Source of the DNA: Methanobacteriota archaeon | GTDB taxonomy: Archaea; Thermoplasmatota; Poseidoniia; Poseidoniales; Poseidoniaceae | Direction of reading: 5' to 3' | Length of the DNA: 36,091 nucleotides | Assembly (NCBI GenBank): GCA_018645535.1 | Contig: JABGWN010000052.1 | Coordinates: 1-36,091 of the forward strand | Shown here: positions 1 through 36,091 of the stretch, piece after piece | Layout of the letters: every line of letters starts with the position of its first letter | Numbering within the stretch: the first letter of the stretch is position 1 | Notes under the pieces: model-generated | Seen by the model: the letters and a program-made list of their open reading frames with translations, nothing else | Databases searched by the model: none | What the model was told of the DNA's origin: nothing | Program-made: the position numbers and the translations under genes

Positions 1-804
1 GGACGATGTTGCTGAATATTCTGGGCGTAGAAAAGCGACATCGGCTGAAACTGGCTTATCAGAACTGTGGTGATCAATGATGATATGTGGGACACATTCC
101 TCAGGCAAGACATTGTTTGCACCAGGTTGGTGGAAATCAACAGTTACTATACAATCGGCTTCATTGAGAACATCATCCAGTTCCCAGTCGAGAATAATAC
201 GACGGAGAGGAATCTCAAGGAGACGAACCATTGCTTGATTTTGTTGATGTTCAATCAGACCACCATGGTAAATTGTTGGAATGTGATCTAGTGAGGAACA
301 CACTGCTTCCATTGCAAGTGCTGATGCTAAAGCATCTGGATCAGGATTGTCGTGACAAAAGATGGCAACTTTGGATTCTTTCGGTAATCCTTTGAGATAT
401 GTTTCAAGGACCTTTGCTCCAGCATGTCGTTCCCAAGCACGAATCTTTTCACGATAAGCAGCAGCAATAATTTCAGTTGTATCAATACCATCAACTGAAT
501 CATCAATGCCTTCTGCTTCAGTCGTGAGAAGAGGCACATCTGGCCATCGATCCCTAAGGGCGACCAAAGGTACAGAATCACTCAATACATTTGCATCGAC
601 AAGAATGACTGCCGTTGGATGATGCCCACTGTCTGGCAATTCAGTAGCTAGCATTGCAGATGGGAGTGGAAGTACTTCGCATTCCCCTACGTCCTCAACA
701 ATTCCCATCTTGTATGCAAGACCAACGATTCTCGTAAGACGTCTCCTAGAACACCAACGAGCCAACTCTATGGCAAGAGGACTGTGACCGATTACGAGGA
801 ACAT
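1..804 (-). CDS. DHH-family phosphoesterase (NrnA-like) with N-terminal Rossmann-like segment; C-terminus runs off the window
   Basis: Hand translation of the minus frame from ATG at 804 (MFLVIGHSPLAIELARW...) is open for all 268 codons to nt 1. DHH motifs seen: FCHDNPDPDALASA (motif I), TVDFH (motif II), IIIDHHSS (motif III). It is absent from the ORF track because no stop lies inside the window. Confidence 0.75.
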   Translation of the reverse strand, partial: MFLVIGHSPLAIELARWCSRRRLTRIVGLAYKMGIVEDVGECEVLPLPSAMLATELPDSGHHPTAVILVDANVLSDSVPLVALRDRWPDVPLLTTEAEGIDDSVDGIDTTEIIAAAYREKIRAWERHAGAKVLETYLKGLPKESKVAIFCHDNPDPDALASALAMEAVCSSLDHIPTIYHGGLIEHQQNQAMVRLLEIPLRRIILDWELDDVLNEADCIVTVDFHQPGANNVLPEECVPHIIIDHHSSDKPVSADVAFLRPEYSATSS

Positions 805-855
805 TAACGACTCTCCATACAACCAACTTGAGTTGATTTGCTTGAATCCTTACAC

Positions 856-1428
856 TCAAAAAGAGATTTGGACGTTCTCTCGCTCGATTCCTTTCACTTC
901 GAAAAGGTCTCTGCGTACGCATCCTTTCATTCCAGCAACGATGTTCGTAGGAATCATCTGAATAGCAGCATTGAAGTTTGTAGCAGATGCATTGTAGAAT
1001 TCTCTTCGATCAGCGACTTGGTTTTCAAGAGCGACAAGTTGTCTCTGAAGATCAAGGAAGTTTTCATTTGCTTTCAAGTCAGGATATTGCTCAGCGACCA
1101 TGTTGATTCGTGGGATAAGCCCAGCAAGTGTGCTTTCTGCAGCACCAACGCCTTTGATGTCACCTTGAGCTAATGCACCAGCTGCTGCTTGTCTTGCCAC
1201 AGCAAAGGCATCAAAAATTTCTTTTTCATGTGCTGCATATCCTTTAACAGTTGCAAGAAGGTTTGGGATCATATCATATCGTTGCTTGAGCAATACATCG
1301 ATATCTGCCCATGATTTGTTGACATTTTCTTCAAGACGTACCAATCGATTCCATGTTGAAAAGAACCAAATCACAAACACAAGAAGGACAAATCCTCCAA
1401 CAACTAAACCGATTATCATTGCAGACAT
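856..1428 (-). CDS. lemA: LemA family membrane protein
   Basis: There is an N-terminal TM helix (MSAMIIGLVVGGFVLLVFVIWFF), then a typical LemA core (WNRLVRLEENVNKSWADIDVLLKQRYDMIPNL...AEQYPDLKANENFLDLQ..L...EN.....R..YN). The start is placed at the internal ATG 1428; the track start at 1608 would overlap the divergent gene. ATG 1452 is an alternative. Confidence 0.8.
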   Translation of the reverse strand: MSAMIIGLVVGGFVLLVFVIWFFSTWNRLVRLEENVNKSWADIDVLLKQRYDMIPNLLATVKGYAAHEKEIFDAFAVARQAAAGALAQGDIKGVGAAESTLAGLIPRINMVAEQYPDLKANENFLDLQRQLVALENQVADRREFYNASATNFNAAIQMIPTNIVAGMKGCVRRDLFEVKGIERENVQISF

Positions 1429-1454
1429 GGTCTTTGCACAGGCGCAAACCATAT

Positions 1455-1472
1455 CAAAGTATAGCAATATTC
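1455..1472. promoter_or_regulatory. Candidate shared AT-rich TATA-like element in the divergent intergenic region (LemA / TauE genes)
   Basis: AAAGTATAGCAATATT lies about 20-27 nt upstream of ATG 1485 (+). Its complement lies about 27-34 nt upstream of ATG 1428 (-). The spacing fits leaderless or short-leader archaeal promoters, but the match to the TTTAWATA consensus is only approximate. Confidence 0.25.
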
Positions 1473-1484
1473 CGCTGATATGAT

Positions 1485-2309
1485 ATGCCGAAACAATATC
1501 CAACAAGCATGGACGCATTGACCATAGCCCTTGTGTTGGTTGGCAGTGCGTCCATTGGGTTCTTATTTGCTCCATTGGGATTAGGTGGAGGGCTACTTTT
1601 CGCCCCACTTCTTCACTATGGTGCTGGATGGGAAATTGATGGAGCGTTACTCATCGTTTCACTGGGCTTATCGGGAACTGTTGCGTATGGATCTGGATTA
1701 CGTCATCGAAAAGAGGGTTTTTATTCCGACCTTCGCCTCAAAGAAGGCCTATTTGGAGCGATTCCTGGAGCGATATTAGGCGTCGCCATAGTGGCATCCT
1801 TAAGCGGCTCATTTGACGCCCTATTCAAGACCCTAAGCCTTATTTTTGTTACGTGGGCAATCATCAAAACCCTACGCAGTGGCAGTAAAAAGGATTCAAT
1901 AGAAGAGAATCCATCAAAAACACCCTTGCGCATAGGTGTTGGAATAGGAGGGATGTTGTCATCTGTTCTTGCAATAGGAGCGGGCGCAATATACGTACCA
2001 GTACTCAGAGCATATGGCTCCCTTCCATCCCGAACAGCTATTGGAACCAGCCTTCACTTTATGATGTGCGTAATACCTCTCTCAATCATCGCTCATTTAT
2101 TCGCTCTGAAACAGGGTCAATGGGATGTTCTTGAATCAAATATTATCCTAATTCTCATATTACCATTTGTGGTAATCATTGCGGCTAATACTGGAGCACG
2201 TGTCGGAATCGCCAAAGTTTCAGAACAAAGAATTATGCAAGTCTTCGTTGCAATCCTCATCATTATAGGAATACGGTATTCTATCGATCTCACGAACCGT
2301 TTATTCTAA
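1485..2309 (+). CDS. TauE/SafE (TSUP) family anion/sulfite exporter-like permease
   Basis: 274-aa multi-pass membrane protein with the N-terminal FAPLGLGGGLLFAPLL glycine motif and internal duplication typical of DUF81/TauE proteins. Confidence 0.7.
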   Translation: MPKQYPTSMDALTIALVLVGSASIGFLFAPLGLGGGLLFAPLLHYGAGWEIDGALLIVSLGLSGTVAYGSGLRHRKEGFYSDLRLKEGLFGAIPGAILGVAIVASLSGSFDALFKTLSLIFVTWAIIKTLRSGSKKDSIEENPSKTPLRIGVGIGGMLSSVLAIGAGAIYVPVLRAYGSLPSRTAIGTSLHFMMCVIPLSIIAHLFALKQGQWDVLESNIILILILPFVVIIAANTGARVGIAKVSEQRIMQVFVAILIIIGIRYSIDLTNRLF

Positions 2310-3067
2310 GAGAATATTGCTTGATTAATTTCATCCCGAGTGACGGTACAGAACTCTCCATCATCAAGGTTAAAATCGTCCAACTGCATACCTTCAGTAC
2401 CAAGGCGATGTAATTGAGTGACATGGTTATCAAGTGAAGTGAACATTCTTCGAATCTGACGTTTCTTGCCTTCATCAATGGTGAGAATTGCGCATGATCT
2501 GTGTTCCAGTTCAATGATTGCTGGACGAGTTCTAAACATTTCACGAGAACCGTATTCTACAACAGATACAGATACCCCTTTTCGTATTGATTCGAGTTGT
2601 CGTTCTGTAATTTTCGATTCTGTTTCAACCCGATATGTCTTCCTTATTTTCTTATCAGGATCTGTTATGGAATGGACTAACTTTCCATCAGTTGTAACCA
2701 AAAGAAACCCTGTTGTCTCTTCATCTAGCCTTCCAACGGTGACCAGCGTTTCATAGACAGATGGCTCTACTGCATCTCGAAAGAGTTCATACACAGAAGT
2801 CTTGTTGAGTTCAAGTTCCTGTGAATTTAATCGGGAACAGATATATCCTGCAGGCTTGTTGAGGAGAAAATACAAATCATTCGAGGGCAGGATTAATTCA
2901 ACACCTCTGTATTTGACTGTACGTTTAGCTGGCTTGAATTCGTAAGCAATATTCTTGATGACTGAATCATTGACTGTTACATCTCCATCCCAAATGGCTT
3001 TTTTGACATCCCCTTTGGATGAAAACTCTCCACATTTGGAGAGAAACTGATGGAGTCTAATCTTCAT
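2306..3067 (-). CDS. RsuA/RluB-family (S4-domain) pseudouridine synthase
   Basis: N-terminal S4-like segment (MKIRLHQFLSKCGEFSSKGDVKKAIWDGDVTVN), then YFLLNKPAGYICS and the catalytic motif VGRLDEETTGFLLVTTDGKLVH, then KTYRV. ATG at 3067. Confidence 0.8.
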   Translation of the reverse strand: MKIRLHQFLSKCGEFSSKGDVKKAIWDGDVTVNDSVIKNIAYEFKPAKRTVKYRGVELILPSNDLYFLLNKPAGYICSRLNSQELELNKTSVYELFRDAVEPSVYETLVTVGRLDEETTGFLLVTTDGKLVHSITDPDKKIRKTYRVETESKITERQLESIRKGVSVSVVEYGSREMFRTRPAIIELEHRSCAILTIDEGKKRQIRRMFTSLDNHVTQLHRLGTEGMQLDDFNLDDGEFCTVTRDEINQAIFS

Positions 3068-3139
3068 TAAACAGCCGTGAACTTCGTTTGTTCATAGCAG
3101 TTCCTCTACGAAAGGTGAGTACATACCCTTCATCAAATC

Positions 3140-4663
3140 TTAACTTGAACAAGATAACATCGAGCAGCCTACTTTATGACGAGCCCATTCTGGTCGTTTT
3201 TGGAACCACTTCTCTTCAAACTCGACTTGCTCATCGTATGGATTTTTGAGTAATGTATAGAGTTCCTCACAAATAGAAACATCTCCAGATTCTGCTGCAT
3301 CGATGGCTAACTGTGCCATCCAGTTTCTCAGAACATACTTGGGATTAGAAGAACGCATCGCATCTTTATTAGGATCTGAATTGACCCTCTCCCACCATAA
3401 AGAAAGCCACACATTCCATTCGTCTGTAGGGATAGTATCTGTATCATAAAAGGCATCAGACAACAAAAGAACTTCGGGTTCTTGAATCGAGGAGAGCAAT
3501 CGGAAAAACAACGTCATGTCTGTTTCGACACGTTGAAGCAATTCGTTGAGATCTCGAATTAATGATTCATCATCATTTCTAAATTCGTCTAAACCAAGTT
3601 TTGATGCCCACATTTCATTTTGATGCGCTGAATATGCCTCTGTATACCCTTCAAGTACATTATGCAATAATTCTGGTTCATCCATGAGGGGGACCATGGC
3701 TTCAAGCAAACGAGCAACATTCCATGCACCAATTTGTGGTTGTTGCCCATATCGATAGCGGCGAGTACGCAAATCCGTTGTATTCGGCGTCCATCCCGGA
3801 TTGTAATCTTCTAGCCAACCATATGGACCATAATCGATTGTAAGGCCATGAATGGACATATTGTCAGTATTCATAACGCCATGAACAAACCCAACCCTCA
3901 TCCAGTGAGAAATCATCAAAGCAGTTTGTTCTGCAACATGACTCAACCATTTCACACGTCCTGCATCATTCGTTACATCATGACCTGAGAAATGATGTTT
4001 CACTGTATGTTCAAGTAGGGATTTGAGCGTAGGAATATCACCCATGGCTGAATGGATTTGAAAACTTCCAAAGCGAATGAAACTTGGAGCAACTCTGCAA
4101 ACAACTGCTCCCTGTTCGTGTGCTTGATTACCGTCATACATCATATCTCGTAGAACCATTTCCCCTGTTGAGACCAATGAAAGTGCTCGTGTAGTTGGAA
4201 CGCCGAGATGATGCATTGCTTCACTGCATAAGAATTCTCGAATAGAGGATCGCAAGACGGCTTTTCCATCTGCAAATCGAGAATATGGAGTCGATCCTGC
4301 TCCTTTCAATTGTAATTCTAGAACTTCATTGGGTAATTGCACTTCACCAAGGGTAATTGCTCTCCCGTCACCAAGTTGTCCAGCCCAATTACCGAATTGA
4401 TGGCCGCCGTAGCGTTGTGCATAGGGATCCATTCCATCCACGACTTTCCCTCCACCAAGAACGATCTGATCCAACGTATCAAGACCCAATTGAGTTGCCA
4501 TTACAGACGACGAGAGCAAGAGTTCAGGATTTGGAGCCGGAGTAGGTTCTACTCGAGACCAACAGGCTTGTGGAACTTGCCGTGCACGTCCACCAATTTC
4601 GGAATCCCCTGGTGTTTCATCGAGAAAACGACGAACCCATGTTAGTGATTCAAGGGTGCCCAT
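3140..4663 (-). CDS. selO: SelO/YdiU-family protein adenylyltransferase (AMPylase, UPF0061)
   Basis: YAQRYGGHQFGNWAGQLGDGRAITLGEV, LQLKGAGSTPYSR, DGKAVLRSSIREFLCSEAMHHLGVPTTRALSLV and FVHGVMNTDNMSI.GLTIDYGPYGW are hallmark SelO blocks. It ends ...CSMLSCSS. Confidence 0.85.
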   Translation of the reverse strand: MGTLESLTWVRRFLDETPGDSEIGGRARQVPQACWSRVEPTPAPNPELLLSSSVMATQLGLDTLDQIVLGGGKVVDGMDPYAQRYGGHQFGNWAGQLGDGRAITLGEVQLPNEVLELQLKGAGSTPYSRFADGKAVLRSSIREFLCSEAMHHLGVPTTRALSLVSTGEMVLRDMMYDGNQAHEQGAVVCRVAPSFIRFGSFQIHSAMGDIPTLKSLLEHTVKHHFSGHDVTNDAGRVKWLSHVAEQTALMISHWMRVGFVHGVMNTDNMSIHGLTIDYGPYGWLEDYNPGWTPNTTDLRTRRYRYGQQPQIGAWNVARLLEAMVPLMDEPELLHNVLEGYTEAYSAHQNEMWASKLGLDEFRNDDESLIRDLNELLQRVETDMTLFFRLLSSIQEPEVLLLSDAFYDTDTIPTDEWNVWLSLWWERVNSDPNKDAMRSSNPKYVLRNWMAQLAIDAAESGDVSICEELYTLLKNPYDEQVEFEEKWFQKRPEWARHKVGCSMLSCSS

Positions 4664-4713
4664 GGTTGACTGACCGATGGTCGAGATTTGAATGTGTCAC
4701 TCCAACCAGAAGG

Positions 4714-7700
4714 TCAAGCTTGGAATCCAGGGAAGTACTGTGCAGTATAACTTGCAGCAGATTCTGAAGGATATCCTTGAGCAATTAGTCCGTTGTAGTA
4801 TTCTCTCGCTGGATCAGGTTGAGCCACAGGTGGTGCAACAGCAGCCTGAGCATAGGTTTGAGTTGGAATCGGTTGAATATACGGATTCTGTTGGGCAGCA
4901 GGCATTACCACTTGTTGTTGCATGGGTTGATGCATAGTAACATCTGGAATTTGTTTCACCATCGGATCTCCTTTTCGAGTCATCATGAAACCAGTTCCTG
5001 CCAAAATCACAACAACAAGCCCATAGACGATGAGCATGAGAGGGCTGACGAAGAAGTTCTCTTCGTCTGATTCAACTGGTTCTGGTTCAACGAACACATG
5101 TGTAAACGGATCCTCTGGATACGCATCAGCTCCATCAGCAAGTGTCCAGTTTCCATCTGGGTCTGAATAACCATCTCGATCTGTATCAGGGCATCCAAAT
5201 CGATCTGATTCAGAGAATCCAGAGACATTCGGGCAGCTATCGCCTTCAAATCCAGTAAGTTCATCCCCATACCCATCACCATCGGTATCAAACCATTGTG
5301 TGGATTCAAGTCTAAACTCATCTGCACCGTTTACAACGGTCCATGAGAGTTCAGGGTCTGAGCGACCATCACCATCGGTATCGGTACAACCTAAGCGATC
5401 GATGGTTGAATTTCCAGCTATGTTTACGCAACCATCTGGATTGACACCAGATTGATTGTCTCCATAGCCGTCACCATCAACATCGACCCATTGTGTTGCT
5501 TCTCCAGGGAATGCATCTTGCACATCCCACCATCCGTCACCATCTGAGTCGGGACAGCCAAGAATTCCATTTTGCCAACTTGCACCAGGTTGCATAGGAC
5601 ATGCATCCTGATCGGTTGCACCTGAGATGAGTGCACCAACCCAGTTCTCAGGTCGGTCGAACCAAGTTCCGTTCGCATAATTGTCACCAAAGCCATCCTC
5701 ATCGAAGTCTGACCATTGTGTGGCGTCACTTGGGAAGGCGTCTGCTCCACTGTCAACTCCCCATCCTTCAGTAGGAGTTGAAAGCCCATCACCATCGGCA
5801 TCAACGCAACCAAATCGATCTACAGTAGAGGTTCCTGGAGTATCTGGGCAAGCATCAGCAGGGGTGCTGCCGAGGTTATCCCCGTAGCCATCGTCATCAG
5901 AATCACTCCAAACGGTCGGGTCTGTAGGTAGATCATCGATGGTGTCTGCCCATCCGTCACCATCACCATCTGGACAGGCATTAAGGCCGCCTGCAGTGGA
6001 GTTACCTGCTTGATTCGGACAGTCATCCATTGTATCTGACCACATGTCGCCATCAGAGTCAAGACATCCTTCTGTACCTAGGGTGGAAGTTCCAATCACT
6101 GTTGGACAATCATCAGCAGCATCCTCAAATCCGTCGCCATCATCGTCTGTATCTTCATCAGAATCTCGGCAGCCATCGCCGTCAATATCTGTTGCTGAAT
6201 CTGAAACCCATGTTGGGCGAGGTGGAGAAAAACTTGTTCTTGGACACGTATCGTCTCCATCGACAACTCCGTCATTATCGTCATCATTATCTTCATTGGA
6301 ATCGTCTTTACATCCATCATTATCCCAATCTGTTGAGGAAGCTGGGTCATTGAAATCACGGGAACTGGTCCAATTGAATTCACCACCACGAGGACAATTA
6401 TCTGGGAAGTTATCAGTCAGTCCATCGTTGTCATCATCTGAATCACAAGCATCACCTTGCGAATCACCATCAGTATTTGCTTGATTTGAATTCGGAACTG
6501 TTGGACAATTATCTGGGGCTGAGTCTAGGACACCATCCCCATCAGTATCTTTGAGAGAAGAAGGATCAAAAACCCAAGCATAAAGATCATAGTTACCTCC
6601 AGATGAAATCTGTTTGCCTTTGTGTGTCATAGAACCTGTGAACGCCCCTGCCAATCCAATATAATCCGAATTGTTCAATGACATAGAGAATACGTAGTCG
6701 TATCCAGAACCACCAATTCGTTCAATCCAATCCACAGCACCATTTGGAGATAGGCCAACTGCGAATCCATCATGATTTTGATTAGAAAGGGATTTCGAAC
6801 CAGCATAAAATGTGGCAGTAAGGAAACCTCCAAAGACAACTCCACCATTGGAAGTAACTGCCATTCCTTGCGGTTGATCTGTTGAACTCGTACCTGAAAC
6901 CATAGCCCAACTGTTTGCTTGATTTGTGGCACTTTTAGCTACAAAAATATCATTTCCACCGTAAGCAGCAGTCGCTGTCCAACCACCGCTTGATAGAGTC
7001 CCTCCAAAGGTTCCTGAAAGATAGGTATCACCGCTTCCGCTGACTCTTATCTGCAAGACAAGTGTTTCTTGATTGGATGTACCCATTGCAGTTGTTCCCA
7101 AAACAGCAGCATTCGCATCAATTTCTACAATAACTGCATCAGCTGTTCCTATTGCAATGTGGGTATTTGAGCCCCATTGAGAGATACCATTGGTTGCCGT
7201 TGATATTTTGACACCGTTTGATGGAGTAATCGCCATATCGAAAACGCTGTCTGTACCAATGCCACCACCGTAGATGACCCAACTAAGTGTTCCTTGGTTT
7301 CCATCATACTTTGCAACATAGATGTCTTGGCTCGTGGCGTTAAGACTCATACCACCAAAATCAGTTTCTCCTTGGAATGTACCAGTTACGAATAAATCTC
7401 CCATCATATCAACTTGCATAGCAGTTGTACGACTGTTTTCTCCTGTTCCGTTAACTAAGGTAGTGAAGCCTTTCGCCCACATCCAGTTGCCGGTTGGATC
7501 CGCTTTTGCAATGAATCCTTCTAGATGGAAACCTGAATTTGTGTTGGATATGAGCGTATTAGGATTAGGAGGGCCAAAGGCAATTTCACCGTAAAAGTAT
7601 CCGGAAACAAATATTTCACCTGCCATTCCGATTGTAATATCCGATATGAAAGAAAGTCCACCGCTTCCGTAATTATGATCAGCACCTACAAGATTTGACC

Positions 7701-8061
7701 AAACACCTTGATCGTCCATGATGCCAAGGAAAAACTCCCCAAGTCCATTGTTTTGGCGATAAGGGGAAGTTGGTGCTAGTGTTTTTGTCCCATATGAGAG
7801 GGTTGAATTGAATTCAGAGCCAACAACCCATCCACCGTTGGGCAGAGCTTCGATATGATCTCCAAACTCGTTATTTGCACCAACACCAGATGTGAGAATA
7901 GATGCACTTGAGGAACGAGCAGAAGTGAGCAGAGGTTCATTGAAACTCATATCTTCTTCTGGTAATAGTTCAGAAGGAACTGGTTGCGGCATTGCAAGAA
8001 GCGATGTCAGCATTAAAGCTGTCAGAATTAGGGCAGTTACTGCATTCATATGCGTGCGCAT
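4714..8061 (-). CDS. Large cell-surface protein: signal peptide, beta-propeller-like repeats, thrombospondin type-3 / Asp-rich Ca-binding repeats, C-terminal TM anchor, P/Q-rich cytoplasmic tail
   Basis: 1115-aa uninterrupted ORF. N-terminal hydrophobic leader (AVTALILTALMLTSLLA). Repeated G(D/E).FV(S/T)G.F.G...FGG units in residues ~60-500. Classical TSP3 pattern DTDGDGVLDSAPDNCPTVPNSNQANTDGDSQGDACDSDDDNDG. TM helix FFVSPLMLIVYGLVVVILAGTGFMM at residues ~1003-1026. Confidence 0.8.
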   Translation of the reverse strand: MRTHMNAVTALILTALMLTSLLAMPQPVPSELLPEEDMSFNEPLLTSARSSSASILTSGVGANNEFGDHIEALPNGGWVVGSEFNSTLSYGTKTLAPTSPYRQNNGLGEFFLGIMDDQGVWSNLVGADHNYGSGGLSFISDITIGMAGEIFVSGYFYGEIAFGPPNPNTLISNTNSGFHLEGFIAKADPTGNWMWAKGFTTLVNGTGENSRTTAMQVDMMGDLFVTGTFQGETDFGGMSLNATSQDIYVAKYDGNQGTLSWVIYGGGIGTDSVFDMAITPSNGVKISTATNGISQWGSNTHIAIGTADAVIVEIDANAAVLGTTAMGTSNQETLVLQIRVSGSGDTYLSGTFGGTLSSGGWTATAAYGGNDIFVAKSATNQANSWAMVSGTSSTDQPQGMAVTSNGGVVFGGFLTATFYAGSKSLSNQNHDGFAVGLSPNGAVDWIERIGGSGYDYVFSMSLNNSDYIGLAGAFTGSMTHKGKQISSGGNYDLYAWVFDPSSLKDTDGDGVLDSAPDNCPTVPNSNQANTDGDSQGDACDSDDDNDGLTDNFPDNCPRGGEFNWTSSRDFNDPASSTDWDNDGCKDDSNEDNDDDNDGVVDGDDTCPRTSFSPPRPTWVSDSATDIDGDGCRDSDEDTDDDGDGFEDAADDCPTVIGTSTLGTEGCLDSDGDMWSDTMDDCPNQAGNSTAGGLNACPDGDGDGWADTIDDLPTDPTVWSDSDDDGYGDNLGSTPADACPDTPGTSTVDRFGCVDADGDGLSTPTEGWGVDSGADAFPSDATQWSDFDEDGFGDNYANGTWFDRPENWVGALISGATDQDACPMQPGASWQNGILGCPDSDGDGWWDVQDAFPGEATQWVDVDGDGYGDNQSGVNPDGCVNIAGNSTIDRLGCTDTDGDGRSDPELSWTVVNGADEFRLESTQWFDTDGDGYGDELTGFEGDSCPNVSGFSESDRFGCPDTDRDGYSDPDGNWTLADGADAYPEDPFTHVFVEPEPVESDEENFFVSPLMLIVYGLVVVILAGTGFMMTRKGDPMVKQIPDVTMHQPMQQQVVMPAAQQNPYIQPIPTQTYAQAAVAPPVAQPDPAREYYNGLIAQGYPSESAASYTAQYFPGFQA
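5107..6549 (-). repeat. Coding tandem-repeat region: Asp-rich DxDxDG (TSP3-like) units with a higher-order ~65-75-aa period
   Basis: Recurrent blocks DR(F/L)GC.D.DGDG (residues ~748, 888, 953; a related GILGCPDSDGDG block lies at ~832), (A/E)F....(A/S)TQW.D.D.DG(Y/F)GD(N/E) (TQW at ~781, 856, 921) and NCP/CP motifs. At DNA level it is GAY-rich and imperfect. Confidence 0.7.
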
Positions 8062-8097
8062 GATTGAGCCATGTGCTTAACAGACATCAAGCCTTTC

Positions 8098-8116
8098 ATT
8101 TGTCGAGTAGACAAAT
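8098..8116 (-). terminator. Inverted repeat (7-bp stem, 5-nt loop) abutting the rpl30e stop codon; possible operon-end hairpin
   Basis: The plus strand reads ATTTGTC-GAGTA-GACAAAT at 8098-8116. No oligo-T tract follows on the minus strand, so a terminator function is uncertain. Confidence 0.2.
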
Positions 8117-8415
8117 CAGGACATATTGTCATCGAGTTGAAGCAACTCACTATCGCCTGCATCGAGAACGCAGAGTGTTGAGATACTGAATGGCTTACCG
8201 CAAGCGACACCAAGGTCACGGTTGACAATGTGTGCTTGATGCACAGTTACTTCAGGGTGTTTTGCCCGAAGGTCGTCGATGTACTCTGTTGGGCAATTAG
8301 CGGCTATGACCACCAATCTTGCATCCCCTCGAGCACAAGCAGCGAGAGTTTGTCGTTGTCCAAATAGTAGGCTACCAGTTGTAATTGCTGTTTTTAATTG
8401 TCGGCTTAGATCCAT
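8116..8415 (-). CDS. rpl30e: 50S ribosomal protein L30e
   Basis: MDLSRQLKTAITTGSLLFGQRQTLAACARGDARLVVIAANCP...VACGKPF.IS.L.V.D.G.S matches the L30e/L7Ae-fold pattern. It sits in the canonical position after rpoA2. ATG 8415 is preceded by GGAGG 7 nt upstream, and the track start at 8436 contains that SD. Confidence 0.85.
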   Translation of the reverse strand: MDLSRQLKTAITTGSLLFGQRQTLAACARGDARLVVIAANCPTEYIDDLRAKHPEVTVHQAHIVNRDLGVACGKPFSISTLCVLDAGDSELLQLDDNMS

Positions 8416-8457
8416 TTTACTTCCTCCATTCTCCACATGTGTTTCTCATGGTTGAAA

Positions 8458-10023
8458 TCATTCCTCAGGGATATAGAACAACTCAACGCTACCTGTTCCC
8501 AGGGAAATTGGTTGTCCAACGATAATGTTCTCTGCAACACCGGTAAGACGGTCTGTTTCACCGATGATACCTGCCTTAAGCAAGTGGTTTACAGTAACTT
8601 CGAAAGCAGCACGAGCAAGAATACTGTGCTTGGTTCCTGAAACACCGTGTCGGCCAATTGCACGTACCTCACCTTCAGAGGTCATGACGTCTGCAACCAT
8701 GAGAAGGTGGCGAACGTCGACTTCAAGACGAGCACTGAGCAAAGTTGCTTCAAGTTCGTTGATAATTGCTTGACGAGCAGATTCAATACCAAGATAGTTG
8801 AAGATCTCAATAATGTTGTTCGTATAGGTACGAGAACGGTCAATTGATTCGATTTCACTCACTCGTGATAGATTTGAACCAATGGTTGAGAGATAGTATT
8901 CTCCGGCTTTGTCATCGAATTGAACGTTTGCACGCTCGATGCTTGGGATACCCTTCAAACGCATGTCACGAATCTTTTCTTCAAGTTGTAGAAGCATGGT
9001 GTACGAAGGAGGATTATCCTGCAATTCAGCAAGATCCTCTTCGTTGTGAACGCCAGGAATAATGGTAAGAGTACCTGGATTCTTTTCCTTGTCTACTTGT
9101 ACATAGAGGCGAAGTGCTCGCTCAAGCTTGTCCTTAACTTCCATTCCAGTCATGTTCTTTTGCTTGAGGTTTCCTTTATTCAATTTGAGAACAAGTCGTC
9201 GTTGAGCAACGTCGGTCTCGATTTGAGCGATGTTGGCAGTCGTTGTAATCTCGAGAGAAGCAGCAAGTTTCTGTGCTTCTTCTGGAGAATTCTTGTCAGG
9301 CATCAAACGAATGATCATTGTAGGCGTACTTGGTACCTTACGTGCATCGACAATCTCAATGATACGAGGTAGACCTTGTGTGACGTTGACAGTCGCAACA
9401 CCCGCATAGTGGAACGTACGCATGGTCATCTGTGTTCCAGGCTCACCAATAGATTGAGCAGTGATAATTCCTGCAGCTTCGAATGGATCGATACTGGCTT
9501 TGTCCAGAGCATTGAATGCATCGTTGATAACAGCAGCAGCTTGCTTCTTGGTCAATTTCTTGAGTCCACGCTTGTGGATTGCAAGAGTCATATCATGAAT
9601 GATTTTGCCGCTGAAGCGGTTTGTACCCATGTCATCGACGGCTGCATGAAGAGCCTGGAAGACCTTGTCATCTGCAAGAACATCATCAAAGGAACGTAGT
9701 TTCTTTTCAACGTTGTAGACATCGAGGTCAACTGCTGTCTTTGCACGAGAACGGGTTCGAGTTCCTCTTGCTCGCATCTTACGAACTTGAGTTACTGGAC
9801 CTGTTGCTTCAGAACCGCTTGCACGGTTCTTCTTCATAGCTCCATCAATAGTTCCACGGATTGTGGCTGATGTTTCTGAATCAGTTTCGCAGATTTGAGC
9901 GATTTCTTGAGCAGTGAGAATCTTGACGTCATCCCACTTTCGATCGTTTGCTAGTGTGTGAGCAAAGTTTTCTGCAATGCCCAAATCCATGAGCTTCTTC
10001 TTGGTTGCACTCTTAACGACCAT
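8458..10023 (-). CDS. rpoA2: DNA-directed RNA polymerase subunit A'' with ~100-aa N-terminal extension
   Basis: [38 protein letters not shown] and [32 protein letters not shown] are canonical A'' blocks. The start ATG overlaps the rpoA1 stop (TGATG at 10021-10025). Confidence 0.95.
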
Positions 10024-13000
10024 CAGTCCTCACCTCCATCGTAATCGACCTCGGTTGACTCATCGTCCCATGCACCAAGATCTTCCTCACGTTCTTCACG
10101 CTCTAGACTTTCACGAGTAACAACAGTTACTCCATCGGTACCAAGAGCACCATCGATGATAACATCGATGTTGAAGGCAGATCCGTGGACACCACGGCTT
10201 GGGTCAATTCCGTCTTCTCCATAGGAGAATTGGATGATACGGTTTGCAGTGTTTCGTACAGAGAGCATATCATCATTGAAGACCTTGAGATCATCCATTG
10301 CGTTAATCAATCGGCGTTGCATGTATCCAGACTTGGAAGTACGAACCGCTGTATCGACCAGAGATTCTCTTCCAGAAACTGAGAGCATAAAGAACTCAGT
10401 TGGTTCAAGTCCACGCTTGAAAGAACCGGAAATGAATCCACGGTCTTCTGCACCACGGCCACCACGCTTGAAGTGAGGAAGAACACGGTCATCGTATCCA
10501 CGTTCAAGACGCTTACCACGAACCTTTGCTTGACCGATTGAACCAGCCATCATGTTCAGGTTATCCATTGAACCGCGAGCACCAGATATTGCCATGTTAA
10601 CAGCAGCATTGGTTGAACCGGATTGGTTCAGCTCGTTCTTAGCAACGTCACCAGCTTCTTGCTTTCCTTCATCGAGCATTACCATGATGTTCTCTTCAAG
10701 AGTTTCACGCATTGTTCGGCCAGCACGAGGTTCGTACTTTCGAGGATCGCCCTTAGCGGATTCAAAGTGTGCAAGTTCTTTGTTAACAAGTTCACCAGCT
10801 TCAGCATTTGCCGCATGGATTGCAGCAAGTGCTTCTGAAGACAAATCTTCATCATCAATACCCGTTGTAAATCCAAGCGATGTACAAGCAGCGATAGAGA
10901 GTCGTGTGAATTCATTCAAGAATTGAGCACCCTTTTCGGAACCATTTGTTTGAACGATAGCATCCAACAAACGACCGTCTTCAGCACCAATTGCACGCTT
11001 GTCAAGAGTTCCCGTAACGTTTCCGTTTCGGACGTGAACTTCGTCTCGGCTTCTTGACATGAAGTGCAGGTTGATGTTGTCAGGAATGATCAGAGAAATC
11101 AAGTCGTGTCCTCTGAATGCATCTTTTCCGTTTTCGTCCTTGATGATTTCAGGCAGTTGACCAGTGTAGTCAATACTTCCAAGCATCTCAAGACCATGGG
11201 ATTTTAGAACTGTTGTTCCAGGACGTGATAGGAGATAAGCACCAGAAATGTGGTCGTGAATACCACCGATAACTGCTCCACCGTAACGAGGTGTGAGGAT
11301 GTGCTCTTGCACTCTCATCAGAATCTTAGCTTCAGCACGAGCTTCTTCAGATTGAATAACGTGAAGGTTCATCTCGTCTCCGTCGAAATCTGCGTTGTAA
11401 GGAGTACATACAGCCAAGTTAAATCGGAATGTTTTTCCTTCCATGACACGCACTTCGTGAACCATCATCGACATTCTGTGAAGAGATGGTTGTCGGTTGA
11501 AGATTGCAACGTCTCCATCGATAAGGTGACGCTCTACTTGCATACCGGGCTTTGGATTTCCGCGTATGTCAACAGTTGAAAGTCGGTCTTCGACAGGTGT
11601 TGGCATGTCGTATTCATCGTCAGGGCTGCCACAGTGAGGGCAACGGATTTCAAGATGCGCTGGAAGTGGCTCAGGGTCAAGTTTGTCTGCTTGACCGAGT
11701 TCATGCAACCATCGATAATGGAGAACTGCACGAGGATCGTCTTCAGGCAATGGGTGACCGTGAGCATCTTCACCACGAAGGTTACGAATAGTTGCTTCAT
11801 CATCAACCAAGTAAGTCAAATCATCGAGACCGCTTCCTTCAAGATTCTGAATTTCACGAATAACCAAACCAGGTAGGAAGTTTGGAGCGAAGAGAACTTC
11901 GTTCAGATCATGACGTAGGCCAGGGTATGGTTGGCTCTTGAGAGCGTCGCCAGAGTGGCATTCAGGATTATGGCATCGGAAACCTGCGTTAATCAAACGG
12001 CTTCGAGCATTAATTCGGACACGTCGGCCGTCACCACGAACAATGTAGTTGACACCAGGGTGAACATCAGGTCCACGAAGAATCATCTGTCGCATTTGTT
12101 CTCGGTTACGTAGAGTAACACGGATAGGTACGGTCAATTCCTTTGCAATCTTCTTAGGGACACCAACTTCGTTGATTCCAAGGTACGGGTCAGGAGAGAT
12201 AACTGAACGAGCACAGAAGTTAACACGCTTACCGGATAGGTTAGAACGAAATCGTCCTTCCTTACCCTTGAGTCGTTGCGTCAGAGTCTTCAATGTACGG
12301 CCAGATCGATGACGTGCTGGAGGAATTCCAGATGTTTGGTTATCGAAGTAGGTTGTTACGTGATACTGTAGAAGTTCCCAAAGGTCTTCAACAATCAATT
12401 GAGGTGCACCAGAGTCACGATTCTCTTGCAGACGTTGGTTGATACGTAGAACGTCAACCAGCTTGTGTGTCAAGTCGTCTTCTGAACGATCTCCACTGTC
12501 AAGTGTAATCGATGGTCGAACGGTGATCGGAGGAACCGGTAGAACCTTCAAAACCGTCCATTCAGGTCGGTTTTGCTTATCCATTCCAATGAAAATCAAG
12601 TTTTCTGGAGGGATACTTGCTAGCCACTCACGAACGTCCCGAGGATTCATCTTTCTCTCAGTCTCTTTTCCGCCAGTAGTTGCATTCTCAGTCTTCTCCT
12701 TGAATGTCGTTGGCTTGTCAAGACGGATTTCTCCTTGCAGAGATCCGCAGTGCATACAAGTACGTCGGTTCTTAGCAGATGCAATCTTTTCGACTTCCTT
12801 GATGATGCTTGAGAATTCTGTTGAACCAACACCGTGCTTGGTGATGATATCACGGATACGTGATCGGTAGTAATCCTGTTCAGAAAGTTCTGGGTTGGAA
12901 GGGTGAGTTTCCTTTGCAGAGTGAAGTAGAACGTTACTGCAAGAGTTACATGTCGACTTCAGTGCTGTCTTGATGAGGTTTACGAAACCGATGTGAATAA

Positions 13001-13259
13001 CCGGAAGTTCAAGTTGGATGTGTCCAAAGTGACCTGGTGATTCGTCATACTTACAGTTGTCAGTTGGACAAACCAAACCAGGTTCGATAACACCCATGTG
13101 GGAGTCCATCAATCCTTGATTGTATGGGCGTCCATCATCCTTGTAGGTGTCAGGAGTCTTAACTTCGACAGATGACATCTTACGGATTTCACTCGGGTCC
13201 ATTAGGCTGAAACGAATCTGTGCGATTCGCTTTGGGATTAGTGTCGTTCTTCTGCTCAT
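10023..13259 (-). CDS. rpoA1: DNA-directed RNA polymerase subunit A' (with lineage-specific insertion and acidic C-terminal tail)
   Basis: Zn motifs CPTDNCK...GHFGH and CNSC...CMHCG are present. So are [28 protein letters not shown], the catalytic [12 protein letters not shown], and [26 protein letters not shown] overlap with rpoB at 13256-13259. At 1078 aa it is longer than the roughly 880-900 aa I recall for typical A'. Confidence 0.95.
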
Positions 13260-16200
13260 CTTCGGTCCTCCAGTTCTAGTCGCATAGCAACCCCGAGACT
13301 CTTCATCTCATCCAGCAAGAGCTTGAATGCGTAGGAAGTCTGTACCTTGTAGACTTCTGCACCATCTCCATGAACTGGACTGACGTAGGTTCGGCGTTTT
13401 GGATCGTACCATGCAATGTGCCCAGATTGAGCACATACAAACATGTCAATTCCGTCAGACTCATCGAGCAGACGGTCCTTGATGACCATTGAAGCACCGT
13501 GTGCAATCAGACAGTCACGTTCCATCTCACCAAATCGAAGACCACCTTGACGGGCACGACCTTCTGTTGGTTGACGGGTAAGAATTTGAACACGTCCACG
13601 GGAACGGGCGTGAATCTTGGAACTGACAAGATGGTGGAGTCTCTGATAGTAGATACATCCAACGAAAATCTCTGCAGGGTATGATTCTCCAGTTTCACCG
13701 TTCACCATGATTTCACGGCCTGTGTGGTCAAGTCCATTTCGGACAAGTCCGTCACGTAGGCTGCTTTCCTTTTCTCCACGGAATGCAGTACCGTCAATAC
13801 GACGTCCTTCCATAGCACCGACTTTACCACCGATCATTTCCAGAACGTGAGCTACAGTCATGCGGGATGGAATAGCGTGAGGGTTGATAATCAAATCAGG
13901 AACAACACCGTCTTGTGTGAATGGCATATCTTCAGGCTCTACGAGTCTACCGATAACACCCTTCTGTCCGTGACGTGAAGCGAATTTGTCTCCAACTTCA
14001 GGAATCTTGTGGCTTCGAACCATGACACGAACGAGACGACCTGAGTTGTCTGATTCTGTGACATATACGTTGTCGACCCATCCCTTCTCGCCATGGCGAA
14101 CAAGCATCGAGGATTCTCGGCGTTCTTGAGCCATAAGGAAAGCTCCACTGTTCGATTCTTCGAGGAATCGAGGTGGACTTGTCTTTCCAACGAGGACGTT
14201 TCCGCCTTCCAAGTATGTTTCTGGGAGAGGCAATCCGTCGTCTTCGAGATGAGAGTAGGCTTCAGTAGGCTTCAATCCCTTGACTTCAGTTAGCTTGTTT
14301 CCAGGCTTTTCAATCTCTTCAACTTGACCACCTGGGAATCGGCGGCGTTCTGCGTTGTAGGTTCGGTTGAAGGTTGAACGGCCAAGGCCACGATCAACTG
14401 ATGCACGGTTCATGATGACAGCGTCTTGCATGTTGTAACCGTGTAGAGACATGATTGCAACAATGAAGTTCTGACCACCAGGTCGCTCATCGAAGTTTGT
14501 GGTCTTCATAGCGGCAGTACGGACAATTGAGCGGTGAGGGTAGTGCAAGATGTGAGCACGTGTGTCAGGGCGCAGACGATAGTTTGCGCTTGGCAGACCA
14601 AGTGATTGCTTGACCATTGCAGTACCACCAGTAACACGAGGAGTCGAGTTGTGTTCTGGGTATGGAATCAGAGATGCACAAACACCGAGAACCAATTGTG
14701 GGTCGATTTCAACGTGCGTGTGTTCTGCTCCGAACAAGAGTGGAACTTCCAACTTAGCGACTTCAATCGAACCATTAGGCATTCGAACTTCTGCTTCAAG
14801 AACGGCATGTGATTCACCAGGCTGTCCGAGGTTGACCCATCGAATCTTCTCGTGTGTCACTGGACGTCCAGAGAATTTCCCATCTGGTACAGATTCAGGA
14901 AGAACGAACGGTCGTGGAGCGATGTAGAGGTCTTCTTCTTCCTCAGCATCTACCCACTCGACAATACCATCATTGACAAGATCCTTGAAGGTAATGTTAC
15001 CTGCAGCGAGATCAACAAGATGGTGGTTTTCTAAACGAGGCGTACCGTCATACAATACGAGCAATGGGCGAAGAATTCGTCCTTTGTCTGTGTTGATGAA
15101 GATGTCACGGTTCTCAAGATCGTGGCGGATGGAAACTTCCGATGGAATGGTTCCACGACGACGTGCGTTCTTGAAGTGATTTACAAGGTTCTTACCTTTC
15201 TTGTGCATACCGTAGATGTCACCGTTGACGTGAACTCTGTCACCGTCAGTCCAGTCATCTGGTTGGTATACATCCAACTCATCAAGACGTTCGCGTACTT
15301 CATGCGGGTCGACTTCTTCTGAGACGTCAATCATTTGAGCTGCGTTCTTTACAAGACCACAGTTCTGGCCTTCAGGCGTCTCGTTTGGACACAGACGTCC
15401 CCATTGTGTAGGGTGAAGGTCACGAGCTTCGAAGTGAGGTTGGCTTCGAACAAGAGGAGATGTAACTCTCCTCATGTGAGAAAGAGAAGCCAAGTATGTT
15501 GTTCTGTCAAGAAGTTGGCTTACACCAGATCGTCCTCCGACCCAGTTTCCAGTCGCAAGTGCGTGGAGAATCTTGGACGACAAAACATCCGGTCGTAGAC
15601 AGGATGTAATCTTGAGTTCTCTCTTACGGTTGTGATGGCGTTCGAGTTGATACTTCAAGTCACGAGCGAGTTGTCCAGATGATACACGGAACAAGTCTTC
15701 GATAAGGTCACCTGCAAGTCGAACACGCTTGTTTGCGTAGTGGTCCTTGTCGTTTGGTTCCTTGTCGTTAAGTGCCATTTCAAGAACTTGACGGACAATT
15801 CTTCCGAGGAAGATAGCCTTCTTCTTGCGGTCTTCTGTTTGATCGCCAAGGTGAGGTAGGAGTTCTCTGTCAAGGAGTTGGTTTACTCGTGCTTCACGGT
15901 ATTCCTTTTGTTGTCCAGCAGCGAATTTCTTTTGGAGCCATTCGTATGCTTCATTGGTACTCTTAACATCGTAATCGCCTTCTTGCTTTTCATCACCGTT
16001 AACTTCGTTGATGTTTGCGACGATGTACTTGAATGTCTCTTGAGGGCCTGAGATAGCAGTAAATACTTCTTGGTCATTTTCGATTCCAAGGGCTCTCATA
16101 AGGAGAACGACTGGAATTGGAGTTGTACCTGCAGTACTTACTTTCACCATGAGCATACCGTCACGTCGCTTTTCGACGGTGAGAGGTTTGCGCATACCGT

Positions 16201-16876
16201 TTTTCTGTGAGAAAATCTTCGCAACTTCAGTACGCTTTGCAGTGCGCTTGTTGATTTCAACAGTTACTCTGTTTGGTGCAAGATCTTCCATGGAGATGAG
16301 GACACGTTCTGTACCGTTGATGATGAAGTAGCCTCCTAGGTCAAGTGGGTCTTCGCCACGAGAGCGAAGAAGTTCTGCAAGAAGAGCAGAATCTTCGCTT
16401 GACTTACTCGGCTCGAGTGTGCGGCCATCAGCGATGTGGCTTGGGTGAAGATGACAGCGTTGTGAACGGACCATGATCGGAATTGAACCGACTTGTACAC
16501 CTTCTTCTGGGAAAGATGCGACACCGTTTCGATAGATTGTGAAATCGATGCTGACCGGGGATTGGTAGGTCAACTTACGAAGTCTGCATTCCATAGGGGA
16601 AGCATGGTGGTAAGAACCGTTAGCTTCACGGATATTTGGTGCACCGAGTTTAATGTCTTTCAAGCGAATGACGATTTCTTGGTCAGCAACGTCGAGTTTG
16701 ATGTAGCCGCCAAGGTCATCGATGATCTCTTCGTCAGTTCCGACACGGATGTTACGAATGATTTTCTCCATTCGAGAGAGTTGGTTGACTGTGGATGGGA
16801 TACAGTCGTTGTATGAAGCAAGTTGGTGGTTTACTAGGCTTCGTTCTTTGAAAAATGATTCAATAATTTCTTGCAT
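13256..16876 (-). CDS. rpoB: DNA-directed RNA polymerase subunit B (unsplit)
   Basis: Blocks seen: SYNDCIP...; GYFIINGTERVLIS.EDLAPNRV; ETPEG.NCGLVKN; GDKFASRHGQKGV; PDLIINPHAIPSRMT; the Zn-ribbon-region C-terminus; and GGLRFGEMERDCLIAHGA. The start is placed at ATG 16876 (GGAG 9-12 nt upstream, 16 nt after the rpoH stop). The track start at 16924 is a TTG inside rpoH. Confidence 0.95.
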   Translation of the reverse strand: MQEIIESFFKERSLVNHQLASYNDCIPSTVNQLSRMEKIIRNIRVGTDEEIIDDLGGYIKLDVADQEIVIRLKDIKLGAPNIREANGSYHHASPMECRLRKLTYQSPVSIDFTIYRNGVASFPEEGVQVGSIPIMVRSQRCHLHPSHIADGRTLEPSKSSEDSALLAELLRSRGEDPLDLGGYFIINGTERVLISMEDLAPNRVTVEINKRTAKRTEVAKIFSQKNGMRKPLTVEKRRDGMLMVKVSTAGTTPIPVVLLMRALGIENDQEVFTAISGPQETFKYIVANINEVNGDEKQEGDYDVKSTNEAYEWLQKKFAAGQQKEYREARVNQLLDRELLPHLGDQTEDRKKKAIFLGRIVRQVLEMALNDKEPNDKDHYANKRVRLAGDLIEDLFRVSSGQLARDLKYQLERHHNRKRELKITSCLRPDVLSSKILHALATGNWVGGRSGVSQLLDRTTYLASLSHMRRVTSPLVRSQPHFEARDLHPTQWGRLCPNETPEGQNCGLVKNAAQMIDVSEEVDPHEVRERLDELDVYQPDDWTDGDRVHVNGDIYGMHKKGKNLVNHFKNARRRGTIPSEVSIRHDLENRDIFINTDKGRILRPLLVLYDGTPRLENHHLVDLAAGNITFKDLVNDGIVEWVDAEEEEDLYIAPRPFVLPESVPDGKFSGRPVTHEKIRWVNLGQPGESHAVLEAEVRMPNGSIEVAKLEVPLLFGAEHTHVEIDPQLVLGVCASLIPYPEHNSTPRVTGGTAMVKQSLGLPSANYRLRPDTRAHILHYPHRSIVRTAAMKTTNFDERPGGQNFIVAIMSLHGYNMQDAVIMNRASVDRGLGRSTFNRTYNAERRRFPGGQVEEIEKPGNKLTEVKGLKPTEAYSHLEDDGLPLPETYLEGGNVLVGKTSPPRFLEESNSGAFLMAQERRESSMLVRHGEKGWVDNVYVTESDNSGRLVRVMVRSHKIPEVGDKFASRHGQKGVIGRLVEPEDMPFTQDGVVPDLIINPHAIPSRMTVAHVLEMIGGKVGAMEGRRIDGTAFRGEKESSLRDGLVRNGLDHTGREIMVNGETGESYPAEIFVGCIYYQRLHHLVSSKIHARSRGRVQILTRQPTEGRARQGGLRFGEMERDCLIAHGASMVIKDRLLDESDGIDMFVCAQSGHIAWYDPKRRTYVSPVHGDGAEVYKVQTSYAFKLLLDEMKSLGVAMRLELEDRR

Positions 16877-16892
16877 AATATCAACTCCAGCC

Positions 16893-17540
16893 TCAGCTGC
16901 CCTCCACAATAAGCCGGTAAGCAACAGCAGTACCAGCAGATTTGGAATGTCTCTTTACTTTCAGAACACGGTCTGCAATCCATCCCGCTGCGAGTGGGCG
17001 GTGTTCAGGATTTGCTGCAAGTGTTGCATTGTCGAGGAGTTCACAAGCCTCTTTGATGGCTTGAACAACGGGGTCTGAGATTAGGACTTTCGGGAGAAGT
17101 TCCTTTGCAAGACGTGGTTTTCCGTCTTCGTCGAGTTCTTCAAGACCCCAAGGAAGGAGTTCTTCCTTTTCCAAGTCATATTGCTCTTGTTCGCTGATGT
17201 TTGCCTCGCCGAGAAGTTCCTGATGAGGGACCAGTTCGTGGTTCAGGGGGTTGAAACGACTGGTTGCTTCAGGACGATCGAACTCGTCGATTGCTTTGGA
17301 GGAAATTGTGATTTTCTTGCTTCGCTTGTTACGAGAACGGCGGTTCCCTTGCTCGGCAATAATTTGCATAACTTTGGTGAAGGATTCGCTGTCTTTTGCG
17401 ATTCCAAGAATTTTTGCGACGTCGTCAGCAGGCATGGCCTTAATGTCGGCCATGTTTCTGTCCGTAGCCAATTTGTGGGCGTATTCGTCGGATACTCCGA
17501 GTTCGATTAGTCGCTTTTTTGTTGCGCTCTTTACTACCAT
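16893..17540 (-). CDS. rpoH: DNA-directed RNA polymerase subunit H, expanded (~215 aa) with N-terminal extension and two internal insertions
   Basis: The C-terminal part matches the RpoH/Rpb5 C-domain: HELVPHQELL ... LPKVLISDPVVQAI ... DRVLKVKRHSKSAGTAVAYRLIV. It is in first position of the rpo operon. ATG 17540 gives an [10 protein letters not shown]-terminus identical to that of RpoA''. The track start at 17555 is GTG. Confidence 0.85.
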   Translation of the reverse strand: MVVKSATKKRLIELGVSDEYAHKLATDRNMADIKAMPADDVAKILGIAKDSESFTKVMQIIAEQGNRRSRNKRSKKITISSKAIDEFDRPEATSRFNPLNHELVPHQELLGEANISEQEQYDLEKEELLPWGLEELDEDGKPRLAKELLPKVLISDPVVQAIKEACELLDNATLAANPEHRPLAAGWIADRVLKVKRHSKSAGTAVAYRLIVEGS

Positions 17541-17587
17541 CTCATTCAACCCCACTTCGCCCCAACGTCGTACTGCAGCGCATCAGG

Positions 17588-17661
17588 CGGGCCCGACGGG
17601 GTTCGAACCCGCGACCATCGGATTAAAAGTCCGACGCTCTACCTGACTGAGCTACGAGCCC
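17588..17661 (-). tRNA. tRNA-Lys (anticodon UUU), no encoded CCA
   Basis: The minus strand reads GGGCTCG-TA-GCTC-AGTCAGGTA-GAGC-G-TCGGA-CTTTTAA-TCCGA-TGGTC-GCGGG-TTCGAAC-CCCGT-CGGGCCC-G. This is a 74-nt cloverleaf with a 7-bp acceptor stem (one G-U), a GG in the D loop, and a TTCGAAC T loop. The anticodon loop is CU-UUU-AA. Confidence 0.88.
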
Positions 17662-17757
17662 AACGTTGCTTCTTGGGCTTTCAATGCGAACTACCACCCC
17701 TTCATATACCTTACCGATGAGATTGCACCCATTGAATTGATTGGAAAGTCTCTTCAA

Positions 17758-19206
17758 ATGCCGACATTAGGGCAAAACGATTGGAATATGTTTGATGAAA
17801 AGAAAGCATTTCGAGAAATCGAATTGTTGGGTGGTGAAGCCAGAGAAATTCACTGGAAGAATTTCGACTTGATCGTACCTCATACTGTATATCCACCAAG
17901 AGAGGATACCGATCTTCTCGCAAGTGTCCTCGAGAAGGTCACACCCTTTGCCAAAAAGCGGCTTCTCGAAATCGGCAGTGGCTCGGGCGCTCTCTCGATT
18001 TTAGCAGCATCTATTGGATGGGAAGTAGAAGCCTGTGACATCAATCCGTTTGCAGTTGCTGCAACCCGATTCAATGCTCTTGAAAATAAGTTCCAAATCA
18101 TATCATCAGAGGGAGGTATCGGCCCGACCAAAGATGGACGTTCTTCACAATGGATGAAACCCGGCACCTATGACCTCGTGATGTGGAACATGCCTTACAT
18201 TCCTGCAGAGGAGATTGAAGAGTATCTTGGACCGTTGGAAGATGCGGCTTTGGTCGACACACATCCATCAGGTTTGTTGAGCAAGTTTGCTGATATGATG
18301 CGACGATTCCAAATTATTTCCCCTACAGGTCTCGCTCTCATCTTGTGCAGAGAGAACATCGGGGCGCTTCGAACACAAGACATACTTCTTGCAAATGGAT
18401 TAGCAACCCGAAAAGTATCAAAACGTACATTCGATGATGATGAAACCATCCAAGTACTTGCAGCATGGCATCCGTTTGTGAAGTCTAAGAAACAACAAAT
18501 GCATACTGTCCCTTCAACAAATTCGGAAATGCTTGAAGGATCCTACAAGCCAGGCGATTCCCTCCGAACAAGATTCCAAACTGGCGGAAAAGGACGCCAT
18601 GGTCGAACATGGGATGACCATCTTGACTCCTTCAAGGGAAGTTGGAAACTCAATCCTGACCGAATACCGCACATTTCGTCCCAATTGCAGTGCAAAGTTG
18701 CTCTTGAGATTGCTTCATTGCTGCAATCGATGGCGGCTGAGGAAGATGTCCTTCGAGTAAAGTGGCCAAATGATCTCCTCGTGCGGGACAGTAAATCCAA
18801 ACAATGGAAAAAAGCAGGGGGTATTCTCTTCCAATCACTCTCGAGAGGGACAGAACAATCTCTTGTTCTCGGCATCGGGATTAACACAAAAACAACCACT
18901 GATGTTCAAGGACGAGGCTCATTAGAAGAAATAGGGGTTGACCTCGACAATACTGAACTTTTTACCCTTCTTGACACCATTGTATCTTCCCTGTTTGAAA
19001 ACAAATCCAACTTGATGAATGTCTCGAGTGAAAGCACAGAACTCAACCTTGATTTATTACTTAGAGATTGCATCTATAGAAATAAAGAATGCACAGTTCG
19101 TGGTGTTTCTGATGAAGGAGAACTTCAAATTGAATCAGACAAAGGAGAATCCTTCGATATCTCTGATGATCTTAGTCTTCTTTGGCCTCATCTTCAACTT
19201 CAATAA
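17758..19206 (+). CDS. Fusion protein: HemK/Mtq2-like class I SAM-dependent methyltransferase (N-terminal) + biotin--protein ligase BirA-like catalytic and C-terminal domains
   Basis: MTase part: LIVPHTVYPPREDTDLLASVL, the SAM motif LLEIGSGSGALSILAA, and an NPPY-like VMWNMPYIP. BPL part: STNSEML..., the signature RFQTGGKGRHGRTWDD, KWPNDLLV, KKAGGILFQS and LGIGINT. One uninterrupted frame. The first ATG is at 17758; the track start at 17737 is TTG. Confidence 0.75.
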   Translation: MPTLGQNDWNMFDEKKAFREIELLGGEAREIHWKNFDLIVPHTVYPPREDTDLLASVLEKVTPFAKKRLLEIGSGSGALSILAASIGWEVEACDINPFAVAATRFNALENKFQIISSEGGIGPTKDGRSSQWMKPGTYDLVMWNMPYIPAEEIEEYLGPLEDAALVDTHPSGLLSKFADMMRRFQIISPTGLALILCRENIGALRTQDILLANGLATRKVSKRTFDDDETIQVLAAWHPFVKSKKQQMHTVPSTNSEMLEGSYKPGDSLRTRFQTGGKGRHGRTWDDHLDSFKGSWKLNPDRIPHISSQLQCKVALEIASLLQSMAAEEDVLRVKWPNDLLVRDSKSKQWKKAGGILFQSLSRGTEQSLVLGIGINTKTTTDVQGRGSLEEIGVDLDNTELFTLLDTIVSSLFENKSNLMNVSSESTELNLDLLLRDCIYRNKECTVRGVSDEGELQIESDKGESFDISDDLSLLWPHLQLQ

Positions 19207-19690
19207 TGGCATCCAGAATTTCTTCTGGTTCAACAGATTCGTTCATTCTTCTGTATAGACCATATCCTGCAAAAGCAAAACCAAGAAGATACGGGATGAA
19301 ATTTAATCCATAAGCACGAGACAAGTCTACGTCGACCTCTGCATTAACGCCTTCCTCTAGAGTAACAATCCATTCTAATTCTCCTCCATCTGATTCATGT
19401 TCGAGCTCAATATCCCCATCTGCAGAGACAATTTCCTTTTTTTCTTCGACTTCTTTGCCATCCTCAAAAATTTGAATTCGAACTTCAGATTCATTTTCTA
19501 CTAGGACAACAATTTTTACGAAATCCCCGTTGAACGAATTAGACATTCCTTCGAATAGTCCATCATCACCGTTGATTTTTGCAGGTTGATCCCATTCTTG
19601 AATGAATAATGTACCTATGATTAGCGTAACGCCAACGAGCAGAAACACGTCGCTAATCTTCAAAGGGGGAGCAGTCCCACCACCGGCCAT
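19172..19690 (-). CDS. Hypothetical bitopic/2-TM membrane protein with acidic extracytoplasmic domain and acidic C-terminus
   Basis: The ORF has TM helices VFLLVGVTLIIGTLFI and FIPYLLGFAFAGYGLY flanking a D/E-rich segment. ATG is at 19690; the track start at 19702 is TTG. I recognise no family. Confidence 0.45.
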   Translation of the reverse strand: MAGGGTAPPLKISDVFLLVGVTLIIGTLFIQEWDQPAKINGDDGLFEGMSNSFNGDFVKIVVLVENESEVRIQIFEDGKEVEEKKEIVSADGDIELEHESDGGELEWIVTLEEGVNAEVDVDLSRAYGLNFIPYLLGFAFAGYGLYRRMNESVEPEEILDAIIEVEDEAKED

Positions 19691-19726
19691 AGAACACTCC
19701 AAGAGGAATAGAATGAAAATGTTGTC

Positions 19727-20095
19727 CTATTTTTTTCTGACCTTAGGAAGACCCAAACGTTGCCGTACAAGTCGTATCTTTCCAGAGGAAGAGAGCGAAT
19801 ATAGTGTCTCATCCCCATCGTTTTTTGAAAAGGAATCCCGAACCAAGTCATAGTCCACCAAATTTACGCAGACAATACCGATTCCAATCTCTTCTTTCAT
19901 CGATTGAAGTTCGCAATAATTCGTAACAACTTCTGAACCGAAAAAATGTGCGTCATAAAGTCGAAAATGAATTGTTTCGGGAAGGAATTGTCCAAAGTGG
20001 ATCTCAAGTTCTTTCCTAGATTGTATTGAAGAGGGGAATGAGAAACCAATCCAACGTCGTTTTGGCCGTTTTGCTTTTGACAATTTAGCAGCCAT
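19727..20095 (-). CDS. RNase P protein component 2 (Pop5/Rpp14-like)
   Basis: The pattern resembles archaeal Pop5: a basic N-terminus with KRPKRRWIGFSF (cf. KKRYIAF), GIGIVCVNLVDYDLV (cf. GIIRC.R..V..V), and C-terminal SSSGKIRLVRQRL (cf. SGTIK.LK.K). ATG 20095; the track start at 20110 is GTG. Confidence 0.55.
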   Translation of the reverse strand: MAAKLSKAKRPKRRWIGFSFPSSIQSRKELEIHFGQFLPETIHFRLYDAHFFGSEVVTNYCELQSMKEEIGIGIVCVNLVDYDLVRDSFSKNDGDETLYSLSSSGKIRLVRQRLGLPKVRKK

Positions 20096-20179
20096 GGCTT
20101 GCCGTAGCACTCATGATTGAAGAGGATGGCGGAAACGAACCTCAAACAGCCTAAAGAACCCCAACTTTGACGGCATTCC

Positions 20180-21469
20180 ATGGAAGAAGAGACGCCACTT
20201 ACCAAAATGGCCATCATTCGGAGTCTCCTCTCACCATCAACAGCCCCGCACCTCATTCTTCTCGTGATTGCAGCAAGCCTCCTTCATATCATGGCCAAGG
20301 TTGGATCAGAACAGGCGGCAAGCTTCGGATTTATTGCCTTCTCTACAGCCTATATTTTGCTCGCACCTGCATCCAACAAGGAAGTGTTTCGCAAATTAAT
20401 CACATTTGAAAAACAAGAGGATTCGTCATTTGCTGATTCAATGAAGCAGCGATTAAAAATCCTAATCGTACCCACTTCCTTTGGTTTGGTCTTGTGGGGA
20501 ATCATGTCTTTTACCATGGGCGAAGGTAATACCCTCTCTGACGTTGGAACAATCATACCCCCTACGCTGGGTTTCTTATTCGTGGCTTGGGCTGCAGCAC
20601 AAGGATGGTTTTTTGCTTATGCAACCTCAAATTCGATTAAGTCACCAGAGACAGGGACTGTTAAGGATACCTCTACGCACTCCCCAATTCCGTCTTTGAT
20701 AACAACTTCAACGCTGATGGTTGCTATGACGATTCTCGTCACAGAAGCCTTCAGATTCAGCCTTGGAAACAGTTCTTTTAGCGTCTGGCCATATGTTGCT
20801 TCATTTGCAGTGTTTGCCATCAGCGTGAGGATTACCTGGCCCCTTCGGCAAAAAGCCTCTGCCCATACTGCAACGCATGCAGTTGCAAAACGATGGTTTC
20901 ATGTGACTCAACTTTTCATCACTTGGCACGTTCTAAGCATCGTGCGTAGCATCGATTCTGCTTCATCGAATACACTCATATTTATCGAAGAACTCGTATT
21001 GATGATCTTGACTGTTTTCATGGCTATTTGGGCACTAACGAGTAAAGCAGACGGACGCAAATCCACCCTTTTCACCAAAGATAACGCCTTGTTCTGGGGT
21101 GTAGCCTTTGGATATGCATATGCTGGAAGTGTGGCAATGATCACTTCAGTTTTCGATGACTTGACTGCAGTCCTCATCGGAGGACACATCCTTGTTGTTG
21201 CAACAGTTGTATGGGCACAACGCTCGCTACTTGACTCAAGAATCAACCGTATGTTCAAGGATTTTGATATCAAAGAGTCTGTCGAATCAATCGATATCGC
21301 ACCTCTAAAAGAGGAAGAGACTGAGGAGACGACACCTGAAGAAATCCAAACTTCAACAGAAGAAGATGAAACGTTAGAGAGTATAGGCGACCCGGTCGAT
21401 TGGAACCAAAAGCCAGAATCTATTGGTGACGAAACAAACTGGGAAGAGGATGTTGAACTTCTGGATTAA
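20180..21469 (+). CDS. Hypothetical polytopic membrane protein with long acidic C-terminal tail
   Basis: 429-aa ORF with about 9-10 hydrophobic helices. The tail is rich in E/D/T and contains a duplicated ESIGD...W motif. I recognise no family. Confidence 0.55.
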   Translation: MEEETPLTKMAIIRSLLSPSTAPHLILLVIAASLLHIMAKVGSEQAASFGFIAFSTAYILLAPASNKEVFRKLITFEKQEDSSFADSMKQRLKILIVPTSFGLVLWGIMSFTMGEGNTLSDVGTIIPPTLGFLFVAWAAAQGWFFAYATSNSIKSPETGTVKDTSTHSPIPSLITTSTLMVAMTILVTEAFRFSLGNSSFSVWPYVASFAVFAISVRITWPLRQKASAHTATHAVAKRWFHVTQLFITWHVLSIVRSIDSASSNTLIFIEELVLMILTVFMAIWALTSKADGRKSTLFTKDNALFWGVAFGYAYAGSVAMITSVFDDLTAVLIGGHILVVATVVWAQRSLLDSRINRMFKDFDIKESVESIDIAPLKEEETEETTPEEIQTSTEEDETLESIGDPVDWNQKPESIGDETNWEEDVELLD

Positions 21470-22374
21470 TCGTCTGCAATTCCTGATAAAAGCATTACAA
21501 CTCGGATAACTCCCTCGAGTTCGGGAGTTACTCGAGCGCCAAGAATGACTTGTGCTTCTGAGTCTACTGCTGATGTCAACGCCGTTGCAATCTCATCGAC
21601 TTGTCCGATTGTCATGCCGAGTCCTCCTTCAATTTGAAGCAGACAACCTCGTGCGCCGCCGACGTTCATAGGAGCCAGTGGTGCTTTGATTGTGGCTTCA
21701 AATAATTCGTTCAAGTTATCGTGATGCCCCGAACCGACCAGCATAGTCGAGGCTCCAGGCTGACGTACGATTGCCCTCAAGTCCATTAGATCTAGATTGA
21801 TTAAACCCATTGAGAGTAATGTTCGAACCAAGCCATCGACCAAATCCTCGACCCATTCAGAGCCCATACTCCAATCCTTCCCTCTTGTACGAGCCTGTCG
21901 CGCTAGACGTTCCAATGAGAGTTGCACACATACATCCGAATGATGTTCAAGACGTTTTAGTTCGGTTGTAGCAATTTTTAGGCGAGTAGGTTGTTGGGAA
22001 AACGGCAAGGCTGCAATAGAGAGAACTGTTGCTCCGTGAAGTTTAGCTTGTCGTGCAAATTCATGCGAGGCCCCGGTTCCTGTCCCTCCACCAAGTCCGG
22101 TAACGAGAATCACAAGTTCAGCGTTCTCTAAGAATGGGCGTGTACGTGAGGCAAGGCCTCGCATCCTCTGCTCGGCCAGTGGAGGCAAGGCAGCGCAACC
22201 AAGTTGGTCCAGAGTGTGCCCAAGTCTCATGATGTGTCCGTCTTCAGTTTGAGGAAACGATTCATCCGCATCGATCATGAGAAGAGATGCGCCTCCGCCT
22301 CTTGCATGTGCCCTAGAAGCCCATGTGCATCCTAGACCACCAATCCCAACAATGAGGATTTGCGAGGACTCCAT
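21466..22374 (-). CDS. Divergent short FtsZ/tubulin-superfamily protein
   Basis: The tubulin signature LVTGLGGGTGTGAS is intact. The protein is collinear with FtsZ throughout: ILIVGIGGLG (G-box region), LSIAALPF, GLINLDLMDLRAIV (cf. INLDFADV), ASTMLVGSG, GARGCLLQIEGG, IRVVMLLSGI. A strong SD (AAGGAGGGTTC) precedes ATG 22374. At 302 aa it has no C-terminal linker or tail. Confidence 0.75.
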   Translation of the reverse strand: MESSQILIVGIGGLGCTWASRAHARGGGASLLMIDADESFPQTEDGHIMRLGHTLDQLGCAALPPLAEQRMRGLASRTRPFLENAELVILVTGLGGGTGTGASHEFARQAKLHGATVLSIAALPFSQQPTRLKIATTELKRLEHHSDVCVQLSLERLARQARTRGKDWSMGSEWVEDLVDGLVRTLLSMGLINLDLMDLRAIVRQPGASTMLVGSGHHDNLNELFEATIKAPLAPMNVGGARGCLLQIEGGLGMTIGQVDEIATALTSAVDSEAQVILGARVTPELEGVIRVVMLLSGIADD

Positions 22375-22409
22375 GAACCCTCCTTGGGCACAACGCCCTT
22401 GAACTTACC

Positions 22410-22712
22410 TTACTTTTCGATAAATCGCATGTATCGACGACGAGCATCTCGAGCCCAAGCATTATCTGGCTCCAACCCGAGAACTCGATCATAATATCGA
22501 ACAGCGGTCTCGAATTCGGATAGATGACGACCGTAAAGGTGCCCCAGATTAGAGAGTACGGGAATGCAATCATTGTCCACTTCAAGCATTTGTAACAGGA
22601 GTTTTTCTGCAGCACCAAGACTGTTTCGAATCATGAATTCTTCAGCCTCGTCGAGTTGCTCAAGTTGTTCGGTTGATAGGTCATAGATGTTGTCAAATGG
22701 TGTCTCGGCCAT
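22410..22712 (-). CDS. Small TPR-like repeat protein (~100 aa)
   Basis: MAETPFDN...AEKLLLQMLEVDNDCIPVLSNLGHLYGRHLSEFETAVRYYDRVLGLEPDNAWA fits about two TPR units (the LG.LY...A...Y...L...P.N pattern). ATG 22712; the longer track ORF from 22811 has no supporting features. It lies 35 nt upstream of the FtsZ-like gene on the same strand. Confidence 0.5.
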   Translation of the reverse strand: MAETPFDNIYDLSTEQLEQLDEAEEFMIRNSLGAAEKLLLQMLEVDNDCIPVLSNLGHLYGRHLSEFETAVRYYDRVLGLEPDNAWARDARRRYMRFIEK

Positions 22713-22855
22713 GCTTCTGCGAGGCAGGTTGAAGCAATGAATCCTTGCTTTGTTAAAATTTGAAGGCAAAACGCTACACTGCAAGACAATAATATTGTGC
22801 TCCACCAACAATGTTTAAGGGGTCCTTGTTAGTCGAGAACCCATAGGGTATAGCC

Positions 22856-23680
22856 ATGCTAACAACCTCATTCACCAAGCGACGCCCCATTGTCGTCGCA
22901 GTGTTGCTCTTGCTCCTCTTACCAGGGCTCGCCACGTCTCTGCCGACAGGTATTGGCGGTCAACAACAGAACGGAGGGGAAACAATCGACGATGTTGCCA
23001 AAGAAGGTTGCCTTTGCCACAATGGCGTTCCCGCAAATGAGGTTCAAATTATTCTTGATGGCGTTCCATTCGCATGGACTGCTGGAGAAACCTACGATTT
23101 GGATCTCCACATTATTGGCGGGCCAGATGCAGGAGGTCAATACTCGGCAGGATTCGCAATGAGAGTATCGAGCGGAATTCTTTCCGGCATTGGCGCTGAC
23201 AACTGGCAAGAAGATGAACAATCACTCACCCACACTTCTGCATCAGCTGCTGAGTCCGATCGAATGTGGGAAATCTCATGGGTCGCTCCTGCGGAAGGTG
23301 AAGGAACAATCGTTTTCTGGATAACCGGGAACAGTGTTAACGGCGACGGAGGCCTAGGAAATCAAATCGAAGATATGTGGAATCAACTTACGTTTGCACT
23401 CATCGAAGGCGACGAAGAAAGTCTGGCACGAGGCACACGAACTCTCTTCGCTGGTGATGGAAACGTCAGCCCGCCTGAACCATCATCTCTCGGAACTGAC
23501 CTTCACCACATGGGAGCCAAACTCCGAGCCCACTGGCTTGGATTACTGGGCTTCGGAGCGGTCATCATGTGCATTGTGTTTGCAGGACTCATGCTCCGCT
23601 ATGGCTTCTCTACTTCTTACGAAGGGCGAAGCAACCAACTCCGACTACGGTACAAACTCATGAGAAGAGGTGATCAGTGA
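22856..23680 (+). CDS. Secreted, C-terminally anchored Reeler/DOMON-like beta-sandwich protein
   Basis: Signal peptide (RRPIVVAVLLLLLLPGLATS). The order and spacing of GCLCHNG ... AGETYDLDL.I.G ... AGFAMRVSSG ... LTHTSAS ... ISWVAPAEGEGTIVFWITG resembles the Reeler-domain consensus (C..H.G / GF..qA / tH. / .W.AP). C-terminal TM helix WLGLLGFGAVIMCIVFAGLML. The family call is tentative. Confidence 0.45.
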   Translation: MLTTSFTKRRPIVVAVLLLLLLPGLATSLPTGIGGQQQNGGETIDDVAKEGCLCHNGVPANEVQIILDGVPFAWTAGETYDLDLHIIGGPDAGGQYSAGFAMRVSSGILSGIGADNWQEDEQSLTHTSASAAESDRMWEISWVAPAEGEGTIVFWITGNSVNGDGGLGNQIEDMWNQLTFALIEGDEESLARGTRTLFAGDGNVSPPEPSSLGTDLHHMGAKLRAHWLGLLGFGAVIMCIVFAGLMLRYGFSTSYEGRSNQLRLRYKLMRRGDQ

Positions 23681-24126
23681 TGTACGACGATACAATTGAG
23701 AATCTACTGAAGGGTGTTGCTGATGGTTCCATCTCTGTCAAAGATGCACGTACTGCTCTCGAAGGCGTTGAGCTCACAGAAGAGCAAATGGATGCTGCAA
23801 TCGACCATGGAGTCCACAATGTTGCAGAATCAGGTACAATCGTTAGCGCTTCCCTCGCACCATCGGGAGCATCTTACCTCACTATGTTCTTCTTCGCTTG
23901 GGGAATCTTTTGGATATGCTATTGGTCCTTTTCACTCATTTACGGATTGGCCAATGATTGGGATCAACAGAACATGGCATTCCATCTTGCCATGGTCCTA
24001 ACAACGCTCATACTTATGGGGCTGGTTTATCTGAAATTCATCATACCAGACACCATTATCGTAAAACATTCTCAGAACAAATATGTTCCTGAACATCAGA
24101 AAGACTGGAAGGAGTACAAGTGGTGA
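23680..24126 (+). CDS. Hypothetical small membrane protein (soluble N-terminal ~55 aa + 2-3 TM helices)
   Basis: ATG 23680 overlaps the upstream stop (TGATG). The TM segments are YLTMFFFAWGIFWICYWSFSLIYGL and FHLAMVLTTLILMGLVYLKFII. It lies between the Reeler-like and Rieske genes. Confidence 0.5.
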   Translation: MYDDTIENLLKGVADGSISVKDARTALEGVELTEEQMDAAIDHGVHNVAESGTIVSASLAPSGASYLTMFFFAWGIFWICYWSFSLIYGLANDWDQQNMAFHLAMVLTTLILMGLVYLKFIIPDTIIVKHSQNKYVPEHQKDWKEYKW

Positions 24127-24131
24127 TTTCT

Positions 24132-24974
24132 ATGGCAAAAGATTACGATTTAGTTATCCCCGAGTCAAAGACTGGGGCACTCGAAGTTGCAGGAAACGTC
24201 ATCAATCGAAGACAGTTCTTGCGCTACGGGTTTAACACCGCTACAGGCGTTCTTGCTGCATCATTGGGCGTTCTTGGATTTGCATCTATTCTCCTCCCGC
24301 CTGGTGGAGGCACTGCAGGTGACCTGTCTGTCAAATTCTGGGCAAAGGGTCGAGAAGACACAGCATGGTATGGTGCAAAGCACTTACAGACGATGACGAA
24401 GGCTGACTTCGTTGCAGAGGCTGCAAAGACAAACACAGTCACATCTGGAGCCTCAGGTGTTTGGAATGGCGTCCCTGTTGTCGTCACATATGTTGAAAGC
24501 TCAAAGTGGGAAGGAACACCAGAAGACAACAACAAAGCCCGATTCATCATGATGGAAGGTTACGATGAAAGCGGGAAATATGTTGGCCACTTCGAAGACA
24601 TGGTTGCTCAAGACGAGCGAATTTATCCTTCTGACGATCTCATCATGGTTTTCGGAAGATGCACTCACCTTTGTTGCATCCCAGGATGGCAACTCGTTTC
24701 GAACCAATACACAGATGACTCATGGACACCAGGAGGTACTGATGACGGAGGAACCAAACTGTTCTGCATCTGCCACTCATCTCGATTTGATACAACAGCT
24801 CTTGAGATGAATACAAACAGAAACCGTTCAAACGGTTCAACATTCAAGTATGCTGGTGTTCGAAAAGCTGGAGGGCCTGCTCCCGTTGGACTTCCGCTTA
24901 TTCCGATCGTTCTGAACAATGATGTCGTAGAGGGCATTACCGATTATGTCGACTGGCTGACATACTGCGACTGA
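24132..24974 (+). CDS. Rieske [2Fe-2S] iron-sulfur protein with twin-arginine signal/anchor
   Basis: The RRQFLRYG Tat motif is followed by a hydrophobic helix. Cluster boxes are CTHLCC (box I, C-x-H) and CICHSSRFD (box II, C-x-x-H). ATG 24132 is preceded by GGTG; the track start at 24120 is GTG. Confidence 0.85.
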   Translation: MAKDYDLVIPESKTGALEVAGNVINRRQFLRYGFNTATGVLAASLGVLGFASILLPPGGGTAGDLSVKFWAKGREDTAWYGAKHLQTMTKADFVAEAAKTNTVTSGASGVWNGVPVVVTYVESSKWEGTPEDNNKARFIMMEGYDESGKYVGHFEDMVAQDERIYPSDDLIMVFGRCTHLCCIPGWQLVSNQYTDDSWTPGGTDDGGTKLFCICHSSRFDTTALEMNTNRNRSNGSTFKYAGVRKAGGPAPVGLPLIPIVLNNDVVEGITDYVDWLTYCD

Positions 24975-24984
24975 GGTGAATAAT

Positions 24985-25851
24985 ATGACAACAATGTTCT
25001 GGATTCTTTGGTTCTTTATTGCCTTCATTATCGTCTTAGTGGCCTTCACTCTCCGTAAAGAGACTGAAGAAATGCCCCGCCGTGAAATTCTACGTGCAGT
25101 AGAATCAACAGGAGGCATGGGTGTTTCCGAACGAGCATTCCTGTGGGTGTTTTCTTGGATGGATACCCGATTCCGTATTCAAGATTACTGGAACATGTCA
25201 AAAGGTGCCTATTACAACATGCATCGACAAATGCCTCTCACACACGCCGAGAAATACAAACTTCGAATCATTTGGTATTGGTACCCGCTCTACTGTCTTG
25301 GTGGAATTTCCTTCCTGAGTTTCATCGTTCTCGTCATCACAGGAACCGTTCTTGGAATTTACTATGTTCCAGGTGGAGAAGGCGATCCTTCGCCTGCGTA
25401 TGCCTCGATGGAATTCATTATGCTTGAGCTCCCATTCGGGTACATTATCAGAGCAGTGCACCATTGGACGACGCACTTCATGGTAGCATCAGTCTTCCTA
25501 CACATGTGTCGCGTCTACTTCACAGGAGCATACCGAAACCCTCGTGAACTAAACTGGTTAATCGGTGTAGCGCTCATGGCTCTTACAATCGTCTTTGGAT
25601 ACTCTGGCTATCTCCTTCCGTGGGACAGTCTCGCATACGGTGCTGCTGTCATTGGAATTAACCTTGCCAATTCATCTCCATTGATTGGAAAATACATTGC
25701 AACTCTTTTGTTTGGAGGTTCTTCACTGACGCCTCGAACCGTAACCCGTATGTATTTCATACACGTCTTTATTCTACCAGTGATAGTGACCACATTGATC
25801 ATTATTCACTTGTTTATTGTTTGGGTACAAGGCATTGCGGAGCCGCATTGA
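24985..25851 (+). CDS. Cytochrome b6-type (N-terminal half of cytochrome b) with extra N-terminal TM helix
   Basis: Blocks seen: YCLGGISFLSFIVLVITGTVLGIYYVP; helix B RAVHHWTTHFMVASVFLHMCRVYFTGAY; GYSGYLLPWDSLAYGAAVI; helix D RMYFIHVFILPVIVTTLIIIH. It ends ...VQGIAEPH like b6. GAGGTG lies 6 nt upstream of ATG 24985. Confidence 0.9.
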   Translation: MTTMFWILWFFIAFIIVLVAFTLRKETEEMPRREILRAVESTGGMGVSERAFLWVFSWMDTRFRIQDYWNMSKGAYYNMHRQMPLTHAEKYKLRIIWYWYPLYCLGGISFLSFIVLVITGTVLGIYYVPGGEGDPSPAYASMEFIMLELPFGYIIRAVHHWTTHFMVASVFLHMCRVYFTGAYRNPRELNWLIGVALMALTIVFGYSGYLLPWDSLAYGAAVIGINLANSSPLIGKYIATLLFGGSSLTPRTVTRMYFIHVFILPVIVTTLIIIHLFIVWVQGIAEPH

Positions 25852-25866
25852 TACGAGGTGTGACAA

Positions 25867-28683
25867 ATGGGATTAATGGAAAATTTTGGTAGAGTAGCTA
25901 CATCCTACATGGATGAGAAAGCAAAGCTCGAAGAAGCAGGCGAGAAGCGAACACGTACACGAATGGGTCACGGATTCTGGCCTCATGAAGTGCTGCGAGA
26001 TACAATTCTCTTTTCATTCATGGCAGCAGTTCTTCTGTTCTATGCGTGGTTGATTCCACCGCCACTTCACGGTGCTGCAGATCCATATGCGCAAGCAGGA
26101 TTCGTATTCCCTGATTGGTACGTTCTGTTCTCATACGGATACTTGCGTTGGGGAGAATATCTCCCTCAATTTACAGTCCCTACAGGATTCATTGGTGATA
26201 TTGTTGGCCAACCTGTATTTGCATGGAACGCTGCATGGTGGGGCGCTGCTCTAACTGGAATCCCTATTGGCATCCTCACACTCCCACCTCTAATTGGAGG
26301 ACGTGAAAAGAGACCTGTCGAAGACCCGTGGTTTGCCGCTGCAGGAGCAGTTTATTTGGCACACATTTGGTTTATCTCTGTATTCTCGATCAACATCTTC
26401 CTTGAACTGTACGGGAAAAACCGGTCTGATTATTGTAAACTGGATTCACATGGAGACTTACTGTGTGGTACAAGAGCGCCTTGGATGGCAGATATTTTCA
26501 ATGCAGTACCTTGGATTCTGACGGGTTTATTGTTGTGGATTGTGATTTACTTCATTGCCCGAAACGTGATGGTCAAGGCCTGGGGTTCTGGATTCACCCC
26601 TGCTCATGGAAAGCGCCTCATCGTCGGCGCACTGGTTATCTCTGCCGGAGCATCTGTTGCAACATTCGACACATACGACAACGGTTTCTGGGAAGCTGGC
26701 GGTCTTTTGACCATCAAAGGGCTAACGCACGATTATTATCCTGAACTGGAAGCAATGCGAACTCAACCAACTGATGTACACGTACACGAAATAAATGAGT
26801 TCACTGATGACCGGGGGTACTCCGATGATGGTATTGTGCCTGCCGCTGCATGGACAGACTGGCAAATCTACCAGCCAGCGCGAGAAGTGCTTATCGATTT
26901 CAGTGACGCAAATAATCACCAAGATGCGGAAGAAGGCCTCAATGCAGCTGGAACAACAGCATCCTTCTATGGTGGAGACGGATTCACAATGAGTGGAACA
27001 TTCACTGTAACAGAAGATACGAACAACTTCCCAGACGGACATCATGAATCTGTTGAATCACTTACAACGGACGTCGTTTGTGAATATCGATCGAGTGAGC
27101 GCAAAATCGATGGTGTCAATACTGCAACAATGCTCACCAGTTCGCTCAGCGTCACAGATGCGAAGGGGAAGGTCATGACCTCCTTCTCCGGATGTGTAGG
27201 GGATGAGATTACTCTTGAACCAGGTGTCTACGACTACGAATACAGTCTTCAAGCATCAGGAGCTCTTGCACAGAACAATTCGATCATGACCGAAACAACA
27301 TTCTCAATTCGTGCATATCAACCACTCCTTCTATGGAACAGCAATGCTGGCCCACTCGCTGGAACTGTTGTCAATCTCAGTGATACCGCTACAATAGCAG
27401 CATCCTCTGGAACATACAGCGATGTTGTCAACCCATCATACCACGTCAACCCGAAGGCACTCGATGCAAAACTCACGTATGCTATGTTCATTCCATGTTT
27501 GACATTTGGTGCAATCGTCGTCGTTGTCTTGAGATCAATGGCACGAGGATATGAATTCGAAATGAACAAGTGTTACGGTTGCGATTTGTGTGACGACGCT
27601 TGTCCAGTTCGATTGTTCAATGGTGGAGACAAACTCAACATCATTTACAATTCGTGGAACAATGAAGACGATGGTGTACCAATGTACTCCTGTCTGACGT
27701 GTACTGCCTGTACTAATGCATGCCCACAACTCGTCAACTATGACTCCTATGTTGATATTCGTAGAAGCCTCATCGTAGGCGGTCCGGCGGCTGAAATACC
27801 TCACACAGTGTTGCAAGCAGTCTTGGCTGCAGAAGCTGAAGAAGCATCAAACGAGGACTTCATCCCAGTAGAAGAGTACCCAATCACATCCAATGTTGGC
27901 TATTATCCAGGATGCGTTGACTATCTCGACCAAGAGATGGTCTTCTCCCACGTCAATGAAGGAGATATGAATCTTGGAGATTCGACAACTGCTGCCTTCA
28001 CTCTCTTCGAAGAAATGGGGCATGATGTATCGTACCTCGGCCGTGATTTCTTGAAGTGCTGTGGACACGATCAAAAGTGGCAAGGACTCACTGAAGTATT
28101 TGATAAACTCAAAGCCTACAATCAAAAGAAGATTGAAGCATCAGGCATTGATACACTCGTCTCATCATGTGCTGAATGTTTCCGAACCTTTGCTCGAGAT
28201 TACGAACTTGAAGGAGTCAAGGTCATGCACACAACAGAGTATCTCATCGAAAGCGGATTCGACATGGAACTCTCAACTGATGCTACAACAGTTACCTATC
28301 ACGACCCATGTCGACTTGGTCGTCAAATGGGAATCTATGATGAGCCTCGTGAACTGATCAACGCTGTAGAAGGTGTAGATCTCGTCGAGATGGAACACAG
28401 TGGAGAGGACGCTATGTGCTGTGGCGTCTCCAGTATGATGTCATGCAACGAAAATGCACGTGCTCTACGTGTGGCTCGTATGGAAGAAATCAAGTCCACT
28501 GGTGCTGACACCATGCTCACCTCATGCCCGAAGTGTGTTTCACACTTTGAGTGCTTGAAGTTTGAAGGTGATGAGCGATACGAAGACATTGAGATTCTCG
28601 ATGTTGTATCCTTCCTCGCACGAGAAGTTAACGCAAAGAAGAGCGAATTGACTCAACCTACACTCGGTGAAGTTGAAGCTTGA
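25867..28683 (+). CDS. Fusion: cytochrome b C-terminal half/subunit IV-like membrane domain + ~270-aa extracytoplasmic domain + HdrD/GlpC-type module (2x[4Fe-4S] ferredoxin motifs + 2 CCG domains)
   Basis: The FWPHEVLRD...PDWYVLFSYGYLRW (PEWY-type Qo motif) region has TM helices through residue ~265. Another TM helix is at ~536-555. Ferredoxin motifs are CYGCDLCDDACP and CLTCTACTNACP. The CCG domains are GC(683)...KCCGHD(731/732)...SCAEC(768/771) and PC(815)...MCCGVS(851/852)...SCPKC(887/890). It is a single 938-codon frame. GAGGTG lies 8 nt upstream of ATG 25867. Confidence 0.85.
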   Translation: MGLMENFGRVATSYMDEKAKLEEAGEKRTRTRMGHGFWPHEVLRDTILFSFMAAVLLFYAWLIPPPLHGAADPYAQAGFVFPDWYVLFSYGYLRWGEYLPQFTVPTGFIGDIVGQPVFAWNAAWWGAALTGIPIGILTLPPLIGGREKRPVEDPWFAAAGAVYLAHIWFISVFSINIFLELYGKNRSDYCKLDSHGDLLCGTRAPWMADIFNAVPWILTGLLLWIVIYFIARNVMVKAWGSGFTPAHGKRLIVGALVISAGASVATFDTYDNGFWEAGGLLTIKGLTHDYYPELEAMRTQPTDVHVHEINEFTDDRGYSDDGIVPAAAWTDWQIYQPAREVLIDFSDANNHQDAEEGLNAAGTTASFYGGDGFTMSGTFTVTEDTNNFPDGHHESVESLTTDVVCEYRSSERKIDGVNTATMLTSSLSVTDAKGKVMTSFSGCVGDEITLEPGVYDYEYSLQASGALAQNNSIMTETTFSIRAYQPLLLWNSNAGPLAGTVVNLSDTATIAASSGTYSDVVNPSYHVNPKALDAKLTYAMFIPCLTFGAIVVVVLRSMARGYEFEMNKCYGCDLCDDACPVRLFNGGDKLNIIYNSWNNEDDGVPMYSCLTCTACTNACPQLVNYDSYVDIRRSLIVGGPAAEIPHTVLQAVLAAEAEEASNEDFIPVEEYPITSNVGYYPGCVDYLDQEMVFSHVNEGDMNLGDSTTAAFTLFEEMGHDVSYLGRDFLKCCGHDQKWQGLTEVFDKLKAYNQKKIEASGIDTLVSSCAECFRTFARDYELEGVKVMHTTEYLIESGFDMELSTDATTVTYHDPCRLGRQMGIYDEPRELINAVEGVDLVEMEHSGEDAMCCGVSSMMSCNENARALRVARMEEIKSTGADTMLTSCPKCVSHFECLKFEGDERYEDIEILDVVSFLAREVNAKKSELTQPTLGEVEA

Positions 28684-28688
28684 AGCGT

Positions 28689-28979
28689 TTAATCTTCGGT
28701 TGGAGGAGTTCCTTCCTCATCCATCCCCACGATCTCATAGTTTGATGGGAAGAGCGCAATGATGACTCCAGCGATGAGACTGATCAATCCCCACATGAAC
28801 TCTTGTTGAACAAATAACAGTTCAAGAGCGATAACACAGAGAACAAGACCGCCGATGTTTGAAGTCCAAACAAGCGTCTTGAACGTGCCGAGCGATACAC
28901 CAGTTGTACCATCTTTCCGATATGGTCCAAACTCTCCACCGAAACGTTGTGCTGATGGTTCTTTTCCTTTCTTTGACAT
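28689..28979 (-). CDS. Hypothetical small 2-TM membrane protein
   Basis: 96-aa ORF, last in a tightly packed minus-strand gene string. TM helices are IGGLVLCVIALELLFV and GLISLIAGVIIALF. No family recognised. Confidence 0.4.
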   Translation of the reverse strand: MSKKGKEPSAQRFGGEFGPYRKDGTTGVSLGTFKTLVWTSNIGGLVLCVIALELLFVQQEFMWGLISLIAGVIIALFPSNYEIVGMDEEGTPPTED

Positions 28980-28989
28980 CGTTCATTCC

Positions 28990-29322
28990 TCATCGGTCTA
29001 TCATGGTGATTGCATCTGTTGGACAAGCGAGAACACATAGCCTGCATCCAGTGCAAGCATCTCTGATAATTTTCGCTTTCTGATTGCTTTCAACATTGAG
29101 TAAGGGGCTTCGCATGGCCATCTTGTACATCTCAATGGCATCATCATCACATACGATTGTGCATTGATCACAGCCGATACATAATGATTCTTGGACAAAA
29201 GCGACAGCAGTCTCACCTCCCTTGAGGGATGAATGCTGTACACCTCGCTGACGATTGAGGCTGGAGCGTATACGCTTCGCCTCTTCTTCGCGACGACGCT
29301 TAAGGTCATCCGAGGACGTCAT
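28990..29322 (-). CDS. 2x[4Fe-4S] dicluster ferredoxin with basic N-terminal extension
   Basis: CIGCDQCTIVCDDDAI and CTGCRLCVLACPTDAI are two CxxCxxCxxxC(P) motifs. The N-terminal ~40 aa are rich in R/K/E. ATG 29322 overlaps the upstream gene end by 17 nt. Confidence 0.8.
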   Translation of the reverse strand: MTSSDDLKRRREEEAKRIRSSLNRQRGVQHSSLKGGETAVAFVQESLCIGCDQCTIVCDDDAIEMYKMAMRSPLLNVESNQKAKIIRDACTGCRLCVLACPTDAITMIDR

Positions 29323-29965
29323 GTTCTACCTGACCAATGGGTTGGCCTTCAAACTTGGCAACGCTCAGATTTACAAGAAGATCTCCAAAGCAGTAGAATG
29401 CTCCAACCAATAATGGTGGATTCCAAGCAGTTAATCCGGTATATGGTACAGTAGAAGCCCAAGTCCAATTGCACAGGTAAGTCCCCCACAATTCCATTGC
29501 AAGAGCAAGCCAAACCATTGTAGCATAAAGTCGGGGCTCTGGACCCCATCGAATGAAACCAAAGGTGAGAATCAATAACAAGACCGCTGAGGTATCAGTT
29601 CCTTTTAGGGCCCCATACAGAACAAGCGGTAGAAGAGCGAGAATGAGATAAACTGGAGATGAGGAGGGAATCCTCTTGGCCACTCTACGTCCTAAATCAA
29701 ACAAGAAATAATGACCGACTGGAACAAAGAGGGGCATTAATCCTCTTTGATATTCATAAATTAACCATACCTCACTGAAGAACAATTCCATTGGCGTTGC
29801 AAATGCCAACACCGCAATCATTTCGATTCGTTCTTTACGATCTGTTATGATGAAAAGATACAGAAAAGTTCCAAGGCACCAGATATCAACAGGCCATTGA
29901 GCATACTTAGCTGAAACAAAGAGACCTACAGCGATGGTCGTGATGTAAAGCAGTTCACGACGCAT
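29306..29965 (-). CDS. Hypothetical polytopic membrane protein (~6-7 TM)
   Basis: 219-aa hydrophobic ORF between the GshA-like and ferredoxin genes. No family recognised. Confidence 0.45.
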   Translation of the reverse strand: MRRELLYITTIAVGLFVSAKYAQWPVDIWCLGTFLYLFIITDRKERIEMIAVLAFATPMELFFSEVWLIYEYQRGLMPLFVPVGHYFLFDLGRRVAKRIPSSSPVYLILALLPLVLYGALKGTDTSAVLLLILTFGFIRWGPEPRLYATMVWLALAMELWGTYLCNWTWASTVPYTGLTAWNPPLLVGAFYCFGDLLVNLSVAKFEGQPIGQVEHDVLG

Positions 29966-29996
29966 GGTTTTGCTACAGGCATCTCCTTTATGAGAA

Positions 29997-31199
29997 TCAT
30001 GACGTTTTCATCGCTTCTAATTCAAGTCCCATAGCGAGCATTGAGATTTCAGCAACCAAGGCGTGCCAATTATGTGCATGAGTCATATATCCAGGCTCTT
30101 GATCAGAAGTGACAAATTGTGCGCTCGGAGAATTAAGATTACCAATGTCATCTCGTTTTGCATTAACTCTGTAAAACCAGGAGGAAGCATCACCATCGAC
30201 GAGATAGACCACTGGCTCTACTGGAAATCCTTCTTCTGTTTTCATAAGAGTCGGAACGCCTTCTTGTATCAAGAAATCTTCAACATCCGTGGTTCCTTTC
30301 CCATACATTAGTTTCTTCATCTTGCGGTTCGATAGATTGAGAAGTTGCTCACCTGAAGTCACAGTCATAATGCCTAAGCCATAAGTTCCACGATTATTTT
30401 TGACATACACAACGGGCTCTCTGTCAAGACCAAGTGATTGATACCGCTTTGAAAGAAGGGCGATAAAATCATCAACCTCTTTTGCTAATTTTACTCGACA
30501 GGCTTCTTTTTCCAAACATTTATTCTCAGAGACGAATGAATCACAAAGTAAGTGCCATGGTTCTATTCCAATTATTTCGCTTACTTCTTCAACAAGGGGA
30601 CGGAGGTGTTCAAAATGCATGGATTTCTTTCTCTTGTGCCAACCCATTTGTGGATTTGGCAAGATATGGGGGGATGAAAGGCCCTGCAAACCTTCGTCAG
30701 TTAGATCGTTGTTGAGCAGAATAAAGTCTGGTTGTTCTCCGTTTACCAGAAGAACATCGTTGATAATCTCGACTTGATTCAATGGAAGGGGACCAAGAAG
30801 TCCATTGAGTGTTTCGAACCCATCAAGTTCGGGATTACCGACTGTACATCGGTATCCTGCCGATTCAACCAATTTACACAACGTTCGAAGATTCTCAACA
30901 TATCCTTGATTTCTCGTATGAGATTCGGGATAGATATGAACCCATTTGCAATTGGGATTATTTCGTTTAATGTGTTCTGAAATACGATTTGTGAGATGAG
31001 GTAAATCCGAGTCCGAGGTATTGTTGAAACCAGCAGGGAATTGATTCGCATCGACAACAGCTATTTTCCATCCAGCATCTCTGACATCTACACTTCCGTA
31101 AATTGGGACCTCTATTGACGAACGCTTTTCATTCATCCATTTCGTCAATTCATCACGCTTTTCTTCTAGTCGATTGCTTAGTTCGTGTAGGAATGTCAT
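29997..31199 (-). CDS. GshA-type (Acidithiobacillus-type, PF08886-like) glutamate--cysteine ligase candidate
   Basis: These blocks resemble my recollection of the rare proteobacterial GshA family: PIYGSVDVRDAGWKIAVVDANQFPAGFNN, YPESHTRNQGYVENL, LLNNDLT, GWHKRKKSMHF, RGTYGLGIMTVTSGE...LSNRKMKKL, IQEGVPT, EPVVYLVDG...FYRV....D.GNLNSP. It is not verified by search. Confidence 0.5.
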   Translation of the reverse strand: MTFLHELSNRLEEKRDELTKWMNEKRSSIEVPIYGSVDVRDAGWKIAVVDANQFPAGFNNTSDSDLPHLTNRISEHIKRNNPNCKWVHIYPESHTRNQGYVENLRTLCKLVESAGYRCTVGNPELDGFETLNGLLGPLPLNQVEIINDVLLVNGEQPDFILLNNDLTDEGLQGLSSPHILPNPQMGWHKRKKSMHFEHLRPLVEEVSEIIGIEPWHLLCDSFVSENKCLEKEACRVKLAKEVDDFIALLSKRYQSLGLDREPVVYVKNNRGTYGLGIMTVTSGEQLLNLSNRKMKKLMYGKGTTDVEDFLIQEGVPTLMKTEEGFPVEPVVYLVDGDASSWFYRVNAKRDDIGNLNSPSAQFVTSDQEPGYMTHAHNWHALVAEISMLAMGLELEAMKTS

Positions 31200-32974
31200 T
31201 AGATCACCTCATTCAATAAATCATCAAGAGTTCGGTTCTGCAAGTTAAGCCCATGTCCTTGCAAGTGGATGGATTCAAACAATCCAAGCCCTAAGGCAAT
31301 TTCTGGTTGTTTGTGTAGAACCTTTTCACACATAGTCCATTTTGACGCAATCTCTTGTATTTGAGATGCATATTCGTCAAGACAAGAAGTAAGCAGTGTG
31401 GGCGATGTAGCAGTTCCAGCAGGCAACTTCTTTCGATAAACAACAGATTCAGGGAGGTTTGTCAACGCTGCAGCTGAACGTAAAGCCTTCTTTTCCAGAC
31501 CCGTCGATGGAAGTCGTTGGTCCATTGGAAGTTGCATTGCCTCTTGCCGATGTGCACGGGAAAGGAAAGGAACTCGAACTTCAAGTGAATGAGCCATAGA
31601 GTGGCGATCTACAAGACGAAGTTGAAAATTACTGAGTTGACCATGATCCATCTCGAATTGTAATGTCTTTTGCAGCGTACTCAAGTGCGTTGAAGGGCGA
31701 TGGTCTTGGGTCCACCAACGTGAATCCTCTGACATCGATTCGGTTTGAAGAGTTGCAGCAAAGGGGTGATCTAGATCAGACATGCGTGCTTCAAGTTGTT
31801 GTTGATGATTTTTCAAATCGACATATCGGGGGTATCCAGCATGTATCTCGTCTGCTCCTTGACCGCATAACCCAACTCGAACAACCTTCGACATTTCCTG
31901 AAACAATGGTTGGAAGAATAATACTGAGACGTCTAAGTCCTCACCATGCCAAGAGAGAGAAGGCAAATGACGCGAGAATGAATCAGAATCCATGATGGAT
32001 TGATGATGTTCTAAATCCAATGCAGATGCTACGAGTTCAGCTGCCATCCAATCAGGATTATCTTCGCTTTCTGCCACAGTCCAGCAAGCGGGAGTTGGAC
32101 GACCATACCTCTTAGCAGCATCACTCGCAACGGCAGCGACCAAGGAGGAATCAAGTCCACCTGAGAGAACAATACCCACTGGTACGTCAGACATCAATCG
32201 TTGACCAACACTCTCAATAAATCCATCGAGAAGAAGGCTTGAACCTTGGTTCACATCCCATGATTCCGTGGGATTAAACATGGGGCTGGAGAATCGAGCA
32301 TGACTTTCTAATGTTGCAATACCATCATTCACAGTCCAAACTTCAACAGTTCCTGGTCGAACTTGATGTACACCCTGAAACAATGATGTTGCATCAAGAG
32401 GGTATTCCCAAACAAGTCGGGCAAGGAGAGCCTCCATGTCCATTTTAGGACTGTATTGCGAATGTGCATGGAAAGCTTTGGCTTCACTTGCAAAGAGTAG
32501 CGAACGGTCAATGGTTGTTCTCAAGAGAGGTTTAATGCCCATTTCATCACGAGCAAGAATCAATTGTTTATTCACAGGATCCCAAAGACTCAATGCGAAC
32601 ATTCCATCAAGTCGTTTCAACCACTTGCAATGGTCCTCAGCGTCTGGATGTTTTATTCCGTGTGTTGCACTTTTATGCAGTGCAAGAATTGTTTCACTAT
32701 CACCCATGGTCTTCCAAGGATAGGTCTCATTACTCTGTCTAAGGTTCTGATAGTTGTAGATTTCACCATTGACAATGAGAATGCAACCATGATTAGAAGA
32801 GATGGGTTGAGGACTTCCCTCCAAATCGACAATTGCGAGTCGTGAATGCCCGAGAGAGATGTGTTCATCATCCCAGAACCCAGTGCCATCTGGCCCTCGA
32901 TGATGTTGAAGTCGTGTCATACTTTTGACAACAGAAGGTTCTGGCGAACCAAACATGCCAGAAATCCCACACAT
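31199..32974 (-). CDS. Asparagine synthase-like glutamine amidotransferase (AsnB family)
   Basis: There is an N-terminal Ntn nucleophile (MCGISGMFG), then RGPDG, IVNGEIYN, and the PP-loop VGIVLSGGLDSSLVAAV in the synthetase domain. Its stop overlaps the downstream start by 1 nt (31199). Confidence 0.85.
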   Translation of the reverse strand: MCGISGMFGSPEPSVVKSMTRLQHHRGPDGTGFWDDEHISLGHSRLAIVDLEGSPQPISSNHGCILIVNGEIYNYQNLRQSNETYPWKTMGDSETILALHKSATHGIKHPDAEDHCKWLKRLDGMFALSLWDPVNKQLILARDEMGIKPLLRTTIDRSLLFASEAKAFHAHSQYSPKMDMEALLARLVWEYPLDATSLFQGVHQVRPGTVEVWTVNDGIATLESHARFSSPMFNPTESWDVNQGSSLLLDGFIESVGQRLMSDVPVGIVLSGGLDSSLVAAVASDAAKRYGRPTPACWTVAESEDNPDWMAAELVASALDLEHHQSIMDSDSFSRHLPSLSWHGEDLDVSVLFFQPLFQEMSKVVRVGLCGQGADEIHAGYPRYVDLKNHQQQLEARMSDLDHPFAATLQTESMSEDSRWWTQDHRPSTHLSTLQKTLQFEMDHGQLSNFQLRLVDRHSMAHSLEVRVPFLSRAHRQEAMQLPMDQRLPSTGLEKKALRSAAALTNLPESVVYRKKLPAGTATSPTLLTSCLDEYASQIQEIASKWTMCEKVLHKQPEIALGLGLFESIHLQGHGLNLQNRTLDDLLNEVI

Positions 32975-32985
32975 ATCTCACAGGA

Positions 32986-33006
32986 AACGTCCATGACGTT
33001 TATACC
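32986..33006 (-). promoter_or_regulatory. Candidate leaderless archaeal promoter (TATAAA at -30..-25 from the asnB-like ATG) overlapping a perfect palindrome AACGTC-ATG-GACGTT (-26..-12)
   Basis: The minus strand reads GGTATAAACGTCATGGACGTTTCCTGTGAGAT-ATG. A TATA centred about 27 nt upstream of the start codon matches archaeal TATA-to-TSS spacing. The 6+3+6 palindrome lies between the TATA and the start. Confidence 0.4.
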
Positions 33007-33028
33007 ATCGCTTTTGCAATGTATAATT

Positions 33029-33139
33029 TCACCACAATGGGTACTTGAATGCAACAACCGCTAAGAGAATAACAGCGATTCCAAAGAAGGCATAGTAAAC
33101 CGATTGCGGCGGGTCGGAGGATGAATTATCGTCATACAT
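33029..33139 (-). CDS. Possible 36-aa single-TM micro-protein (MYDDNSSSDPPQSVYYAFFGIAVILLAVVAFKYPLW)
   Basis: Hand-translated ATG-to-TGA ORF in an otherwise unexplained 222-nt intergenic region. It has one clear hydrophobic helix. It is below the ORF-track size cut-off and has no other support. Confidence 0.2.
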   Translation of the reverse strand: MYDDNSSSDPPQSVYYAFFGIAVILLAVVAFKYPLW

Positions 33140-33196
33140 GGGTATCAACAACCATCCGTAAACGACCAGATTCTTCAATATGGCGGCTGTTCAACC

Positions 33197-33820
33197 TCAC
33201 ATAACTCCCAAAAATGGTTCGAGAACTAAGACCAAGGCCAATGGAATGAGCAACATAGTAGCGTTGTCATCGATATATCGTAAACGAGGCCATTCTGCAG
33301 CAACACACATTGGTCCCATCAATGCTACAAGAAGCCATGGAGTCCCAACCCATATTGCACAGCAAGCCCAAATTGTGGCAATACCAAGTGTTCCTGCCCA
33401 AATAACTGCAGAAACTGAGAAGTCCTTTCTTCGCATCTCACCGAGGAGTGGATCTCCGAGTGAGAGACTCAAAATGAGTGGATATGCATACGCCTTTTCG
33501 GGTGTCAAAAGCAAGACCATACCGATGGCAATAGCGCCCCATGCTAAGGCAGATACTTGCTTTGCCTCATAGGCACGTTGACCGATTATAGTGACGCCGA
33601 ATTTGAGTCGAAGAGCCTCTCCTACGATGGCAACGAGAATAACAACAGAAACAAGTCGAGCCAGTGAAAGATTTACAGCATCTGCAGTACGTTCTCCATA
33701 TTCAAAATACAGAACTGGAATAAAGGACATTCCGAGGTGTATTCCTCTACGAAGCAGGTGTCCTGACATGCCACCAACCGATTGATCAACAGGGTTCGTC
33801 ATCTCAACTTGGTCACTCAT
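33197..33820 (-). CDS. Polyprenol (dolichol/phytol) kinase / CTP-transferase-1 superfamily-like membrane protein (divergent)
   Basis: The pattern RRGIHL..., E.LR, SLSLGDPLLGEM and YIDDNATMLLIPLA resembles COG0170/SEC59-type proteins (RK.iH, lgD..A..vG, DNl.iPl). The usual G.GK/KS.EGS block is not evident. ATG 33820 overlaps the meaB stop by 8 nt. Confidence 0.4.
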   Translation of the reverse strand: MSDQVEMTNPVDQSVGGMSGHLLRRGIHLGMSFIPVLYFEYGERTADAVNLSLARLVSVVILVAIVGEALRLKFGVTIIGQRAYEAKQVSALAWGAIAIGMVLLLTPEKAYAYPLILSLSLGDPLLGEMRRKDFSVSAVIWAGTLGIATIWACCAIWVGTPWLLVALMGPMCVAAEWPRLRYIDDNATMLLIPLALVLVLEPFLGVM

Positions 33821-34700
33821 CTACTTCCCTCAGTTTTGCATATGCTTCATCGAAACCAATCAAACCTTCCTCCAGATTGGTAAGGATAACATTGAATTCG
33901 GAATGGTTCAGGATTTTCCGTTCATGATGAGATAGAATGCGCTCTCTCCAACGTGCTCTCTCTGCTCGAGAGGTCTGTTTCAATTCCATTAAAAGAGCCG
34001 CAGCCTCATCAATCCCATCTCCCCTTAATGCACTAACAAGTTGTACTTCTGGAGGATTTGGGTTGCCAAGTTGAAGGGATTCTCTCAGTTCATTCGCATG
34101 GCGTTCAGCTCCTGGGAGATCTGATTTGTTGACAAGTATGGCATCAGCGAGTTCGAGCAATCCTGCTTTTTCGGCTTGGACACCGTCACCTCTGGCAGGA
34201 CCTTCGATCAATACGATTCTATCAGCGACTGCTGCACATCGAACTTCTGATTGTCCTGCACCTACGGTTTCAATAATGACACGATCCCAACCAGTCATCA
34301 ACAGACAAGCCGCCATCTCTTGAACGACAGATGGTACTGAACCACTCGATTTCCTTGTAGCAACCGATCGAACGTACACCAAGTCTTTCTTTTCAGGATG
34401 ATCGACCACTGTCATGCGAACACGGTCACCCAGTAATGCGCCTCCAGATCGTGGTGATGATGGGTCCACTGCTAGAACTCCTATCTTCATCCCATTATTC
34501 GTCCAAACGTGAAGTAAGCGATCAAGAAGACAGGATTTGCCAACACCCGGGGGTCCTGTAAGTGCTAAAATCCGCCATTCGTCCGATTCTTCTATCTCGG
34601 ATTCCAGTATAGTTTCACCATTTTCGATGGATGATAATAAGCGGGCTAAGGCCCTTCTATCTCCTTTACGAGCAAGCGACACCAACTGTTCCAAGAACAT
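33813..34700 (-). CDS. meaB: Methylmalonyl-CoA mutase-associated G3E GTPase MeaB/ArgK
   Basis: Blocks seen: GDRRALARLLSSIE; the P-loop LTGPPGVGKSCLLDRL; VLAVDPSSPRSGGALLGDRVRM; IIETVGAGQSEV; LVNKSDL. ATG 34700 lies directly after TGA-GGTG of the upstream gene. The track start at 34817 would overlap that gene by 113 nt. Confidence 0.85.
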   Translation of the reverse strand: MFLEQLVSLARKGDRRALARLLSSIENGETILESEIEESDEWRILALTGPPGVGKSCLLDRLLHVWTNNGMKIGVLAVDPSSPRSGGALLGDRVRMTVVDHPEKKDLVYVRSVATRKSSGSVPSVVQEMAACLLMTGWDRVIIETVGAGQSEVRCAAVADRIVLIEGPARGDGVQAEKAGLLELADAILVNKSDLPGAERHANELRESLQLGNPNPPEVQLVSALRGDGIDEAAALLMELKQTSRAERARWRERILSHHERKILNHSEFNVILTNLEEGLIGFDEAYAKLREVDE

Positions 34701-34704
34701 CACC

Positions 34705-35151
34705 TCAGGAAAAGCCTGTCCAATGCCAATCTGTATCTCCGCCAACACCCGAATCGCTTCTTTCAACTGCGGTTTCGATAAAAGCGACCATTTCTTGAGT
34801 AGAAGTTCCAGGCCCAAAGATTGCCTTTACACCTGCTTGAAACAATGCTGCCCGATCATCCTCAGGAATAATCCCGCCACCAAAAACAATTACGTCACCC
34901 ATATCGTTTTCTCGAAGTGTTTCACAGATTCGGGGGAATAGATGTCCATGGGCTCCAGATAATGATGAGAGACCAAGTAAGCGAGCATCCTCATCACGAA
35001 CTGTTTCAATAATTTGAGCAGGAGTTCGTCGCAGACCAGTGTAAATGACTTCATGCCCTGCATCTCGAAGCGCTCGAGCGACAACCTTTGCACCCCTGTC
35101 ATGACCATCCAGTCCGGGTTTGGCAATAACAATCCTCAACGGTTTGTCCAT
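34705..35151 (-). CDS. Methylmalonyl-CoA mutase, separate B12-binding (small) subunit
   Basis: Blocks seen: [34 protein letters not shown] (the DxHxxG cobalamin-binding motif); GLSSLSGAH; [13 protein letters not shown]...AGV.AIFGPGT. Confidence 0.85.
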
Positions 35152-35248
35152 GCTTTGTCCAGTAGCACGTGGGTTATGAATGGCTCGTCCAATCTATGTA
35201 AAGCAGACACTTTTCCTTAATCTGACATGAAATCGGCGATGGGATGAA

Positions 35249-36091
35249 ATGCGAGAAAGGAAAACGATGAGCATGGCATGGGAGAAAGACCCGGATGTTC
35301 TCAAGCCAAGCAAGGGCTATACACGAGTACGAAGGGTTAACCGAGCTCTTATGGATACATGGTTCAGGGAAATATCCTTGGTTGACCTTGACACACTGCC
35401 ACAAGAAGGTGGTATCGTATTCACGGCATGGCATCCTGGCGGGTTAATTGATCCGATGCTGATGATGGCCGCTTTACCCGGCGGGCTAACATTTGCTGCG
35501 AAAAGCCCATTGTTCAAGACGCCAATTTTAGGGCATATACTTCGAGCGATCGATGCGAAACCTGTCTTTCGACCACAGGATAACGTTGGCGATAAAGAAG
35601 AGAGAAAGAAAGCCAATTCAGGGCTTATAGACACCCTTTCCTCAAGTGTTGCAAACGGGCAACGTGTTGCGATTTTCCCAGAAGGAATCTCACACACCAA
35701 GGCCCATCCTGTAAAAATGCGAACGGGTGCTGCACGTATTCTTCTTGATTCGATTCGAAAAGCGGATGAGATGGAAAAACCAAGACCACATCTCGTTCCT
35801 ATTGGGTTACATTACAGCGATCAACATCAATTCCGAGAACGGGTCAGTTTGCAAGTCAATCGCCGCCTTTCTTATCCGCCGCTTCCTGGCGAAGAAGGGG
35901 CTTTACAACCATCATCTGAAGAACTTGCAGAACACGGGGACTTAGCTTACGACAGAGTTTGGTGTGAAGAAATGACAAACTTACTCCATACTGAAATCCA
36001 ACGTTGCAATCAAGCCCAAGAGACATGGGAAGACAGAGAACTTGTATGGCGTGCACGACGCATGATACACACTGCTCGCAGTGGAGATGAA
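35249..36091 (+). CDS. PlsC-family (lysophospholipid/glycerol-3-phosphate) acyltransferase; 3' end runs off the window
   Basis: The hand-translated frame is open from the stop at 35228 to the window end. It has the HX4D motif (AWHPGGLIDP), FAAKSPLFKTPILG, and the FPEG motif (VAIFPEGISHT). Possible starts are ATG 35249, 35267 and 35273. It is absent from the ORF track because no stop lies within the window. Confidence 0.75.
   Translation, partial: MRERKTMSMAWEKDPDVLKPSKGYTRVRRVNRALMDTWFREISLVDLDTLPQEGGIVFTAWHPGGLIDPMLMMAALPGGLTFAAKSPLFKTPILGHILRAIDAKPVFRPQDNVGDKEERKKANSGLIDTLSSSVANGQRVAIFPEGISHTKAHPVKMRTGAARILLDSIRKADEMEKPRPHLVPIGLHYSDQHQFRERVSLQVNRRLSYPPLPGEEGALQPSSEELAEHGDLAYDRVWCEEMTNLLHTEIQRCNQAQETWEDRELVWRARRMIHTARSGDE

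Follow-up and report, generated by a model that had tools for sequence, protein, structure and literature searches.

A predicted (HhH)2-like module heads two RNA polymerase subunits of Poseidoniales and otherwise unrelated proteins on virus- or plasmid-like contigs

Two RNA polymerase (RNAP) subunits in Poseidoniales, RpoA'' (Rpo1C) and RpoH (Rpo5), begin with homologous copies of a module of about 65 residues that is followed by a basic tether, and the same module heads otherwise unrelated proteins on virus- or plasmid-like contigs. We analysed both genes in a window of 36,091 nucleotides from a Poseidoniaceae genome (contig JABGWN010000052.1; all coordinates refer to this stretch) together with their orthologues and with other carriers of the module. 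The homology of the two copies, the predicted fold class, translation and selection, the charge pattern, the distribution and the carriage outside RNAP we regard as established, and from these we infer a mechanism. The best explanation, if still a tentative one, is a tethered interaction arm at the downstream-DNA face of the enzyme, with a protein-docking core and reuse by viruses.

Results

Gene organization and subunit identity

The RNAP operon is arranged as rpoH-rpoB-rpoA'-rpoA''-L30e with rpoH as its first gene, and the same rpoH-rpoB-rpoA'-rpoA'' order was found in 41 metagenome loci. The rpoA'' gene (8458..10023, minus strand) encodes 521 amino acids, comprising the module (residues 1-65; 9829..10023, minus strand), in which an invariant Lys-rich tail precedes a predicted five-helix (HhH)2-like domain, a variable Arg/Lys-rich tether (residues 66-112; 9688..9828, minus strand) and the canonical A'' body. 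The rpoH gene (16893..17540, minus strand) encodes 215 amino acids when read from the ATG at 17540, where the module begins inside a full open reading frame of 16893..17555 (minus strand). The RpoH module (residues 1-65; 17346..17540, minus strand) leads into a basic tether that contains GNRRSRNKRSKK and is predicted to be disordered (residues 66-104; 17229..17345, minus strand), and then into an Rpb5-C-like body with an acidic insertion of ~40 residues (residues 105-215 and the stop codon; 16893..17228, minus strand). A tRNA-Lys(UUU) gene detected with ARAGORN (17586..17661, minus strand) lies directly upstream of rpoH and limits the region available for its start.

RpoA'' matches PF04998 (E 1.6e-49, residues 145-467) and TIGR02389 (residues 140-516; 416.9 bits, slightly below the cut-off of 420.65), and phmmer aligned it from residue 133 onward with the A'' chains of Sulfolobus, Thermococcus and Pyrococcus (E 3e-83). 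In Sulfolobus A'', residue 20 is the counterpart of residue 133, which places the beginning of the canonical part near residue 113. A shifted A'/A'' split was considered as the origin of the RpoA'' extension and rejected: positions 1-66 of Pfam Rpb1 domain 5 close RpoA', the match picks up again with positions 66-265 at RpoA'' residue 145, and since the profile is thus divided at its usual position 66, the extension is an addition. RpoH scores 30.1 bits against PF01191, above the gathering score of 23.5, with profile positions 1-73 stretched over 116 residues; its match to NF007129 (E 3e-11) lies below the curated cut-off, and its orthologues carry the name RpoH at JGI and NCBI. Pfam RNA_pol_Rpb5_N gave no match at E<=1, and a phmmer search of RpoH against PDB sequences found nothing. 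The RpoH body has a pLDDT of 65-83 in the full-length AF2 model, and a PDB Foldseek search with this multi-domain model of low confidence (mean pLDDT 66) was uninformative and did not return Rpb5 chains. Pfam, NCBIfam and the operon order bear out the subunit identities given in the original prediction, which had been made from the DNA alone, and its placement of the canonical fold from about residue 100 was roughly right: the Pfam Rpb5_C match starts at RpoH residue 96 (numbered from ATG 17540) and the canonical part of RpoA'' near residue 113, with the TIGR02389 and Pfam domain 5 matches setting in at residues 140-145.

The two modules are homologous

BLASTP aligned the two N-terminal regions with 32 identities over 80 positions (40%, E = 3e-14), a match far beyond chance. 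Homology had been proposed from a hand alignment with 23 identities in the first 44 residues; our own count agrees with this figure, and the Arg/Lys-rich stretch reported after the module is likewise present in both proteins (GNRRSRNKRSKK in RpoH). In tblastn searches of the whole window, either module retrieved the other copy alone (E 1.5e-12 and 4e-13), and as the next-best match reached only E 0.37, the window contains exactly two copies. The DNA identity between them is 61%, falling to 32% at third codon positions, which indicates that the similarity has been kept at the protein level; recent gene conversion between the modules was rejected on this basis. Judged by their sequences, the RpoA'' and RpoH modules are ancient paralogues.

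The module is translated and conserved

Reading of the sequence places the rpoA'' translation start at 10021..10037 (minus strand), with a Shine-Dalgarno-like GGAGGTGA at 10030-10037, a 6-nt spacer and the ATG at 10021-10023, which shares one base with the TGA stop of rpoA'. The module-start codon is ATG in 139/139 RpoA'' orthologues and ATG, TTG or GTG in 41/41 RpoH orthologues. Over codons 2-11 we obtained a pS of 0.53 versus a pN of 0.017, and pN/pS over the module is 0.17 for RpoA'' and 0.28 for RpoH. The mean pairwise identity of RpoA'' (n=80 orthologues) reaches 1.00 over residues 1-10, lies at 0.64-0.84 across residues 11-50 and is low in the tether (0.30-0.48); RpoH (n=35 orthologues) is most conserved within the module (0.91 over residues 1-10, 0.87 over residues 21-30). 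Conservation of the module equals that of the catalytic regions, whereas the tether is variable. These substitution patterns show a module that is translated and evolves under strong purifying selection. Conservation of the first codons at the RNA level was rejected, as synonymous sites vary freely (pS 0.53-0.69) while the amino acids do not. An example of a tryptic peptide unique to the module is LIELGVSDEYAHK.

An artefact would require that translation starts downstream at the canonical domains and that the upstream similarity is non-coding or chimeric. Many database RpoH entries do begin at Met12 (205 aa instead of 216 aa), and a first protein search with the two-module alignment gave only 'hypothetical proteins' of 55-166 aa. 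On inspection, however, these short matches turned out to be frameshifted long-read assemblies and contig-end fragments, for which reason a separate small gene or a programmed frameshift was also rejected, and in independent assemblies, 139 RpoA'' and 41 RpoH genes keep one open frame all the way from the module into the body. With strong purifying selection acting alongside free synonymous change, and with a Shine-Dalgarno element and a stop-start overlap at the rpoA'' start, the artefact appears refuted as far as sequence evidence reaches, and we attach almost no probability to it.

Predicted fold and charge of the module

AF2 predicts five helices for the RpoA'' module (residues 6-13, 18-24, 30-34, 38-45 and 49-65; pLDDT 83), with residues 1-5 outside helices. 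The same five helices are present in the full-length RpoH model, in which residues 67-104 have a pLDDT of <50 and form a predicted disordered tether. The top Foldseek matches of the module are (HhH)2 domains (TM 0.62-0.74, probability up to 0.99), and the best among them are the NusA acidic repeat, FANCM/FAAP24, the RadA/Rad51 N-terminal domain, Hef and XPF, with E-values of 0.6-3 that are not significant, as is usual for domains of 66 residues. The models support the (HhH)2 fold class of the module, and homology to any HhH family is not supported. The module gave no family match in Pfam, NCBIfam or PDB sequences, the window copies matched none of the Pfam HhH families at E<=1, and a search of the Pfam HHH clan across 25 module members returned a single HHH_6 match (E 0.15, 1/25). 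A Foldseek comparison with predicted viral structures yielded nothing significant or informative.

The charge pattern is kept in 115 orthologues, with a tail of +4, a core of -5 to -6 and a tether of about +5. The mean net charge of the core is -5.1 in RpoA'' (n=80) and -6.2 in RpoH (n=35), with a range of -2 to -9. The RpoA'' tether carries a mean net charge of +4.9 over a length of 40-48 residues (n=80 orthologues) and the RpoH tether one of +5.4, with a K+R fraction of 0.33 for residues 66-95. The Gly-hydrophobic-Gly hairpin signature is missing; hairpin 1 reads G-I-A-E-N, G-V-S-D-E or L-V-P-E-E, hairpin 2 of RpoA'' reads C-E-T-D-S-E, and G15 is not invariant, being replaced by Leu in one clade ('MDMLVPEE').

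Distribution in Poseidoniales

The module was found in every recovered RpoA'' and RpoH orthologue of both Poseidoniales families. A profile search of 1.84 billion representative proteins gave only 205 matches. Among the matches listed, 80/80 GTDB loci with the module belong to Poseidoniales, and the NCBI names of module-bearing orthologues span Poseidoniaceae and Thalassarchaeaceae. RpoA'' is uninterrupted at the GTDB loci (517-530 aa), except at a few where a contig end or an internal stop breaks it off, and at the 41 metagenome loci both RpoH and RpoA'' bear the module. They are its only carriers within the RNAP operons examined. Published accounts describe archaeal RpoH/Rpo5 as lacking an N-terminal domain (PMC3906176, PMC3479171). 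The solved archaeal RNAP structures that our PDB search matched are all devoid of the module, and no published description of it was found in the literature, in agreement with the original prediction, which knew of no such module described for archaeal RNAP.

Carriers outside RNAP

Among the representatives with tails of at least 40 aa, 62 of 86 gave no match to the RNAP operon in any frame. The non-RNAP carriers fall into at least 12 multi-member families and about 20 singletons, in which the module heads otherwise unrelated proteins, and the carrier contigs examined are virus- or plasmid-like. Their viral nature was judged from the gene content of eight distinct metagenome contigs; carrier contigs encode virion-structural and tail-fibre PHROGs, PCNA, RNR, ERCC4 and DNA methyltransferases, as well as AEP primase, TFB and a Holliday-junction-resolvase-like nuclease. 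One carrier is a truncated TFB-like cyclin protein in which the module replaces the RNAP-binding Zn ribbon, and one mobile element with a carrier has a TFB gene of its own. For group D elements, a 'DNA-dependent RNA polymerase A' has been reported (PMC5434244). The first 10 residues are nearly invariant in all carriers and the carrier tails are very diverse, with many viral carriers retaining only module residues 1-45. Contig L174 is the only virus-like contig with more than one module-bearing gene, the two being adjacent. Scans of IMG/VR viral contigs with the module and two carrier families, and of the GenBank phage collection with the module and a 1292-aa carrier, gave no relatives, so that the viral assignment of the carriers derives from metagenome contig gene content only. 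The presence of carriers on virus- or plasmid-like contigs shifts the likeliest function from a DNA-binding module to a shared interaction or docking module with basic flanks, which are probably nucleic-acid-binding, and its occurrence both on the polymerase and on these proteins suggests that viruses may have copied a module used for docking.

Discussion

Across the order Poseidoniales, the module is a translated accessory domain, made up of the Lys-rich tail MVVKSATKK[KR] and a predicted acidic five-helix (HhH)2-like domain of ~55 residues, which an Arg/Lys-rich tether of 35-50 residues, predicted to be disordered, links to the N-termini of the adjacent subunits RpoH (Rpo5) and RpoA'' (Rpo1C). 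According to the available literature, Rpo5 lacks the Rpb5 jaw, which leaves a groove next to the clamp head. Rpo13 occupies this groove close to the N-terminal part of Rpo5, and its Lys-rich tail binds downstream dsDNA; 'analogous factors or subunits' have been predicted for other archaea (PMC2675907, PMC3479171, PMC13257274). By analogy, the two arms would be positioned at the lower-jaw/shelf face beside the downstream-DNA entry, the site that the Rpb5 jaw takes up in eukaryotes and Rpo13 in Sulfolobales. This location, the proximity of the arms to each other and their proximity to DNA are presumed, that of the A'' N-terminus especially. Weak, non-specific affinity for nucleic acid would come from the basic tail and tether, as it does from the Lys-rich tail in Rpo13, and the acidic core would provide a protein-docking or pairing surface and not a classical DNA-binding HhH. 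Poseidoniales viruses and mobile elements would presumably use the module to gain access to the polymerase itself or to the partner that it shares with the viral proteins.

The original prediction had proposed a helix-hairpin-helix module that binds nucleic acid, and its two parts fared differently. The guess at an HhH-like fold drew support from the predicted five-helix (HhH)2 structure, with RadA/Rad51 N-terminal domains among the best structural matches. Nucleic-acid binding by the folded domain was not borne out. For a classical DNA-binding HhH, modelled on the RadA/Rad51 N-terminal domain, Hef/XPF and the bacterial alpha-CTD, the two hairpins of the folded domain would clamp the duplex DNA backbone and provide two built-in non-specific DNA anchors. 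The (HhH)2 topology fits this idea and so does the structural resemblance to RadA, Hef, XPF and FANCM/FAAP24, as do the L-x-x-L-G-[IV]-x-x-x-x-A-H-x-L-A pattern, which resembles the HhH consensus, the basic flanks, which would reinforce DNA binding, and the expected position near downstream DNA (PMC2675907, PMC3479171). However, the core is acidic in 115/115 orthologues (net charge -2 to -9), the hairpins themselves contain acidic residues (GIAEN, GVSDE, GIEEE, CETDSE), and the second Gly of the G-h-G signature is absent, the first being Leu in the 'MDMLVPEE' clade; furthermore, no Pfam HhH family is matched beyond the one HHH_6 match, and the acidic repeat of NusA, which ranks first among the structural matches, binds protein. 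The uniformly acidic core and the lack of a Gly-x-Gly hairpin signature make a classical DNA-binding HhH unlikely. As nucleic-acid binders, the basic tail and tether are likelier candidates than the folded core, and the module as a whole may still bind nucleic acid despite its acidic core. The acidic, tethered core could alternatively act as a DNA mimic or gatekeeper that fills the channel for downstream DNA while RNAP is free and makes way as promoter DNA is loaded, in the manner of bacterial sigma region 1.1, with viral carriers plugging or hijacking the channel. An acidic folded domain on a flexible tether with an invariant charge pattern, attachment points on subunits forming the lining of the downstream channel (PMC2847245, PMC2675907) and a viral carriage compatible with host-takeover proteins would all suit such a role, but the idea is purely one of analogy, offers no obvious need for two copies per enzyme and fits poorly with the strongly basic N-terminal tail on the same domain; we consider it improbable.

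We are similarly sceptical of a tag unrelated to transcription, in which the N-terminus and first HhH would serve as a targeting, assembly or turnover signal, for instance for recruitment to a chaperone, a cell structure or the virion. It would explain why the first 10 residues never vary in RpoA'' (100% invariant) and hardly vary in the carriers even though residues 1-5 are non-helical in the AF2 model, why many viral carriers keep residues 1-45 only and why their tails are so diverse. Yet in the examined RNAP operons the module is borne only by RpoH and RpoA'', which are physical neighbours in the enzyme, the TFB-like carrier and the mobile element encoding its own TFB both point to transcription, and the module has no signal-peptide-like or known degron feature. 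A further reading is a pairing domain, in which an RpoA''-type and an RpoH-type copy would form a heterodimer, like the (HhH)2 domains of XPF-ERCC1 or FANCM-FAAP24, and so close a clasp where downstream DNA enters the polymerase. Viruses would have copied both types onto dozens of their own proteins to dock onto, re-programme or block the host RNAP by displacing one partner, the TFB-like protein without a Zn ribbon and an AAA ATPase being viral examples. If true, a cellular RNA polymerase would have a 'common plug' for host and virus built into it, although we consider this unlikely.

The tethered arm hypothesis is testable on recombinant proteins and culture of the organism is not needed. Poseidoniales (Marine Group II) belong to the most abundant archaea of the surface ocean, and the carriers on virus-like contigs offer a concrete way into the question of how the transcription machinery of an uncultured host might be engaged by its viruses. 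The sequence MVVKSATKK… can serve as a marker for finding module-bearing proteins.

Comparison with known systems

The bacterial alpha-CTD is a small helical domain containing an HhH; each RNAP has two copies of it, held by flexible linkers, and it contacts both DNA and regulators. It differs from the module in being C-terminal, in sitting on an assembly subunit and in having a basic DNA-binding surface, and it is not among the top 50 structural matches of the module in Foldseek. The (HhH)2 domains of RadA/Rad51 (N-terminal domain) and of Hef/XPF/FANCM-FAAP24 share the predicted five-helix topology (TM 0.6-0.74); in contrast to the acidic module, which lacks the signature, they have G-h-G hairpins and bind DNA. 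Domains of the nuclease family act as homo- or heterodimers, and this provides a precedent for pairing of the RpoH and RpoA'' modules. The best structural match, NusA AR1/AR2 (PDB 1wcl; TM 0.74, rmsd 2.0 Å over 63 columns), is, like the module, an acidic (HhH)2 domain in the transcription machinery, and the NusA acidic repeats bind proteins (lambda N, alpha-CTD) rather than DNA. They are, however, bacterial, C-terminal on an elongation factor and only 21% identical in sequence to the module, and Pfam and profile searches gave no link between the two.

The eukaryotic Rpb5 jaw resembles the module as an extra N-terminal domain on the same subunit, where it forms a 'guard rail' along downstream DNA (PMC3479171). 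The jaw has another fold, measures about 130 residues, is rigidly attached and is absent from Rpb1, whereas the module is tethered; its presence on the neighbouring catalytic subunit (RpoA'') as well is unusual. With Rpo13, the N-terminus of Poseidoniales RpoH shares, by analogy, a helical element together with a basic disordered segment (PMC3479171), and no sequence relationship to the module was detected. Rpo13 is a separate helix-turn-helix subunit and the module a fused domain of predicted (HhH)2 type in a presumed position; Rpo13 is also not duplicated on Rpo1C and not known in viruses, while the module occurs on Rpo1C and on virus-like contigs. Rpo13 binds dsDNA weakly and non-specifically and is specific to the Sulfolobales/Desulfurococcales lineages, and its authors predicted that 'analogous rather than orthologous' fillers would occupy the Rpo5/Rpo1N void elsewhere in archaea (PMC2675907, PMC3479171). 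In Poseidoniales, a fused domain from an undescribed sequence family appears to take up the void next to Rpo5.

Genomic context, coding status and selection

The minus strand of the window carries an archaeal RNA polymerase (RNAP) operon comprising rpoH (16893-17540; 215 aa, counted from the ATG at 17540), rpoB (13256-16924), rpoA' (10023-13259; 1078 aa), rpoA'' (8458-10023; 521 aa) and, last, the L30e gene (8116-8436). RpoA'' and RpoH both start with MVVKSATKK and share a homologous N-terminal domain of ~65 residues (the module). As in the original prediction, we counted 23 identities in the first 44 residues, and BLASTP aligned the two N-terminal regions with 40% identity across 80 residues (E 3e-14). 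The Arg/Lys-rich stretch (the tether) is likewise present behind the module in both proteins. No further copy turned up in a six-frame search of the window, where the best remaining match had an E-value of 0.37. The copies have only 32% of third codon positions in common and are therefore old paralogues whose similarity is maintained by protein-level selection.

The rpoA'' ATG overlaps the rpoA' TGA by one base and is preceded, at a spacing of six bases, by GGAGGTGA. Across GTDB genomes and JGI metagenomes, 139 RpoA'' and 41 RpoH genes are open from the module to the stop; a few further loci are truncated at a contig end or interrupted by an internal stop. A start codon stands at module residue 1 in every one of them (ATG in 139/139 RpoA''; ATG in 33, TTG in 6 and GTG in 2 RpoH), which, as far as sequence evidence goes, argues against a downstream start of translation. 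RpoA'' residues 1-10 are invariant among 80 non-redundant sequences; mean pairwise identity is 0.64-0.84 over residues 11-50, comparable to the catalytic body, and falls to 0.30-0.50 over residues 51-130. In RpoH the module is the most conserved part of the whole protein. Synonymous sites are free to vary (pS 0.53-0.75), nonsynonymous change is rare in rpoA'' codons 2-11 (pN 0.017), and pN/pS is 0.17 for the RpoA'' module and 0.28 for that of RpoH. An annotation or assembly error behind the module can thus be practically dismissed. RpoA' contains positions 1-66 of the Pfam profile for Rpb1 domain 5, and RpoA'' contains positions 66-265 (from residue 145); the usual A'/A'' split point is kept, with module and linker as an addition. 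In an alignment to Sulfolobus A'', canonical A'' begins near RpoA'' residue 113.

A first protein search yielded nothing but short 'hypothetical proteins', as a stand-alone small gene would, but these came from frameshift-ridden long-read assemblies and from contig ends. In two such assemblies (ENA 'pilon' contigs L001 and L002) frameshifts break every RNAP gene into 3-8 pieces, and such fragments, resembling small stand-alone proteins, dominated the word-indexed search. About half of the RpoH entries listed (205 aa versus 216 aa) begin at Met12 (MELGV…) and lose the invariant N-terminus, gene callers probably being misled by true TTG and GTG starts in several genomes; other calls (e.g., protein P0030) extend back across the tRNA gene upstream. 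This gene, tRNA-Lys(UUU) (17586-17661, minus strand), bounds rpoH directly upstream, and the 45 bases between its 3' end and the rpoH ATG contain no obvious promoter, so rpoH may be co-transcribed with it.

Several neighboring features were also observed. RpoA' has 1078 residues compared with ~880 in reference models, and an insertion of ~150 residues (residues ~420-570; about 11552-12002, minus strand) splits Pfam Rpb1 domain 2 and contains Cys/His clusters, one of them CHNPECH…, of zinc-ribbon-like appearance. The Rpb5-C-like body of RpoH holds an acidic insertion of ~40 residues (residues ~110-150; about 17091-17213, minus strand), a 73-position Pfam profile being stretched across 116 residues, which may explain why phmmer and Foldseek found no Rpb5 chains with RpoH. 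Divergent from the tRNA-Lys/rpoH unit, a 489-aa ORF (17737-19206, plus strand) encodes a fusion in which a PrmA/MTS-type methyltransferase domain at the N-terminus is joined to a biotin/lipoate protein ligase domain. Archaeal operons usually run on to nusA and rpsL after L30e; here a 1115-aa protein follows (4714-8061, minus strand), whose N-terminus is signal-like, whose C-terminus is a membrane anchor and which contains many Asp-rich repeats of thrombospondin type 3-like character.

Fold and charge of the module

Neither the Pfam and NCBIfam models nor the PDB sequences gave a match to the module. An AlphaFold2 model built from a 25-sequence alignment is confident (pLDDT 83) and has five helices, which reappear in a model of full-length RpoH, where residues 67-104 fall below pLDDT 50, predicting a disordered tether. 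The best Foldseek match in the PDB was the NusA acidic repeat (1wcl, TM 0.74), itself an (HhH)2 domain; the other best matches included the (HhH)2 domains of FANCM/FAAP24, the RadA/Rad51 N-terminal domains, Hef and XPF, and the topologically related SAM domains were also among the matches. The E-values (0.6-3) are not significant, as is usual at 66 residues, and do not establish homology to any known family. The model nevertheless supports an (HhH)2 fold class, in line with the helix-hairpin-helix (HhH) type originally proposed.

The proposal that this folded domain binds nucleic acid fared less well. The tail (residues 1-10) carries a net charge of +4, invariant in RpoA'' (n = 80) and ranging from +3 to +4 in RpoH (n = 35), and the tether averages +4.9 and +5.4, respectively, whereas the folded core (residues 11-65) averages -5.1 and -6.2 and is positive in no orthologue examined. 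Moreover, acidic residues occur in the hairpins, where the second Gly of the G-h-G signature is missing and, in one clade, the first is replaced by Leu. A classical backbone-clamping HhH is therefore a poor fit for the core, and we consider a DNA-binding HhH unlikely in spite of the fold; judged by charge, tail and tether would be better candidates for nucleic-acid contact.

Distribution on RNA polymerase and beyond

Only 205 of 1.84 billion representative proteins matched a profile of the module. In GTDB there were at least 599 pattern matches, of which the best 80, including the original MG-II genome CM001443.1, are all from Poseidoniales MAGs, so the extension is present in related genomes, whose lack of it would have pointed to an artefact. 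Where the flank is long enough, module-bearing RpoH lies ~7.5 kb upstream of module-bearing RpoA''. RpoH forms of 215/216 aa are labeled Poseidoniaceae or Poseidoniales and those of 195 aa Thalassarchaeaceae or Thalassarchaeum; the double fusion therefore arose before the two families separated. In the archaeal RNAP structures that the PDB search matched, A'' has 391-397 residues and lacks the extension.

Among 86 representatives with at least 40 residues behind the module, 62 showed no RNAP-operon match in any frame. These carriers form at least 12 families and about 20 singletons, and by profile score 23 are RpoA''-like, 19 RpoH-like and 20 ambiguous; many retain just residues 1-45. They include families of about 330, 290, 215, 180 and 170 aa, a 1292-aa protein headed by the module (P0157), a zinc-finger-containing AAA ATPase and a 186-aa protein with two tandem modules (P0231). 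In a 193-aa protein (P0164; locus L085, 314-895), an architecture found on several independent contigs, the module is followed by just one TFIIB cyclin repeat, which scores above the PF00382 threshold, and the Zn ribbon is missing. Another unusual architecture is a 547-aa HEAT-repeat-like protein with the module at its C terminus (P0154).

The carrier contigs examined show dense, unannotated genes on one strand together with genes of kinds common on mobile elements: an AEP primase-like gene, a full TFB and a Holliday-junction-resolvase-like nuclease (L087, L089); virion-structural and tail-fibre PHROGs, dCMP deaminase and Cu/Zn SOD (L170, 83 kb); DNA methyltransferases, ERCC4, FEN, GmrSD and UvdE (L171); and PCNA, ribonucleotide reductase, ERCC4, Mom and ParA (L174, 100 kb), with two adjacent module genes. 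The latter (9554-10495, plus strand; 143 and 164 aa, module at the start of each) adjoin the PCNA and ribonucleotide reductase genes on this magrovirus-like contig. Such gene content matches published magrovirus descriptions (PMC5434244) and, since IMG/VR and the GenBank phage set held no relatives, it is the basis on which we infer viral or mobile origin. A 'DNA-dependent RNA polymerase A' most similar to archaeal homologues was reported from magrovirus 'group D' elements (PMC5434244); this might be a protein with the module, for instance the 1292-aa P0157, that matches RpoA'' via the shared N terminus.

Proposed function and relation to known systems

Archaeal Rpo5 (RpoH) lacks the Rpb5 jaw domain, which leaves a groove beside the clamp head. 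Sulfolobales fill this groove with Rpo13, which is helical, has a disordered Lys-rich tail, shows weak, non-specific binding to dsDNA and is located close to the N-terminal part of Rpo5; the authors proposed analogous fillers for other archaea (PMC2675907, PMC3479171, PMC13257274). Subunit H is near downstream DNA in initiation complexes (PMC2847245), and RpoA'' makes many contacts to Rpb5/Rpo5 (PMC13257274). By analogy, the RpoH N terminus, with its helical domain and a tether that is basic and disordered, would be well placed for an Rpo13-like part. We tentatively favor, at somewhat under even odds, a reading in which RpoH and RpoA'' would each extend a tethered arm at the lower-jaw face, tail and tether, both basic, would give non-specific nucleic-acid affinity, and the acidic, very strongly conserved core would be a docking or pairing surface, which viruses may exploit. 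The same core on many unrelated proteins of virus-like contigs, one of which is TFB-like and has the module in place of the RNAP-binding Zn ribbon, is as expected for a shared interaction module; neither a sequence-specific nor a purely structural element would be expected to show this pattern. A gatekeeper resembling sigma 1.1 seems improbable to us, and a tag unrelated to transcription equally so.

We found no description of the module in the searchable literature, where archaeal RpoH/Rpo5 is stated to have no N-terminal domain (PMC3906176, PMC3479171), and we class it as a lineage-specific accessory domain of RNAP. It is unusual as a new sequence family, in its duplication on two neighboring subunits and in being common to RNAP and virus-like elements. 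In function it comes nearest to Rpo13 and the Rpb5 jaw, in structure to the NusA acidic repeat and in architecture to the pair of tethered alpha-CTDs of bacterial RNAP; it belongs to none of these, since it has no sequence relationship to any of them, fails the HhH signature and charge tests and is fused to different subunits.

Follow-up and report, generated by a model that had tools for sequence, protein, structure and literature searches.

A predicted dock-domain insertion bracketed by four cysteines in RNA polymerase subunit A' of Poseidoniales

Poseidoniales (Marine Group II) are among the most abundant archaea of the surface ocean; they are uncultured, and their transcription machinery is known from sequence alone. 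In a window of 36,091 nucleotides of DNA from this order, which is the whole stretch analysed here, a first-pass annotation pointed to a segment of about 155 residues that separates the DGRR block from VERHL in the RNA polymerase subunit RpoA', and described it as an acidic domain held by four cysteines that resemble a zinc ribbon. The segment raises the question of what has been added to this polymerase, in which organisms the addition occurs, and what it might do at the site where it lies.

Extent of the segment in RpoA'

The host gene, rpoA' (rpo1N), occupies 10023..13259 on the minus strand, as do all features located below, and is placed within an rpoH-rpoB-rpoA'-rpoA''-rpl30e operon, the usual arrangement. 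Its product of 1078 amino acids contains Rpb1 domains 1–5, in order, according to Pfam. It scored above the cut-offs of two NCBIfam equivalogs (NF006336, archaeal subunit A', 1139.6 bits against 819; TIGR02390, 1094.7 bits against 1042.55), matched Rpo1N of T. kodakarensis (4qiw_A) with an E value of 2e-272, and carries the catalytic motif NADFDGD at residues 622–628. The product of this open reading frame is archaeal RNA polymerase subunit A' (Rpo1N).

The RpoA' sequence of the window was aligned with those from 28 other Poseidoniales genomes, the set representing three families (f1 to f3) and 22 genera. The outgroup consisted of 12 other Thermoplasmatota genomes; five of these belong to the sister family within the same class. 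We measured the spacer between the block matching [YF]xxRxxxxx[ILV][KR][ILV] (YxxRxDGRRxxI) and [VI]ER[HQ]. Between GDGRRVRI and VERHLIDGD, all 29 Poseidoniales sequences had a spacer of 145–161 amino acids; in the window, 11544..12011 encodes residues 417–572. The same spacer was exactly 17 amino acids long in each of the 12 outgroup sequences, including those of the sister family, whose RpoA' genes encode 892–905 amino acids, and the mean excess in Poseidoniales was 137 amino acids. The HMMER match to solved structures was split at this site, with residues 421 and 572 of the query corresponding to residues 399 and 409 of the 4qiw_A chain, and the Pfam model for Rpb1 domain 2 and the NCBIfam models were each broken into two stretches there. 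Solved structures of archaeal polymerases and of polymerases II and III, with which the comparison was made beyond Thermoplasmatota, are likewise short at the insertion site. Both the length of the segment and the short canonical spacer given by the first-pass annotation were thus borne out.

On the basis of alignment, distribution and AF2 modelling, the Poseidoniales-specific insertion corresponds to residues 422–570 (11550..11996), a net addition of approximately 137 amino acids with a charge of −16 in the window sequence. The sequence VEDRLSTVD...GNPKPG (residues 556–572; 11544..11594) is probably the remodelled original dock connector, which reads LAERLE..G in relatives, an equivalence that we judged by eye from the alignment. 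If this stretch is the original connector, the true insertion point would lie N-terminal to it, just after RINARSR.

Conservation and distribution of the insertion

Across the 29 aligned sequences, 27 positions of the insertion are invariant. They include the two cysteine pairs, C429/C434 and C540/C543, and they fall into the blocks GFRC-N--C, APNF-PG, T--NL-G, RW, L---CPHC and DRL---D. The first cysteine knuckle, C429-x4-C434 (GFRCxNxxC; 11958..11975), has G, F, R, both C and N unchanged throughout, and the second, C540-P-H-C543 within CPHCGSP (11631..11642), has C, P, H and C unchanged. Between the knuckles lie the invariant motif APNFLPG (residues 458–464; 11868..11888), the conserved motif TxxNLRGED (residues 490–498; 11766..11792), which is located on or just after a predicted helix that follows a beta-hairpin, and the invariant pair R516-W517, which is positioned in a long predicted helix (11703..11717, covering residues 515–519). 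The earlier reading could have failed in two ways, either if the segment were a generally variable region or if the cysteines were not conserved in orthologues. The short spacer of the relatives and the constancy of all four cysteines in 22 genera speak against both.

Mean identity to the window sequence was 57% in the insertion versus 76–81% in the catalytic parts of the protein, and pairwise dN/dS was 0.03–0.25 versus 0.01–0.1 in the flanks and core. These values point clearly to purifying selection on the insertion, apparently somewhat relaxed; conservation lower than that of the core is expected of a peripheral domain. Net charge ranged from −10 to −21 in every one of the 29 sequences. Per 100 residues, the charge is about −11 in the insertion versus about +0.7 in the rest of the window RpoA'.

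In a six-frame search of Thermoplasmatota genomes with the 156-amino acid segment, the insertion was found in 144 of 151 Poseidoniales genomes, always inside a long open frame, with 57 of the 58 high-quality genomes and all 22 genera represented. The same search detected it in none of the eight sister-family genomes and in none of approximately 230 other genomes of the phylum; two matches at chance level (E of about 0.009) lay in frames with stop codons. The lineage specificity suggested at the outset therefore held throughout the phylum, and no complete RpoA' gene without the insertion was seen in Poseidoniales. Among GTDB species representatives, 422 loci encode the insertion, and the best 80 of these carry the titles Candidatus Poseidoniaceae, Poseidoniales, Poseidonia or generic archaeal metagenome-assembled genomes, with one exception. 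The exception is a 4-kb contig labelled Rhodobiaceae, which is evidently mis-binned.

A profile of the insertion alone, searched against 1.84 billion representative proteins, yielded 24 matches, of which two were long RpoA' proteins and nine short ones that we inspected were pieces of RpoA' (with RpoA' flanks or frameshifted). No significant match to the insertion was obtained in Pfam, NCBIfam or PHROGs, and no fold similarity was found to PDB chains, bacterial polymerase inserts included. Given that the matches examined are confined to RpoA' of one order, we consider the insertion to be an orphan domain. It apparently occurs in no organisms other than Poseidoniales and, as a clean synapomorphy, sets Marine Group II apart from Marine Group III and from all other Thermoplasmatota. 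It should serve taxonomy as a marker and help to detect mis-binned contigs. Our literature search found no published description of the insertion or of insertions in the archaeal dock.

Predicted fold and position in the dock

We take the domain known as beta'-aD1 to be the 'dock' of Cramer and colleagues. Residue 416 of the query aligned with residue 388 of the Saccharolobus chain. Residues 347–413 of S. acidocaldarius Rpo1N constitute beta'-aD1, an archaea/eukaryote-specific domain set into the beta' double-psi beta-barrel (PMC11515920, Table 2). Given that an insertion point near residue 388 falls within 347–413, the insertion lies inside beta'-aD1. According to the alignment, these published bounds (PMC11515920) and AF2, the dock region together with the insertion spans residues ~375–585 (11505..12137, with approximate bounds). 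The first-pass annotation had named the clamp and the dock as candidate surfaces, and the alignment to solved structures assigns the insertion to the dock domain of RpoA'. The canonical dock of Rpb1/Rpo1N is the same domain that hosts the insertion, and the two are predicted to fold together. Whereas the dock of other Thermoplasmatota has the 17-residue connector, the 145–161 residues present in Poseidoniales would roughly triple its size.

Structure models were obtained with AF2 for two ranges of the protein. The model of residues 412–580, for which the 29-sequence alignment served as a shallow input, had a mean pLDDT of 81.8 and a pTM of 0.74, with a core at about 90; block means were approximately 73–95, mostly about 90, across residues ~432–561. 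Beginning at the first knuckle with a short strand, the predicted chain continues through a helix and a beta-hairpin into the NLRGED helix and the long RW helix, and then forms short strands around the second knuckle. The model of residues 335–660, based on a likewise shallow alignment of 41 sequences that included relatives lacking the insertion, had a pTM of 0.75 and block-mean pLDDT values of 76–96, mostly 86–96, for residues ~374–574; barrel strands that require other subunits were poorly predicted. The junction of dock and insertion together with the first knuckle (residues ~415–434) showed a block-mean pLDDT of 95 in this second model. Because of this high value, we read the insertion as being rigidly packed on the dock, not dangling from it; rigid packing is here deduced from the confidence values alone. 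The acidic domain of approximately 100 residues that the earlier reading had placed between the knuckles thus matches both the uniformly negative charge and a folded domain predicted with confidence by AF2.

The resemblance to a zinc ribbon that had been noted stood in part. It is in keeping with the invariance of the cysteines and with the short beta elements predicted at the knuckles, whereas the knuckles are 105 residues apart, unlike those of a classical zinc ribbon, in which they are closely spaced, and no curated zinc-ribbon profile in Pfam matched above threshold. The best such match, Zn_ribbon_3 (E of 0.017; 15 bits against a cut-off of 27), covered the second knuckle only. Most probably, the four cysteines hold a single zinc ion with a structural role. 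Other zinc sites of the transcription apparatus (ZBD1 and ZBD2 of RpoA', ZBD3 of RpoB, RpoP, TFS and the TFB ribbons) likewise have CxxC-type knuckles, including CPxCG-like forms such as the CPHCG of the insertion, four invariant cysteines and short beta elements, but in the insertion the knuckles enclose a whole domain. If zinc is bound, the clasp would bring the zinc sites of RpoA' to three, and no other lineage has this one.

Bacterial polymerases provide the closest parallels. Their inserts (beta' SI3, beta SI1/SI2, the Thermus beta' non-conserved domain, BEAN and HABAS) are likewise folded domains in a surface element of a large subunit, each confined to one lineage, following phylogeny and nested within another insertional domain, and they act as modulators or as platforms for factors. 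The insertion of Poseidoniales differs in being archaeal, in its location in the dock (beta'-aD1) and in being bracketed by four cysteines, and it showed no structural similarity to BEAN, HABAS or other known polymerase insertion folds. A recent compilation gives sites of lineage-specific insertion for bacteria only (PMC11515920). Lineage-specific inserts in large polymerase subunits are thus already known; what is new here is an archaeal domain of orphan fold, clasped by four cysteines, inside the dock. With a conserved domain of approximately 137 residues and a new predicted fold, the enzyme of Poseidoniales is not one to be modelled simply on that of Thermococcus or Saccharolobus.

Possible roles of the enlarged dock and other additions

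The dock binds the zinc ribbon of TFB/TFIIB and thereby recruits the polymerase, nascent RNA is directed along it, and it is among the best conserved regions outside the cleft. FttA, which acts in termination, is located at the mouth of the RNA exit channel, where it touches ZBD1 of RpoA', ZBD3 of RpoB and the stalk. Given that the dock is both the site of recruitment by the TFB ribbon and part of the RNA exit path, a role in interaction or steering is the most likely one for the insertion. We propose, with a probability of roughly 0.6, that the insertion enlarges the dock by an acidic, zinc-clasped domain and that this domain serves as an interaction or steering surface peculiar to the lineage. 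According to this proposal, the segment would be a permanent, translated domain of approximately 137 residues nested in the dock of RpoA'/Rpo1N, and a zinc ion held by the two knuckles would fasten the entering strand to the exiting one at the base of the domain. The acidic alpha/beta module would project from the dock and pack rigidly against it, giving rise to an enlarged dock. The module might then reshape docking of the TFB ribbon and promoter escape, or alter the engagement of nascent RNA and of factors at the exit channel (FttA/aCPSF1, the KOW domain of Spt5 and the stalk), or both, with its negative surface repelling RNA and attracting basic partners. We infer these partners and the direction of the effect on transcription. 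The insertion offers a defined and testable example of how an addition may be able to remodel the factor-binding surface of an archaeal polymerase.

The insertion might instead be a near-neutral decoration, an ancestral addition that became fixed and must merely fold without disturbing the dock, with the zinc being purely stabilising and with no specific partner or regulatory role. An orphan domain without homologues, less conserved than the core, with dN/dS values of up to 0.25 in some pairs and with length variation in two of its loops, is what such a history could leave behind, and the several further accretions on the Poseidoniales polymerase suggest a general tendency to gain extras. As a peripheral decoration, the insertion could be only mildly functional. 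However, the 27 invariant positions include surface-type motifs other than the cysteines (APNFLPG, NLRGED, RW and DRLxxxD) that have been retained across three families and 22 genera, the strong negative charge has been kept uniformly, no complete Poseidoniales gene has been seen without the insertion, and few surfaces outside the cleft are as well conserved and as much in functional use as this site. We therefore regard mere decoration as unlikely, although it deserves serious consideration.

A more specific possibility is that the enlarged dock is a built-in initiation element, providing a second, lineage-specific contact for the zinc ribbon and NH2-terminal region of TFB and stabilising the pre-initiation complex without detectable TFE-alpha. 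The genome encodes two TFBs with intact zinc ribbons, and TFB1 is 91–97% identical across Poseidoniales, far above the value for RpoA'. Order-specific changes are present in the ribbon and reader of TFB1 (RDETRGE versus RDYERGE in relatives; GAEWR versus GPEWR), but these substitutions, like the other TFB features a weak hint for the interaction or steering surface proposed above as well, could equally reflect the long branch of Poseidoniales. TFIIE_alpha was not detected in 17 Poseidoniales genomes, nor in the sister family that lacks the insertion or in many other Thermoplasmatota. Given that it is also undetected in lineages without the insertion, its absence does not explain the insertion, although it leaves room for a role in initiation. 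We consider such an initiation element improbable; were it real, both recruitment and release of the Poseidoniales polymerase would follow a mechanism without precedent in model archaea. Separately, we considered the insertion as a replacement for a lost subunit or factor and rejected this idea, given that Marine Groups II and III alike possess Rpo7 of the stalk and that the absence of TFIIE_alpha does not track the insertion.

The charge of the insertion also brings to mind an acidic mimic of nucleic acid or an autoinhibitor, which would gate the polymerase by binding reversibly to a basic surface or to one that normally receives DNA or RNA; the basic tethers of RpoH and RpoA'' and the path of RNA exit are possible targets. 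The acidic 'expander' loop of A190 in polymerase I offers an analogue, net charge is −10 to −21 throughout, the RNA exit is close by, and RpoA'' of the same enzyme has a basic stretch. Such gating appears still less probable, given that, according to the models, the insertion folds compactly and is joined rigidly to the dock, unlike a mobile loop able to enter a channel, and that the RpoH and RpoA'' extensions start on the enzyme's jaw side, a long way from the dock.

We judge it very improbable that the clasp is a redox or zinc-sensing switch, in which oxidation of the four cysteines or loss of zinc in zinc-poor, sunlit water would unfold the clasp, alter recruitment of the polymerase and so make transcription respond to oxidative stress or to the supply of metal. 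The invariant cysteines at a hinge-like domain base and the surface-ocean habitat of Poseidoniales are compatible with a sensor, but many polymerase subunits contain structural zinc sites with four cysteines, most of them inert, and the features of the sequence do not separate a sensor from a staple. To an intein, an intein remnant or another intervening or mobile sequence, removed or non-functional, we give almost no credence: although inteins are found in genes for archaeal polymerases and replication proteins and the segment starts close to a cysteine, it failed every feature tested (Hint blocks, splice junction and joint folding with the dock), given that Pfam yielded no Hint/intein or homing-endonuclease match up to an E value of 1, that the C-terminal boundary in the alignment is without His-Asn followed by Cys, Ser or Thr, that the segment is found only in RpoA', in frame and evidently under purifying selection in every genome, and that the structure prediction has segment and dock forming a single folded unit.

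The interaction or steering surface that we favour is not the only addition to this polymerase. The first-pass annotation had attributed most of the extra length of the 1078-residue subunit to the insertion and an acidic COOH-terminal tail. Both are present (tail residues 1051–1078; 10026..10109), but the attribution requires amendment in two respects. The tail, with approximately 33 extra amino acids and a net charge of −7 to −18 in the COOH-terminal region, occurs only in the Poseidoniaceae-like family f1 and is absent from f2 and f3, and two order-specific insertions of 11 amino acids each in RpoA' (residues 114–124 and 189–199) also contribute. Its restriction to one family marks the tail as a separate, younger addition that is independent of the dock insertion. 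The RpoA'' subunit of the operon has an NH2-terminal extension, as judged from Pfam coordinates, and a basic stretch is visible in its sequence.

Carboxy-terminal tail of RpoA' and adjoining RpoA'' extension

RpoA' ends in an acidic tail (residues 1051-1078; 10026-10109 of the window, minus strand), which comprises approximately 33 extra residues and gives the COOH-terminal region a net charge of -7 to -18. Within the order, this tail is restricted to family f1 (Poseidoniaceae-like), whereas in families f2 and f3 RpoA' terminates after the usual stretch of about 23 residues that follows YGEDGxDP. The acidic tail is therefore a younger addition that is independent of the dock insert, the acidic Cys4-bracketed insertion of RpoA'. 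The tail adjoins the NH2-terminus of RpoA'', a protein of 521 amino acids in which the match to Pfam Rpb1 domain 5 begins at residue 145. The preceding extension of approximately 140 amino acids (residues 1-144; 9600-10023, minus strand) contains a basic stretch of 15 residues.

Two further segments of RpoA', each of 11 amino acids, are located in the clamp-head region (residues 114-124 and 189-199; 12897-12929 and 12663-12695, respectively, both on the minus strand), and both are missing in at least 10 of the 12 RpoA' sequences from Thermoplasmatota outside Poseidoniales. In one genus, g8 (locus L023, G146:C5:92200-97100), the universally conserved catalytic motif NADFDGD is replaced by NADYDGD in a protein of 1080 amino acids that is otherwise intact. 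This change could be either a real variant or a consensus error of the metagenome-assembled genome (MAG).

The dock insert as a check on genome bins

The Poseidoniales-specific insert was found, with 72% identity, to be encoded by a contig of 4193 bp (L059, CALDQY010000270.1) belonging to a MAG labelled "uncultured Rhodobiaceae bacterium". This contig is almost certainly archaeal and mis-binned, and it shows that the RpoA' insert can be used as a binning check. Two genomes each yielded two matches to the insert. The matches in G090 (contigs C17 and C54) look like halves of one gene split over contig ends. Those in G039 (C256 and C155) are two different copies with identities of 52% and 57% to the query, and their presence suggests that G039 is a mixed bin.

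TFE-alpha and TFB

Pfam TFIIE_alpha (TFE-alpha) gave no match in the whole genomes of 17 Poseidoniales and two members of the sister family (G000-G017, G176, and G337). Elsewhere in the phylum its detection is patchy, with strong Pfam matches in about 9 of approximately 60 other genomes. TFE may have been lost, or may be highly divergent, in the class. TFB1 (L045:727-1704, minus strand, and L130-L136) shows 91-97% identity throughout the order, with all three families represented, a conservation far above that of RpoA'. A second, divergent TFB paralogue (approximately 39% identity) was present in every genome checked.

What the first reader, a model, noticed from the sequence alone, without database searches (positions are those of the whole stretch)
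17758..19206. Single-ORF fusion of a HemK/Mtq2-like methyltransferase with biotin-protein ligase
Residues ~1-235 carry the archaeal HemK-related methylase hallmarks: VYPPREDTDLL, LEIGSGSGALS, and NMPY in place of NPPY. From residue ~245 on, the protein is a class-I BirA lacking the HTH: STNSEML, GGKGRHGRTW, KWPNDLL, GIGIN, plus a C-terminal SH3-like end. I know of no described MTase-BPL fusion. It could couple biotinylation with methylation of the same or an interacting target, or the MTase-like domain could replace the regulatory N-terminal domain of bifunctional BirA.
Basis: partly seen in the sequence, partly recalled or inferred. Interest (0 to 1): 0.6.

Follow-up and report, generated by a model that had tools for sequence, protein, structure and literature searches.

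The report
Methyltransferase fused to biotin ligase
One gene of this marine archaeon (Marine Group II, Poseidoniales) joins the lineage's only release-factor-type protein methyltransferase to its only biotin-attaching enzyme; the join is real, ancient and kept throughout the order, but nothing yet shows that the two activities are coupled.

Summary
Window 17758-19206 (+) is one open frame of 482 aa; the likely start is M11 at 17788, giving 472 aa. Residues ~36-238 are an Mtq2/HemK2-type SAM N-methyltransferase. Residues ~248-482 are a complete class-I biotin protein ligase with no HTH. About nine residues link them.

It is not an assembly artefact. The same unbroken frame occurs in 103 of 105 sampled genomes of the order. 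In the sister order and the rest of the phylum the two halves are separate, unlinked genes. A domain tree puts all fused methyltransferase domains on one side of a branch with 95% support, consistent with one origin.

Both halves look active. The catalytic motifs are invariant or nearly so, and dN/dS is about 0.06-0.11 in each. The methyltransferase half is the better conserved. Its NPPY motif has become W-N-[L/M/I/T/P]-P-Y. It is the only Mtq2-like gene in these genomes, and no Trm112 was found.

Two EAMKM biotin carrier proteins are present. aRF1 with GGQ is present in a same-genus relative.

Most likely it is a bifunctional enzyme with two independent jobs: aRF1 glutamine methylation and carboxylase biotinylation. 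Coupling or retargeting is not excluded. I found no paper describing the fusion, and public annotations name only one half.

The parts
17788..19206 (+). Probable coding sequence of the fusion protein (472 aa plus stop). The alternative upstream ATG at 17758 gives 482 aa. Residue numbers in this report count from 17758.
   Evidence: ORF list and translation. Homologues start at M11. M1 is not conserved in G002 and G018. pLDDT is below 50 for residues 1-12.
17788..17862 (+). N-terminal extension (res 11-35): a helix (14-24) and the first strand (29-33) of a beta-hairpin that continues into the methyltransferase core. Absent from the stand-alone Mtq2 of the sister order.
   Evidence: AF2 secondary structure. 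F12, E20, I21 and W33 are invariant within the family-level alignment A1. The sister-order protein starts directly before VYEP.
17863..18471 (+). Mtq2/HemK2-type class-I SAM-dependent N-methyltransferase domain (res 36-238).
   Evidence: PRK14968 at 31-237, TIGR00537 and PrmC hits. Pfam MTS. The A1 profile gives human N6AMT1/HEMK2 as the best methyltransferase match among solved structures, E 1e-10, res 34-224; residue alignment. Foldseek TM 0.72-0.78 normalised to N6AMT1.
17887..17910 (+). VYPPREDT motif (res 44-51). Equivalent to VYEPAEDT of N6AMT1, the N-terminal SAM/substrate lid motif of the HemK family.
   Evidence: Alignment to N6AMT1. V44, Y45, P47 and D50 are at least 90% conserved across the order.
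17965..17988 (+). Motif I, LEIGSGSG (res 70-77): the SAM-binding glycine loop.
   Evidence: G73, G75 and G77 are invariant in A1 and at least 90% conserved in A2.
18031..18048 (+). ACDINP (res 92-97): the post-I acidic residue D94, which binds the SAM ribose in class-I MTases, plus N96 and P97.
   Evidence: D94, N96 and P97 are invariant in A1 and at least 90% conserved in A2. Aligns with CTDINP of N6AMT1.
18184..18198 (+). Motif IV, W-N-M-P-Y (res 143-147): the catalytic amino-methyltransferase motif, NPPY in canonical Mtq2.
   Evidence: W143, N144, P146 and Y147 are invariant in A1. Across the order the motif reads W-N-[L/M/I/T/P]-P-Y, while stand-alone relatives have [C/F]-N-P-P-Y.
18472..18498 (+). 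Short inter-domain linker (res 239-247, PFVKSKKQQ). It has no conserved internal start codon.
   Evidence: Alignment: M248 is V/I/F/L in other members. pLDDT is 93-95 through the junction and pTM is 0.87.
18499..18927 (+). Biotin protein ligase catalytic domain (res 248-390).
   Evidence: Pfam BPL_LplA_LipB. TIGR00121. Profile vs PDB gives BirA at E 2e-20 and the class-I BPLs of Aquifex, Pyrococcus and Methanocaldococcus.
18586..18612 (+). Biotin/biotinyl-AMP binding loop G-K-G-R-H-G-R-T-W (res 277-285). Equivalent to GRGRRGRKW of E. coli BirA (the numbering and motif of BirA are from my own knowledge).
   Evidence: G277, G279, R280, G282 and W285 are invariant in A1.
18760..18774 (+). KWPND (res 335-339), containing the conserved catalytic lysine of BPLs.
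   Evidence: K335, W336, P337, N338 and D339 are invariant in A1. W, P, N and D are at least 90% conserved in A2.
18871..18885 (+). GIGIN (res 372-376), the adenylate-binding glycine motif of BPLs.
   Evidence: G372, G374 and N376 are invariant in A1 and at least 90% conserved in A2.
18928..19203 (+). C-terminal region of the ligase (res 391-482): helices followed by a small beta-barrel (strands 437-468), the SH3-like cap domain of class-I BPLs. It is the least conserved part.
   Evidence: NF006206 (archaeal BPL) aligns 248-473 to 16-239 of 243. AF2 strands. Foldseek aligns 249 columns to the 235-aa P. horikoshii BPL, TM 0.72. Mean pairwise identity 36%; dN/dS 0.16-0.21.
17586..17661 (-). tRNA-Lys(UUU), the conserved divergent neighbour just upstream (context, not part of the enzyme).
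   Evidence: ARAGORN. Over-extended database gene calls of homologues begin with the antisense translation of this tRNA gene.

Best explanation
The gene encodes a bifunctional protein-modifying enzyme of about 472 aa with two intact active sites on one rigid polypeptide.

The N-terminal half is the Poseidoniales orthologue of Mtq2/HemK2. It uses S-adenosylmethionine to N-methylate an amide or amino group. Its most likely target is the glutamine of the GGQ motif of release factor aRF1, without a Trm112 partner.

The C-terminal half is a class-I biotin protein ligase. It makes biotinyl-5'-AMP and transfers biotin to the lysine of the EAMKM motif of the two biotin carrier proteins. One belongs to a methylcrotonyl-CoA-carboxylase-like cluster and the other sits next to a propionyl-CoA/methylmalonyl-CoA carboxyltransferase.

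The fusion arose once at the base of the order from two unlinked genes. It has been kept since, plausibly as a genome-streamlining co-expression of two low-abundance housekeeping modifiers rather than because the reactions are coupled.

Shown here: the architecture, the motif conservation, purifying selection on both halves, the taxonomic distribution, sole-copy status and the presence of substrates. Inferred: both catalytic activities, the identity of the methyl acceptor and the independence of the two reactions.
For: 1. One frame, both families hit.

2. Distribution. 39 of 41 relatives and 103 of 105 genomes of the order carry one open frame spanning both halves. In the sister order of the class and in about 95 genomes of other families of the phylum, the halves are separate genes of about 200 aa and 210-280 aa on different contigs.

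3. Single origin. In a tree of 103 methyltransferase domains, all 76 fused domains fall on one side of a branch (SH-aLRT 95). All 18 genuine stand-alone proteins fall on the other. The short 'alone' rows nested among the fused ones lie at tips next to fused sequences and are probably contig-end fragments.

4. Sole copy. In the single-contig genomes G039 and G044 and the other Poseidoniales genomes tested, the fused domain is the best and only real hit to TIGR00537, at 44-60 bits. Two sister-order genomes have a 197-199-aa stand-alone hit at 122-125 bits. P0001 finds one locus per genome, so it is also the only BPL.

5. Catalytic motifs are invariant or at least 90% conserved across the order: VYPP, GxGxG, D94, N144/P146/Y147, STN, G277xGRxG..W285, KWPND, GxGxN.

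6. Selection. dN/dS is 0.06-0.11 for the MTase, 0.07-0.11 for the BPL core and 0.16-0.21 for the C-terminus. The MTase half is more conserved than the BPL core in 167 of 190 pairs and in the family-level alignment, 58% vs 50%.

7. Structure. AF2 gives pLDDT 86 and pTM 0.87 with a confident junction. The halves match P. horikoshii BPL (TM 0.72) and human N6AMT1 from its TRMT112 complex (TM 0.78). The sequence profile agrees.

8. Substrates exist. There are two EAMKM carrier proteins with their carboxylase partners in this genome. aRF1 with in-frame GGQS is present in a same-genus genome.

9. Literature. Mtq2 orthologues are reported in all archaea. In Haloferax volcanii, aRF1 GGQ methylation in vivo needs Mtq2 but not Trm112 (PMC6144793). 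Poseidoniia genomes are reported as enriched in gene fusions generally (PMC11237513).
Against: - No biochemical or expression data exist for any member.
- The MTase half scores below the curated cut-offs of every Mtq2/HemK model (50 vs 87 bits for TIGR00537).
- The MTase half carries order-wide signature changes next to the active site: NPPY to N-x-P-Y with an invariant preceding Trp, VYEPAED to VYPPRED, loss of the GG after the E-x-A motif, and an added N-terminal helix/hairpin. These would also fit a changed substrate.
- The very short, confidently modelled linker and pTM of 0.87 suggest a fixed two-domain body rather than beads on a string. A purely accidental fusion would not require that.
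- The parent genes are not neighbours in any outgroup examined, so simple read-through of adjacent genes does not explain the origin.
- aRF1's GGQ region could not be seen in this genome itself, where only a contig-edge fragment is present.
Confidence: 0.6

Rival explanations
1. Retargeted methyltransferase in a two-site machine. After fusion, the Mtq2-derived domain changed or broadened its substrate. It now N-methylates a Gln or Lys of something the ligase half holds, such as the biotin carrier domain, a carboxylase subunit or the ligase itself. Methylation and biotinylation would then be mechanistically or regulatorily linked.
For: Order-wide changes flank the active site: W-N-[LMITP]-P-Y, VYPPRED, a lost GG and a new N-terminal hairpin. 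Scores fall below the Mtq2 model cut-offs while the sister order scores 122-125 bits. The junction is rigid and confidently modelled, with pTM 0.87. The MTase half is the most conserved part. The human family member HEMK2 methylates both glutamine (eRF1) and lysine (H4K12) (PMC10804810), so lysine targets are chemically within reach of this fold.
Against: It would leave the order without any aRF1 GGQ methyltransferase, although Mtq2 is reported as universal in archaea (PMC6144793). Overall identity of the fused domain to stand-alone Mtq2 (about 31%) equals that between two stand-alone Mtq2 of different orders (32%), so divergence is not exceptional. In NPPY-type enzymes the residue at the variable motif position is thought to contact the substrate through its backbone (my knowledge of the family). 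One member still has NPPY. No candidate methyl-acceptor motif was found in the carrier proteins, which have an ordinary EAMKM context.
Confidence: 0.2
2. Built-in activator. The ligase body, or the extra N-terminal hairpin, replaces Trm112 as the stabilising partner of Mtq2. The fusion would then be obligate for methyltransferase solubility or activity, while the substrates stay the canonical ones.
For: No Trm112 was found in any of 20 genomes of the order. Their only PF03966 hits are sub-threshold zinc ribbons in open frames of about 310-340 aa; I read the G000 one as TFB. Small Trm112 genes (open frames mostly 55-95 aa, 31-56 bits) are found in many other families of the phylum, including f27, whose Mtq2 is the closest outgroup. 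The domain arrangement is rigid.
Against: The sister order also lacks a detectable Trm112. Its weak hits are the RNA polymerase subunit P zinc ribbon next to L37Ae, or fall in TFB-sized frames. Yet it keeps a stand-alone, canonical NPPY Mtq2, so Trm112 independence does not need the ligase. In H. volcanii, Mtq2 works in vivo without Trm112 (PMC6144793). I could not inspect the model's interface because no coordinates are available.
Confidence: 0.12
3. Pseudo-enzyme accessory domain. The methyltransferase fold no longer catalyses anything. It serves as an N-terminal structural, regulatory or SAM-sensing domain of the ligase, analogous to the N-terminal domain of class-II BirA or of eukaryotic holocarboxylase synthetase.
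For: Its position, N-terminal to the catalytic core with a short linker, mimics class-II BirA. NPPY is not strictly kept. It scores below the family cut-offs.
Against: All SAM-binding and catalytic residues are invariant or at least 90% conserved across an order whose members share only about 30-40% identity. dN/dS is about 0.1, and the domain is more conserved than the ligase core. There is no other Mtq2 in the genomes.
Confidence: 0.05
4. Artefact. Two adjacent genes were joined by a missed stop, a frameshift or a chimeric assembly in this MAG.
For: The window comes from a fragmented, 76%-complete MAG. One relative (G037) shows two ORFs.
Against: The same continuous frame occurs in over 100 independently assembled genomes, including single-contig ones. 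It also appears in 451 protein clusters and in about 60 representatives at 50% identity. The G037 split is a one-base indel in a GGGGGAGGG run; reading it one G shorter gives ...WKPGEGVEPIVIDSTNSTMEDAK, which matches the fused relatives. In outgroups the two genes are not even neighbours.
Confidence: 0.01

Closest known systems
Class-I (monofunctional) biotin protein ligases, e.g. Pyrococcus horikoshii BPL (PDB 1WNL; complex with BCCP 2EJF/2EJG), Aquifex aeolicus BPL (3EFS) and Methanocaldococcus jannaschii BPL (2EJ9)
   Same: Catalytic core plus small C-terminal cap domain, and no DNA-binding domain. The biotin loop GxGRxGRxW, KWPND and GxGxN are all present. Foldseek TM is about 0.72 over the whole 235-aa target. 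Profile E-values are 1e-16 to 1e-19.
   Different: It carries an N-terminal extension of about 240 aa that is a complete methyltransferase. It scores 70.6 bits, below the 83.1 cut-off of TIGR00121. BPL_C (PF02237) is not detected by sequence.
Mtq2 / HEMK2 (N6AMT1, KMT9) with Trm112: the archaeal/eukaryotic release-factor GGQ glutamine N5-methyltransferase (H. volcanii Mtq2, PMC6144793; human N6AMT1-TRMT112, PDB 6KMR/6K0X/6H1D)
   Same: Same fold and size. The motifs VY.P.ED, E.G.G.G, D.NP, N.PY and E.A are colinear. It is the best methyltransferase match among solved structures by sequence and by fold, with TM 0.72-0.78. It is the only such gene in the genome.
   Different: NPPY is replaced by W-N-[L/M/I/T/P]-P-Y. 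No Trm112 is present in the genome or the order. It is fused to a ligase. It falls below the TIGR00537 and PRK14968 cut-offs. It has an additional N-terminal helix/hairpin.
Other natural BPL fusions: BPL/type III pantothenate kinase (NCBIfam NF009862; an example is P0263) and PycA-BPL of Methanocella (PMC11237513)
   Same: A biotin ligase core joined to a second enzyme in one polypeptide, restricted to particular lineages.
   Different: The partner and the order differ. In the BPL-kinase fusion seen here (P0263) the ligase is N-terminal. Both known partners have a cofactor or biotin-enzyme logic (CoA synthesis, pyruvate carboxylase). Here the partner is N-terminal and belongs to the translation-termination apparatus, with no known link to biotin.
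Class-II BirA (E. coli BirA, PDB 1BIA/1HXD), the bifunctional ligase/repressor
   Same: A three-part layout of N-terminal extra domain, catalytic core and C-terminal cap. It gives the best sequence match for the core, E 2e-20. Some public records of homologues are named this way.
   Different: The N-terminal domain is not a winged helix-turn-helix but a Rossmann-fold methyltransferase. No HTH family was hit, so no repressor function is expected.
PrmA, ribosomal protein L11 methyltransferase (the name given to the 84%-identical NCBI record)
   Same: They share only the generic SAM-binding region: PF06325 matches res 57-113, profile positions 154-210 of 296.
   Different: NCBIfam prmA models score 27-36 bits against cut-offs of 183-327. 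There is no PrmA N-terminal substrate domain. The public name is a mis-annotation.

Membership tests
Biotin protein ligase, class I (EC 6.3.4.15) | BPL_LplA_LipB catalytic domain above the Pfam gathering score | tested here: met
   PF03099 at res 253-376, 41.6 bits vs cut-off 21.
Biotin protein ligase, class I (EC 6.3.4.15) | Biotin/bio-AMP loop GRGRxGRxW, the catalytic lysine in KWPND, and GxGxN | tested here: met
   GKGRHGRTW (277-285), KWPND (335-339) and GIGIN (372-376). The key residues are invariant in 39 homologues and at least 90% conserved across the order.
Biotin protein ligase, class I (EC 6.3.4.15) | Small C-terminal SH3-like cap domain | tested here: inconclusive
   PF02237 (BPL_C) is not hit. 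However, NF006206 aligns through res 473, AF2 shows four beta strands at 437-468, and Foldseek aligns 249 columns to the full 235-aa 1WNL.
Biotin protein ligase, class I (EC 6.3.4.15) | Absence of an N-terminal DNA-binding HTH | tested here: met
   No HTH family in Pfam or NCBIfam for residues 1-247, which are a methyltransferase.
Biotin protein ligase, class I (EC 6.3.4.15) | Score above the NCBIfam equivalog-domain cut-off (TIGR00121) | tested here: not met
   70.6 bits vs 83.1.
Biotin protein ligase, class I (EC 6.3.4.15) | Cognate biotin acceptor proteins present in the genome | tested here: met
   A 155-aa and a 181-aa carrier protein with EAMKM, next to a biotin carboxylase and carboxyltransferases.
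Biotin protein ligase, class I (EC 6.3.4.15) | ATP-dependent biotinylation activity | not testable with these tools
   Needs an enzyme assay or complementation of an E. coli birA(ts) laboratory strain.
Mtq2 / HemK2 (archaeal-eukaryotic release factor glutamine N5-methyltransferase) | Class-I SAM methyltransferase fold with motif I and the post-I acidic residue | tested here: met
   LEIGSGSG and D94 are conserved. Foldseek TM 0.72-0.78 to N6AMT1.
Mtq2 / HemK2 (archaeal-eukaryotic release factor glutamine N5-methyltransferase) | NPPY catalytic tetrapeptide | tested here: not met
   N-M-P-Y here. It is N-[L/M/I/T]-P-Y in 19 of 20 sampled members of the order and NPPY in one. Stand-alone relatives have NPPY. 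N, P and Y are invariant.
Mtq2 / HemK2 (archaeal-eukaryotic release factor glutamine N5-methyltransferase) | Score above the curated cut-off of TIGR00537 (hemK_rel_arch) or the PRK14968 models | tested here: not met
   50 vs 87 bits and 69 vs 162 bits. The sister-order stand-alone genes score 122-125 bits.
Mtq2 / HemK2 (archaeal-eukaryotic release factor glutamine N5-methyltransferase) | Orthology: sole and best Mtq2-like gene of the genome, sister to stand-alone Mtq2 | tested here: met
   It is the only real TIGR00537 hit in the single-contig genomes G039 and G044. The fused domains form one group opposite the stand-alone archaeal proteins.
Mtq2 / HemK2 (archaeal-eukaryotic release factor glutamine N5-methyltransferase) | Trm112 partner protein | tested here: not met
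   There is no PF03966 hit over the cut-off in G000 or in 20 genomes of the order. Trm112 is present in many other families of the phylum and in 4 archaeal control genomes. Trm112 is not universal among archaea (PMC6144793).
Mtq2 / HemK2 (archaeal-eukaryotic release factor glutamine N5-methyltransferase) | Substrate aRF1 with a GGQ motif present | tested here: inconclusive
   G000 holds only a contig-edge C-terminal fragment of aRF1. Same-genus G002 and G039/G044 have full aRF1 (439-443 bits), and G002 has in-frame GGQS.
Mtq2 / HemK2 (archaeal-eukaryotic release factor glutamine N5-methyltransferase) | Methylation of the GGQ glutamine | not testable with these tools
   Needs an in vitro methylation assay or mass spectrometry.
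Class-II BirA (ligase/repressor) | N-terminal winged helix-turn-helix that binds the bio operator | tested here: not met
   No HTH was detected. BirA models align only from their position ~76-88 onward, that is, the catalytic core.
PrmA (L11 methyltransferase; the public annotation of close homologues) | Full-length match to the PrmA models, including the N-terminal substrate-binding domain | tested here: not met
   Only the SAM-binding segment matches (PF06325 positions 154-210 of 296). NCBIfam prmA scores are 27-36 bits against cut-offs of 183-327.

The most novel reading that the evidence does not exclude
The fusion is an obligate functional unit peculiar to Marine Group II archaea. The Mtq2-derived domain has an altered active-site surround (W-N-x-P-Y, VYPPRED, new N-terminal hairpin) and is rigidly docked on the ligase. 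It has been retargeted or dual-targeted to a Gln or Lys on the biotin carrier, the carboxylase or the ligase itself. SAM-dependent methylation would then gate or accompany biotinylation. Alternatively the ligase body is the built-in Trm112 substitute. Either way, this would be the first natural link between protein methylation and protein biotinylation.
Probability: 0.2. Interest if true: 0.75.

Novelty: new variant of a known kind. Interest (0 to 1): 0.45.

Why it matters
Marine Group II archaea are among the most abundant planktonic archaea and none is cultured. An order-wide, single-origin fusion of their only release-factor-type methyltransferase with their only biotin ligase is a clean molecular synapomorphy. 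It is also a correction to public annotation, where records call it L11 methyltransferase, BirA repressor, biotin ligase or release-factor methyltransferase and name only one half.

For enzymologists it offers two things. One is a natural Mtq2 that works, if it works, without Trm112 and with a non-canonical N-x-P-Y motif. The other is a new class of BPL N-terminal domain.

If the halves are coupled, it would reveal an unknown link between SAM-dependent methylation and biotin-dependent carboxylation. If not, it is a good example of streamlining by fusion of unrelated housekeeping enzymes, and a warning against reading function from 'Rosetta stone' fusions.

Tried and rejected
- **First attempt to fetch relatives' DNA.** It failed with a busy machine and was repeated successfully.
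- **Trm112 in the sister order.** The weak PF03966 hits turned out to be the 46-aa zinc-ribbon RNA polymerase subunit P next to L37Ae. The hit in this genome lies in TFB. They were rejected as Trm112.
- **Apparent 386-666-aa open frames around the closest outgroup methyltransferases (f27 and others).** These were suspected as alternative fusions. They are ordinary Mtq2 genes of about 200 aa with NPPY, lying directly after ksgA in three loci of two families. The long frames are a high-GC artefact.
- **The one 'split' relative, G037.** This is a single-base indel in a G-run, not a fission.
- **The 670-aa and 510-560-aa 'long' homologues.** These are the same fusion with N-termini over-called through the antisense of the upstream tRNA-Lys gene. 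P0182 additionally carries low-complexity insertions.
- **The archaeal fusion catalogue (PMC11237513), main text and supplements.** It contains no methyltransferase-BPL entry that I could find.
- **A regex search for aRF1 in this MAG.** It found nothing because only a contig-edge fragment is present.
- **Inspecting the AF2 inter-domain interface.** This was not possible because model coordinates are not exposed.
- **dN/dS for L005/L006.** These values were discarded because those loci are in the opposite orientation.
Full report
**1. What is in the sequence**

Window 17758-19206 (+) is one open frame of 482 aa with no internal stop.

Pfam places BPL_LplA_LipB at residues 253-376 (41.6 bits, cut-off 21). 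It places the small methyltransferase domain MTS at 51-147 (27.2 bits, cut-off 23).

NCBIfam gives birA_ligase (TIGR00121) at 248-429 and an archaeal BPL model (NF006206) running to residue 473. It also gives the archaeal 'putative methyltransferase' PRK14968 models at 31-237, PrmC, and hemK_rel_arch TIGR00537. All are highly significant but lie below the curated equivalog cut-offs.

The first ATG is probably not the start. The two closest relatives have Ala or Ile at that codon but share the Met at residue 11. Most homologues are 470-472 aa and start there. AF2 has no confidence in residues 1-12. I therefore take 17788-19206 (472 aa) as the gene. Residue numbers below still count from 17758.

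**2. It is not an artefact**

A word-indexed search of 5.8 billion proteins found 451 homologues. The listed full-length hits are 470-508 aa at 98% down to 37% identity, and nearly all carry both Pfam families. Their public names are inconsistent: '50S ribosomal protein L11 methyltransferase [Candidatus Poseidoniales archaeon]', 'Bifunctional ligase/repressor BirA [Candidatus Poseidoniaceae archaeon]', 'biotin--[acetyl-CoA-carboxylase] ligase' and 'release factor glutamine methyltransferase'.

Whole-genome searches gave the following:
- 39 of 41 close relatives have one open frame spanning both halves.
- 103 of 105 genomes of the window's order, across its families, have the same. This includes single-contig genomes.

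The single 'split' case (G037) is a one-base indel in a GGGGGAGGG run. Read one G shorter, the frame continues as ...WKPGEGVEPIVIDSTNSTMEDAK, which matches the fused relatives.

An exhaustive HMMER scan of 1.84 billion representatives finds about 60 fused representatives of 430-560 aa. After those comes a gap to fragments, and then separate methyltransferases of about 200 aa and ligases of about 240 aa at E of about 1e-11 to 1e-15.

**3. Where the fusion occurs**

In the sister order(s) of the same class, the two halves are separate genes on different contigs:
- The methyltransferase is a 191-aa protein with canonical VYEPAEDS ... CNPPYL. It scores 122-125 bits on TIGR00537, above the cut-off.
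- The ligase is a 212-aa class-I BPL.

In about 95 further genomes of other families of the phylum, there are again only separate, unlinked matches. The closest outgroup methyltransferases (family f27) looked as if they sat in long frames. They are ordinary NPPY Mtq2 genes of about 200 aa directly downstream of ksgA, in high-GC genomes.

A maximum-likelihood tree of 103 methyltransferase domains puts all 76 fused domains on one side of a branch (SH-aLRT 95). All 18 genuine stand-alone proteins fall on the other side. The few short rows nested among fused tips are probably contig-end fragments.

The fusion therefore arose once, at or before the base of the order (Poseidoniales / Marine Group II, by the names). 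It arose from genes that are not neighbours in any outgroup seen. Its genomic place is conserved: it lies divergently next to tRNA-Lys, rpoH and rpoB.

**4. Are both halves alive?**

Motif conservation. In 39 family-level homologues the invariant columns include:
- VYPP, G73/G75/G77, D94-x-N96-P97 and W143-N144-x-P146-Y147 in the methyltransferase.
- S253-T254-N255, G277-x-G279-R280-x-G282..W285, K335-W-P-N-D339 and G372-x-G374-x-N376 in the ligase.

In 20 sequences spanning the whole order (27-39% identical to the window protein), the same residues are at least 90% conserved.

Relative conservation. The methyltransferase half is the better conserved:
- 58% vs 50% mean pairwise identity within the family.
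- 42% vs 36% across the order.
- Higher in 167 of 190 pairs.

Selection. Nei-Gojobori dN/dS among four same-genus genes is 0.06-0.11 for the methyltransferase, 0.07-0.11 for the ligase core and 0.16-0.21 for the C-terminal region.

Structure. AF2 with this alignment gives pLDDT 86 and pTM 0.87, with pLDDT 93-95 through the nine-residue linker. That points to a fixed two-domain body. Foldseek matches the C-terminal half to Pyrococcus horikoshii BPL (TM 0.72 over the whole 235-aa chain). It matches the N-terminal half to human N6AMT1/HEMK2 taken from its TRMT112 complex (TM up to 0.78). No solved chain covers both halves. Sequence profiles agree: BirA 2e-20, N6AMT1 1e-10. The residue alignment lines up VYEPAEDT/VYPPREDT, LEVGSGSG/LEIGSGSG, CTDINP/ACDINP and FNPPYV/WNMPYI.

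**5. What is unusual about the methyltransferase half**

Across the order, motif IV reads W-N-[L/M/I/T/P]-P-Y. Only one of 20 sampled members keeps NPPY. Stand-alone relatives have [C/F]-N-P-P-Y.

An N-[I/L]-P-Y form is the normal motif IV of KsgA/Erm adenine-N6 methyltransferases. This genome's own KsgA has ANIPYQ. So N-x-P-Y remains compatible with N-methyl transfer; that is my inference.

Other order-wide signatures are:
- VYPPRED in place of VYEPAED.
- LGPLEEAAL-D without the following GG.
- An added N-terminal helix and hairpin.

Overall divergence is not exceptional. The fused domain is about 31% identical to stand-alone Mtq2, the same as two stand-alone Mtq2 of different orders (32%).

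It is the only Mtq2-like gene. In the single-contig genomes G039 and G044 and the other genomes of the order tested, the fused domain is the best TIGR00537 hit (44-60 bits). The next hits are unrelated methyltransferases such as KsgA.

**6. Partners and substrates**

Trm112, the usual Mtq2 activator, is absent:
- In this genome, the only PF03966 hit (sub-threshold) falls in the zinc ribbon of TFB. The other genomes of the order give similar sub-threshold hits in frames of about 310-340 aa.
- In the sister order the hits are RNA polymerase subunit P or fall in TFB-sized frames.
- Many other families of the phylum do have a small Trm112 (open frames mostly 55-95 aa, 31-56 bits), including f27.

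Trm112 loss therefore covers the whole class and does not coincide with the fusion. This weakens, but does not exclude, the idea that the ligase replaces Trm112.

From the literature (PMC6144793):
- Mtq2 orthologues occur in all archaea.
- H. volcanii aRF1 is methylated on GGQ in vivo in an Mtq2-dependent, Trm112-independent way.
- Trm112 is missing from several archaeal orders.

aRF1 is present at 439-443 bits in G002, G039 and G044, and G002 has an in-frame GGQS. This MAG holds only a contig-edge fragment.

For the ligase, the genome encodes two carrier proteins with the canonical EAMKM biotinylation site:
- One of 155 aa sits in a cluster with a 501-aa biotin carboxylase, an enoyl-CoA hydratase and a carboxyltransferase. 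This cluster is methylcrotonyl-CoA-carboxylase-like.
- One of 181 aa sits behind a 526-aa propionyl-/methylmalonyl-CoA carboxyltransferase.

P0001 finds only one locus per genome, so this is also the only BPL.

**7. Interpretation**

The simplest account is a bifunctional enzyme whose halves keep their ancestral, unrelated jobs: aRF1-GGQ methylation and carboxylase biotinylation. Two low-abundance housekeeping protein modifiers were fused once in a lineage reported to be enriched in gene fusions (PMC11237513). I give this about 0.6.

The alternatives below are ranked in the rivals section.

- Retargeted or dual-target methyltransferase. This is favoured by the altered active-site surround, the rigid junction and the fact that HEMK2 can methylate lysine as well as glutamine (PMC10804810). 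It is disfavoured because it would leave the order without the otherwise universal aRF1 methyltransferase.
- Ligase as built-in Trm112 substitute. See section 6.
- Pseudo-enzyme accessory domain. This is disfavoured by motif invariance and dN/dS.

**8. Novelty**

The sequences are in public databases but each is annotated for one half only. Full-text searches found no description of a methyltransferase-BPL fusion. Neither did the archaeal fusion catalogue or its supplements. Known BPL fusions are with type III pantothenate kinase (NF009862; P0263) and with PycA in Methanocella.

Earlier notes of this scan flagged the same fusion in at least 30 other genomes and reached the same reading. They are not independent evidence. 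I re-derived the distribution and motif results here and added the following:
- The phylum-wide Trm112 census.
- Per-domain dN/dS.
- The single-origin tree.
- The start-codon correction.
- The explanation of the one 'split' copy.

I class it as a new variant (domain architecture) of known kinds, of moderate interest.

Noticed in passing
window 16893-17555 (-): The RpoH (Rpb5-like) homologue is 220 aa, but Pfam RNA_pol_Rpb5_C covers only residues 101-216, and stretches 73 profile positions over 116 residues. There is an N-terminal extension of about 100 aa ([17 protein letters not shown]...), which is conserved in the neighbours of the fusion gene in G039, G044 and G037. Archaeal RpoH is normally only about 80 aa (my knowledge).
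   Followed up: partly
window 17586-17661 (-); P0167, P0173, P0182: tRNA-Lys(UUU) lies between rpoH and the fusion gene. Several database gene calls of homologues begin 'MLG.PRTEGGFKN', which is the antisense translation of this conserved tRNA gene. Their N-termini are therefore over-extended by 50-80 residues.
   Followed up: partly
L036:2965-3020 (G037:C1): The only relative with the two halves as separate ORFs has a one-base indel in a GGGGGAGGG run in the linker. Read one G shorter, the frame continues across the junction. It is either an assembly error or a very recent frameshift.
   Followed up: yes
window 19172-19206: The 3' end of the fusion gene overlaps by 35 nt a convergent 176-aa ORF (19172-19702, -). 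That ORF is a predicted membrane protein with no Pfam hit. A likely counterpart of 163 aa lies beside the fusion gene in G044.
   Followed up: no
L021, L022, L026, L030, L031, L033 (relatives): In several members of the order the biotin loop reads GRGQ.. instead of GRGR... The changed arginine corresponds to E. coli BirA R118, whose mutation gives the 'leaky' promiscuous ligase used for BioID (my knowledge). Natural Q at this site might mean weaker retention of biotinyl-AMP.
   Followed up: no
genome contigs C1 (198-3699) and C242 (974-3167): There are two biotin-dependent enzyme clusters with free-standing small carrier proteins. C1 has a carboxyltransferase, an enoyl-CoA hydratase, a 501-aa biotin carboxylase and a 155-aa carrier. 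C242 has a 526-aa carboxyltransferase and a 181-aa carrier. In relatives the second carrier lies 13-20 kb from the fusion gene, a loose synteny.
   Followed up: partly
L048 and L049 (f27), L050 (G218): In these three loci from two families of the phylum, the stand-alone Mtq2 gene lies immediately downstream of ksgA/dim1 (overlapping or abutting). This linkage is absent in Poseidoniales, where Mtq2 is fused to BPL and ksgA is elsewhere (contig C232 in this genome).
   Followed up: no
P0204 (2494 aa): A giant 2494-aa protein from the representative library carries an Mtq2-like domain at residues 2170-2321 (37% identity to the window's domain, four matched stretches). Its origin and meaning are unknown, and it sits on a long branch in the tree.
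   Followed up: no

What the first reader, a model, noticed from the sequence alone, without database searches (positions are those of the whole stretch)
21466..22712. Divergent, tail-less FtsZ/tubulin paralog with altered GTP-contact loops, operonic with a mini-TPR protein
The 302-aa protein keeps the GGGTGTG tubulin signature and FtsZ collinearity through the C-terminal domain. By my by-eye alignment to E. coli FtsZ, three regions differ. The G-box GGGGGN reads GGLGCT. The GLGAGANPE loop reads QLGCAALPP. The IPND(K/R)L synergy-loop region reads QLSLERL. There is also no C-terminal linker or anchor-binding peptide. This suggests a non-canonical, possibly GTPase-impaired or partner-dependent filament protein. 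The preceding ~100-aa TPR protein, 35 nt upstream with a strong SD before the FtsZ-like ATG, is a plausible adaptor. The role of the pair is unknown; membrane remodelling, division or positioning of the neighbouring respiratory complex are possibilities.
Basis: partly seen in the sequence, partly recalled or inferred. Interest (0 to 1): 0.65.

Follow-up and report, generated by a model that had tools for sequence, protein, structure and literature searches.

The report
Tail-less, remodelled FtsZ2 of Poseidoniales
The most abundant surface-ocean archaea (Marine Group II) keep a normal FtsZ1 division protein, but their second FtsZ has lost both tails and had most of its GTP pocket rewritten. It always sits behind a tiny TPR gene, which suggests that part of their division machinery is wired differently from model archaea.

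Summary
Window 21466-22374 (-) encodes a 302-aa FtsZ-fold protein (E=2e-34 to M. jannaschii FtsZ; AF2 model TM 0.90). Loops T1, T2, T3, T5 and T6 are altered and there is no N- or C-terminal tail. It lies 35 nt behind a 100-aa TPR gene, with an AAGGAGG SD.

Two corrections:
- The 'IPNDKL' stretch is the T6 base-contact region, not the synergy loop. The true T7 loop (NxDxxD) is intact in 125 of 126 relatives, so the synergy-loop argument for 'GTPase-impaired' fails.
- It is not a stray extra paralog. It is an order-wide Poseidoniales (MGIIa and MGIIb) lineage that groups with archaeal FtsZ2. This rests on HMM affinity, NJ, and published ML trees that place it next to MGIII FtsZ2 on a very long stem.

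A canonical tailed FtsZ1 exists in 76 Poseidoniales species genomes. SepF is reported in 4 of 5 genomes.

The TPR gene is conserved upstream in all six genomic contexts examined (the window plus five related loci). In Thermoplasmata, ftsZ2 is preceded by a cdrS-like RHH gene instead.

Best reading: a fast-evolving FtsZ2 ortholog that still forms filaments but has swapped its SepF-binding tail for a TPR adaptor. The role in division and the adaptor role are inferred. This is a new variant of a known kind. It is present in published datasets but has not been described.

The parts
21466..22374 (-). Tail-less, remodelled FtsZ2-type gene (302 aa). T4 GLGGGTGTG and T7 N193/D195/D198 are kept. T1, T2, T3, T5, T6 and H7 are replaced by family-specific residues. 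There is no N-terminal extension and no C-terminal linker or GID peptide.
22375..22409 (-). 35-nt intercistronic spacer with Shine-Dalgarno AAGGAGG (22385-22379), 4 nt before the ATG. In related loci the spacer is 8-27 nt with purine-rich SD-like runs.
22410..22712 (-). 100-aa mini-TPR protein, first gene of the pair. It has about two TPR repeats plus a basic amphipathic C-terminal helix. LEPDNAWARDxRR[RK]Y is invariant in six orthologues.
22713..22855 (.). 143-nt divergent intergenic region shared with the respiratory operon. An A/T-rich TATA-like element (aaattttaac, about 22761-22752) lies 40-49 nt upstream of the TPR ATG. The promoter assignment is inferred only.
   Evidence: sequence read directly
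20180..21469 (+). Convergent 429-aa multi-pass membrane protein with an acidic, Trp-containing C-terminal tail. Its stop overlaps the FtsZ-like stop by 4 nt. It is present in 5 of 6 contexts and weakly conserved. It is listed as context and a possible partner, not a demonstrated part.
22856..28683 (+). Divergently transcribed respiratory operon: choice-of-anchor-V secreted protein, DUF7318 membrane protein, Rieske protein, cytochrome b, and a 938-aa CCG/4Fe-4S protein. It is always adjacent to the TPR/FtsZ pair, including in loci where the other flank is rearranged. Context only.

Best explanation
This is the Poseidoniales (Marine Group II) version of archaeal FtsZ2. It was inherited vertically and evolved very fast on the stem of the order.

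**What is shown**
- It kept the FtsZ fold, the T4 phosphate loop, and the T7 loop that completes the GTPase site of the next subunit.
- It lost both terminal tails, including the C-terminal peptide through which archaeal FtsZ binds SepF.
- Almost all residues lining the top of its own nucleotide pocket are replaced: T1, T2, T3, T5, T6, H7.
- It is co-transcribed behind a strongly conserved 100-aa TPR protein. That gene occupies the position where other Thermoplasmatota have the RHH regulator gene cdrS.
- Canonical tailed FtsZ1 exists in Poseidoniaceae genomes, and SepF is reported in the order.

**What is inferred**
- The protein still binds nucleotide and forms head-to-tail filaments, with altered hydrolysis or switching kinetics.
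- It still serves the FtsZ2 role of constriction in wall-less archaea, next to the FtsZ1/SepF ring.
- The TPR protein replaces the lost tail as the adaptor. It would tie the filaments to the membrane through its basic amphipathic C-terminal helix, or to another divisome or membrane protein.
For: **Fold and family**
- E=2e-34 to MjFtsZ1.
- AF2 model pLDDT 85, pTM 0.86. Foldseek TM 0.90 to 2vap.
- A mixed profile (31 family plus 12 canonical FtsZ rows) scores FtsZ at 355 bits, against 55 or less for CetZ, TubZ and tubulin.

**Real, constrained gene**
- More than 120 clusters at 90% identity, all 295-338 aa.
- It occurs in both MGIIa and MGIIb.
- Family-specific replacements are themselves conserved: GCAALPP is the dominant T3 motif, and T7 NxDxxD is present in 125 of 126.

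**FtsZ2 affinity**
- All 14 tested members score 28-49 bits higher on an FtsZ2 HMM than on an FtsZ1 HMM.
- NJ bootstrap support: family+FtsZ2 51%, family+FtsZ1 0%.
- Published ML trees place the clade next to MGIII FtsZ2, with UFBoot 70 and 83 and a stem of 1.87 subs/site (PMC9871819 supplement).

**Second FtsZ in the lineage**
- Canonical FtsZ1 with a tail (EHR75921.1) is found in 76 species genomes of Poseidoniales.
- Five Poseidoniales genomes list 2, 1, 3, 2 and 2 FtsZ hits, with SepF in 4 of 5 (PMC8178401 Suppl. Data 1).

**Operon partner**
- The TPR gene is immediately upstream in the window and in the five related contexts examined (L001/L002 near-identical, L003-L006).
- Spacers are 8-35 nt with SD-like runs, and a motif is invariant across orthologues.
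- Thermoplasmata ftsZ2 is instead preceded by a 75-aa RHH gene.

**Relevance of the lost tail**
- H. volcanii SepF binds FtsZ2, not FtsZ1 (PMC8187382).
- Archaeal SepF binds the FtsZ C-terminal GID peptide (PMC8178401).
- FtsZ2 correlates with the absence of a pseudomurein wall (bioRxiv 10.1101/2020.06.04.133736).
Against: - No functional data exist for any member, and Poseidoniales are uncultured.
- Orthology to FtsZ2 rests on weak support: UFBoot 70-83 and NJ 51%. One of three published trees puts the clade with Nanoarchaeota, which is long-branch behaviour.
- The rewritten pocket could abolish GTP binding. The H7 acidic residue aligned with E. coli D187 is Ser in one large subclade.
- TPR-FtsZ binding was not modelled. 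The TPR single-sequence model is of low confidence (pLDDT 64).
- The whole region is syntenic across the order, so neighbour conservation is partly inherited gene order.
- I could not show FtsZ1 and the tail-less gene on one contig myself. Co-occurrence in the same genome rests on the published table.
- Arco, a spatial regulator that co-occurs with FtsZ1, is absent from Poseidoniia. Their division system is atypical in other ways too.
Confidence: 0.5

Rival explanations
1. A neofunctionalised cytoskeletal filament that is no longer part of the divisome. Like CetZ, a former division tubulin would have been recruited for cell shape, membrane remodelling, or organising the adjacent membrane respiratory complex. 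The TPR protein would be its cargo or membrane adaptor. FtsZ1 and SepF would then divide the cell alone.
For: - The SepF-binding tail and the cdrS partner are both lost.
- The stem branch is extreme and evolution stayed fast within the order, as expected after a change of function.
- Linkage to the Rieske/cyt b operon is conserved even where the other flank is rearranged.
- There is a precedent for a TPR protein encoded with tubulin-family genes that links filaments to membranes: Bklc/BtubC (PMC5372463).
Against: - Archaea without pseudomurein generally need FtsZ2 for constriction, and no other FtsZ2 was seen in the order.
- Divergent adjacency to an operon is weak evidence of shared function.
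- The gene order is largely inherited across the order.
Confidence: 0.22
2. A partner or regulator of FtsZ1 polymers rather than an autonomous filament. With an intact T7 face and a rewritten nucleotide face, it would add onto FtsZ1 and complete FtsZ1's GTPase site, but present a non-canonical top surface. It would act as a cap, or as the second subunit of a tubulin-like heteropolymer.
For: - The asymmetry is clear. T7 is invariant, while T1, T2, T3, T5 and T6 are all replaced.
- It has no tail of its own, whereas FtsZ1 keeps one.
Against: - The replaced residues are conserved as a coherent set, which fits a functional pocket.
- T4 and the T1 glycines are retained.
- H. volcanii FtsZ1 and FtsZ2 are described as having distinct roles in ring assembly and constriction, though that study does not test copolymerisation.
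- Nothing here tests heteropolymerisation.
Confidence: 0.12
3. An independent extra paralog, arising from an old duplication or a horizontal acquisition and unrelated to the lineage's FtsZ2. The true FtsZ2 would have been lost.
For: - Placement is unstable among published trees.
- The family is about equally far from FtsZ1, FtsZ2 and bacterial FtsZ (Kimura distances 1.78, 1.69 and 1.81).
Against: - The FtsZ2 HMM preference is consistent in all members.
- The sister position to MGIII FtsZ2 matches the species tree.
- No close relative exists outside Poseidoniales among 1.84 billion representatives. There is a gap from E=1e-48 to E=1e-36 before generic FtsZ.
Confidence: 0.1
4. A decaying gene or annotation artefact with no function.
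For: - It fails the NCBI FtsZ equivalog cut-off (127 against 295 bits).
- NCBI names it 'hypothetical protein'.
Against: - The ORF is intact and of constant length in more than 120 clusters across two families.
- 27 columns are invariant even against canonical FtsZ.
- The fold prediction is confident.
- The SD and operon partner are conserved.
Confidence: 0.02

Closest known systems
Archaeal FtsZ2 (e.g. H. volcanii HVO_0581; Thermoplasmata cdrS-ftsZ2 pair)
   Same: - Same fold and domain pair (Tubulin + FtsZ_C), with T4 and T7 motifs kept.
- Best HMM affinity is to FtsZ2, and published trees place it beside MGIII FtsZ2.
- It is the second FtsZ next to a canonical FtsZ1 in a wall-less euryarchaeon.
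   Different: - It has no N-terminal extension and no C-terminal linker or GID peptide, so no canonical SepF binding.
- T1, T2, T3, T5, T6 and H7 are rewritten.
- It scores 141-223 bits on an FtsZ2 HMM, against 463-610 for members.
- The upstream gene is a TPR protein, not the RHH regulator CdrS.
- Its genomic neighbourhood is different.
Canonical FtsZ (TIGR00065; M. jannaschii FtsZ1 structure 1FSZ/2VAP)
   Same: - Predicted structure superposes at TM 0.90.
- It is collinear from S1 to S10.
- It has the tubulin signature GGGTGTG and the NxDxxD T7 loop.
   Different: - Identity is only about 27-30%.
- It scores 127 bits against the 295-bit equivalog cut-off.
- The Asn residues of T1 and T6, the GAGG of T3, and the Gln of T2 are all absent.
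BtubA/B with Bklc (BtubC) in Prosthecobacter
   Same: A tubulin-superfamily filament gene is encoded in one operon with a TPR protein. In Prosthecobacter that TPR protein binds the filaments and links them to membranes (PMC5372463).
   Different: - Bklc is a much larger kinesin-light-chain-like TPR protein.
- BtubA/B are tubulin-type, not FtsZ-type.
- The organism is bacterial.
- The resemblance is an analogy of architecture only. No homology between the TPR proteins was tested.
CetZ (archaeal cell-shape tubulins)
   Same: Both are archaeal FtsZ-derived proteins that have diverged from division FtsZ and lack the SepF-binding peptide.
   Different: - A profile that includes the family hits CetZ structures at only 36-55 bits, against 355 for FtsZ.
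- The FtsZ_C domain is recognisable here.
- Its taxonomic range is different.
FtsZ-like families FtsZl-1/FtsZl-2 (Tubulin_2 proteins; own knowledge of Makarova & Koonin 2010, and the 'FtsZ-like' outgroup in PMC9871819)
   Same: Both are divergent FtsZ relatives with conserved operon partners and a proposed role in membrane remodelling.
   Different: Those are far more divergent, carry Pfam Tubulin_2, and one lacks the C-terminal domain. This protein matches Tubulin and FtsZ_C above threshold and aligns end to end with FtsZ.

Membership tests
FtsZ (tubulin/FtsZ superfamily, FtsZ branch) | Two-domain FtsZ fold (GTPase domain + FtsZ_C) | tested here: met
   Pfam Tubulin and FtsZ_C are both above gathering score. 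The AF2 model has pLDDT 85. Foldseek gives TM 0.90 to 2vap.
FtsZ (tubulin/FtsZ superfamily, FtsZ branch) | T4 tubulin signature GGGTG[ST]G | tested here: met
   GLGGGTGTG at residues 93-101. The motif is conserved in the family as [GA]LGGGxG[TS]G.
FtsZ (tubulin/FtsZ superfamily, FtsZ branch) | T7 synergy loop NxDxxD | tested here: met
   N193/D195/D198 are invariant in A1 and A2. The motif is present in 125 of 126 family members.
FtsZ (tubulin/FtsZ superfamily, FtsZ branch) | Canonical nucleotide-contact loops: T1 GGGGxN, T3 GxGAGxxP, T6 Asn | tested here: not met
   T1 is GGLGCTW, T3 is LGCAALPP, and T6 is LSLERL. These replacements are conserved family-wide.
FtsZ (tubulin/FtsZ superfamily, FtsZ branch) | NCBIfam TIGR00065 equivalog score of at least 295.2 bits | tested here: not met
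   The score is 127.3 bits. Canonical archaeal FtsZ scores 353-421 bits.
FtsZ (tubulin/FtsZ superfamily, FtsZ branch) | Disordered linker plus conserved C-terminal anchor-binding peptide (GID motif in archaea) | tested here: not met
   All 126 members have 12 or fewer residues after the last strand, and the window protein has 4. The motif definition comes from PMC8178401.
Archaeal FtsZ2 | Groups with FtsZ2 rather than FtsZ1 or bacterial FtsZ | tested here: inconclusive
   The FtsZ2 HMM is preferred by 28-49 bits in 14 of 14 members. NJ support is 51%. Published ML trees place it next to MGIII FtsZ2 in 2 of 3 trees, with UFBoot 70-83. The long branch limits confidence.
Archaeal FtsZ2 | cdrS (RHH) gene immediately upstream (parD/cdrS-ftsZ2 arrangement) | tested here: not met
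   The upstream gene is a TPR protein in all six contexts. Thermoplasmata ftsZ2 loci L007 and L008 do have a 75-aa RHH gene upstream.
Archaeal FtsZ2 | Binds SepF and drives constriction | not testable with these tools
   This is known only for H. volcanii (PMC8187382). Here the binding peptide is absent.
CetZ | Sequence affinity to CetZ rather than FtsZ | tested here: not met
   There are no CetZ hits at E<=0.01 with the single sequence. The profile scores 3zid at 55, 4b45 at 39 and 4b46 at 36 bits, against 355 for FtsZ.
FtsZl-1/FtsZl-2 (Tubulin_2) | Pfam Tubulin_2 domain | tested here: not met
   The Pfam scan at E<=0.01 lists only Tubulin, FtsZ_C and a weak ThiF hit.
TPR proteins (upstream gene) | TPR repeat profile above the Pfam gathering score | tested here: inconclusive
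   Six TPR families hit residues 52-88 at E=1.8e-5 to 9e-4, all below their cut-offs. Orthologues carry weak or faint TPR marks. The model is all-helical with five helices.

The most novel reading that the evidence does not exclude
Poseidoniales may have turned the two-FtsZ archaeal divisome into a tubulin-like asymmetric system. The tail-less FtsZ2 derivative has an intact catalytic T7 face but a rewritten nucleotide face. It could co-assemble with tailed FtsZ1 into obligate heteropolymers, or form a separate, slowly hydrolysing filament. In either case a dedicated mini-TPR adaptor would replace the universal C-terminal-peptide/SepF mode of membrane attachment. That would be a new solution to Z-ring anchoring in the ocean's most abundant archaea.
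Probability: 0.1. Interest if true: 0.85.

Novelty: new variant of a known kind. Interest (0 to 1): 0.55.

Why it matters
Marine Group II archaea dominate surface-ocean archaeal plankton but are uncultured, so their cell biology is known only from genomes.

In the model archaeon, FtsZ2 is the constriction protein and SepF is its membrane anchor through the C-terminal peptide. Here the FtsZ2-lineage protein has no peptide at all, a rewritten GTP pocket and a new, tightly conserved TPR partner, while FtsZ1 and SepF stay canonical.

If the inferred wiring is right, it shows that the FtsZ-tail/SepF module, thought to be ancestral, can be replaced. It also yields a compact two-gene system (about 1.25 kb) that can be tested in vitro or in Haloferax.

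There is a practical annotation point too. NCBI's pipeline calls these genes 'hypothetical', so surveys that rely on TIGR00065 will report Poseidoniales as lacking FtsZ2.

Tried and rejected
- **Looking for the second FtsZ by homology search.** Searches seeded with Thermoplasmata FtsZ2 (P0135) and FtsZ1 (P0221) returned only non-Poseidoniales names in the top 120. This approach was uninformative because of the listing cap.
- **Long 'QNDRLL' FtsZs.** Sequences of 590-790 aa high in the representative search (P0142, P0195, P0236, P0258) were considered as candidate Poseidoniales FtsZ1. I rejected this because P0258 lies in a bacterial context with EF-Ts, RRF and Tex.
- **High-scoring 744-840-aa hits.** P0123 and P0126 are tandem double FtsZ fusions of Altiarchaeales with canonical loops. 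P0134 (840 aa) is a similar tandem double FtsZ with canonical loops whose source I did not look up. None is a family member.
- **Same-genome co-occurrence from the PMC9871819 dataset.** Each genome appears only once after their redundancy filtering.
- **Literature searches.** Searches for FtsZ together with Poseidoniales, MGII or Thalassarchaea found no paper discussing this protein.
- **Is the upstream gene a diverged RHH/CdrS?** No. It shows no RHH signal and is all-helical and TPR-like.
- **Is the downstream membrane protein an obligate partner?** I downgraded this idea. The gene is absent in L005, the tail is missing in L006, and conservation is poor.
- **First NJ script.** It timed out and was rerun with numpy.
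- **Fold search of the TPR model.** Not attempted, because pLDDT 64 is too low to give meaningful matches.
Full report
**1. Observation**

The window is archaeal. It carries rpoH, rpoB, rpoA' and rpoA'' at 8458-17555 (-), and a Rieske/cytochrome b/CCG-FeS operon at 22856-28683 (+).

ORF 21466-22374 (-) encodes 302 aa, with Pfam Tubulin and FtsZ_C above threshold. phmmer against PDB sequences finds only FtsZ. The best hit is M. jannaschii FtsZ1 at E=2e-34, aligned over residues 4-300.

- T1: GGLGCT against GGAGNN.
- T3: LGCAALPP against LGAGGNP.
- LSLERL against IPNEKL.
- T4 GLGGGTGTG is retained.

- T2: NTD.Q becomes DAD.S.
- T5: PFxxE becomes PFxxQ.
- H7: F..xD[ED] becomes W..G[SA][ES]W.

The protein starts five residues before strand S1 and stops four residues after S10. 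Both the N-terminal extension and the C-terminal linker and peptide of archaeal FtsZ are therefore missing.

The upstream ORF (ATG 22712 to stop 22410, 100 aa) gives sub-threshold TPR hits. It is separated from the FtsZ-like ATG by 35 nt, with AAGGAGG four bases upstream of that ATG.

The IPND(K/R)L stretch is the T6 base-contact region. The T7 synergy loop is GLINLDLMDL (N193, D195, D198), and it is intact.

**2. A conserved family, not a one-off**

The word-indexed search returned more than 120 clusters at 59-97% identity. Nearly all are 299-338 aa. Where a name was given, it was Poseidoniales, Poseidoniaceae or Poseidonia. NCBI calls them 'hypothetical protein' and JGI calls them 'FtsZ'.

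The exhaustive search of 1.84 billion 50%-identity representatives found only about five full-length family representatives: P0121 (53%), P0124 (41%), P0125 (41%) and P0129 (37%). After these there is a gap, from E=1e-48 to E=1e-36, before generic FtsZ at about 30% identity. P0125 represents Thalassarchaeaceae (MGIIb).

In 126 full-length members:
- T7 NxDxxD is present in 125.
- The commonest T3 variants listed (95 of 126 members) all carry GCAALPP.
- T1 is G.GG.GC.W in about 120.
- T6 is L[SDE]L[DE]RLA in nearly all.
- No member has more than 12 residues after the last strand.

The unusual residues are thus under selection.

The window protein scores 127 bits against TIGR00065, whose cut-off is 295. 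Canonical archaeal FtsZ scores 353-421. This explains the 'hypothetical' annotation.

An AlphaFold2 model built on a 43-row alignment is confident (pLDDT 85, pTM 0.86). It superposes on M. jannaschii FtsZ at TM 0.90.

A mixed profile of 31 family rows and 12 canonical FtsZ rows scores FtsZ structures at 237-355 bits. CetZ reaches only 36-55, TubZ/RepX 43 and tubulins 29 or less. So it is FtsZ-proper, not CetZ, TubZ, tubulin or a Tubulin_2 'FtsZ-like' protein.

**3. Which FtsZ is it, and is there another?**

The closest canonical sequences are Thermoplasmata proteins of the P0135 type, at 34% identity. In their loci they are preceded by a 75-aa RHH gene. That is the cdrS-ftsZ2 arrangement described for FtsZ2 (PMC8178401: 'ftsZ2 frequently with parD'; PMC7439475, by title).

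I built HMMs from FtsZ1-type, FtsZ2-type and bacterial sets.
- All 14 family members tested prefer the FtsZ2 model, by 28-49 bits over FtsZ1 and 22-52 bits over bacterial FtsZ.
- Their absolute scores are only 141-223 bits. True FtsZ2 members score 463-610 bits on that model.

In NJ analysis with 500 bootstraps:
- The family is monophyletic in 100% of replicates.
- It joins FtsZ2 in 51%, FtsZ1 in 0%, and bacteria in 6%.
- Its mean corrected distance to any other group is 1.7-1.8. The FtsZ1-FtsZ2 distance is 1.0.

The supplementary alignments and trees of Santana-Molina et al. 2023 (PMC9871819) already contain the family. Members there include MBA88363.1 (MGIIa-K1), RAH16766.1, PXF22034.1 (Thalassarchaeum betae) and MBF93264.1.
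- In the Fig. 4 tree, the family is a clade on a stem of 1.87 substitutions per site. It is sister to the MGIII FtsZ2 clade (UFBoot 70), inside a Thermoplasmata group.
- A second tree is similar (UFBoot 83).
- A third tree puts it with Nanoarchaeota, a typical long-branch effect.

The MGIII sequence OIR21729.1 has canonical loops (GGAGNN, GRGAGGDP, LDNEKL, NVDFAD) and a tail. The remodelling therefore post-dates the split between MGII and MGIII. The main text of that paper does not mention these sequences.

The same supplement gives a canonical Poseidoniales FtsZ1, EHR75921.1 (389 aa). Its motifs are GVGGAGCN, GRGAGGDP, GMGGGSGTG, IPNERL and NLDFED, and its tail ends …NRHIEFVN.

Scanning one genome per GTDB species with that sequence found full-length matches (79-100% identity) in 76 genomes. 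Where the record title gives a taxon below phylum level, it is Poseidoniales or Poseidoniaceae. One is the 2.06-Mb MG-II chromosome scaffold CM001443.1.

Pende et al. 2021 list five Poseidoniales genomes with 2, 1, 3, 2 and 2 FtsZ homologues, and with SepF in four of the five. EHR75994.1 and EHR75921.1 come from the same genome.

My conclusion is that the order has a canonical FtsZ1, usually with SepF, plus this tail-less protein, which is best read as its FtsZ2 orthologue. I did not personally place both genes on one contig.

**4. Context**

I examined the window and six fetched loci, of which L001 and L002 are near-identical. Two of the related loci hold relatives only 37-41% identical to the window protein.

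In all of them a 100-112-aa TPR-like ORF lies immediately upstream. The spacer is 8-35 nt and contains purine-rich SD-like runs. The annotated overlap in L003 is a mis-called start.

The TPR orthologues share the invariant motif LEPDNAWARDxRR[RK]Y and a conserved C[IV]P.L..LGHL.GR core. They are better conserved than the FtsZ partner.

The C-terminal helix is basic and amphipathic (hydrophobic moment 0.68). That fits either a TPR capping helix or a membrane-targeting helix.

The pair is always divergent from the same respiratory operon: choice-of-anchor-V protein, DUF7318, Rieske protein, cytochrome b and a CCG/FeS protein. This holds even in L005 and L006, where the other flank is rearranged.

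The convergent membrane protein (20180-21469) is present in five of six contexts. It is poorly conserved and its acidic tail is not universal.

**5. Mechanism**

*Shown:*
- FtsZ fold.
- Intact T4 and T7.
- Rewritten T1, T2, T3, T5, T6 and H7.
- No tails.
- An operon with a conserved TPR gene.
- Coexistence in the order with FtsZ1 and SepF.

*Established elsewhere:*
- Archaeal SepF binds the FtsZ C-terminal GID peptide (PMC8178401).
- In H. volcanii, SepF pulls down FtsZ2 but not FtsZ1 (PMC8187382).
- FtsZ2 is associated with constriction in archaea lacking pseudomurein (bioRxiv 10.1101/2020.06.04.133736).

*Inferred:*
- The Poseidoniales protein still polymerises head to tail. Its T7 face and the T4 and T1 glycines argue for nucleotide-dependent assembly.
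- Its hydrolysis or switching behaviour is altered.
- It can no longer be anchored by SepF in the canonical way. The co-transcribed TPR protein supplies the missing attachment.

The acidic H7 residue aligned with E. coli D187 is Glu in the window protein but Ser in one subclade. Nucleotide specificity is therefore uncertain.

The rival explanations are loss of the division role (CetZ-like neofunctionalisation), action as a cap or hetero-subunit on FtsZ1, and an independent paralog.

The nearest architectural precedent for a TPR gene in an operon with tubulin-family genes is Bklc/BtubC of Prosthecobacter, which links Btub filaments to membranes (PMC5372463). That is an analogy, not tested homology.

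**6. Novelty and verdict**

The sequences are in public databases and in at least two published FtsZ datasets. My literature searches found no paper that describes the loss of the tails, the pocket remodelling or the TPR partnership.

It is a new variant of a known kind (FtsZ2), not a new class. Interest is moderate to good (0.55). The organism group is ecologically dominant. The change hits exactly the FtsZ-SepF interface thought to be ancestral. The two-gene module is easy to test. Against that, all functional statements remain inferences.

Noticed in passing
window 17737-19206 (+): A 489-aa fusion of a PrmA/MTS-type methyltransferase domain (residues ~58-160) with a biotin/lipoate protein ligase domain (260-383). 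The fusion is conserved in related loci (453-488 aa). In L002 it is called as two genes.
   Followed up: partly
window 22856-28683 (+): An unusual complex-III-like operon. It encodes a secreted 'choice-of-anchor V' domain protein with a C-terminal TM anchor, a DUF7318 membrane protein, a Rieske protein, cytochrome b, and a 938-aa protein with 4Fe-4S dicluster and two CCG (HdrD-like) domains. The last protein is 1334-1344 aa in the deeper-branching loci L005 and L006.
   Followed up: partly
window 16893-17555 (-): RpoH (Rpb5_C) is 220 aa. It has a ~100-aa N-terminal extension, and the Pfam match spans residues 101-216 for a 73-position model, which implies an insertion. Related loci have 194-216 aa, and L002 splits it.
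   Followed up: no
window 4714-8061 (-) and 3140-4663 (-): A 1115-aa protein with a thrombospondin type-3 repeat lies directly downstream of the RNA polymerase operon. Next to it is a SelO protein adenylyltransferase homologue in an archaeon.
   Followed up: no
P0123, P0126: Altiarchaeales encode 744-826-aa proteins made of two complete, canonical FtsZ modules in tandem, joined by a low-complexity linker. P0134 (840 aa, source not looked up) has the same architecture.
   Followed up: partly
L009 (GCA_037445455.1, JBBIKM010000002.1), gene at 10001-12130: A 709-aa FtsZ with an archaeal-type T1 (GCGGGGNN), a QNDKL T6 motif and a long C-terminal extension sits in a clearly bacterial context (S2, EF-Ts, RRF, Tex). 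Similar 590-790-aa proteins (P0142, P0195, P0236) are labelled 'bacterium'.
   Followed up: partly
PMC9871819 supplementary trees: MAH41214.1 is labelled Alphaproteobacteria IN39 (GCA_002689105.1). It is almost identical (branch 0.002) to a Poseidonia FtsZ1, so it is probably a contaminating contig in a bacterial MAG.
   Followed up: no
P0148, P0162, P0175, P0230: Other short FtsZ-like proteins (315-347 aa) end right after the last core strand. Some have altered T1 or T3 loops, for example P0148 (GFGTERD) and P0230 (GCGGAGIT). Tail loss has therefore happened in other, unidentified lineages too.
   Followed up: no
L003 6001-7017: The deposited gene call (338 aa) starts inside the TPR gene. The family alignment shows the real start is the internal MESSQILIAG…, about 304 aa. 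Several 328-338-aa database entries are probably the same mis-call.
   Followed up: yes

What the first reader, a model, noticed from the sequence alone, without database searches (positions are those of the whole stretch)
22856..28683. Five-gene Rieske/cytochrome b6-type module with no cytochrome c or cupredoxin partner
The same-strand genes have minimal spacing and SD-like boxes: a TGATG overlap at 23680; gaps 24126->24132, 24974->24985 and 25851->25867; GGTG/GAGGTG upstream of the starts. This implies one transcript. It would encode a Reeler/DOMON-like anchored protein, a 148-aa membrane protein, a Tat-Rieske protein, a cytochrome b6-like protein, and the subunit IV-HdrD fusion. I found no CxxCH heme-c motif and no obvious type-1 copper ligand pattern in any of the five products, so the acceptor of the high-potential Rieske branch is unassigned. 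The only extracytoplasmic candidates are the Reeler-like protein and the outside domain of the fusion. As a whole this looks like a non-canonical quinol-oxidising complex.
Basis: partly seen in the sequence, partly recalled or inferred. Interest (0 to 1): 0.75.

Follow-up and report, generated by a model that had tools for sequence, protein, structure and literature searches.

The report
Archaeal complex III with HdrD arm
This is the conserved respiratory "complex III" operon of the abundant Marine Group II ocean archaea: a chloroplast-b6f-like quinol oxidase whose small membrane subunit is fused to a cytoplasmic iron-sulfur domain, and whose usual cytochrome c or copper partner is replaced by an uncharacterised anchored protein.

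Summary
Five tightly packed + strand genes (22856-28683) sit at the stated coordinates with the stated junctions. Their order is kept in every one of 82 Poseidoniales loci that reach that far.

The products are:
- a Reeler-fold ectoprotein with a C-terminal anchor;
- a DUF7318 membrane subunit;
- a divergent Tat-Rieske protein;
- a cytochrome b6 with b6-type histidine spacing and the haem-cn motif YCLGG;
- a 938-aa fusion of b6f subunit IV (Qo motif PDWY) with a complete cytoplasmic HdrD module.

No CxxCH motif or cupredoxin is found in the operon, in the window, or within ±10 kb in relatives.

The subunit IV-HdrD fusion is not specific to MGII. Shorter versions occur in Thermoplasmata and Geothermarchaeota, next to ferredoxin, MvhD or HdrA genes. 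Their outward-facing module varies: a fused type-1 copper domain, a pentahaem cytochrome c, or a C-x5-CH ectodomain.

Most likely this is a quinol oxidase running a Q cycle, with an iron-sulfur wire linking a cytoplasmic low-potential carrier (the adjacent RnfB-like ferredoxin) to haem bH/cn. The direction of flow and the outer acceptor are unresolved.

I class it as a new variant of a known kind. The literature has noted it only in passing.

The parts
22856..23680 (+). g1: 274-aa type-I membrane protein. It has a signal/anchor helix (aa 11-29), an acidic Reeler-fold ectodomain, a C-terminal TM (228-246) and a conserved basic cytoplasmic tail. Conserved residues: invariant G-C52-x-C54-H55, M219 and H226; near-invariant M102 (89%+) and H218 (90%+).
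   Evidence: - NCBIfam choice_anch_V, 2.3e-23, above the cutoff.
- AF2 model built with an MSA, pLDDT 76.
- Foldseek top 8 hits are F-spondin reeler domains, E 1e-4 to 1e-3, target TM-score 0.53-0.60.
- Conservation.
- Topology.
23680..24126 (+). g2: 148-aa, two-TM accessory subunit of the DUF7318 family. It is conserved upstream of the Rieske gene across the whole family.
   Evidence: - Pfam DUF7318, 1e-3.
- BLASTP 1e-17 to the DUF7318 protein of the Thermoplasmata cluster and 2e-5 to the 77-aa protein of L083.
- A DUF7318 gene precedes Rieske in L081, L082 and L087-L093.
24132..24974 (+). g3: 280-aa divergent Rieske [2Fe-2S] protein. Features: Tat motif R26-R27-Q-F, TM anchor 37-55, box I C177-T-H179-L-C-C182, box II C212-I-C214-H215, and the Pro loop GGPAPVGLP. 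The start could instead be GTG 24120.
   Evidence: - TIGR01416, 1.7e-10, below the cutoff.
- phmmer to 7yr9 Rieske aligns both boxes.
- The ortholog profile hits only a bc1 Rieske, E 1.2e-3, including the Pro loop.
- Invariance.
- Pfam Rieske is not detected.
24985..25851 (+). g4: 288-aa cytochrome b6. It has an extra N-terminal TM, haem ligands H159/H173 and H260/H275 (b6-type spacing), and Y-C104-L-G-G, the haem cn/ci attachment motif.
   Evidence: - Pfam Cytochrome_B, 4e-42.
- Best PDB hits are b6 of b6f, 1.2e-43, with CLGG aligned to b6 Cys35 and all four His aligned.
- C104 is invariant in 46 orthologs.
- CxGG meaning: PMC5600118, PMC4122944.
25867..26673 (+). g5 aa 1-269: subunit IV-like membrane part. 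It contains helices E, F, G plus two more TMs, and the Qo motif P82-D-W-Y85 in the first outside loop.
   Evidence: - The family N-terminal profile hits the cyt b C-terminal half at 1.4e-13 and b6f subunit IV at 1.5e-9.
- Shorter homologs carry Pfam PF00032.
- PDWY is invariant.
- Topology.
26674..27471 (+). g5 aa 270-535: acidic extracytoplasmic insert. It is specific to Poseidoniales, poorly conserved and variable in length.
   Evidence: - Alignment A1 shows low conservation, large indels, and only C405/C443/H351 invariant.
- Absent from the 540-800-aa fusions of other archaea.
- No Pfam hit.
27472..28683 (+). g5 aa 536-938: last TM (536-554), then a cytoplasmic HdrD-type module. It has two CxxCxxCxxxCP motifs (C569-C579, C609-C619) and two complete CCG domains (C683, C731-C732, C768, C771; C815, C851-C852, C887, C890).
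   Evidence: - Pfam CCG 3.9e-23 (2 stretches) and Fer4_8.
- NCBIfam TfrB, 2.6e-32.
- The closest solved chain is EtfD 9ojn_A, 4e-21, aligned residue by residue.
- All Cys are invariant.
28990..29322 (-). d2: 110-aa 2x[4Fe-4S] RnfB-like ferredoxin and the likely cytoplasmic partner. Here it is convergent with g5. In other MGII lineages it lies co-directionally just after g5.
   Evidence: - Pfam Fer4_21, 4.6e-14.
- TIGR01944 rnfB, 3.9e-13, below the cutoff.
- Adjacent to g5 in 67 of 80 loci, in either orientation; 10 of the other 13 loci hold under 500 nt after g5.
- Co-directional in L085/L086.
28689..28979 (-). d1: 96-aa two-TM protein that always travels with the ferredoxin. It may be an additional small subunit.
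   Evidence: - Synteny.
- Topology.
- A 72-91-aa protein holds the same position after the Fer4/FlpD gene in Thermoplasmata clusters. The similarity to it is not significant.
29306..29965 (-). d3: 219-aa membrane protein. It forms a block with d2 and d1 in Poseidoniaceae but is absent from L085/L086. Whether it belongs to the system is uncertain.
   Evidence: - The block d3-d2-d1 moves and inverts as a unit next to g5 (L063, L071, L073, L077, L079).
- No family hit.

Best explanation
The locus encodes the respiratory Rieske/cytochrome b complex ("complex III") of a Poseidoniaceae (Marine Group II) archaeon. It is built on the b6f plan.

**Shown by sequence**
- A Tat-exported Rieske protein.
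- A four-helix cytochrome b6 with two b haems and the cysteine that binds haem cn.
- A separate subunit IV carrying the Qo motif PDWY, the variant linked in the literature to menaquinol oxidation.
- Subunit IV continues, after further TM helices, into a complete HdrD-type module on the cytoplasmic side: two cubane [4Fe-4S] sites and two CCG sites. The first cluster motif starts only about 14 residues after the last helix.

**Inferred mechanism**
- Quinol is oxidised at Qo.
- One electron leaves through the Rieske cluster to an outer acceptor. This acceptor is either g1, the anchored Reeler-fold protein that occupies the gene position held by a cytochrome c or copper protein in relatives, or a carrier encoded elsewhere.
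- The b haems run a Q cycle.
- The Fe-S arm forms an electron wire between haem bH/cn and a cytoplasmic low-potential carrier. The best candidate is the RnfB-like ferredoxin that always lies next to g5.

I consider electron input the more likely direction: reduced ferredoxin, or another cytoplasmic donor such as ETF, passes electrons through the Fe-S chain to haem cn/bH and quinone at Qi. This is how the homologous Fe-S arm of mycobacterial EtfD feeds a b haem and menaquinone, and how Diamond et al. proposed for Angelarchaeales. The direction is the least certain step.
For: **Identity of the parts:**

**Topology:** g5 has six TMs, N-terminus in and C-terminus in. PDWY sits in an outside loop with K+R = 1. 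The inside loops are basic. The Fe-S module is inside.

**Conservation:**
- Haem ligands, C104, PDWY and all 18 Fe-S cysteines are invariant.
- Gene order is conserved in 82 MGII loci.
- The ferredoxin and the small protein stay next to g5 in either orientation.

**The fusion is an old, recurrent design tied to cytoplasmic low-potential modules:**
- About 45 clusters of 540-800-aa PF00032+CCG proteins occur outside MGII.
- In Thermoplasmata they are followed by a Fer4+MvhD/FlpD gene.
- In Geothermarchaeota they are followed by FrhB-HdrA-MvhD.
- In L083/84 they are followed by HdrC-HdrB-HdrA-MvhD.
- In L091 they are followed by a flavoprotein, Fer4 and MvhD.

**Precedents:**
- EtfD structure: cytosolic ETF to CCG clusters to cubanes to haem b to menaquinone.
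- Diamond et al. noted hdrD-like and rnfB-like genes beside complex III and proposed ferredoxin entry.
- Tully et al. noted an MGII-specific complex III and an orphan RnfB.
- PDWY goes with menaquinol and low-potential Rieske proteins.
Against: - Nothing here shows that the proteins assemble. No distance from the proximal cluster to haem cn/bH was computed, because no multimer prediction was available.
- Direction is unproven. g5 keeps the full HdrB-type cysteine set (CC in both CCG domains, no EtfD-type Thr/His substitutions). That fits catalytic disulfide chemistry at least as well as a passive wire.
- In this window the ferredoxin is on the opposite strand, so it is not co-transcribed here.
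- Whether MGII lacks other ferredoxin:quinone or ETF:quinone routes was not examined.
- The quinone type of MGII is unknown to me.
- The Rieske protein is so divergent that Pfam misses it.
Confidence: 0.5

Rival explanations
1. The parts are the same but the flow is reversed. Qo-site bifurcation is used to make low-potential reductant. One electron goes through Rieske toward O2. The other goes bL to bH to cn to the Fe-S arm, and reduces ferredoxin or another cytoplasmic acceptor instead of quinone. This is what has been proposed for the anammox Rieske/cyt b complexes that carry an NAD(P) reductase on the n-side.
For: - The anammox complexes are also b6-type with subunit IV, haem cn and an n-side Fe-S chain, and are argued to generate NAD(P)H.
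- Relatives link the fusion to HdrA/MvhD bifurcation-type modules.
- An aerobic high-potential sink would supply the driving force (inference).
Against: - A peptide- and lipid-degrading aerobe is expected to have surplus reduced ferredoxin and ETF, not a need to make them (inference).
- In aerobes, CCG-domain proteins with known function (EtfD, GlpC, GlcF-type hits) act as input modules to quinone.
- No potentials are known.
Confidence: 0.2
2. The HdrD module is a real thiol/disulfide enzyme, making the complex an HdrDE-like quinol:disulfide (or thiol:quinone) oxidoreductase built on cytochrome b6/subunit IV instead of HdrE. It would act on a low-molecular-weight or protein-bound disulfide of the cell.
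For: - Both CCG domains keep all five cysteines, as in catalytic HdrB, unlike EtfD.
- A GshA-type glutamate-cysteine ligase is a conserved neighbour.
- L082 has GcvH and extra HdrD genes in the cluster.
Against: - Many non-disulfide CCG proteins also keep the full motif (own knowledge).
- The gshA linkage may simply reflect the strong general synteny of these genomes.
- No substrate-related gene lies in the operon.
- Exposed noncubane clusters are expected to be oxygen-sensitive.
Confidence: 0.12
3. This is an ordinary complex III function only. Electrons leave through Rieske to a small blue copper protein, or directly to the CuA subunit of the oxidase, encoded elsewhere. On this reading g1 is a structural or assembly subunit, and the HdrD arm is regulatory, vestigial, or unrelated to turnover.
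For: - Archaeal Rieske/cyt b clusters often lack an encoded acceptor and use copper proteins.
- MGII papers report halocyanin and plastocyanin genes.
- The Reeler fold has no known cofactor.
Against: - All 18 Fe-S cysteines are invariant over at least 40% sequence divergence and across phyla, which argues against a vestigial arm.
- The 'halocyanin' and 'plastocyanin' of the cited MGII bin are a 777-aa fasciclin protein and a 2641-aa Big_1 protein, so they are doubtful cupredoxins.
- g1 has an invariant C-x-CH and strictly co-occurs with the operon.
Confidence: 0.13
4. The five genes do not form one complex. Their proximity would reflect only the compact, highly syntenic genome.
For: Flanking housekeeping genes are equally syntenic in the 80 loci.
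Against: - The DUF7318-Rieske-cyt b6-fusion core recurs in different genomic contexts in Thermoplasmata, Geothermarchaeota and others.
- Cyt b6 cannot form a Qo site without subunit IV (established knowledge of b6f).
- Overlapping or 5-15-nt junctions carry SD boxes.
Confidence: 0.03

Closest known systems
Cytochrome b6f / Firmicute-type bc complexes (split cyt b6 + subunit IV with haem cn)
   Same: - Four-helix b6 with b6-type His spacing.
- YCLGG aligned to Cys35.
- A separate subunit IV with the P[E/D]WY motif.
- A Tat-exported Rieske protein.
   Different: - No cytochrome f or c subunit.
- Subunit IV is extended by extra TMs, an ectodomain and an HdrD module.
- Extra N-terminal TM on b6.
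- DUF7318 and Reeler-fold subunits.
- The Rieske protein is highly divergent.
Complex III-like locus of Ca. Angelarchaeales with hdrD-like and rnfB-like genes (Diamond et al. 2022, PMC9038741)
   Same: - Thermoplasmatota.
- A cytochrome b/Rieske cluster with no cytochrome c.
- HdrD-like and RnfB-like genes alongside.
- Ferredoxin entry proposed.
   Different: - That paper describes the genes only as proximal; a fusion with subunit IV is not reported.
- A plastocyanin-like gene sits upstream of Rieske there, where MGII has g1.
Anammox Rieske/cyt b complexes Kuste4569-4574 and Kustd1480-1485
   Same: - b6-type core with subunit IV and haem cn.
- An Fe-S chain and redox module on the cytoplasmic face.
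- A non-canonical p-side module.
   Different: - Bacterial.
- The n-side module is a separate FAD/NAD(P) oxidoreductase, not an HdrD fused to subunit IV.
- The p-side modules are multihaem cytochromes c.
Mycobacterial EtfD (Rv0338c; PDB 9OJN)
   Same: - Closest solved homolog of the Fe-S arm (4e-21).
- One polypeptide joins TM helices to 2 cubane + 2 CCG clusters.
- It wires a cytosolic donor to a b haem and menaquinone.
   Different: - The membrane part is HdrE/NarI-like with one haem, not subunit IV.
- The EtfD CCG sites are modified (linear [3Fe-4S], His ligand), whereas g5 keeps the HdrB-type set.
- No Rieske protein and no Qo site.
HdrDE heterodisulfide reductase of Methanosarcinales
   Same: An HdrD module docked on a membrane b-type cytochrome.
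   Different: - The partner is cyt b6/subunit IV of a Rieske complex, not HdrE.
- The host is an aerobic non-methanogen.
- The substrate is unknown.
Bacterial 'PDWF-FeS' cytochromes b (Kao & Hunte 2014)
   Same: Whole cyt b, including the Qo motif, fused to a 4Fe-4S domain and an MvhD domain or a flavoprotein.
   Different: - Those clusters have no Rieske protein.
- The fused module is different.
- Bacterial, and few in number.
Sulfolobus SoxLN-CbsAB complex (own knowledge, not checked here)
   Same: An archaeal Rieske/cyt b unit in which an anchored, beta-rich extracytoplasmic non-c-type protein is thought to replace cytochrome c1.
   Different: - CbsA is a characterised b-type haem protein.
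- g1 has no shown cofactor and no detected similarity to it.

Membership tests
Rieske/cytochrome b complex, b6f type | Rieske protein with CxH...CxCH boxes, a disulfide Cys pair and a Pro loop, exported by Tat | tested here: met
   - C177-T-H-L-C-C182, C212-I-C-H215, GGPAP and RRQF are all invariant.
- Statistical support is weak: TIGR01416 1.7e-10 below the cutoff, PDB profile hit 1.2e-3, and Pfam misses it.
Rieske/cytochrome b complex, b6f type | Four-helix cytochrome b6 with two His pairs (14 and 15 apart) | tested here: met
   H159/H173 and H260/H275 align to b6 H86/H100 and H187/H202. E 1.2e-43 to b6.
Rieske/cytochrome b complex, b6f type | CxGG motif for covalent haem cn | tested here: met
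   Y-C104-L-G-G aligns to b6 Cys35 and is invariant. Actual haem attachment cannot be tested here.
Rieske/cytochrome b complex, b6f type | Subunit IV / cyt b C-terminal part with the P[E/D]WY Qo motif | tested here: met
   Family profile 1.4e-13 to cyt b residues 235-380 and 1.5e-9 to b6f subunit IV. PDWY is invariant. For the window protein alone, Pfam PF00032 is not detected.
Rieske/cytochrome b complex, b6f type | c-type cytochrome subunit (f or c1) or an encoded copper acceptor | tested here: not met
   - No haem-c motif.
- No cupredoxin or cytochrome c family in the operon or window.
- None within ±10 kb in 82 MGII loci, by motif scan and tblastn with one cupredoxin (low sensitivity for cupredoxins).
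HdrD (HdrC+HdrB-type) module | Two CxxCxxCxxxCP cubane motifs | tested here: met
   C569/572/575/579 and C609/612/615/619 are invariant. Fer4_8 3.5e-7.
HdrD (HdrC+HdrB-type) module | Two CCG domains, each C...CCG...CxxC | tested here: met
   Pfam CCG 3.9e-23, two stretches. All ten Cys are present and invariant.
HdrD (HdrC+HdrB-type) module | HdrE-type membrane cytochrome partner and CoM-S-S-CoB reduction | tested here: not met
   The membrane part is subunit IV of a Rieske complex. The substrate cannot be tested. It should therefore be called HdrD-like, not heterodisulfide reductase.
Reeler domain / choice-of-anchor V | Reeler beta-sandwich fold; NCBIfam NF041895 above the cutoff | tested here: met
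   - NF041895 82.9 bits against a cutoff of 42.
- Foldseek top hits 3coo/2zou/2zot, probability 1.00, target TM-score 0.53-0.60.
- Pfam Reeler is not detected, so the fold match is moderate.
DUF7318 | Pfam PF24002 match | tested here: inconclusive
   The window protein scores 19.4 bits against a cutoff of 27. However, BLASTP gives 1e-17 to a full DUF7318 member in the same gene position.
RnfB | TIGR01944 above the cutoff, an N-terminal membrane anchor, and membership of an Rnf complex | tested here: not met
   49.4 bits against a cutoff of 68.7. Only the 2x[4Fe-4S] part matches. MGII is reported to have no other Rnf genes. It should be called an RnfB-like ferredoxin.

The most novel reading that the evidence does not exclude
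g1 is a new kind of high-potential redox subunit that stands in for cytochrome c1/f. It would be a Reeler-fold, C-terminally anchored ectoprotein carrying a cofactor on its invariant G-C-x-C-H motif, helped by M102 and H218-M219/H226 at the membrane surface. The cofactor could be a haem held by a non-canonical Cys/His motif, or a copper or iron site.

The same logic would apply to the conserved C-x5-C-H-G ectodomain fused to cytochrome b6 in Thermoplasmata relatives. That ectodomain sits exactly where another relative has a genuine type-1 copper domain.
Probability: 0.25. Interest if true: 0.85.

Novelty: new variant of a known kind. Interest (0 to 1): 0.64.

Why it matters
Marine Group II archaea are among the most abundant heterotrophs of the surface ocean, and none is cultured. 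Their respiratory chain is drawn in the literature with an undefined "MGII-specific complex III".

This analysis defines that complex. It is a b6f-type core with the haem-cn motif, a cytoplasmic HdrD-type Fe-S arm fused to subunit IV, an attendant ferredoxin, and no recognisable cytochrome c or copper subunit.

If the arm exchanges electrons with haem cn/bH, these archaea couple ferredoxin (or ETF, or thiol) metabolism directly to the Q cycle. That would change estimates of their energy yield from peptides and lipids.

It would also provide a natural, covalently fixed example of electron exchange between a cytoplasmic Fe-S carrier and the n-side of a b6f-type complex. This has long been debated for ferredoxin-driven cyclic flow in chloroplast b6f, and was recently proposed for anammox complexes.

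The swapping of the outward module between relatives points to two uncharacterised candidate redox domains. The modules seen are a copper domain, a pentahaem cytochrome, a C-x5-CH domain and the Reeler C-x-CH protein.

Tried and rejected
1. A single-sequence AF2 model of g1 was useless (pLDDT 48). It was redone with 45 orthologs.
2. Sequence-profile searches of g1 against the PDB found nothing meaningful.
3. I suspected that the N-terminal ectodomain of the Thermoplasmata Big_5-cyt b6 fusions was homologous to g1. BLASTP and NCBIfam gave no support. g1 is also not similar to the L091 cupredoxin fusion.
4. The C-terminal anchor of g1 resembles the anchor of the L083 pentahaem cytochrome. Smith-Waterman gives 53 against shuffles of 22.8±4.4, with 0 of 2000 shuffles reaching it. 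BLASTP with composition correction reports nothing, and the test was post hoc, so I treat it as a hint only.
5. d1 against the small protein after the Fer4/FlpD gene in L081 is not significant. d2 against that Fer4/FlpD protein shows only generic ferredoxin similarity.
6. Inserts between g5 and d1 in some loci were checked as possible hidden cupredoxins. They encode a SAP/zinc-ribbon membrane protein, an SDR, a TetR-like protein and an Mrr-like nuclease.
7. The bacterial promoter/terminator scan was uninformative.
8. The literature claim that MGII have halocyanin and plastocyanin was checked in the source table. The genes so named are very large fasciclin/Ig-domain proteins, so I do not rely on it.
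9. The outside domain of g5 is rejected as acceptor because of poor conservation.
10. A literature search for a 'CXCH' haem motif found none, only Rieske box II.

Full report
**Observation**

The five + strand ORFs are present as described:
- g1: 22856-23680
- g2: 23680-24126
- g3: 24132-24974
- g4: 24985-25851
- g5: 25867-28683

Reading the junctions confirms the TGATG overlap at 23678-23682 and gaps of 5, 10 and 15 nt. GAGGTG or GGTG boxes lie 6-7 nt before each internal ATG. In-frame GTG alternatives exist for g2, g3 and g4, so the g3 and g4 starts are not certain. None of the products contains a CxxCH-type motif. No cytochrome c or cupredoxin family hits any operon product or any large ORF of the window.

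The rest of the window is archaeal housekeeping: the RNA polymerase H/B/A'/A'' operon, L7Ae/L30e and an FtsZ-like gene. Loci 96-99% identical to g5 at protein level carry the record title Candidatus Poseidoniaceae or Poseidoniales. The source is therefore a Marine Group IIa archaeon (lineage).

**Identity of the products**

*g4* is a cytochrome b6.
- Pfam Cytochrome_B scores 4e-42.
- The best solved relatives are b6 subunits of b6f, at 1.2e-43.
- In that alignment H159/H173 and H260/H275 fall on the four haem ligands with the b6-type spacing. "YCLGG" falls on the Cys35 motif that binds haem cn.
- The CxGG motif is the accepted signature of haem cn (PMC5600118; PMC4122944). C104 is invariant in 46 orthologs.

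*g5* begins as subunit IV.
- The single sequence gives only weak hits.
- A profile of the N-terminal parts of g5 and its shorter homologs hits the C-terminal half of cytochrome b at 1.4e-13 and b6f subunit IV at 1.5e-9.
- The shorter homologs carry Pfam PF00032.
- The Qo motif is PDWY and is invariant. Kao and Hunte associate this form with menaquinol oxidation and low or mid-potential Rieske proteins.

The C-terminal 380 residues of g5 are a complete HdrD module.
- They hold two CxxCxxCxxxCP motifs and two CCG domains with all ten cysteines.
- Hydropathy and charge distribution give six TMs with both ends inside. PDWY lies in an outside loop, an acidic 266-residue outside insert follows, and the Fe-S module is cytoplasmic. 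The first cluster motif starts about 14 residues after the last helix.

*g3* is a very divergent Rieske protein.
- Pfam misses it. It does have an invariant RRQF Tat motif, a TM anchor, both cluster boxes with the disulfide cysteines, and the GPAP Pro loop.
- The only families or structures it hits are bc-type Rieske subunits.

*g2* belongs to DUF7318. It is weak against Pfam but scores 1e-17 against a full member in the same gene position in a Thermoplasmata genome.

*g1* is a type-I membrane protein.
- NCBIfam recognises it as choice-of-anchor V (2.3e-23).
- With an alignment of 45 orthologs AF2 gives pLDDT 76. Foldseek's best PDB matches are the reeler domains of F-spondin (E about 1e-4, target TM-score 0.53-0.60).

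**Conservation and extent**

Full-length g5 homologs are abundant. At least 429 species-level genomes in GTDB encode a relative. A tblastn map of 13 window proteins on the best 80 loci shows g1-g5 in the same order wherever the contig reaches. Two more divergent MGII loci (about 60% identity) show the same. A published MGIIb bin shows the same b6-Rieske-small protein-CCG arrangement.

The unit is larger than five genes.
- The 110-aa 2x[4Fe-4S] ferredoxin (28990-29322, minus strand; best NCBIfam match rnfB, below the cutoff) and a 96-aa two-TM protein lie next to g5 in 67 of the 80 loci. Of the other 13, ten hold under 500 nt of sequence after g5.
- In several Poseidoniaceae the block d3-d2-d1 is inverted and so co-directional with g5.
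- In L085 and L086 the ferredoxin starts 28 and 348 nt after g5 on the same strand.
- This ferredoxin is probably the orphan "RnfB" reported for MGII.

**The wider family**

A search of 50%-identity representatives found one full-length cluster and a set of 540-800-aa proteins. These match the N-terminal and C-terminal parts of g5 but lack the outside insert. A profile of them retrieved about 45 clusters annotated PF00032 + CCG, from Thermoplasmata, Geothermarchaeota and unnamed MAGs (taxonomy).

Their gene neighbourhoods are consistent: DUF7318, then Rieske, then cytochrome b6, then the fusion, then cytoplasmic low-potential modules. The downstream modules are:
- a Fer4+MvhD/FlpD protein resembling the C-terminus of HdrA2 in Thermoplasmata;
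- FrhB-HdrA-MvhD in Geothermarchaeota;
- HdrC-HdrB-HdrA-MvhD in L083/L084;
- a flavoprotein, a Fer4 protein and MvhD in L091.

Most of these b6 proteins also carry C[LF]GG; L082 does not.

The outward-facing module is different in each lineage:

| Lineage | Outward-facing module | Calls |
|---|---|---|
| L091 | Genuine type-1 copper cupredoxin (H...C-x2-H-x3-M) plus an Ig domain, fused through an extra TM to the N-terminus of b6 | 102, 104 |
| Thermoplasmata | Same position holds an ectodomain whose only conserved cysteines form a C-x5-C-H-G motif near the mature N-terminus, followed by Big_5 repeats | 86, 89 |
| L083/L084 | Separate pentahaem cytochrome c with a C-terminal anchor, upstream of the DUF7318-like gene | 82 |
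| Angelarchaeales | Plastocyanin-like gene reported upstream of Rieske | 46 |
| MGII | g1 | see above |

g1 keeps G-C52-x-C54-H55, M219 and H226 invariant. M102 and H218 are conserved in about 90% or more of orthologs and in all six sequences of the alignment that reaches 51% identity. H126 is replaced by Gln in some lineages.

**Mechanism**

*Shown:*
- The parts of a b6f-type Qo/Qi machine are present and conserved.
- A full HdrD-type Fe-S module is covalently attached to subunit IV on the cytoplasmic side.
- A small ferredoxin travels with it.

*Inferred:*
- The Fe-S arm lies within electron-transfer distance of haem bH/cn. It then links a cytoplasmic carrier to the n-side of the complex while the Rieske branch feeds an outer acceptor.
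- The best structural precedent is mycobacterial EtfD, the closest solved homolog of the arm (4e-21). There, CCG clusters, two cubanes, a b haem and menaquinone form one wire for electrons coming from cytosolic ETF.
- Diamond et al. saw hdrD-like and rnfB-like genes beside complex III in Angelarchaeales and suggested ferredoxin entry.

I therefore favour input of low-potential electrons (ferredoxin, possibly ETF) into haem cn/bH and quinone at Qi, on top of a normal Q cycle.

The opposite direction would be Qo bifurcation producing reduced ferredoxin. It is the model proposed for the anammox complexes with an n-side NAD(P) reductase and cannot be excluded.

A third reading is real disulfide chemistry. 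It is kept alive because g5, unlike EtfD, retains the HdrB-type CC pairs and lacks EtfD's Thr539/His583 substitutions. A glutamate-cysteine ligase gene is also a constant neighbour.

**The missing acceptor**

No canonical cytochrome c or cupredoxin lies in the operon, in the window, or within ±10 kb in 82 MGII loci. The cupredoxin test outside the window is of low sensitivity.

The outside insert of g5 is the least conserved part of the protein and is unlikely to be redox-active.

g1 is the better candidate for four reasons:
- its gene position;
- its cytochrome c1/f-like topology;
- its strict co-occurrence with the operon;
- its invariant C-x-CH motif.

However, the Reeler fold has no known cofactor, and I found no report of a CXCH haem motif. 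A carrier encoded elsewhere remains possible. The "halocyanin" and "plastocyanin" cited for MGII are doubtful, being a 777-aa fasciclin protein and a 2641-aa Ig-domain protein in the source table.

**Comparison with what is known**

The complex works like, and passes most membership tests for, a b6f-type Rieske/cytochrome b complex. It fails the test of having a c-type or copper subunit. The Fe-S arm meets the sequence definition of HdrD but not its partner or substrate definition.

Partial precedents exist:
- bacterial PDWF-FeS cytochromes b fused to 4Fe-4S/MvhD domains;
- the anammox complexes;
- the Angelarchaeales locus;
- the remark that MGII have a lineage-specific complex III.

I found no description of the subunit IV-HdrD fusion itself, of the haem-cn motif in these archaeal b6 proteins, or of the swapping p-side modules. 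Kao and Hunte in 2014 listed CxGG only for Firmicutes, cyanobacteria/chloroplasts and the APWY clade. The literature library is limited, so an existing description cannot be excluded.

**Verdict**

This is a real, conserved, ecologically widespread operon. I class it as a new variant of a known kind. The open questions are the direction of flow through the Fe-S arm and the nature of g1's conserved site.

Noticed in passing
L091:5406-6968: In one relative of the fusion family, a genuine type-1 copper cupredoxin domain plus an Ig-like domain is fused through an extra TM helix to the N-terminus of cytochrome b6. The electron acceptor and cytochrome b are a single polypeptide.
   Followed up: partly
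L081:7343-9973 (also L087-L090, L092, L093): Thermoplasmata relatives have an approximately 875-aa protein combining an ectodomain with cytochrome b6. In L081 and L087-L090 (not inspected in L092/L093) the ectodomain has 2-3 cysteines, of which the conserved ones form a C-x5-C-H-G motif near the mature N-terminus. No family matches that N-terminal part.
   Followed up: partly
window 29997-31199 (-): A GshA-type glutamate-cysteine ligase is a constant neighbour of the cluster, present in 54 of the 80 loci and in L085. It is absent from 13 loci that extend at least 1.5 kb beyond g5, and from L086. It hints at a gamma-glutamylcysteine-type thiol in these archaea. A link to the HdrD-like module is only speculation.
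   Followed up: partly
window 17737-19206 (+): A 489-aa fusion of an N-terminal methyltransferase (PrmA/MTS-like) with a biotin/lipoate protein ligase domain. It is also present in the divergent locus L086.
   Followed up: no
window 4714-8061 (-): A 1115-aa protein whose only family hit is a thrombospondin type 3 repeat. It is probably a large surface protein.
   Followed up: no
window 3140-4663 (-): A full-length SelO protein adenylyltransferase (AMPylase) homolog, 1.4e-113, in an archaeal genome.
   Followed up: no
window 21466-22374 (-): A short (302-aa) FtsZ/tubulin-family protein and a small TPR protein lie directly upstream of the operon on the opposite strand. Both are conserved in all loci.
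   Followed up: no
window 20180-21469 (+): A 429-aa polytopic membrane protein with a very acidic C-terminal tail and no family hit. It diverges much faster than its neighbours (30-55% against 60-98% identity).
   Followed up: no
L046 and L072: Two contigs carrying this archaeal operon at 77% and 88% identity sit in MAGs labelled Verrucomicrobiales bacterium and Rhodobiaceae bacterium. This is probably binning contamination in public genomes.
   Followed up: no
PMC9723583 supplementary file 4: The genes called 'halocyanin' and 'plastocyanin' in an MGII metatranscriptome study are a 777-aa fasciclin-domain protein and a 2641-aa Ig-domain protein. The names may be annotation artefacts.
   Followed up: partly
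L054:12960-16008; L019:12866-13627: Variable inserts lie between g5 and the small-protein/ferredoxin block. L054 has an SDR, a TetR-like regulator and an Mrr-like nuclease island. About 20 other loci have an insert of roughly 0.8 kb; in L019, the one inspected, it is a 253-aa SAP-domain/zinc-ribbon membrane protein.
   Followed up: partly
L085:10001-14005: Some MGII lineages have a 1334-1344-aa version of the fusion (P0311, P0334), with a much larger outside insert.
   Followed up: no

What the first reader, a model, noticed from the sequence alone, without database searches (positions are those of the whole stretch)
25867..28683. Subunit IV (cyt b C-terminal half) fused to a cytoplasmic HdrD/GlpC-type Fe-S/CCG module: a Rieske/cyt b complex wired to a heterodisulfide-reductase-like site
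This is one uninterrupted 938-codon ORF. Residues ~35-235 are subunit IV-like, with PDWY in the PEWY Qo-motif position. Helix parity (five TM helices, an outside domain, then one more TM helix) and the basic residues after the last helix (RSMARGYEFEMNK) place the C-terminal ~380 aa in the cytoplasm. That region has two CX2CX2CX3CP motifs and two complete CCG domains; the second is spaced C-X35-CC-X34-C-X2-C. This is the HdrD/DsrK/GlpC architecture. Known HdrD-like modules partner with NarI-type di-heme cytochromes b (HdrE, DsrM, HmeC), not with Rieske/cyt b complexes. My inference is that electrons from the low-potential b-heme chain of the Qo bifurcation (bL->bH->ci) are delivered to a cytoplasmic disulfide- or other substrate-reducing site instead of, or besides, Qi. 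That would be a quinol-driven bifurcating reductase built on a b6f scaffold, and I am not aware of this being described.
Basis: partly seen in the sequence, partly recalled or inferred. Interest (0 to 1): 0.9.

Follow-up and report, generated by a model that had tools for sequence, protein, structure and literature searches.

The report
Subunit IV fused to HdrD module
In marine group II archaea, the last membrane subunit of the respiratory Rieske/cytochrome b complex carries a built-in cytoplasmic iron-sulfur module of the heterodisulfide-reductase type. This arrangement is conserved and almost undescribed, and it probably connects cytoplasmic ferredoxin-type electron carriers directly to the quinone cycle.

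Summary
Window 25867-28683 (+) is one 938-aa ORF with four parts: a subunit IV (PetD)-like N-terminus carrying an invariant PDWY, an inserted two-helix hairpin plus a variable outside beta-sandwich, one more TM helix, and a cytoplasmic HdrD-type module with two CX2CX2CX3CP motifs and two complete CCG domains.

Pfam does not see subunit IV directly. A family profile does reach shorter relatives that score above threshold for Cytochrom_B_C and carry the same Fe-S module.

The fusion is not an artefact. More than 120 full-length MGII homologs exist on many independent contigs. At least 561 loci turned up in archaeal species genomes, and the 80 best are mostly Thermoplasmatota. In MGIII the CCG part is a separate gene.

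The operon is always DUF7318 - Rieske - cytochrome b6 - fusion. It is followed by an RnfB-like ferredoxin in MGII, or by HdrA, MvhD (FlpD), FrhB or HdrCB genes in other, sediment- and soil-derived relatives.

The module is therefore best read as an n-side electron port to protein carriers, probably ferredoxin to quinone. The only literature found is one passing remark about a related lineage. I rate it a new variant of known kinds.

The parts
22856..23680 (+). First operon gene, 274 aa. It has a signal peptide, a 'choice-of-anchor V' domain and a C-terminal TM anchor, and carries an invariant G-C-x-C-H motif. It is a possible p-side partner of the complex.
   Evidence: NCBIfam NF041895 at 2.3e-23. 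There are no Pfam or PDB hits. It is conserved upstream of the operon in MGII and MGIII at 27-57% identity, with GCxCH invariant. Its stop overlaps the next gene's start by 4 nt.
23677..24126 (+). Small membrane protein, 149 aa, DUF7318-like. It is a conserved first or second gene of the cluster across Thermoplasmatota.
   Evidence: Weak PF24002 hit. The precomputed Pfam annotation also lists PF24002 for the gene in this position in L004 and L007. By blastp it is present in nearly all related loci.
24120..24974 (+). Rieske iron-sulfur protein, 284 aa, with an RRQFL twin-arginine motif and the CTHLCC / CICHSS cluster boxes.
   Evidence: TIGR01416 at 1.8e-10, partial match. The motifs were read from the translation. 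Homologs in relatives carry PF00355.
24976..25851 (+). Cytochrome b6 (four-helix N-terminal half of cytochrome b), 291 aa. All four heme His ligands are present, as is the Cys that binds heme cn/ci in b6f.
   Evidence: PF00033 at 4.4e-42. The best PDB hits are b6f cytochrome b6 at E 1e-43. Cys107 in LYCLGG aligns with Cys35 in FYCLGG.
25867..28683 (+). The fusion ORF, 938 aa.
25957..26406 (+). Subunit IV (PetD)-like core, aa 31-180: helices E, F and G. The Qo-site motif PDWY lies at aa 82-85 (nt 26110-26121).
   Evidence: PDW is invariant in 55 divergent family members.
26407..26676 (+). Lineage-specific insertion, part 1 (aa 181-270). It comprises a p-side loop with the invariant Cys190/Cys200 and a two-helix hairpin (TM4, TM5).
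   Evidence: Absent from the short-form relatives. Hydropathy; invariant Cys.
26677..27456 (+). Lineage-specific insertion, part 2 (aa 271-530). This is an outside-facing beta-sandwich domain and the most variable part of the protein.
   Evidence: Column conservation is 0.45-0.68 here against 0.8-0.97 elsewhere. The AF2 beta-sandwich has pLDDT of about 90-95. Only weak GOLD-domain and tail-fibre fold matches were found.
27472..27528 (+). Last TM helix, aa 536-554. It corresponds to the fourth helix of the short forms, at the position of helix H of long cytochrome b, and returns the chain to the cytoplasm. The conserved junction R-x-M-A-R-G-Y-E-F-E-M-N-K-C-Y-G-C follows it.
   Evidence: L536 invariant, Y562 nearly invariant.
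27559..27729 (+). HdrC-like ferredoxin domain, aa 565-621, with two CX2CX2CX3CP motifs for two cubane [4Fe-4S] clusters.
   Evidence: Pfam Fer4_8/9/10. All eight Cys are invariant in 55 sequences.
27898..28548 (+). HdrB-like pair of CCG domains, aa ~678-894, with ten conserved Cys in the Hdr pattern.
   Evidence: PF02754 at 3.9e-23 with two stretches. Foldseek matches EtfD, LutA and HdrB. Compared with EtfD it keeps CC rather than CT and has Glu770 rather than His. It is 43% identical to a soluble Methanoperedens HdrD-like protein.
28990..29322 (-). RnfB-like 2x[4Fe-4S] ferredoxin, 110 aa. It is a conserved neighbour of the fusion and a candidate redox partner.
   Evidence: Pfam Fer4_21 and others. 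The best NCBIfam hit is rnfB TIGR01944 at 49 bits, below its cutoff. It is adjacent in all MGII contexts seen, and sits on the same strand 5 nt downstream in L009.
28689..28979 (-). Small membrane protein, 96 aa, that travels with the ferredoxin gene.
   Evidence: A homologous ~100-aa ORF follows the ferredoxin in L007, L008 and L009.

Best explanation
The ORF is subunit IV of a b6f-type Rieske/cytochrome b complex of a marine group II (Poseidoniales) archaeon. A fourth membrane crossing brings its C-terminus back to the cytoplasm, where it carries an HdrD-type module: two cubane [4Fe-4S] clusters followed by two CCG-domain clusters.

The gene belongs to a translationally coupled operon: anchored outside protein, DUF7318, Rieske, cytochrome b6, fusion. 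A conserved RnfB-like ferredoxin gene lies next to it.

I propose that the module is a hard-wired electron port on the n-side (cytoplasmic side) of the complex. A chain of four Fe-S clusters would link a docking protein carrier to heme bn/ci and the Qi quinone site. That carrier is the RnfB-like ferredoxin in MGII, and HdrA/MvhD/FrhB flavin-based bifurcation modules in other, sediment- and soil-derived relatives.

In aerobic, heterotrophic MGII the most likely direction is inward. Reduced ferredoxin would pass electrons through the Fe-S chain to bn/ci and on to quinone. The quinol would then be re-oxidised at Qo, so complex III doubles as a ferredoxin:quinone oxidoreductase.

Shown: domain identities, topology parity, conservation, the split and fused variants, and the gene neighbourhoods.
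Inferred: that the proximal cluster is within electron-transfer distance of a heme, which partner docks, and the direction of flow.
For: Identity:
- CCG and Fer4 domains.
- Subunit IV through the profile chain and PDB hits restricted to PetD.
- b6f-type cytochrome b6 with the ci-binding Cys immediately upstream.

Reality of the fusion:
- More than 120 full-length homologs at 60-98% identity, some on 50-60 independent contigs.
- At least 561 related loci in GTDB species genomes. The fusion-bearing loci among the best 80 are from Thermoplasmata, MGIII, Geothermarchaeales and Bathyarchaeia.
- Short forms have four TM helices and then the same junction and module.
- MGIII and some Thermoplasmata encode SUIV+Fer4 and the CCG protein as two overlapping genes. 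This is a classic fusion/fission signature of interacting parts.

Partner logic. The gene after the module is:
- an RnfB-like ferredoxin in MGII;
- a polyferredoxin in MGIII;
- a Fer4-FlpD protein in L004;
- HdrC-HdrB-HdrA-FlpD in L005/L006;
- HdrA-HdrA-FlpD in L013;
- FrhB-HdrA-FlpD-HdrCB in L010.

Other support:
- The module is 43% identical to a soluble Methanoperedens HdrD-like protein that heads an HdrC-B-A-MvhD-FrhB cluster.
- The closest solved structure, EtfD, is exactly such a wire from a cytoplasmic protein donor through CCG and [4Fe-4S] clusters to a b heme and menaquinone, with all gaps <=9 A.
- The first cluster Cys lies only about 14 residues after the last TM helix.
- Authors working on Angelarchaeales independently suggested ferredoxin entry at complex III, and MGII are reported to hold an orphan RnfB.
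Against: - No cofactor distances could be measured. The tools give single-chain models only, and the TM part of the model is of low confidence.
- Fold search did not recover subunit IV.
- The CCG cysteine pattern is the catalytic Hdr type and not the shielded EtfD type. A pure wire would not obviously need that.
- Passing ferredoxin electrons straight to quinone wastes about 0.3 V (general bioenergetics).
- The heme ci cysteine is missing in the MGIII partners (Ser) and in one Bathyarchaeia partner, so ci cannot be the obligatory entry point.
- In the window, the ferredoxin gene lies on the opposite strand.
- The direction of flow is undetermined by any result here.
Confidence: 0.5

Rival explanations
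1. The low-potential electron of the Qo bifurcation travels bL -> bH (-> ci) -> Fe-S chain to an Hdr-type catalytic site that reduces a cytoplasmic disulfide, either a low-molecular-weight thiol disulfide or a protein disulfide or trisulfide. This would make a quinol-driven bifurcating reductase.
For: - All ten CCG Cys are conserved. Eight are invariant and two are >=90% in 55 sequences averaging 28% column identity.
- The first CCG keeps CC where EtfD has CT. An invariant Glu770 replaces the His583 that makes EtfD's cluster non-catalytic.
- HdrB is a clear structural match.
- In HdrDE and DsrMK, electrons flow from membrane quinol to a cytoplasmic disulfide (established knowledge).
- A glutamate-cysteine ligase gene (PF08886, 1e-91) lies 1.3 kb away in the window and is also present in L009.
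Against: - No thiol-cofactor or DsrC-like gene is conserved with the operon.
- GshA is absent from the otherwise syntenic L007/L008, so its proximity looks like an indel in a conserved backbone.
- The conserved partners are protein electron carriers.
- Some relatives (L005/L006, L010) encode HdrB/HdrC as well as the fused module. That is redundant if both reduce a disulfide.
- Electrons would leave the b chain on the n-side instead of completing the Q cycle, halving proton yield in an aerobe (inference).
- MGII are reported as aerobic heterotrophs, and exposed noncubane clusters are expected to be oxygen-sensitive.
Confidence: 0.2
2. Outward flow to protein carriers. Low-potential electrons from the Qo bifurcation leave through the module to the ferredoxin, or to HdrA/MvhD in relatives. 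This would produce low-potential reductant by reverse electron transport, as has been proposed for anammox Rieske/cytochrome b complexes. In the relatives it would couple quinone-based and flavin-based bifurcation in one assembly.
For: - The same neighbourhood evidence as the best explanation. It is direction-neutral.
- The related Angelarchaeales are proposed ammonia oxidisers, and an ammonia oxidiser would need uphill electron flow (inference).
- The anammox precedent is from my own knowledge (Kartal et al. 2013) and was not checked here.
Against: - MGII are heterotrophs with no evident need for reverse electron flow.
- b-heme potentials are normally far above ferredoxin, so a second energy input would be required. 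This is possible only where HdrA is present, and MGII lack it next to the operon.
Confidence: 0.12
3. EtfD-like function. The module accepts electrons from electron-transferring flavoprotein (ETF), so that fatty-acid and amino-acid oxidation feeds the quinone pool through the Rieske/cytochrome b complex.
For: - EtfD is the best sequence and fold match among solved structures: E 6.4e-22, and 1e-12 and 2.8e-15.
- MGII are predicted to degrade fatty acids and proteins.
Against: - The EtfD-specific ligands (Cys-Thr, and the His in CxHC) are not present.
- The annotated contexts show no gene with an ETF domain near the operon.
- The conserved neighbour is a ferredoxin.
- The membrane part is subunit IV and not a five-helix NarI-type heme b domain.
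Confidence: 0.1
4. Artefact or relic. Either the fusion is an assembly or frameshift artefact, or the Fe-S module is a non-functional or purely structural remnant.
For: Nothing specific. The only point is that Pfam fails to recognise the N-terminal part.
Against: - Same-length homologs occur on many independent assemblies.
- Conservation is strongest in the PDWY region and in the Fe-S module, at 0.8-0.97 against 0.45-0.68 in the insert.
- All cluster ligands are invariant or nearly so across very divergent members.
Confidence: 0.02

Closest known systems
HdrDE (membrane-bound CoB-CoM heterodisulfide reductase of Methanosarcina)
   Same: A cytoplasmic subunit with two [4Fe-4S] motifs plus two CCG domains carrying the full ten-Cys pattern, attached to a membrane b-type cytochrome that talks to a lipid-soluble electron carrier.
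   Different: - The membrane partner here is subunit IV/cytochrome b6 of a Rieske complex with a Qo site, not the NarI-type HdrE.
- Here the module is covalently fused to the membrane subunit.
- The host is an aerobic heterotroph in which CoM/CoB is not expected.
- HMM scores are far below the equivalog cutoffs.
EtfD / EMO (ETF:menaquinone oxidoreductase, Rv0338c family; PDB 9ojn)
   Same: A single polypeptide with TM helices followed by a Fer4 domain and two CCG domains. It is the best sequence and fold match among solved structures. It is a demonstrated electron wire from a cytoplasmic protein donor to a b heme and quinone.
   Different: - EtfD has a five-helix, single-heme domain of its own. 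The window protein has no heme ligands of its own and must borrow those of cytochrome b6.
- EtfD's linear [3Fe-4S] ligands (C-T) and His583 are replaced here by the Hdr-type CC and by Glu.
DsrMK / HmeCD / TmcBC / QmoC of sulfate reducers
   Same: HdrD- or HdrC-like Fe-S proteins coupled, or in QmoC fused, to a membrane cytochrome b, linking the menaquinone pool to cytoplasmic redox chemistry. QmoAB are HdrA-like, which parallels the HdrA genes downstream of the fusion in relatives.
   Different: - All of these use NarI/HdrE-type cytochromes b with no Rieske protein or Qo site.
- There are only weak sub-threshold HMM hits to DsrK, TmcB, HmcF and QmoC.
- No dsrC or aprAB context is present.
Cytochrome b6f with ferredoxin/FNR-dependent cyclic electron flow
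   Same: A split cytochrome b (b6 + subunit IV), the heme cn/ci cysteine, and the idea that stromal or n-side ferredoxin electrons enter at the Qi side.
   Different: - In b6f the donor docks transiently and the route is still debated. Here a four-cluster Fe-S module is covalently attached.
- No cytochrome f and no PetG/L/M/N subunits are present.
- The Qo motif is PDWY instead of PEWY.
Angelarchaeales 'complex III-like' locus (Diamond et al. 2022, PMC9038741)
   Same: [quoted passage not shown]
   Different: The paper gives one sentence only. It does not recognise that the hdrD-like gene is subunit IV, and offers no analysis of distribution, topology, cluster ligands or the HdrA/MvhD-linked variants. 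MGII are not discussed.

Membership tests
Cytochrome b6f subunit IV / cytochrome b C-terminal half (Pfam PF00032 Cytochrom_B_C) | Significant match to the family model | tested here: not met
   No PF00032 hit for the window protein even at E<=10. The feature is met only transitively. The family profile hits relatives at E 1e-14 to 1e-24 that themselves pass PF00032, such as P0170 at 9.7e-13 and P0153 at 5.1e-12. hhalign gives 99.4% probability.
Cytochrome b6f subunit IV / cytochrome b C-terminal half (Pfam PF00032 Cytochrom_B_C) | PEWY-type Qo motif in the p-side loop after the first helix, followed by two more TM helices | tested here: met
   PDWY at aa 82-85 is invariant in the family. It aligns with PEWY of PDB PetD chains. 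Helices lie at 46-64, 126-144 and 161-179.
Cytochrome b6f subunit IV / cytochrome b C-terminal half (Pfam PF00032 Cytochrom_B_C) | Encoded directly after a four-helix cytochrome b6 gene in a Rieske operon | tested here: met
   Rieske 24120-24974, b6 24976-25851, fusion starting at 25867. The same order holds in the related loci.
Cytochrome b6f subunit IV / cytochrome b C-terminal half (Pfam PF00032 Cytochrom_B_C) | Structural superposition on PetD | tested here: inconclusive
   The TM region of both AF2 models has low confidence (pLDDT ~30-80), and Foldseek did not return PetD.
HdrD (subunit of HdrDE heterodisulfide reductase) | Two [4Fe-4S] ferredoxin motifs plus two CCG domains with CX(n)CCX(n)CXXC | tested here: met
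HdrD (subunit of HdrDE heterodisulfide reductase) | Partner HdrE (NarI-type di-heme cytochrome b) | tested here: not met
   No such gene is seen among the Pfam-scanned operon genes and their immediate neighbours. The membrane partner is subunit IV/b6.
HdrD (subunit of HdrDE heterodisulfide reductase) | Curated equivalog-level score to Hdr models; CoM-S-S-CoB as substrate | tested here: not met
   HdrB TIGR03288 scores 19.7 bits against a cutoff of 345. The best NCBIfam hit is the TfrB C-terminal part at 112 bits against 385. The substrate is not testable with these tools. MGII are described as aerobic heterotrophs.
EtfD / EMO ETF:menaquinone oxidoreductase | Linear [3Fe-4S] ligand set (Cys-Thr in CCG1) and a His completing the noncubane cluster (C-x-H-C) | tested here: not met
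   The window protein has C731-C732 and C768-A-E770-C771. Glu770 is invariant.
EtfD / EMO ETF:menaquinone oxidoreductase | Own five-helix heme b domain; functional link to etfAB | tested here: not met
   The membrane part is subunit IV-like. The annotated contexts list no gene with an ETF domain. The genome-wide ETF content was not tested.
DsrK (DsrMKJOP) | Equivalog score and a DsrM/DsrC context | tested here: not met
   NF045796 scores 39 bits against a cutoff of 400. No dsr genes appear in any context examined.
b6f-type (heme ci-containing) Rieske/cytochrome b complex | Split cytochrome b, four His heme ligands, and a Cys equivalent to b6 Cys35 | tested here: met
   The Cys is present in 24 of the 37 partner cytochrome b genes examined but replaced by Ser in MGIII. 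Actual heme ci attachment is not testable here.

The most novel reading that the evidence does not exclude
The b6f-type complex exports the low-potential electron of the Qo quinol bifurcation through the fused Hdr-type module. It would go either to a catalytic disulfide-reducing site or, in relatives, into HdrA/MvhD. That would make a quinol-driven bifurcating reductase, and in the sediment- and soil-derived kin a single assembly coupling quinone-based to flavin-based electron bifurcation.
Probability: 0.3. Interest if true: 0.9.

Novelty: new variant of a known kind. Interest (0 to 1): 0.72.

Why it matters
Marine group II archaea are among the most abundant archaea of the surface ocean. Their 'complex III' has been called non-canonical without further explanation, and they have been reported to hold an unexplained orphan RnfB (PMC6336850).

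This finding gives both a concrete structure. The complex is a b6f-type Rieske/cytochrome b enzyme whose subunit IV carries an HdrD-type four-cluster module, and the RnfB-like ferredoxin gene sits beside it.

It adds a new membrane partner class for HdrD-like modules, which until now were known only with NarI-type cytochromes. It also adds a new n-side appendage for Rieske/cytochrome b complexes.

The finding bears on three open questions:
- How ferredoxin made by 2-oxoacid oxidoreductases is re-oxidised in aerobic archaea.
- What the n-side heme ci is for, and whether ferredoxin can feed the Qi site. This has long been debated for cyclic electron flow in b6f.
- Whether Qo-site bifurcation can be tapped for cytoplasmic reductions.

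The HdrA/MvhD/FrhB-linked versions in sediment Thermoplasmata, Bathyarchaeia and Geothermarchaeales suggest an evolutionary route from soluble Hdr complexes to a respiratory complex.

Tried and rejected
- Direct Pfam and NCBIfam scans of the N-terminal 278 aa gave no Cytochrom_B_C hit. I needed a family profile and the 1.84-billion-representative search to bridge the gap.
- PDB sequence searches of the N-terminus give only marginal E-values of 0.07-0.48.
- The first full-length AF2 model, from a shallow 35-sequence alignment, was poor (pLDDT 61.8). A 55-sequence alignment that included short forms raised it to 72.1. The TM part stayed weak, and Foldseek never returned PetD. The structural test of subunit IV is therefore inconclusive.
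- I expected the unfused Methanoperedens HdrD-like gene to sit next to a Rieske/cytochrome b cluster. It does not. It heads an HdrC-B-A-MvhD-FrhB cluster.
- I considered GshA adjacency as a hint to a thiol substrate and downgraded it. The GshA/Asn-synthase-like pair is present in the window and L009 but missing from the otherwise syntenic L007/L008.
- I considered heme ci as the obligatory entry point and rejected it, because MGIII partners have Ser at that position.
- I considered ETF as the donor because EtfD is the top structural hit. It is disfavoured by the ligand pattern and by the lack of ETF-domain genes in the annotated contexts.
- The Rieske protein and the first operon protein gave no useful PDB sequence hits.
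- Eight literature searches were made. None found a description of the fusion. One query was rejected for syntax.

Full report
**1. The observation**

Window 25867..28683 (+) is a single 938-codon ORF. It is the last gene of a tightly packed same-strand cluster:
- 22856-23680: anchored outside protein
- 23677-24126: small membrane protein, DUF7318-like
- 24120-24974: Rieske protein
- 24976-25851: cytochrome b6
- 25867-28683: the ORF

Starts and stops overlap or lie 1-16 nt apart.

Hydropathy finds six hydrophobic segments at aa 46-64, 126-144, 161-179, 213-231, 251-269 and 536-554, with PDWY at aa 82-85. Two CX2CX2CX3CP motifs start at C569 and C609. The two CCG patterns are C683-X47-CC(731/732)-X35-C768-X2-C771 and C815-X35-CC(851/852)-X34-C887-X2-C890. 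Pfam confirms CCG (E 3.9e-23, two stretches) and the Fer4_8/9/10 dicluster domain at aa 565-621. NCBIfam gives only sub-threshold hits, to TfrB, LdhH, GlpC, DsrK, TmcB, GlcF, HmcF and HdrB. The module is therefore a generic HdrD/GlpC-type module and not an equivalog of any named enzyme.

**2. Is the N-terminus subunit IV?**

Pfam does not say so. There is no Cytochrom_B_C hit even at E<=10. Three other lines support it.

(i) The only PDB sequences matched by the N-terminal 278 aa, alone or as a 14-sequence family profile, are b6f subunit IV chains. Six distinct sequences are hit, at E 0.07-0.44, all in the same register over helix E and the PEWY loop.

(ii) The profile was searched against 1.84 billion representative proteins and gave 129 hits. 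The distant ones pass Pfam's own Cytochrom_B_C threshold: P0170 9.7e-13, P0197 2e-11, P0153 5.1e-12, P0149 8.9e-10, P0150 9.8e-8, P0172 9.5e-7 and P0145 1.4e-4. They match the MGII profile at E 1e-14 to 1e-24.

(iii) hhalign of the profile against the unfused 209-aa P0153 gives 99.4% probability and E 5e-22 over 157 columns spanning helices E, F and G, with PDWY aligned.

The upstream gene is a b6f-type cytochrome b6. PF00033 scores 4.4e-42, and the best PDB hits are cytochrome b6 at 1e-43, ahead of actinobacterial QcrB at 1e-29. All four heme His are kept, and Cys107 (LYCLGG) aligns with b6 Cys35. From established knowledge, Cys35 is the covalent ligand of heme cn/ci.

A structural test failed. 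The TM region of both AlphaFold models is of low confidence, and Foldseek returned no PetD.

**3. The fusion is real, old and widespread**

The full protein has more than 120 full-length homologs at 60-98% identity and 917-969 aa. Where sources name them, they come from Poseidoniaceae, 'Euryarchaeota' MAGs and Tara Oceans assemblies, and some were seen on 50-60 independent contigs.

Conservation is highest in the PDWY region (0.97) and in the Fe-S module (0.8-0.96). It is lowest in aa 270-530 (0.45-0.68).

The distant relatives are short forms of 540-630 aa. They have four TM helices, then the same junction (G-Y-x-[FYW]-x-[ML]-N-x-C-Y-x-C) and the same Fer4 + 2xCCG module. Aligning 55 sequences shows that window residues ~181-530 are an insertion between helix G and the last helix. 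The insertion is a two-helix hairpin plus an outside beta-sandwich, so membrane parity is kept and the module stays cytoplasmic.

A scan of one genome per GTDB species found at least 561 related loci. Among the best 80, the fusion occurs in Thermoplasmata, unclassified Thermoplasmatota and 'Methanobacteriota' MAGs, MGIII/Poseidoniia, a Geothermarchaeales MAG and a Bathyarchaeia MAG. In MGIII and some Thermoplasmata, SUIV+Fer4 (about 350-450 aa) and the CCG protein (about 295-330 aa) are separate genes; in the MGIII loci (L073, L074, L082) and in L089 they overlap by 4 nt. This fused/split pattern argues that the parts work together.

An assembly artefact is excluded.

**4. Topology**

- The N-terminus is basic (8 K/R).
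- The 65-125 loop that carries PDWY has no K/R.
- The 232-250 loop has 4 K/R and no acidic residue.
- The last helix is followed by R-S-M-A-R.
- The Rieske protein has an RRQFL Tat motif (translation).
- Short forms have four helices and the MGII form has six, both even numbers from an N-in start.

I accept the cytoplasmic location of the Fe-S module. This is inferred from parity and charge. No topology predictor was available.

**5. Neighbourhood**

The cluster order DUF7318 - Rieske - cytochrome b(6) - fusion is conserved in the related loci examined. What follows the fusion varies but is always a protein electron carrier:
- MGII: a 110-126 aa 2x[4Fe-4S] ferredoxin plus a ~100 aa small membrane protein. 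In L009 they lie on the same strand 5 nt downstream. In the window the pair is inverted, at 28990-29322 and 28689-28979 on the minus strand.
- MGIII: a 280-340 aa polyferredoxin.
- Thermoplasmata CP070808.1: a 508-aa Fer4-FlpD (MvhD-like) protein.
- Other Thermoplasmata (L013): two HdrA-like flavoprotein/Fe-S genes plus FlpD. Blastp indicates the same arrangement in L012, L014, L015 and L079.
- The P0170 organism: HdrC - HdrB - HdrA - FlpD, flanked by multiheme cytochromes.
- Geothermarchaeales: FrhB - HdrA - FlpD - HdrCB - GcvH-like - FAD-linked oxidase.

The window ferredoxin's best curated match is RnfB (TIGR01944, 49 bits, below its cutoff). It is therefore very probably the 'orphan RnfB' reported for MGII (PMC6336850) and the 'rnfB-like gene' seen next to complex III in Angelarchaeales (PMC9038741).

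The fused module is 43% identical (E 4e-96) over its full length to a soluble Methanoperedens HdrD-like protein. That protein heads an HdrC-HdrB-HdrA-MvhD-HdrA-MvhD-FrhB cluster. The same unfused arrangement is common in ANME-2 and Methanosarcinales, and a related one occurs in Bathyarchaeia.

**6. What the cluster ligands say**

The nearest solved structure, by sequence and by fold, is *M. smegmatis* EtfD (9ojn). The structure paper (PMC13083937) reports three things:
- EtfD is a wire: ETF -> CCG clusters -> two cubane clusters -> heme b -> menaquinone, with gaps of 4-9 A.
- Its first CCG has Cys-Thr instead of Cys-Cys and binds a linear [3Fe-4S] cluster.
- His583, in C-P-H-C, completes the noncubane cluster, which makes it non-catalytic and shielded.

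In the alignment the window protein has C731-C732 and C768-A-E770-C771. Across 55 divergent family members, the eight Fer4 Cys and eight of the ten CCG Cys are invariant, the other two are >=90%, and Glu770 is invariant. The site is therefore Hdr-like and not EtfD-like. This is the best argument for catalysis at the CCG site, though whether the site is solvent-accessible cannot be judged here.

**7. Mechanism**

Shown: a b6f-type Rieske/cytochrome b operon whose subunit IV carries four predicted Fe-S clusters on the cytoplasmic side. The first cluster Cys lies about 14 residues after the membrane helix, and a ferredoxin-type or HdrA/MvhD-type partner gene is conserved alongside.

Inferred: the proximal cluster exchanges electrons with heme bn and/or ci, by analogy with EtfD and HdrDE.

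I favour an n-side electron port to protein carriers (confidence about 0.5). In aerobic MGII the flow would be inward: reduced ferredoxin to the Qi quinone, then quinol oxidation at Qo. Three things support this:
- The conserved partners are carriers, not thiol-cofactor genes.
- In the HdrA/FrhB-linked relatives, a quinone would be a natural high-potential acceptor for flavin-based bifurcation. This is analogous to FixABCX (established knowledge).
- An independent suggestion of ferredoxin entry exists for Angelarchaeales.

Heme ci cannot be essential to the link. MGIII partners have Ser and one Bathyarchaeia partner has Tyr at that position; 24 of the 37 partner cytochrome b genes examined keep the Cys.

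The rivals are:
It is supported by the Hdr-type ligands and the HdrDE/DsrMK precedents. It is weakened by the absence of a conserved thiol system, by the co-occurrence of separate HdrBC in some relatives, and by the loss of Q-cycle yield.
- Outward flow to ferredoxin or HdrA, i.e. reverse electron transport, confidence 0.12.
- ETF as donor, confidence 0.1.
- Artefact or relic, confidence 0.02.

**8. Comparison with known systems and novelty**

It works like HdrDE, DsrMK, QmoC or EtfD, in which an HdrD/HdrC-type Fe-S module sits on a membrane cytochrome b. It is not a member of any of them. The membrane partner is not NarI-type, the curated HMM cutoffs are missed by wide margins, and EtfD's diagnostic ligands are absent.

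On its membrane side it is a b6f-type Rieske/cytochrome b complex with an appendage not known from b6f, bc1 or the Bacillus/Heliobacterium bc complexes, as far as I know.

The library searches found no description of the fusion. The nearest is one sentence about an 'hdrD-like gene' near complex III in Angelarchaeales. Public annotations call the protein 'Fe-S oxidoreductase', 'heterodisulfide reductase subunit D' or '4Fe-4S dicluster domain-containing protein'.

I rate it a new variant of known kinds. It is of high interest for archaeal and marine bioenergetics, but its mechanism is open.

Noticed in passing
window 22856-23680 (+); homologs in L007-L009 and in the MGIII loci L071-L074, L078, L081, L082, L084, L085, L087: The first operon gene encodes a signal-peptide protein with a C-terminal TM anchor ('choice-of-anchor V' domain). 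It has an invariant G-C-x-C-H motif and further invariant His residues across MGII and MGIII at 27-57% identity. It might be the missing p-side electron acceptor, a substitute for cytochrome f/c1, but it has no Pfam or PDB match.
   Followed up: partly
window 29997-31199 (-) and 31199-32974 (-); also L009 10962-13966: A glutamate-cysteine ligase gene (GshA, PF08886, 1e-91) abuts an asparagine-synthase-like amidotransferase gene (their coordinates share nt 31199). This may be a pathway for a gamma-glutamylcysteine-derived thiol. The pair is absent from the otherwise syntenic L007/L008.
   Followed up: partly
L071-L074, L078, L081, L082, L084, L085, L087 (MGIII) and L011 (Bathyarchaeia): The cytochrome b6 genes next to the split (MGIII) or fused (L011) module have Ser (PFYSLGG) or Tyr where b6f and MGII have the heme ci-binding Cys. 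Heme ci is probably absent there although the Fe-S module is present.
   Followed up: partly
L004 5343-7973; L012-L018, L069, L079: In many Thermoplasmata, the cytochrome b gene upstream of the fusion is 600-1070 aa long. In L004 it carries an N-terminal Big_5 domain. Large outside-facing additions therefore seem typical of these complexes, as with the beta-sandwich inserted in the MGII fusion.
   Followed up: no
L010 8380-11599: In a Geothermarchaeales MAG the cluster continues with an HdrC-HdrB fusion, a GcvH-like (lipoate-carrier type) protein and a FAD-linked oxidase. This is reminiscent of the lipoate-binding proteins associated with sulfur-oxidising Hdr-like systems.
   Followed up: no
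P0160 (577 aa), P0143/P0166/P0173/P0193 (~450 aa): Other subunit IV fusions exist. P0160 is SUIV + Laminin_G_3. The ~450-aa proteins are SUIV + roughly five to eight more hydrophobic segments + a Fer4 dicluster domain without CCG. The latter probably correspond to the split form seen in L075, L080 and L089.
   Followed up: partly
window 21466-22374 (-) and 22410-22811 (-): A short FtsZ/tubulin-family gene (302 aa) and a small TPR protein lie divergently upstream of the operon. The same arrangement occurs in L007 and L009.
   Followed up: no
window 17737-19206 (+): A 489-aa protein combines a PrmA-like methyltransferase domain with a biotin/lipoate protein ligase (BPL_LplA_LipB) domain. It is also present in L007.
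   Followed up: no
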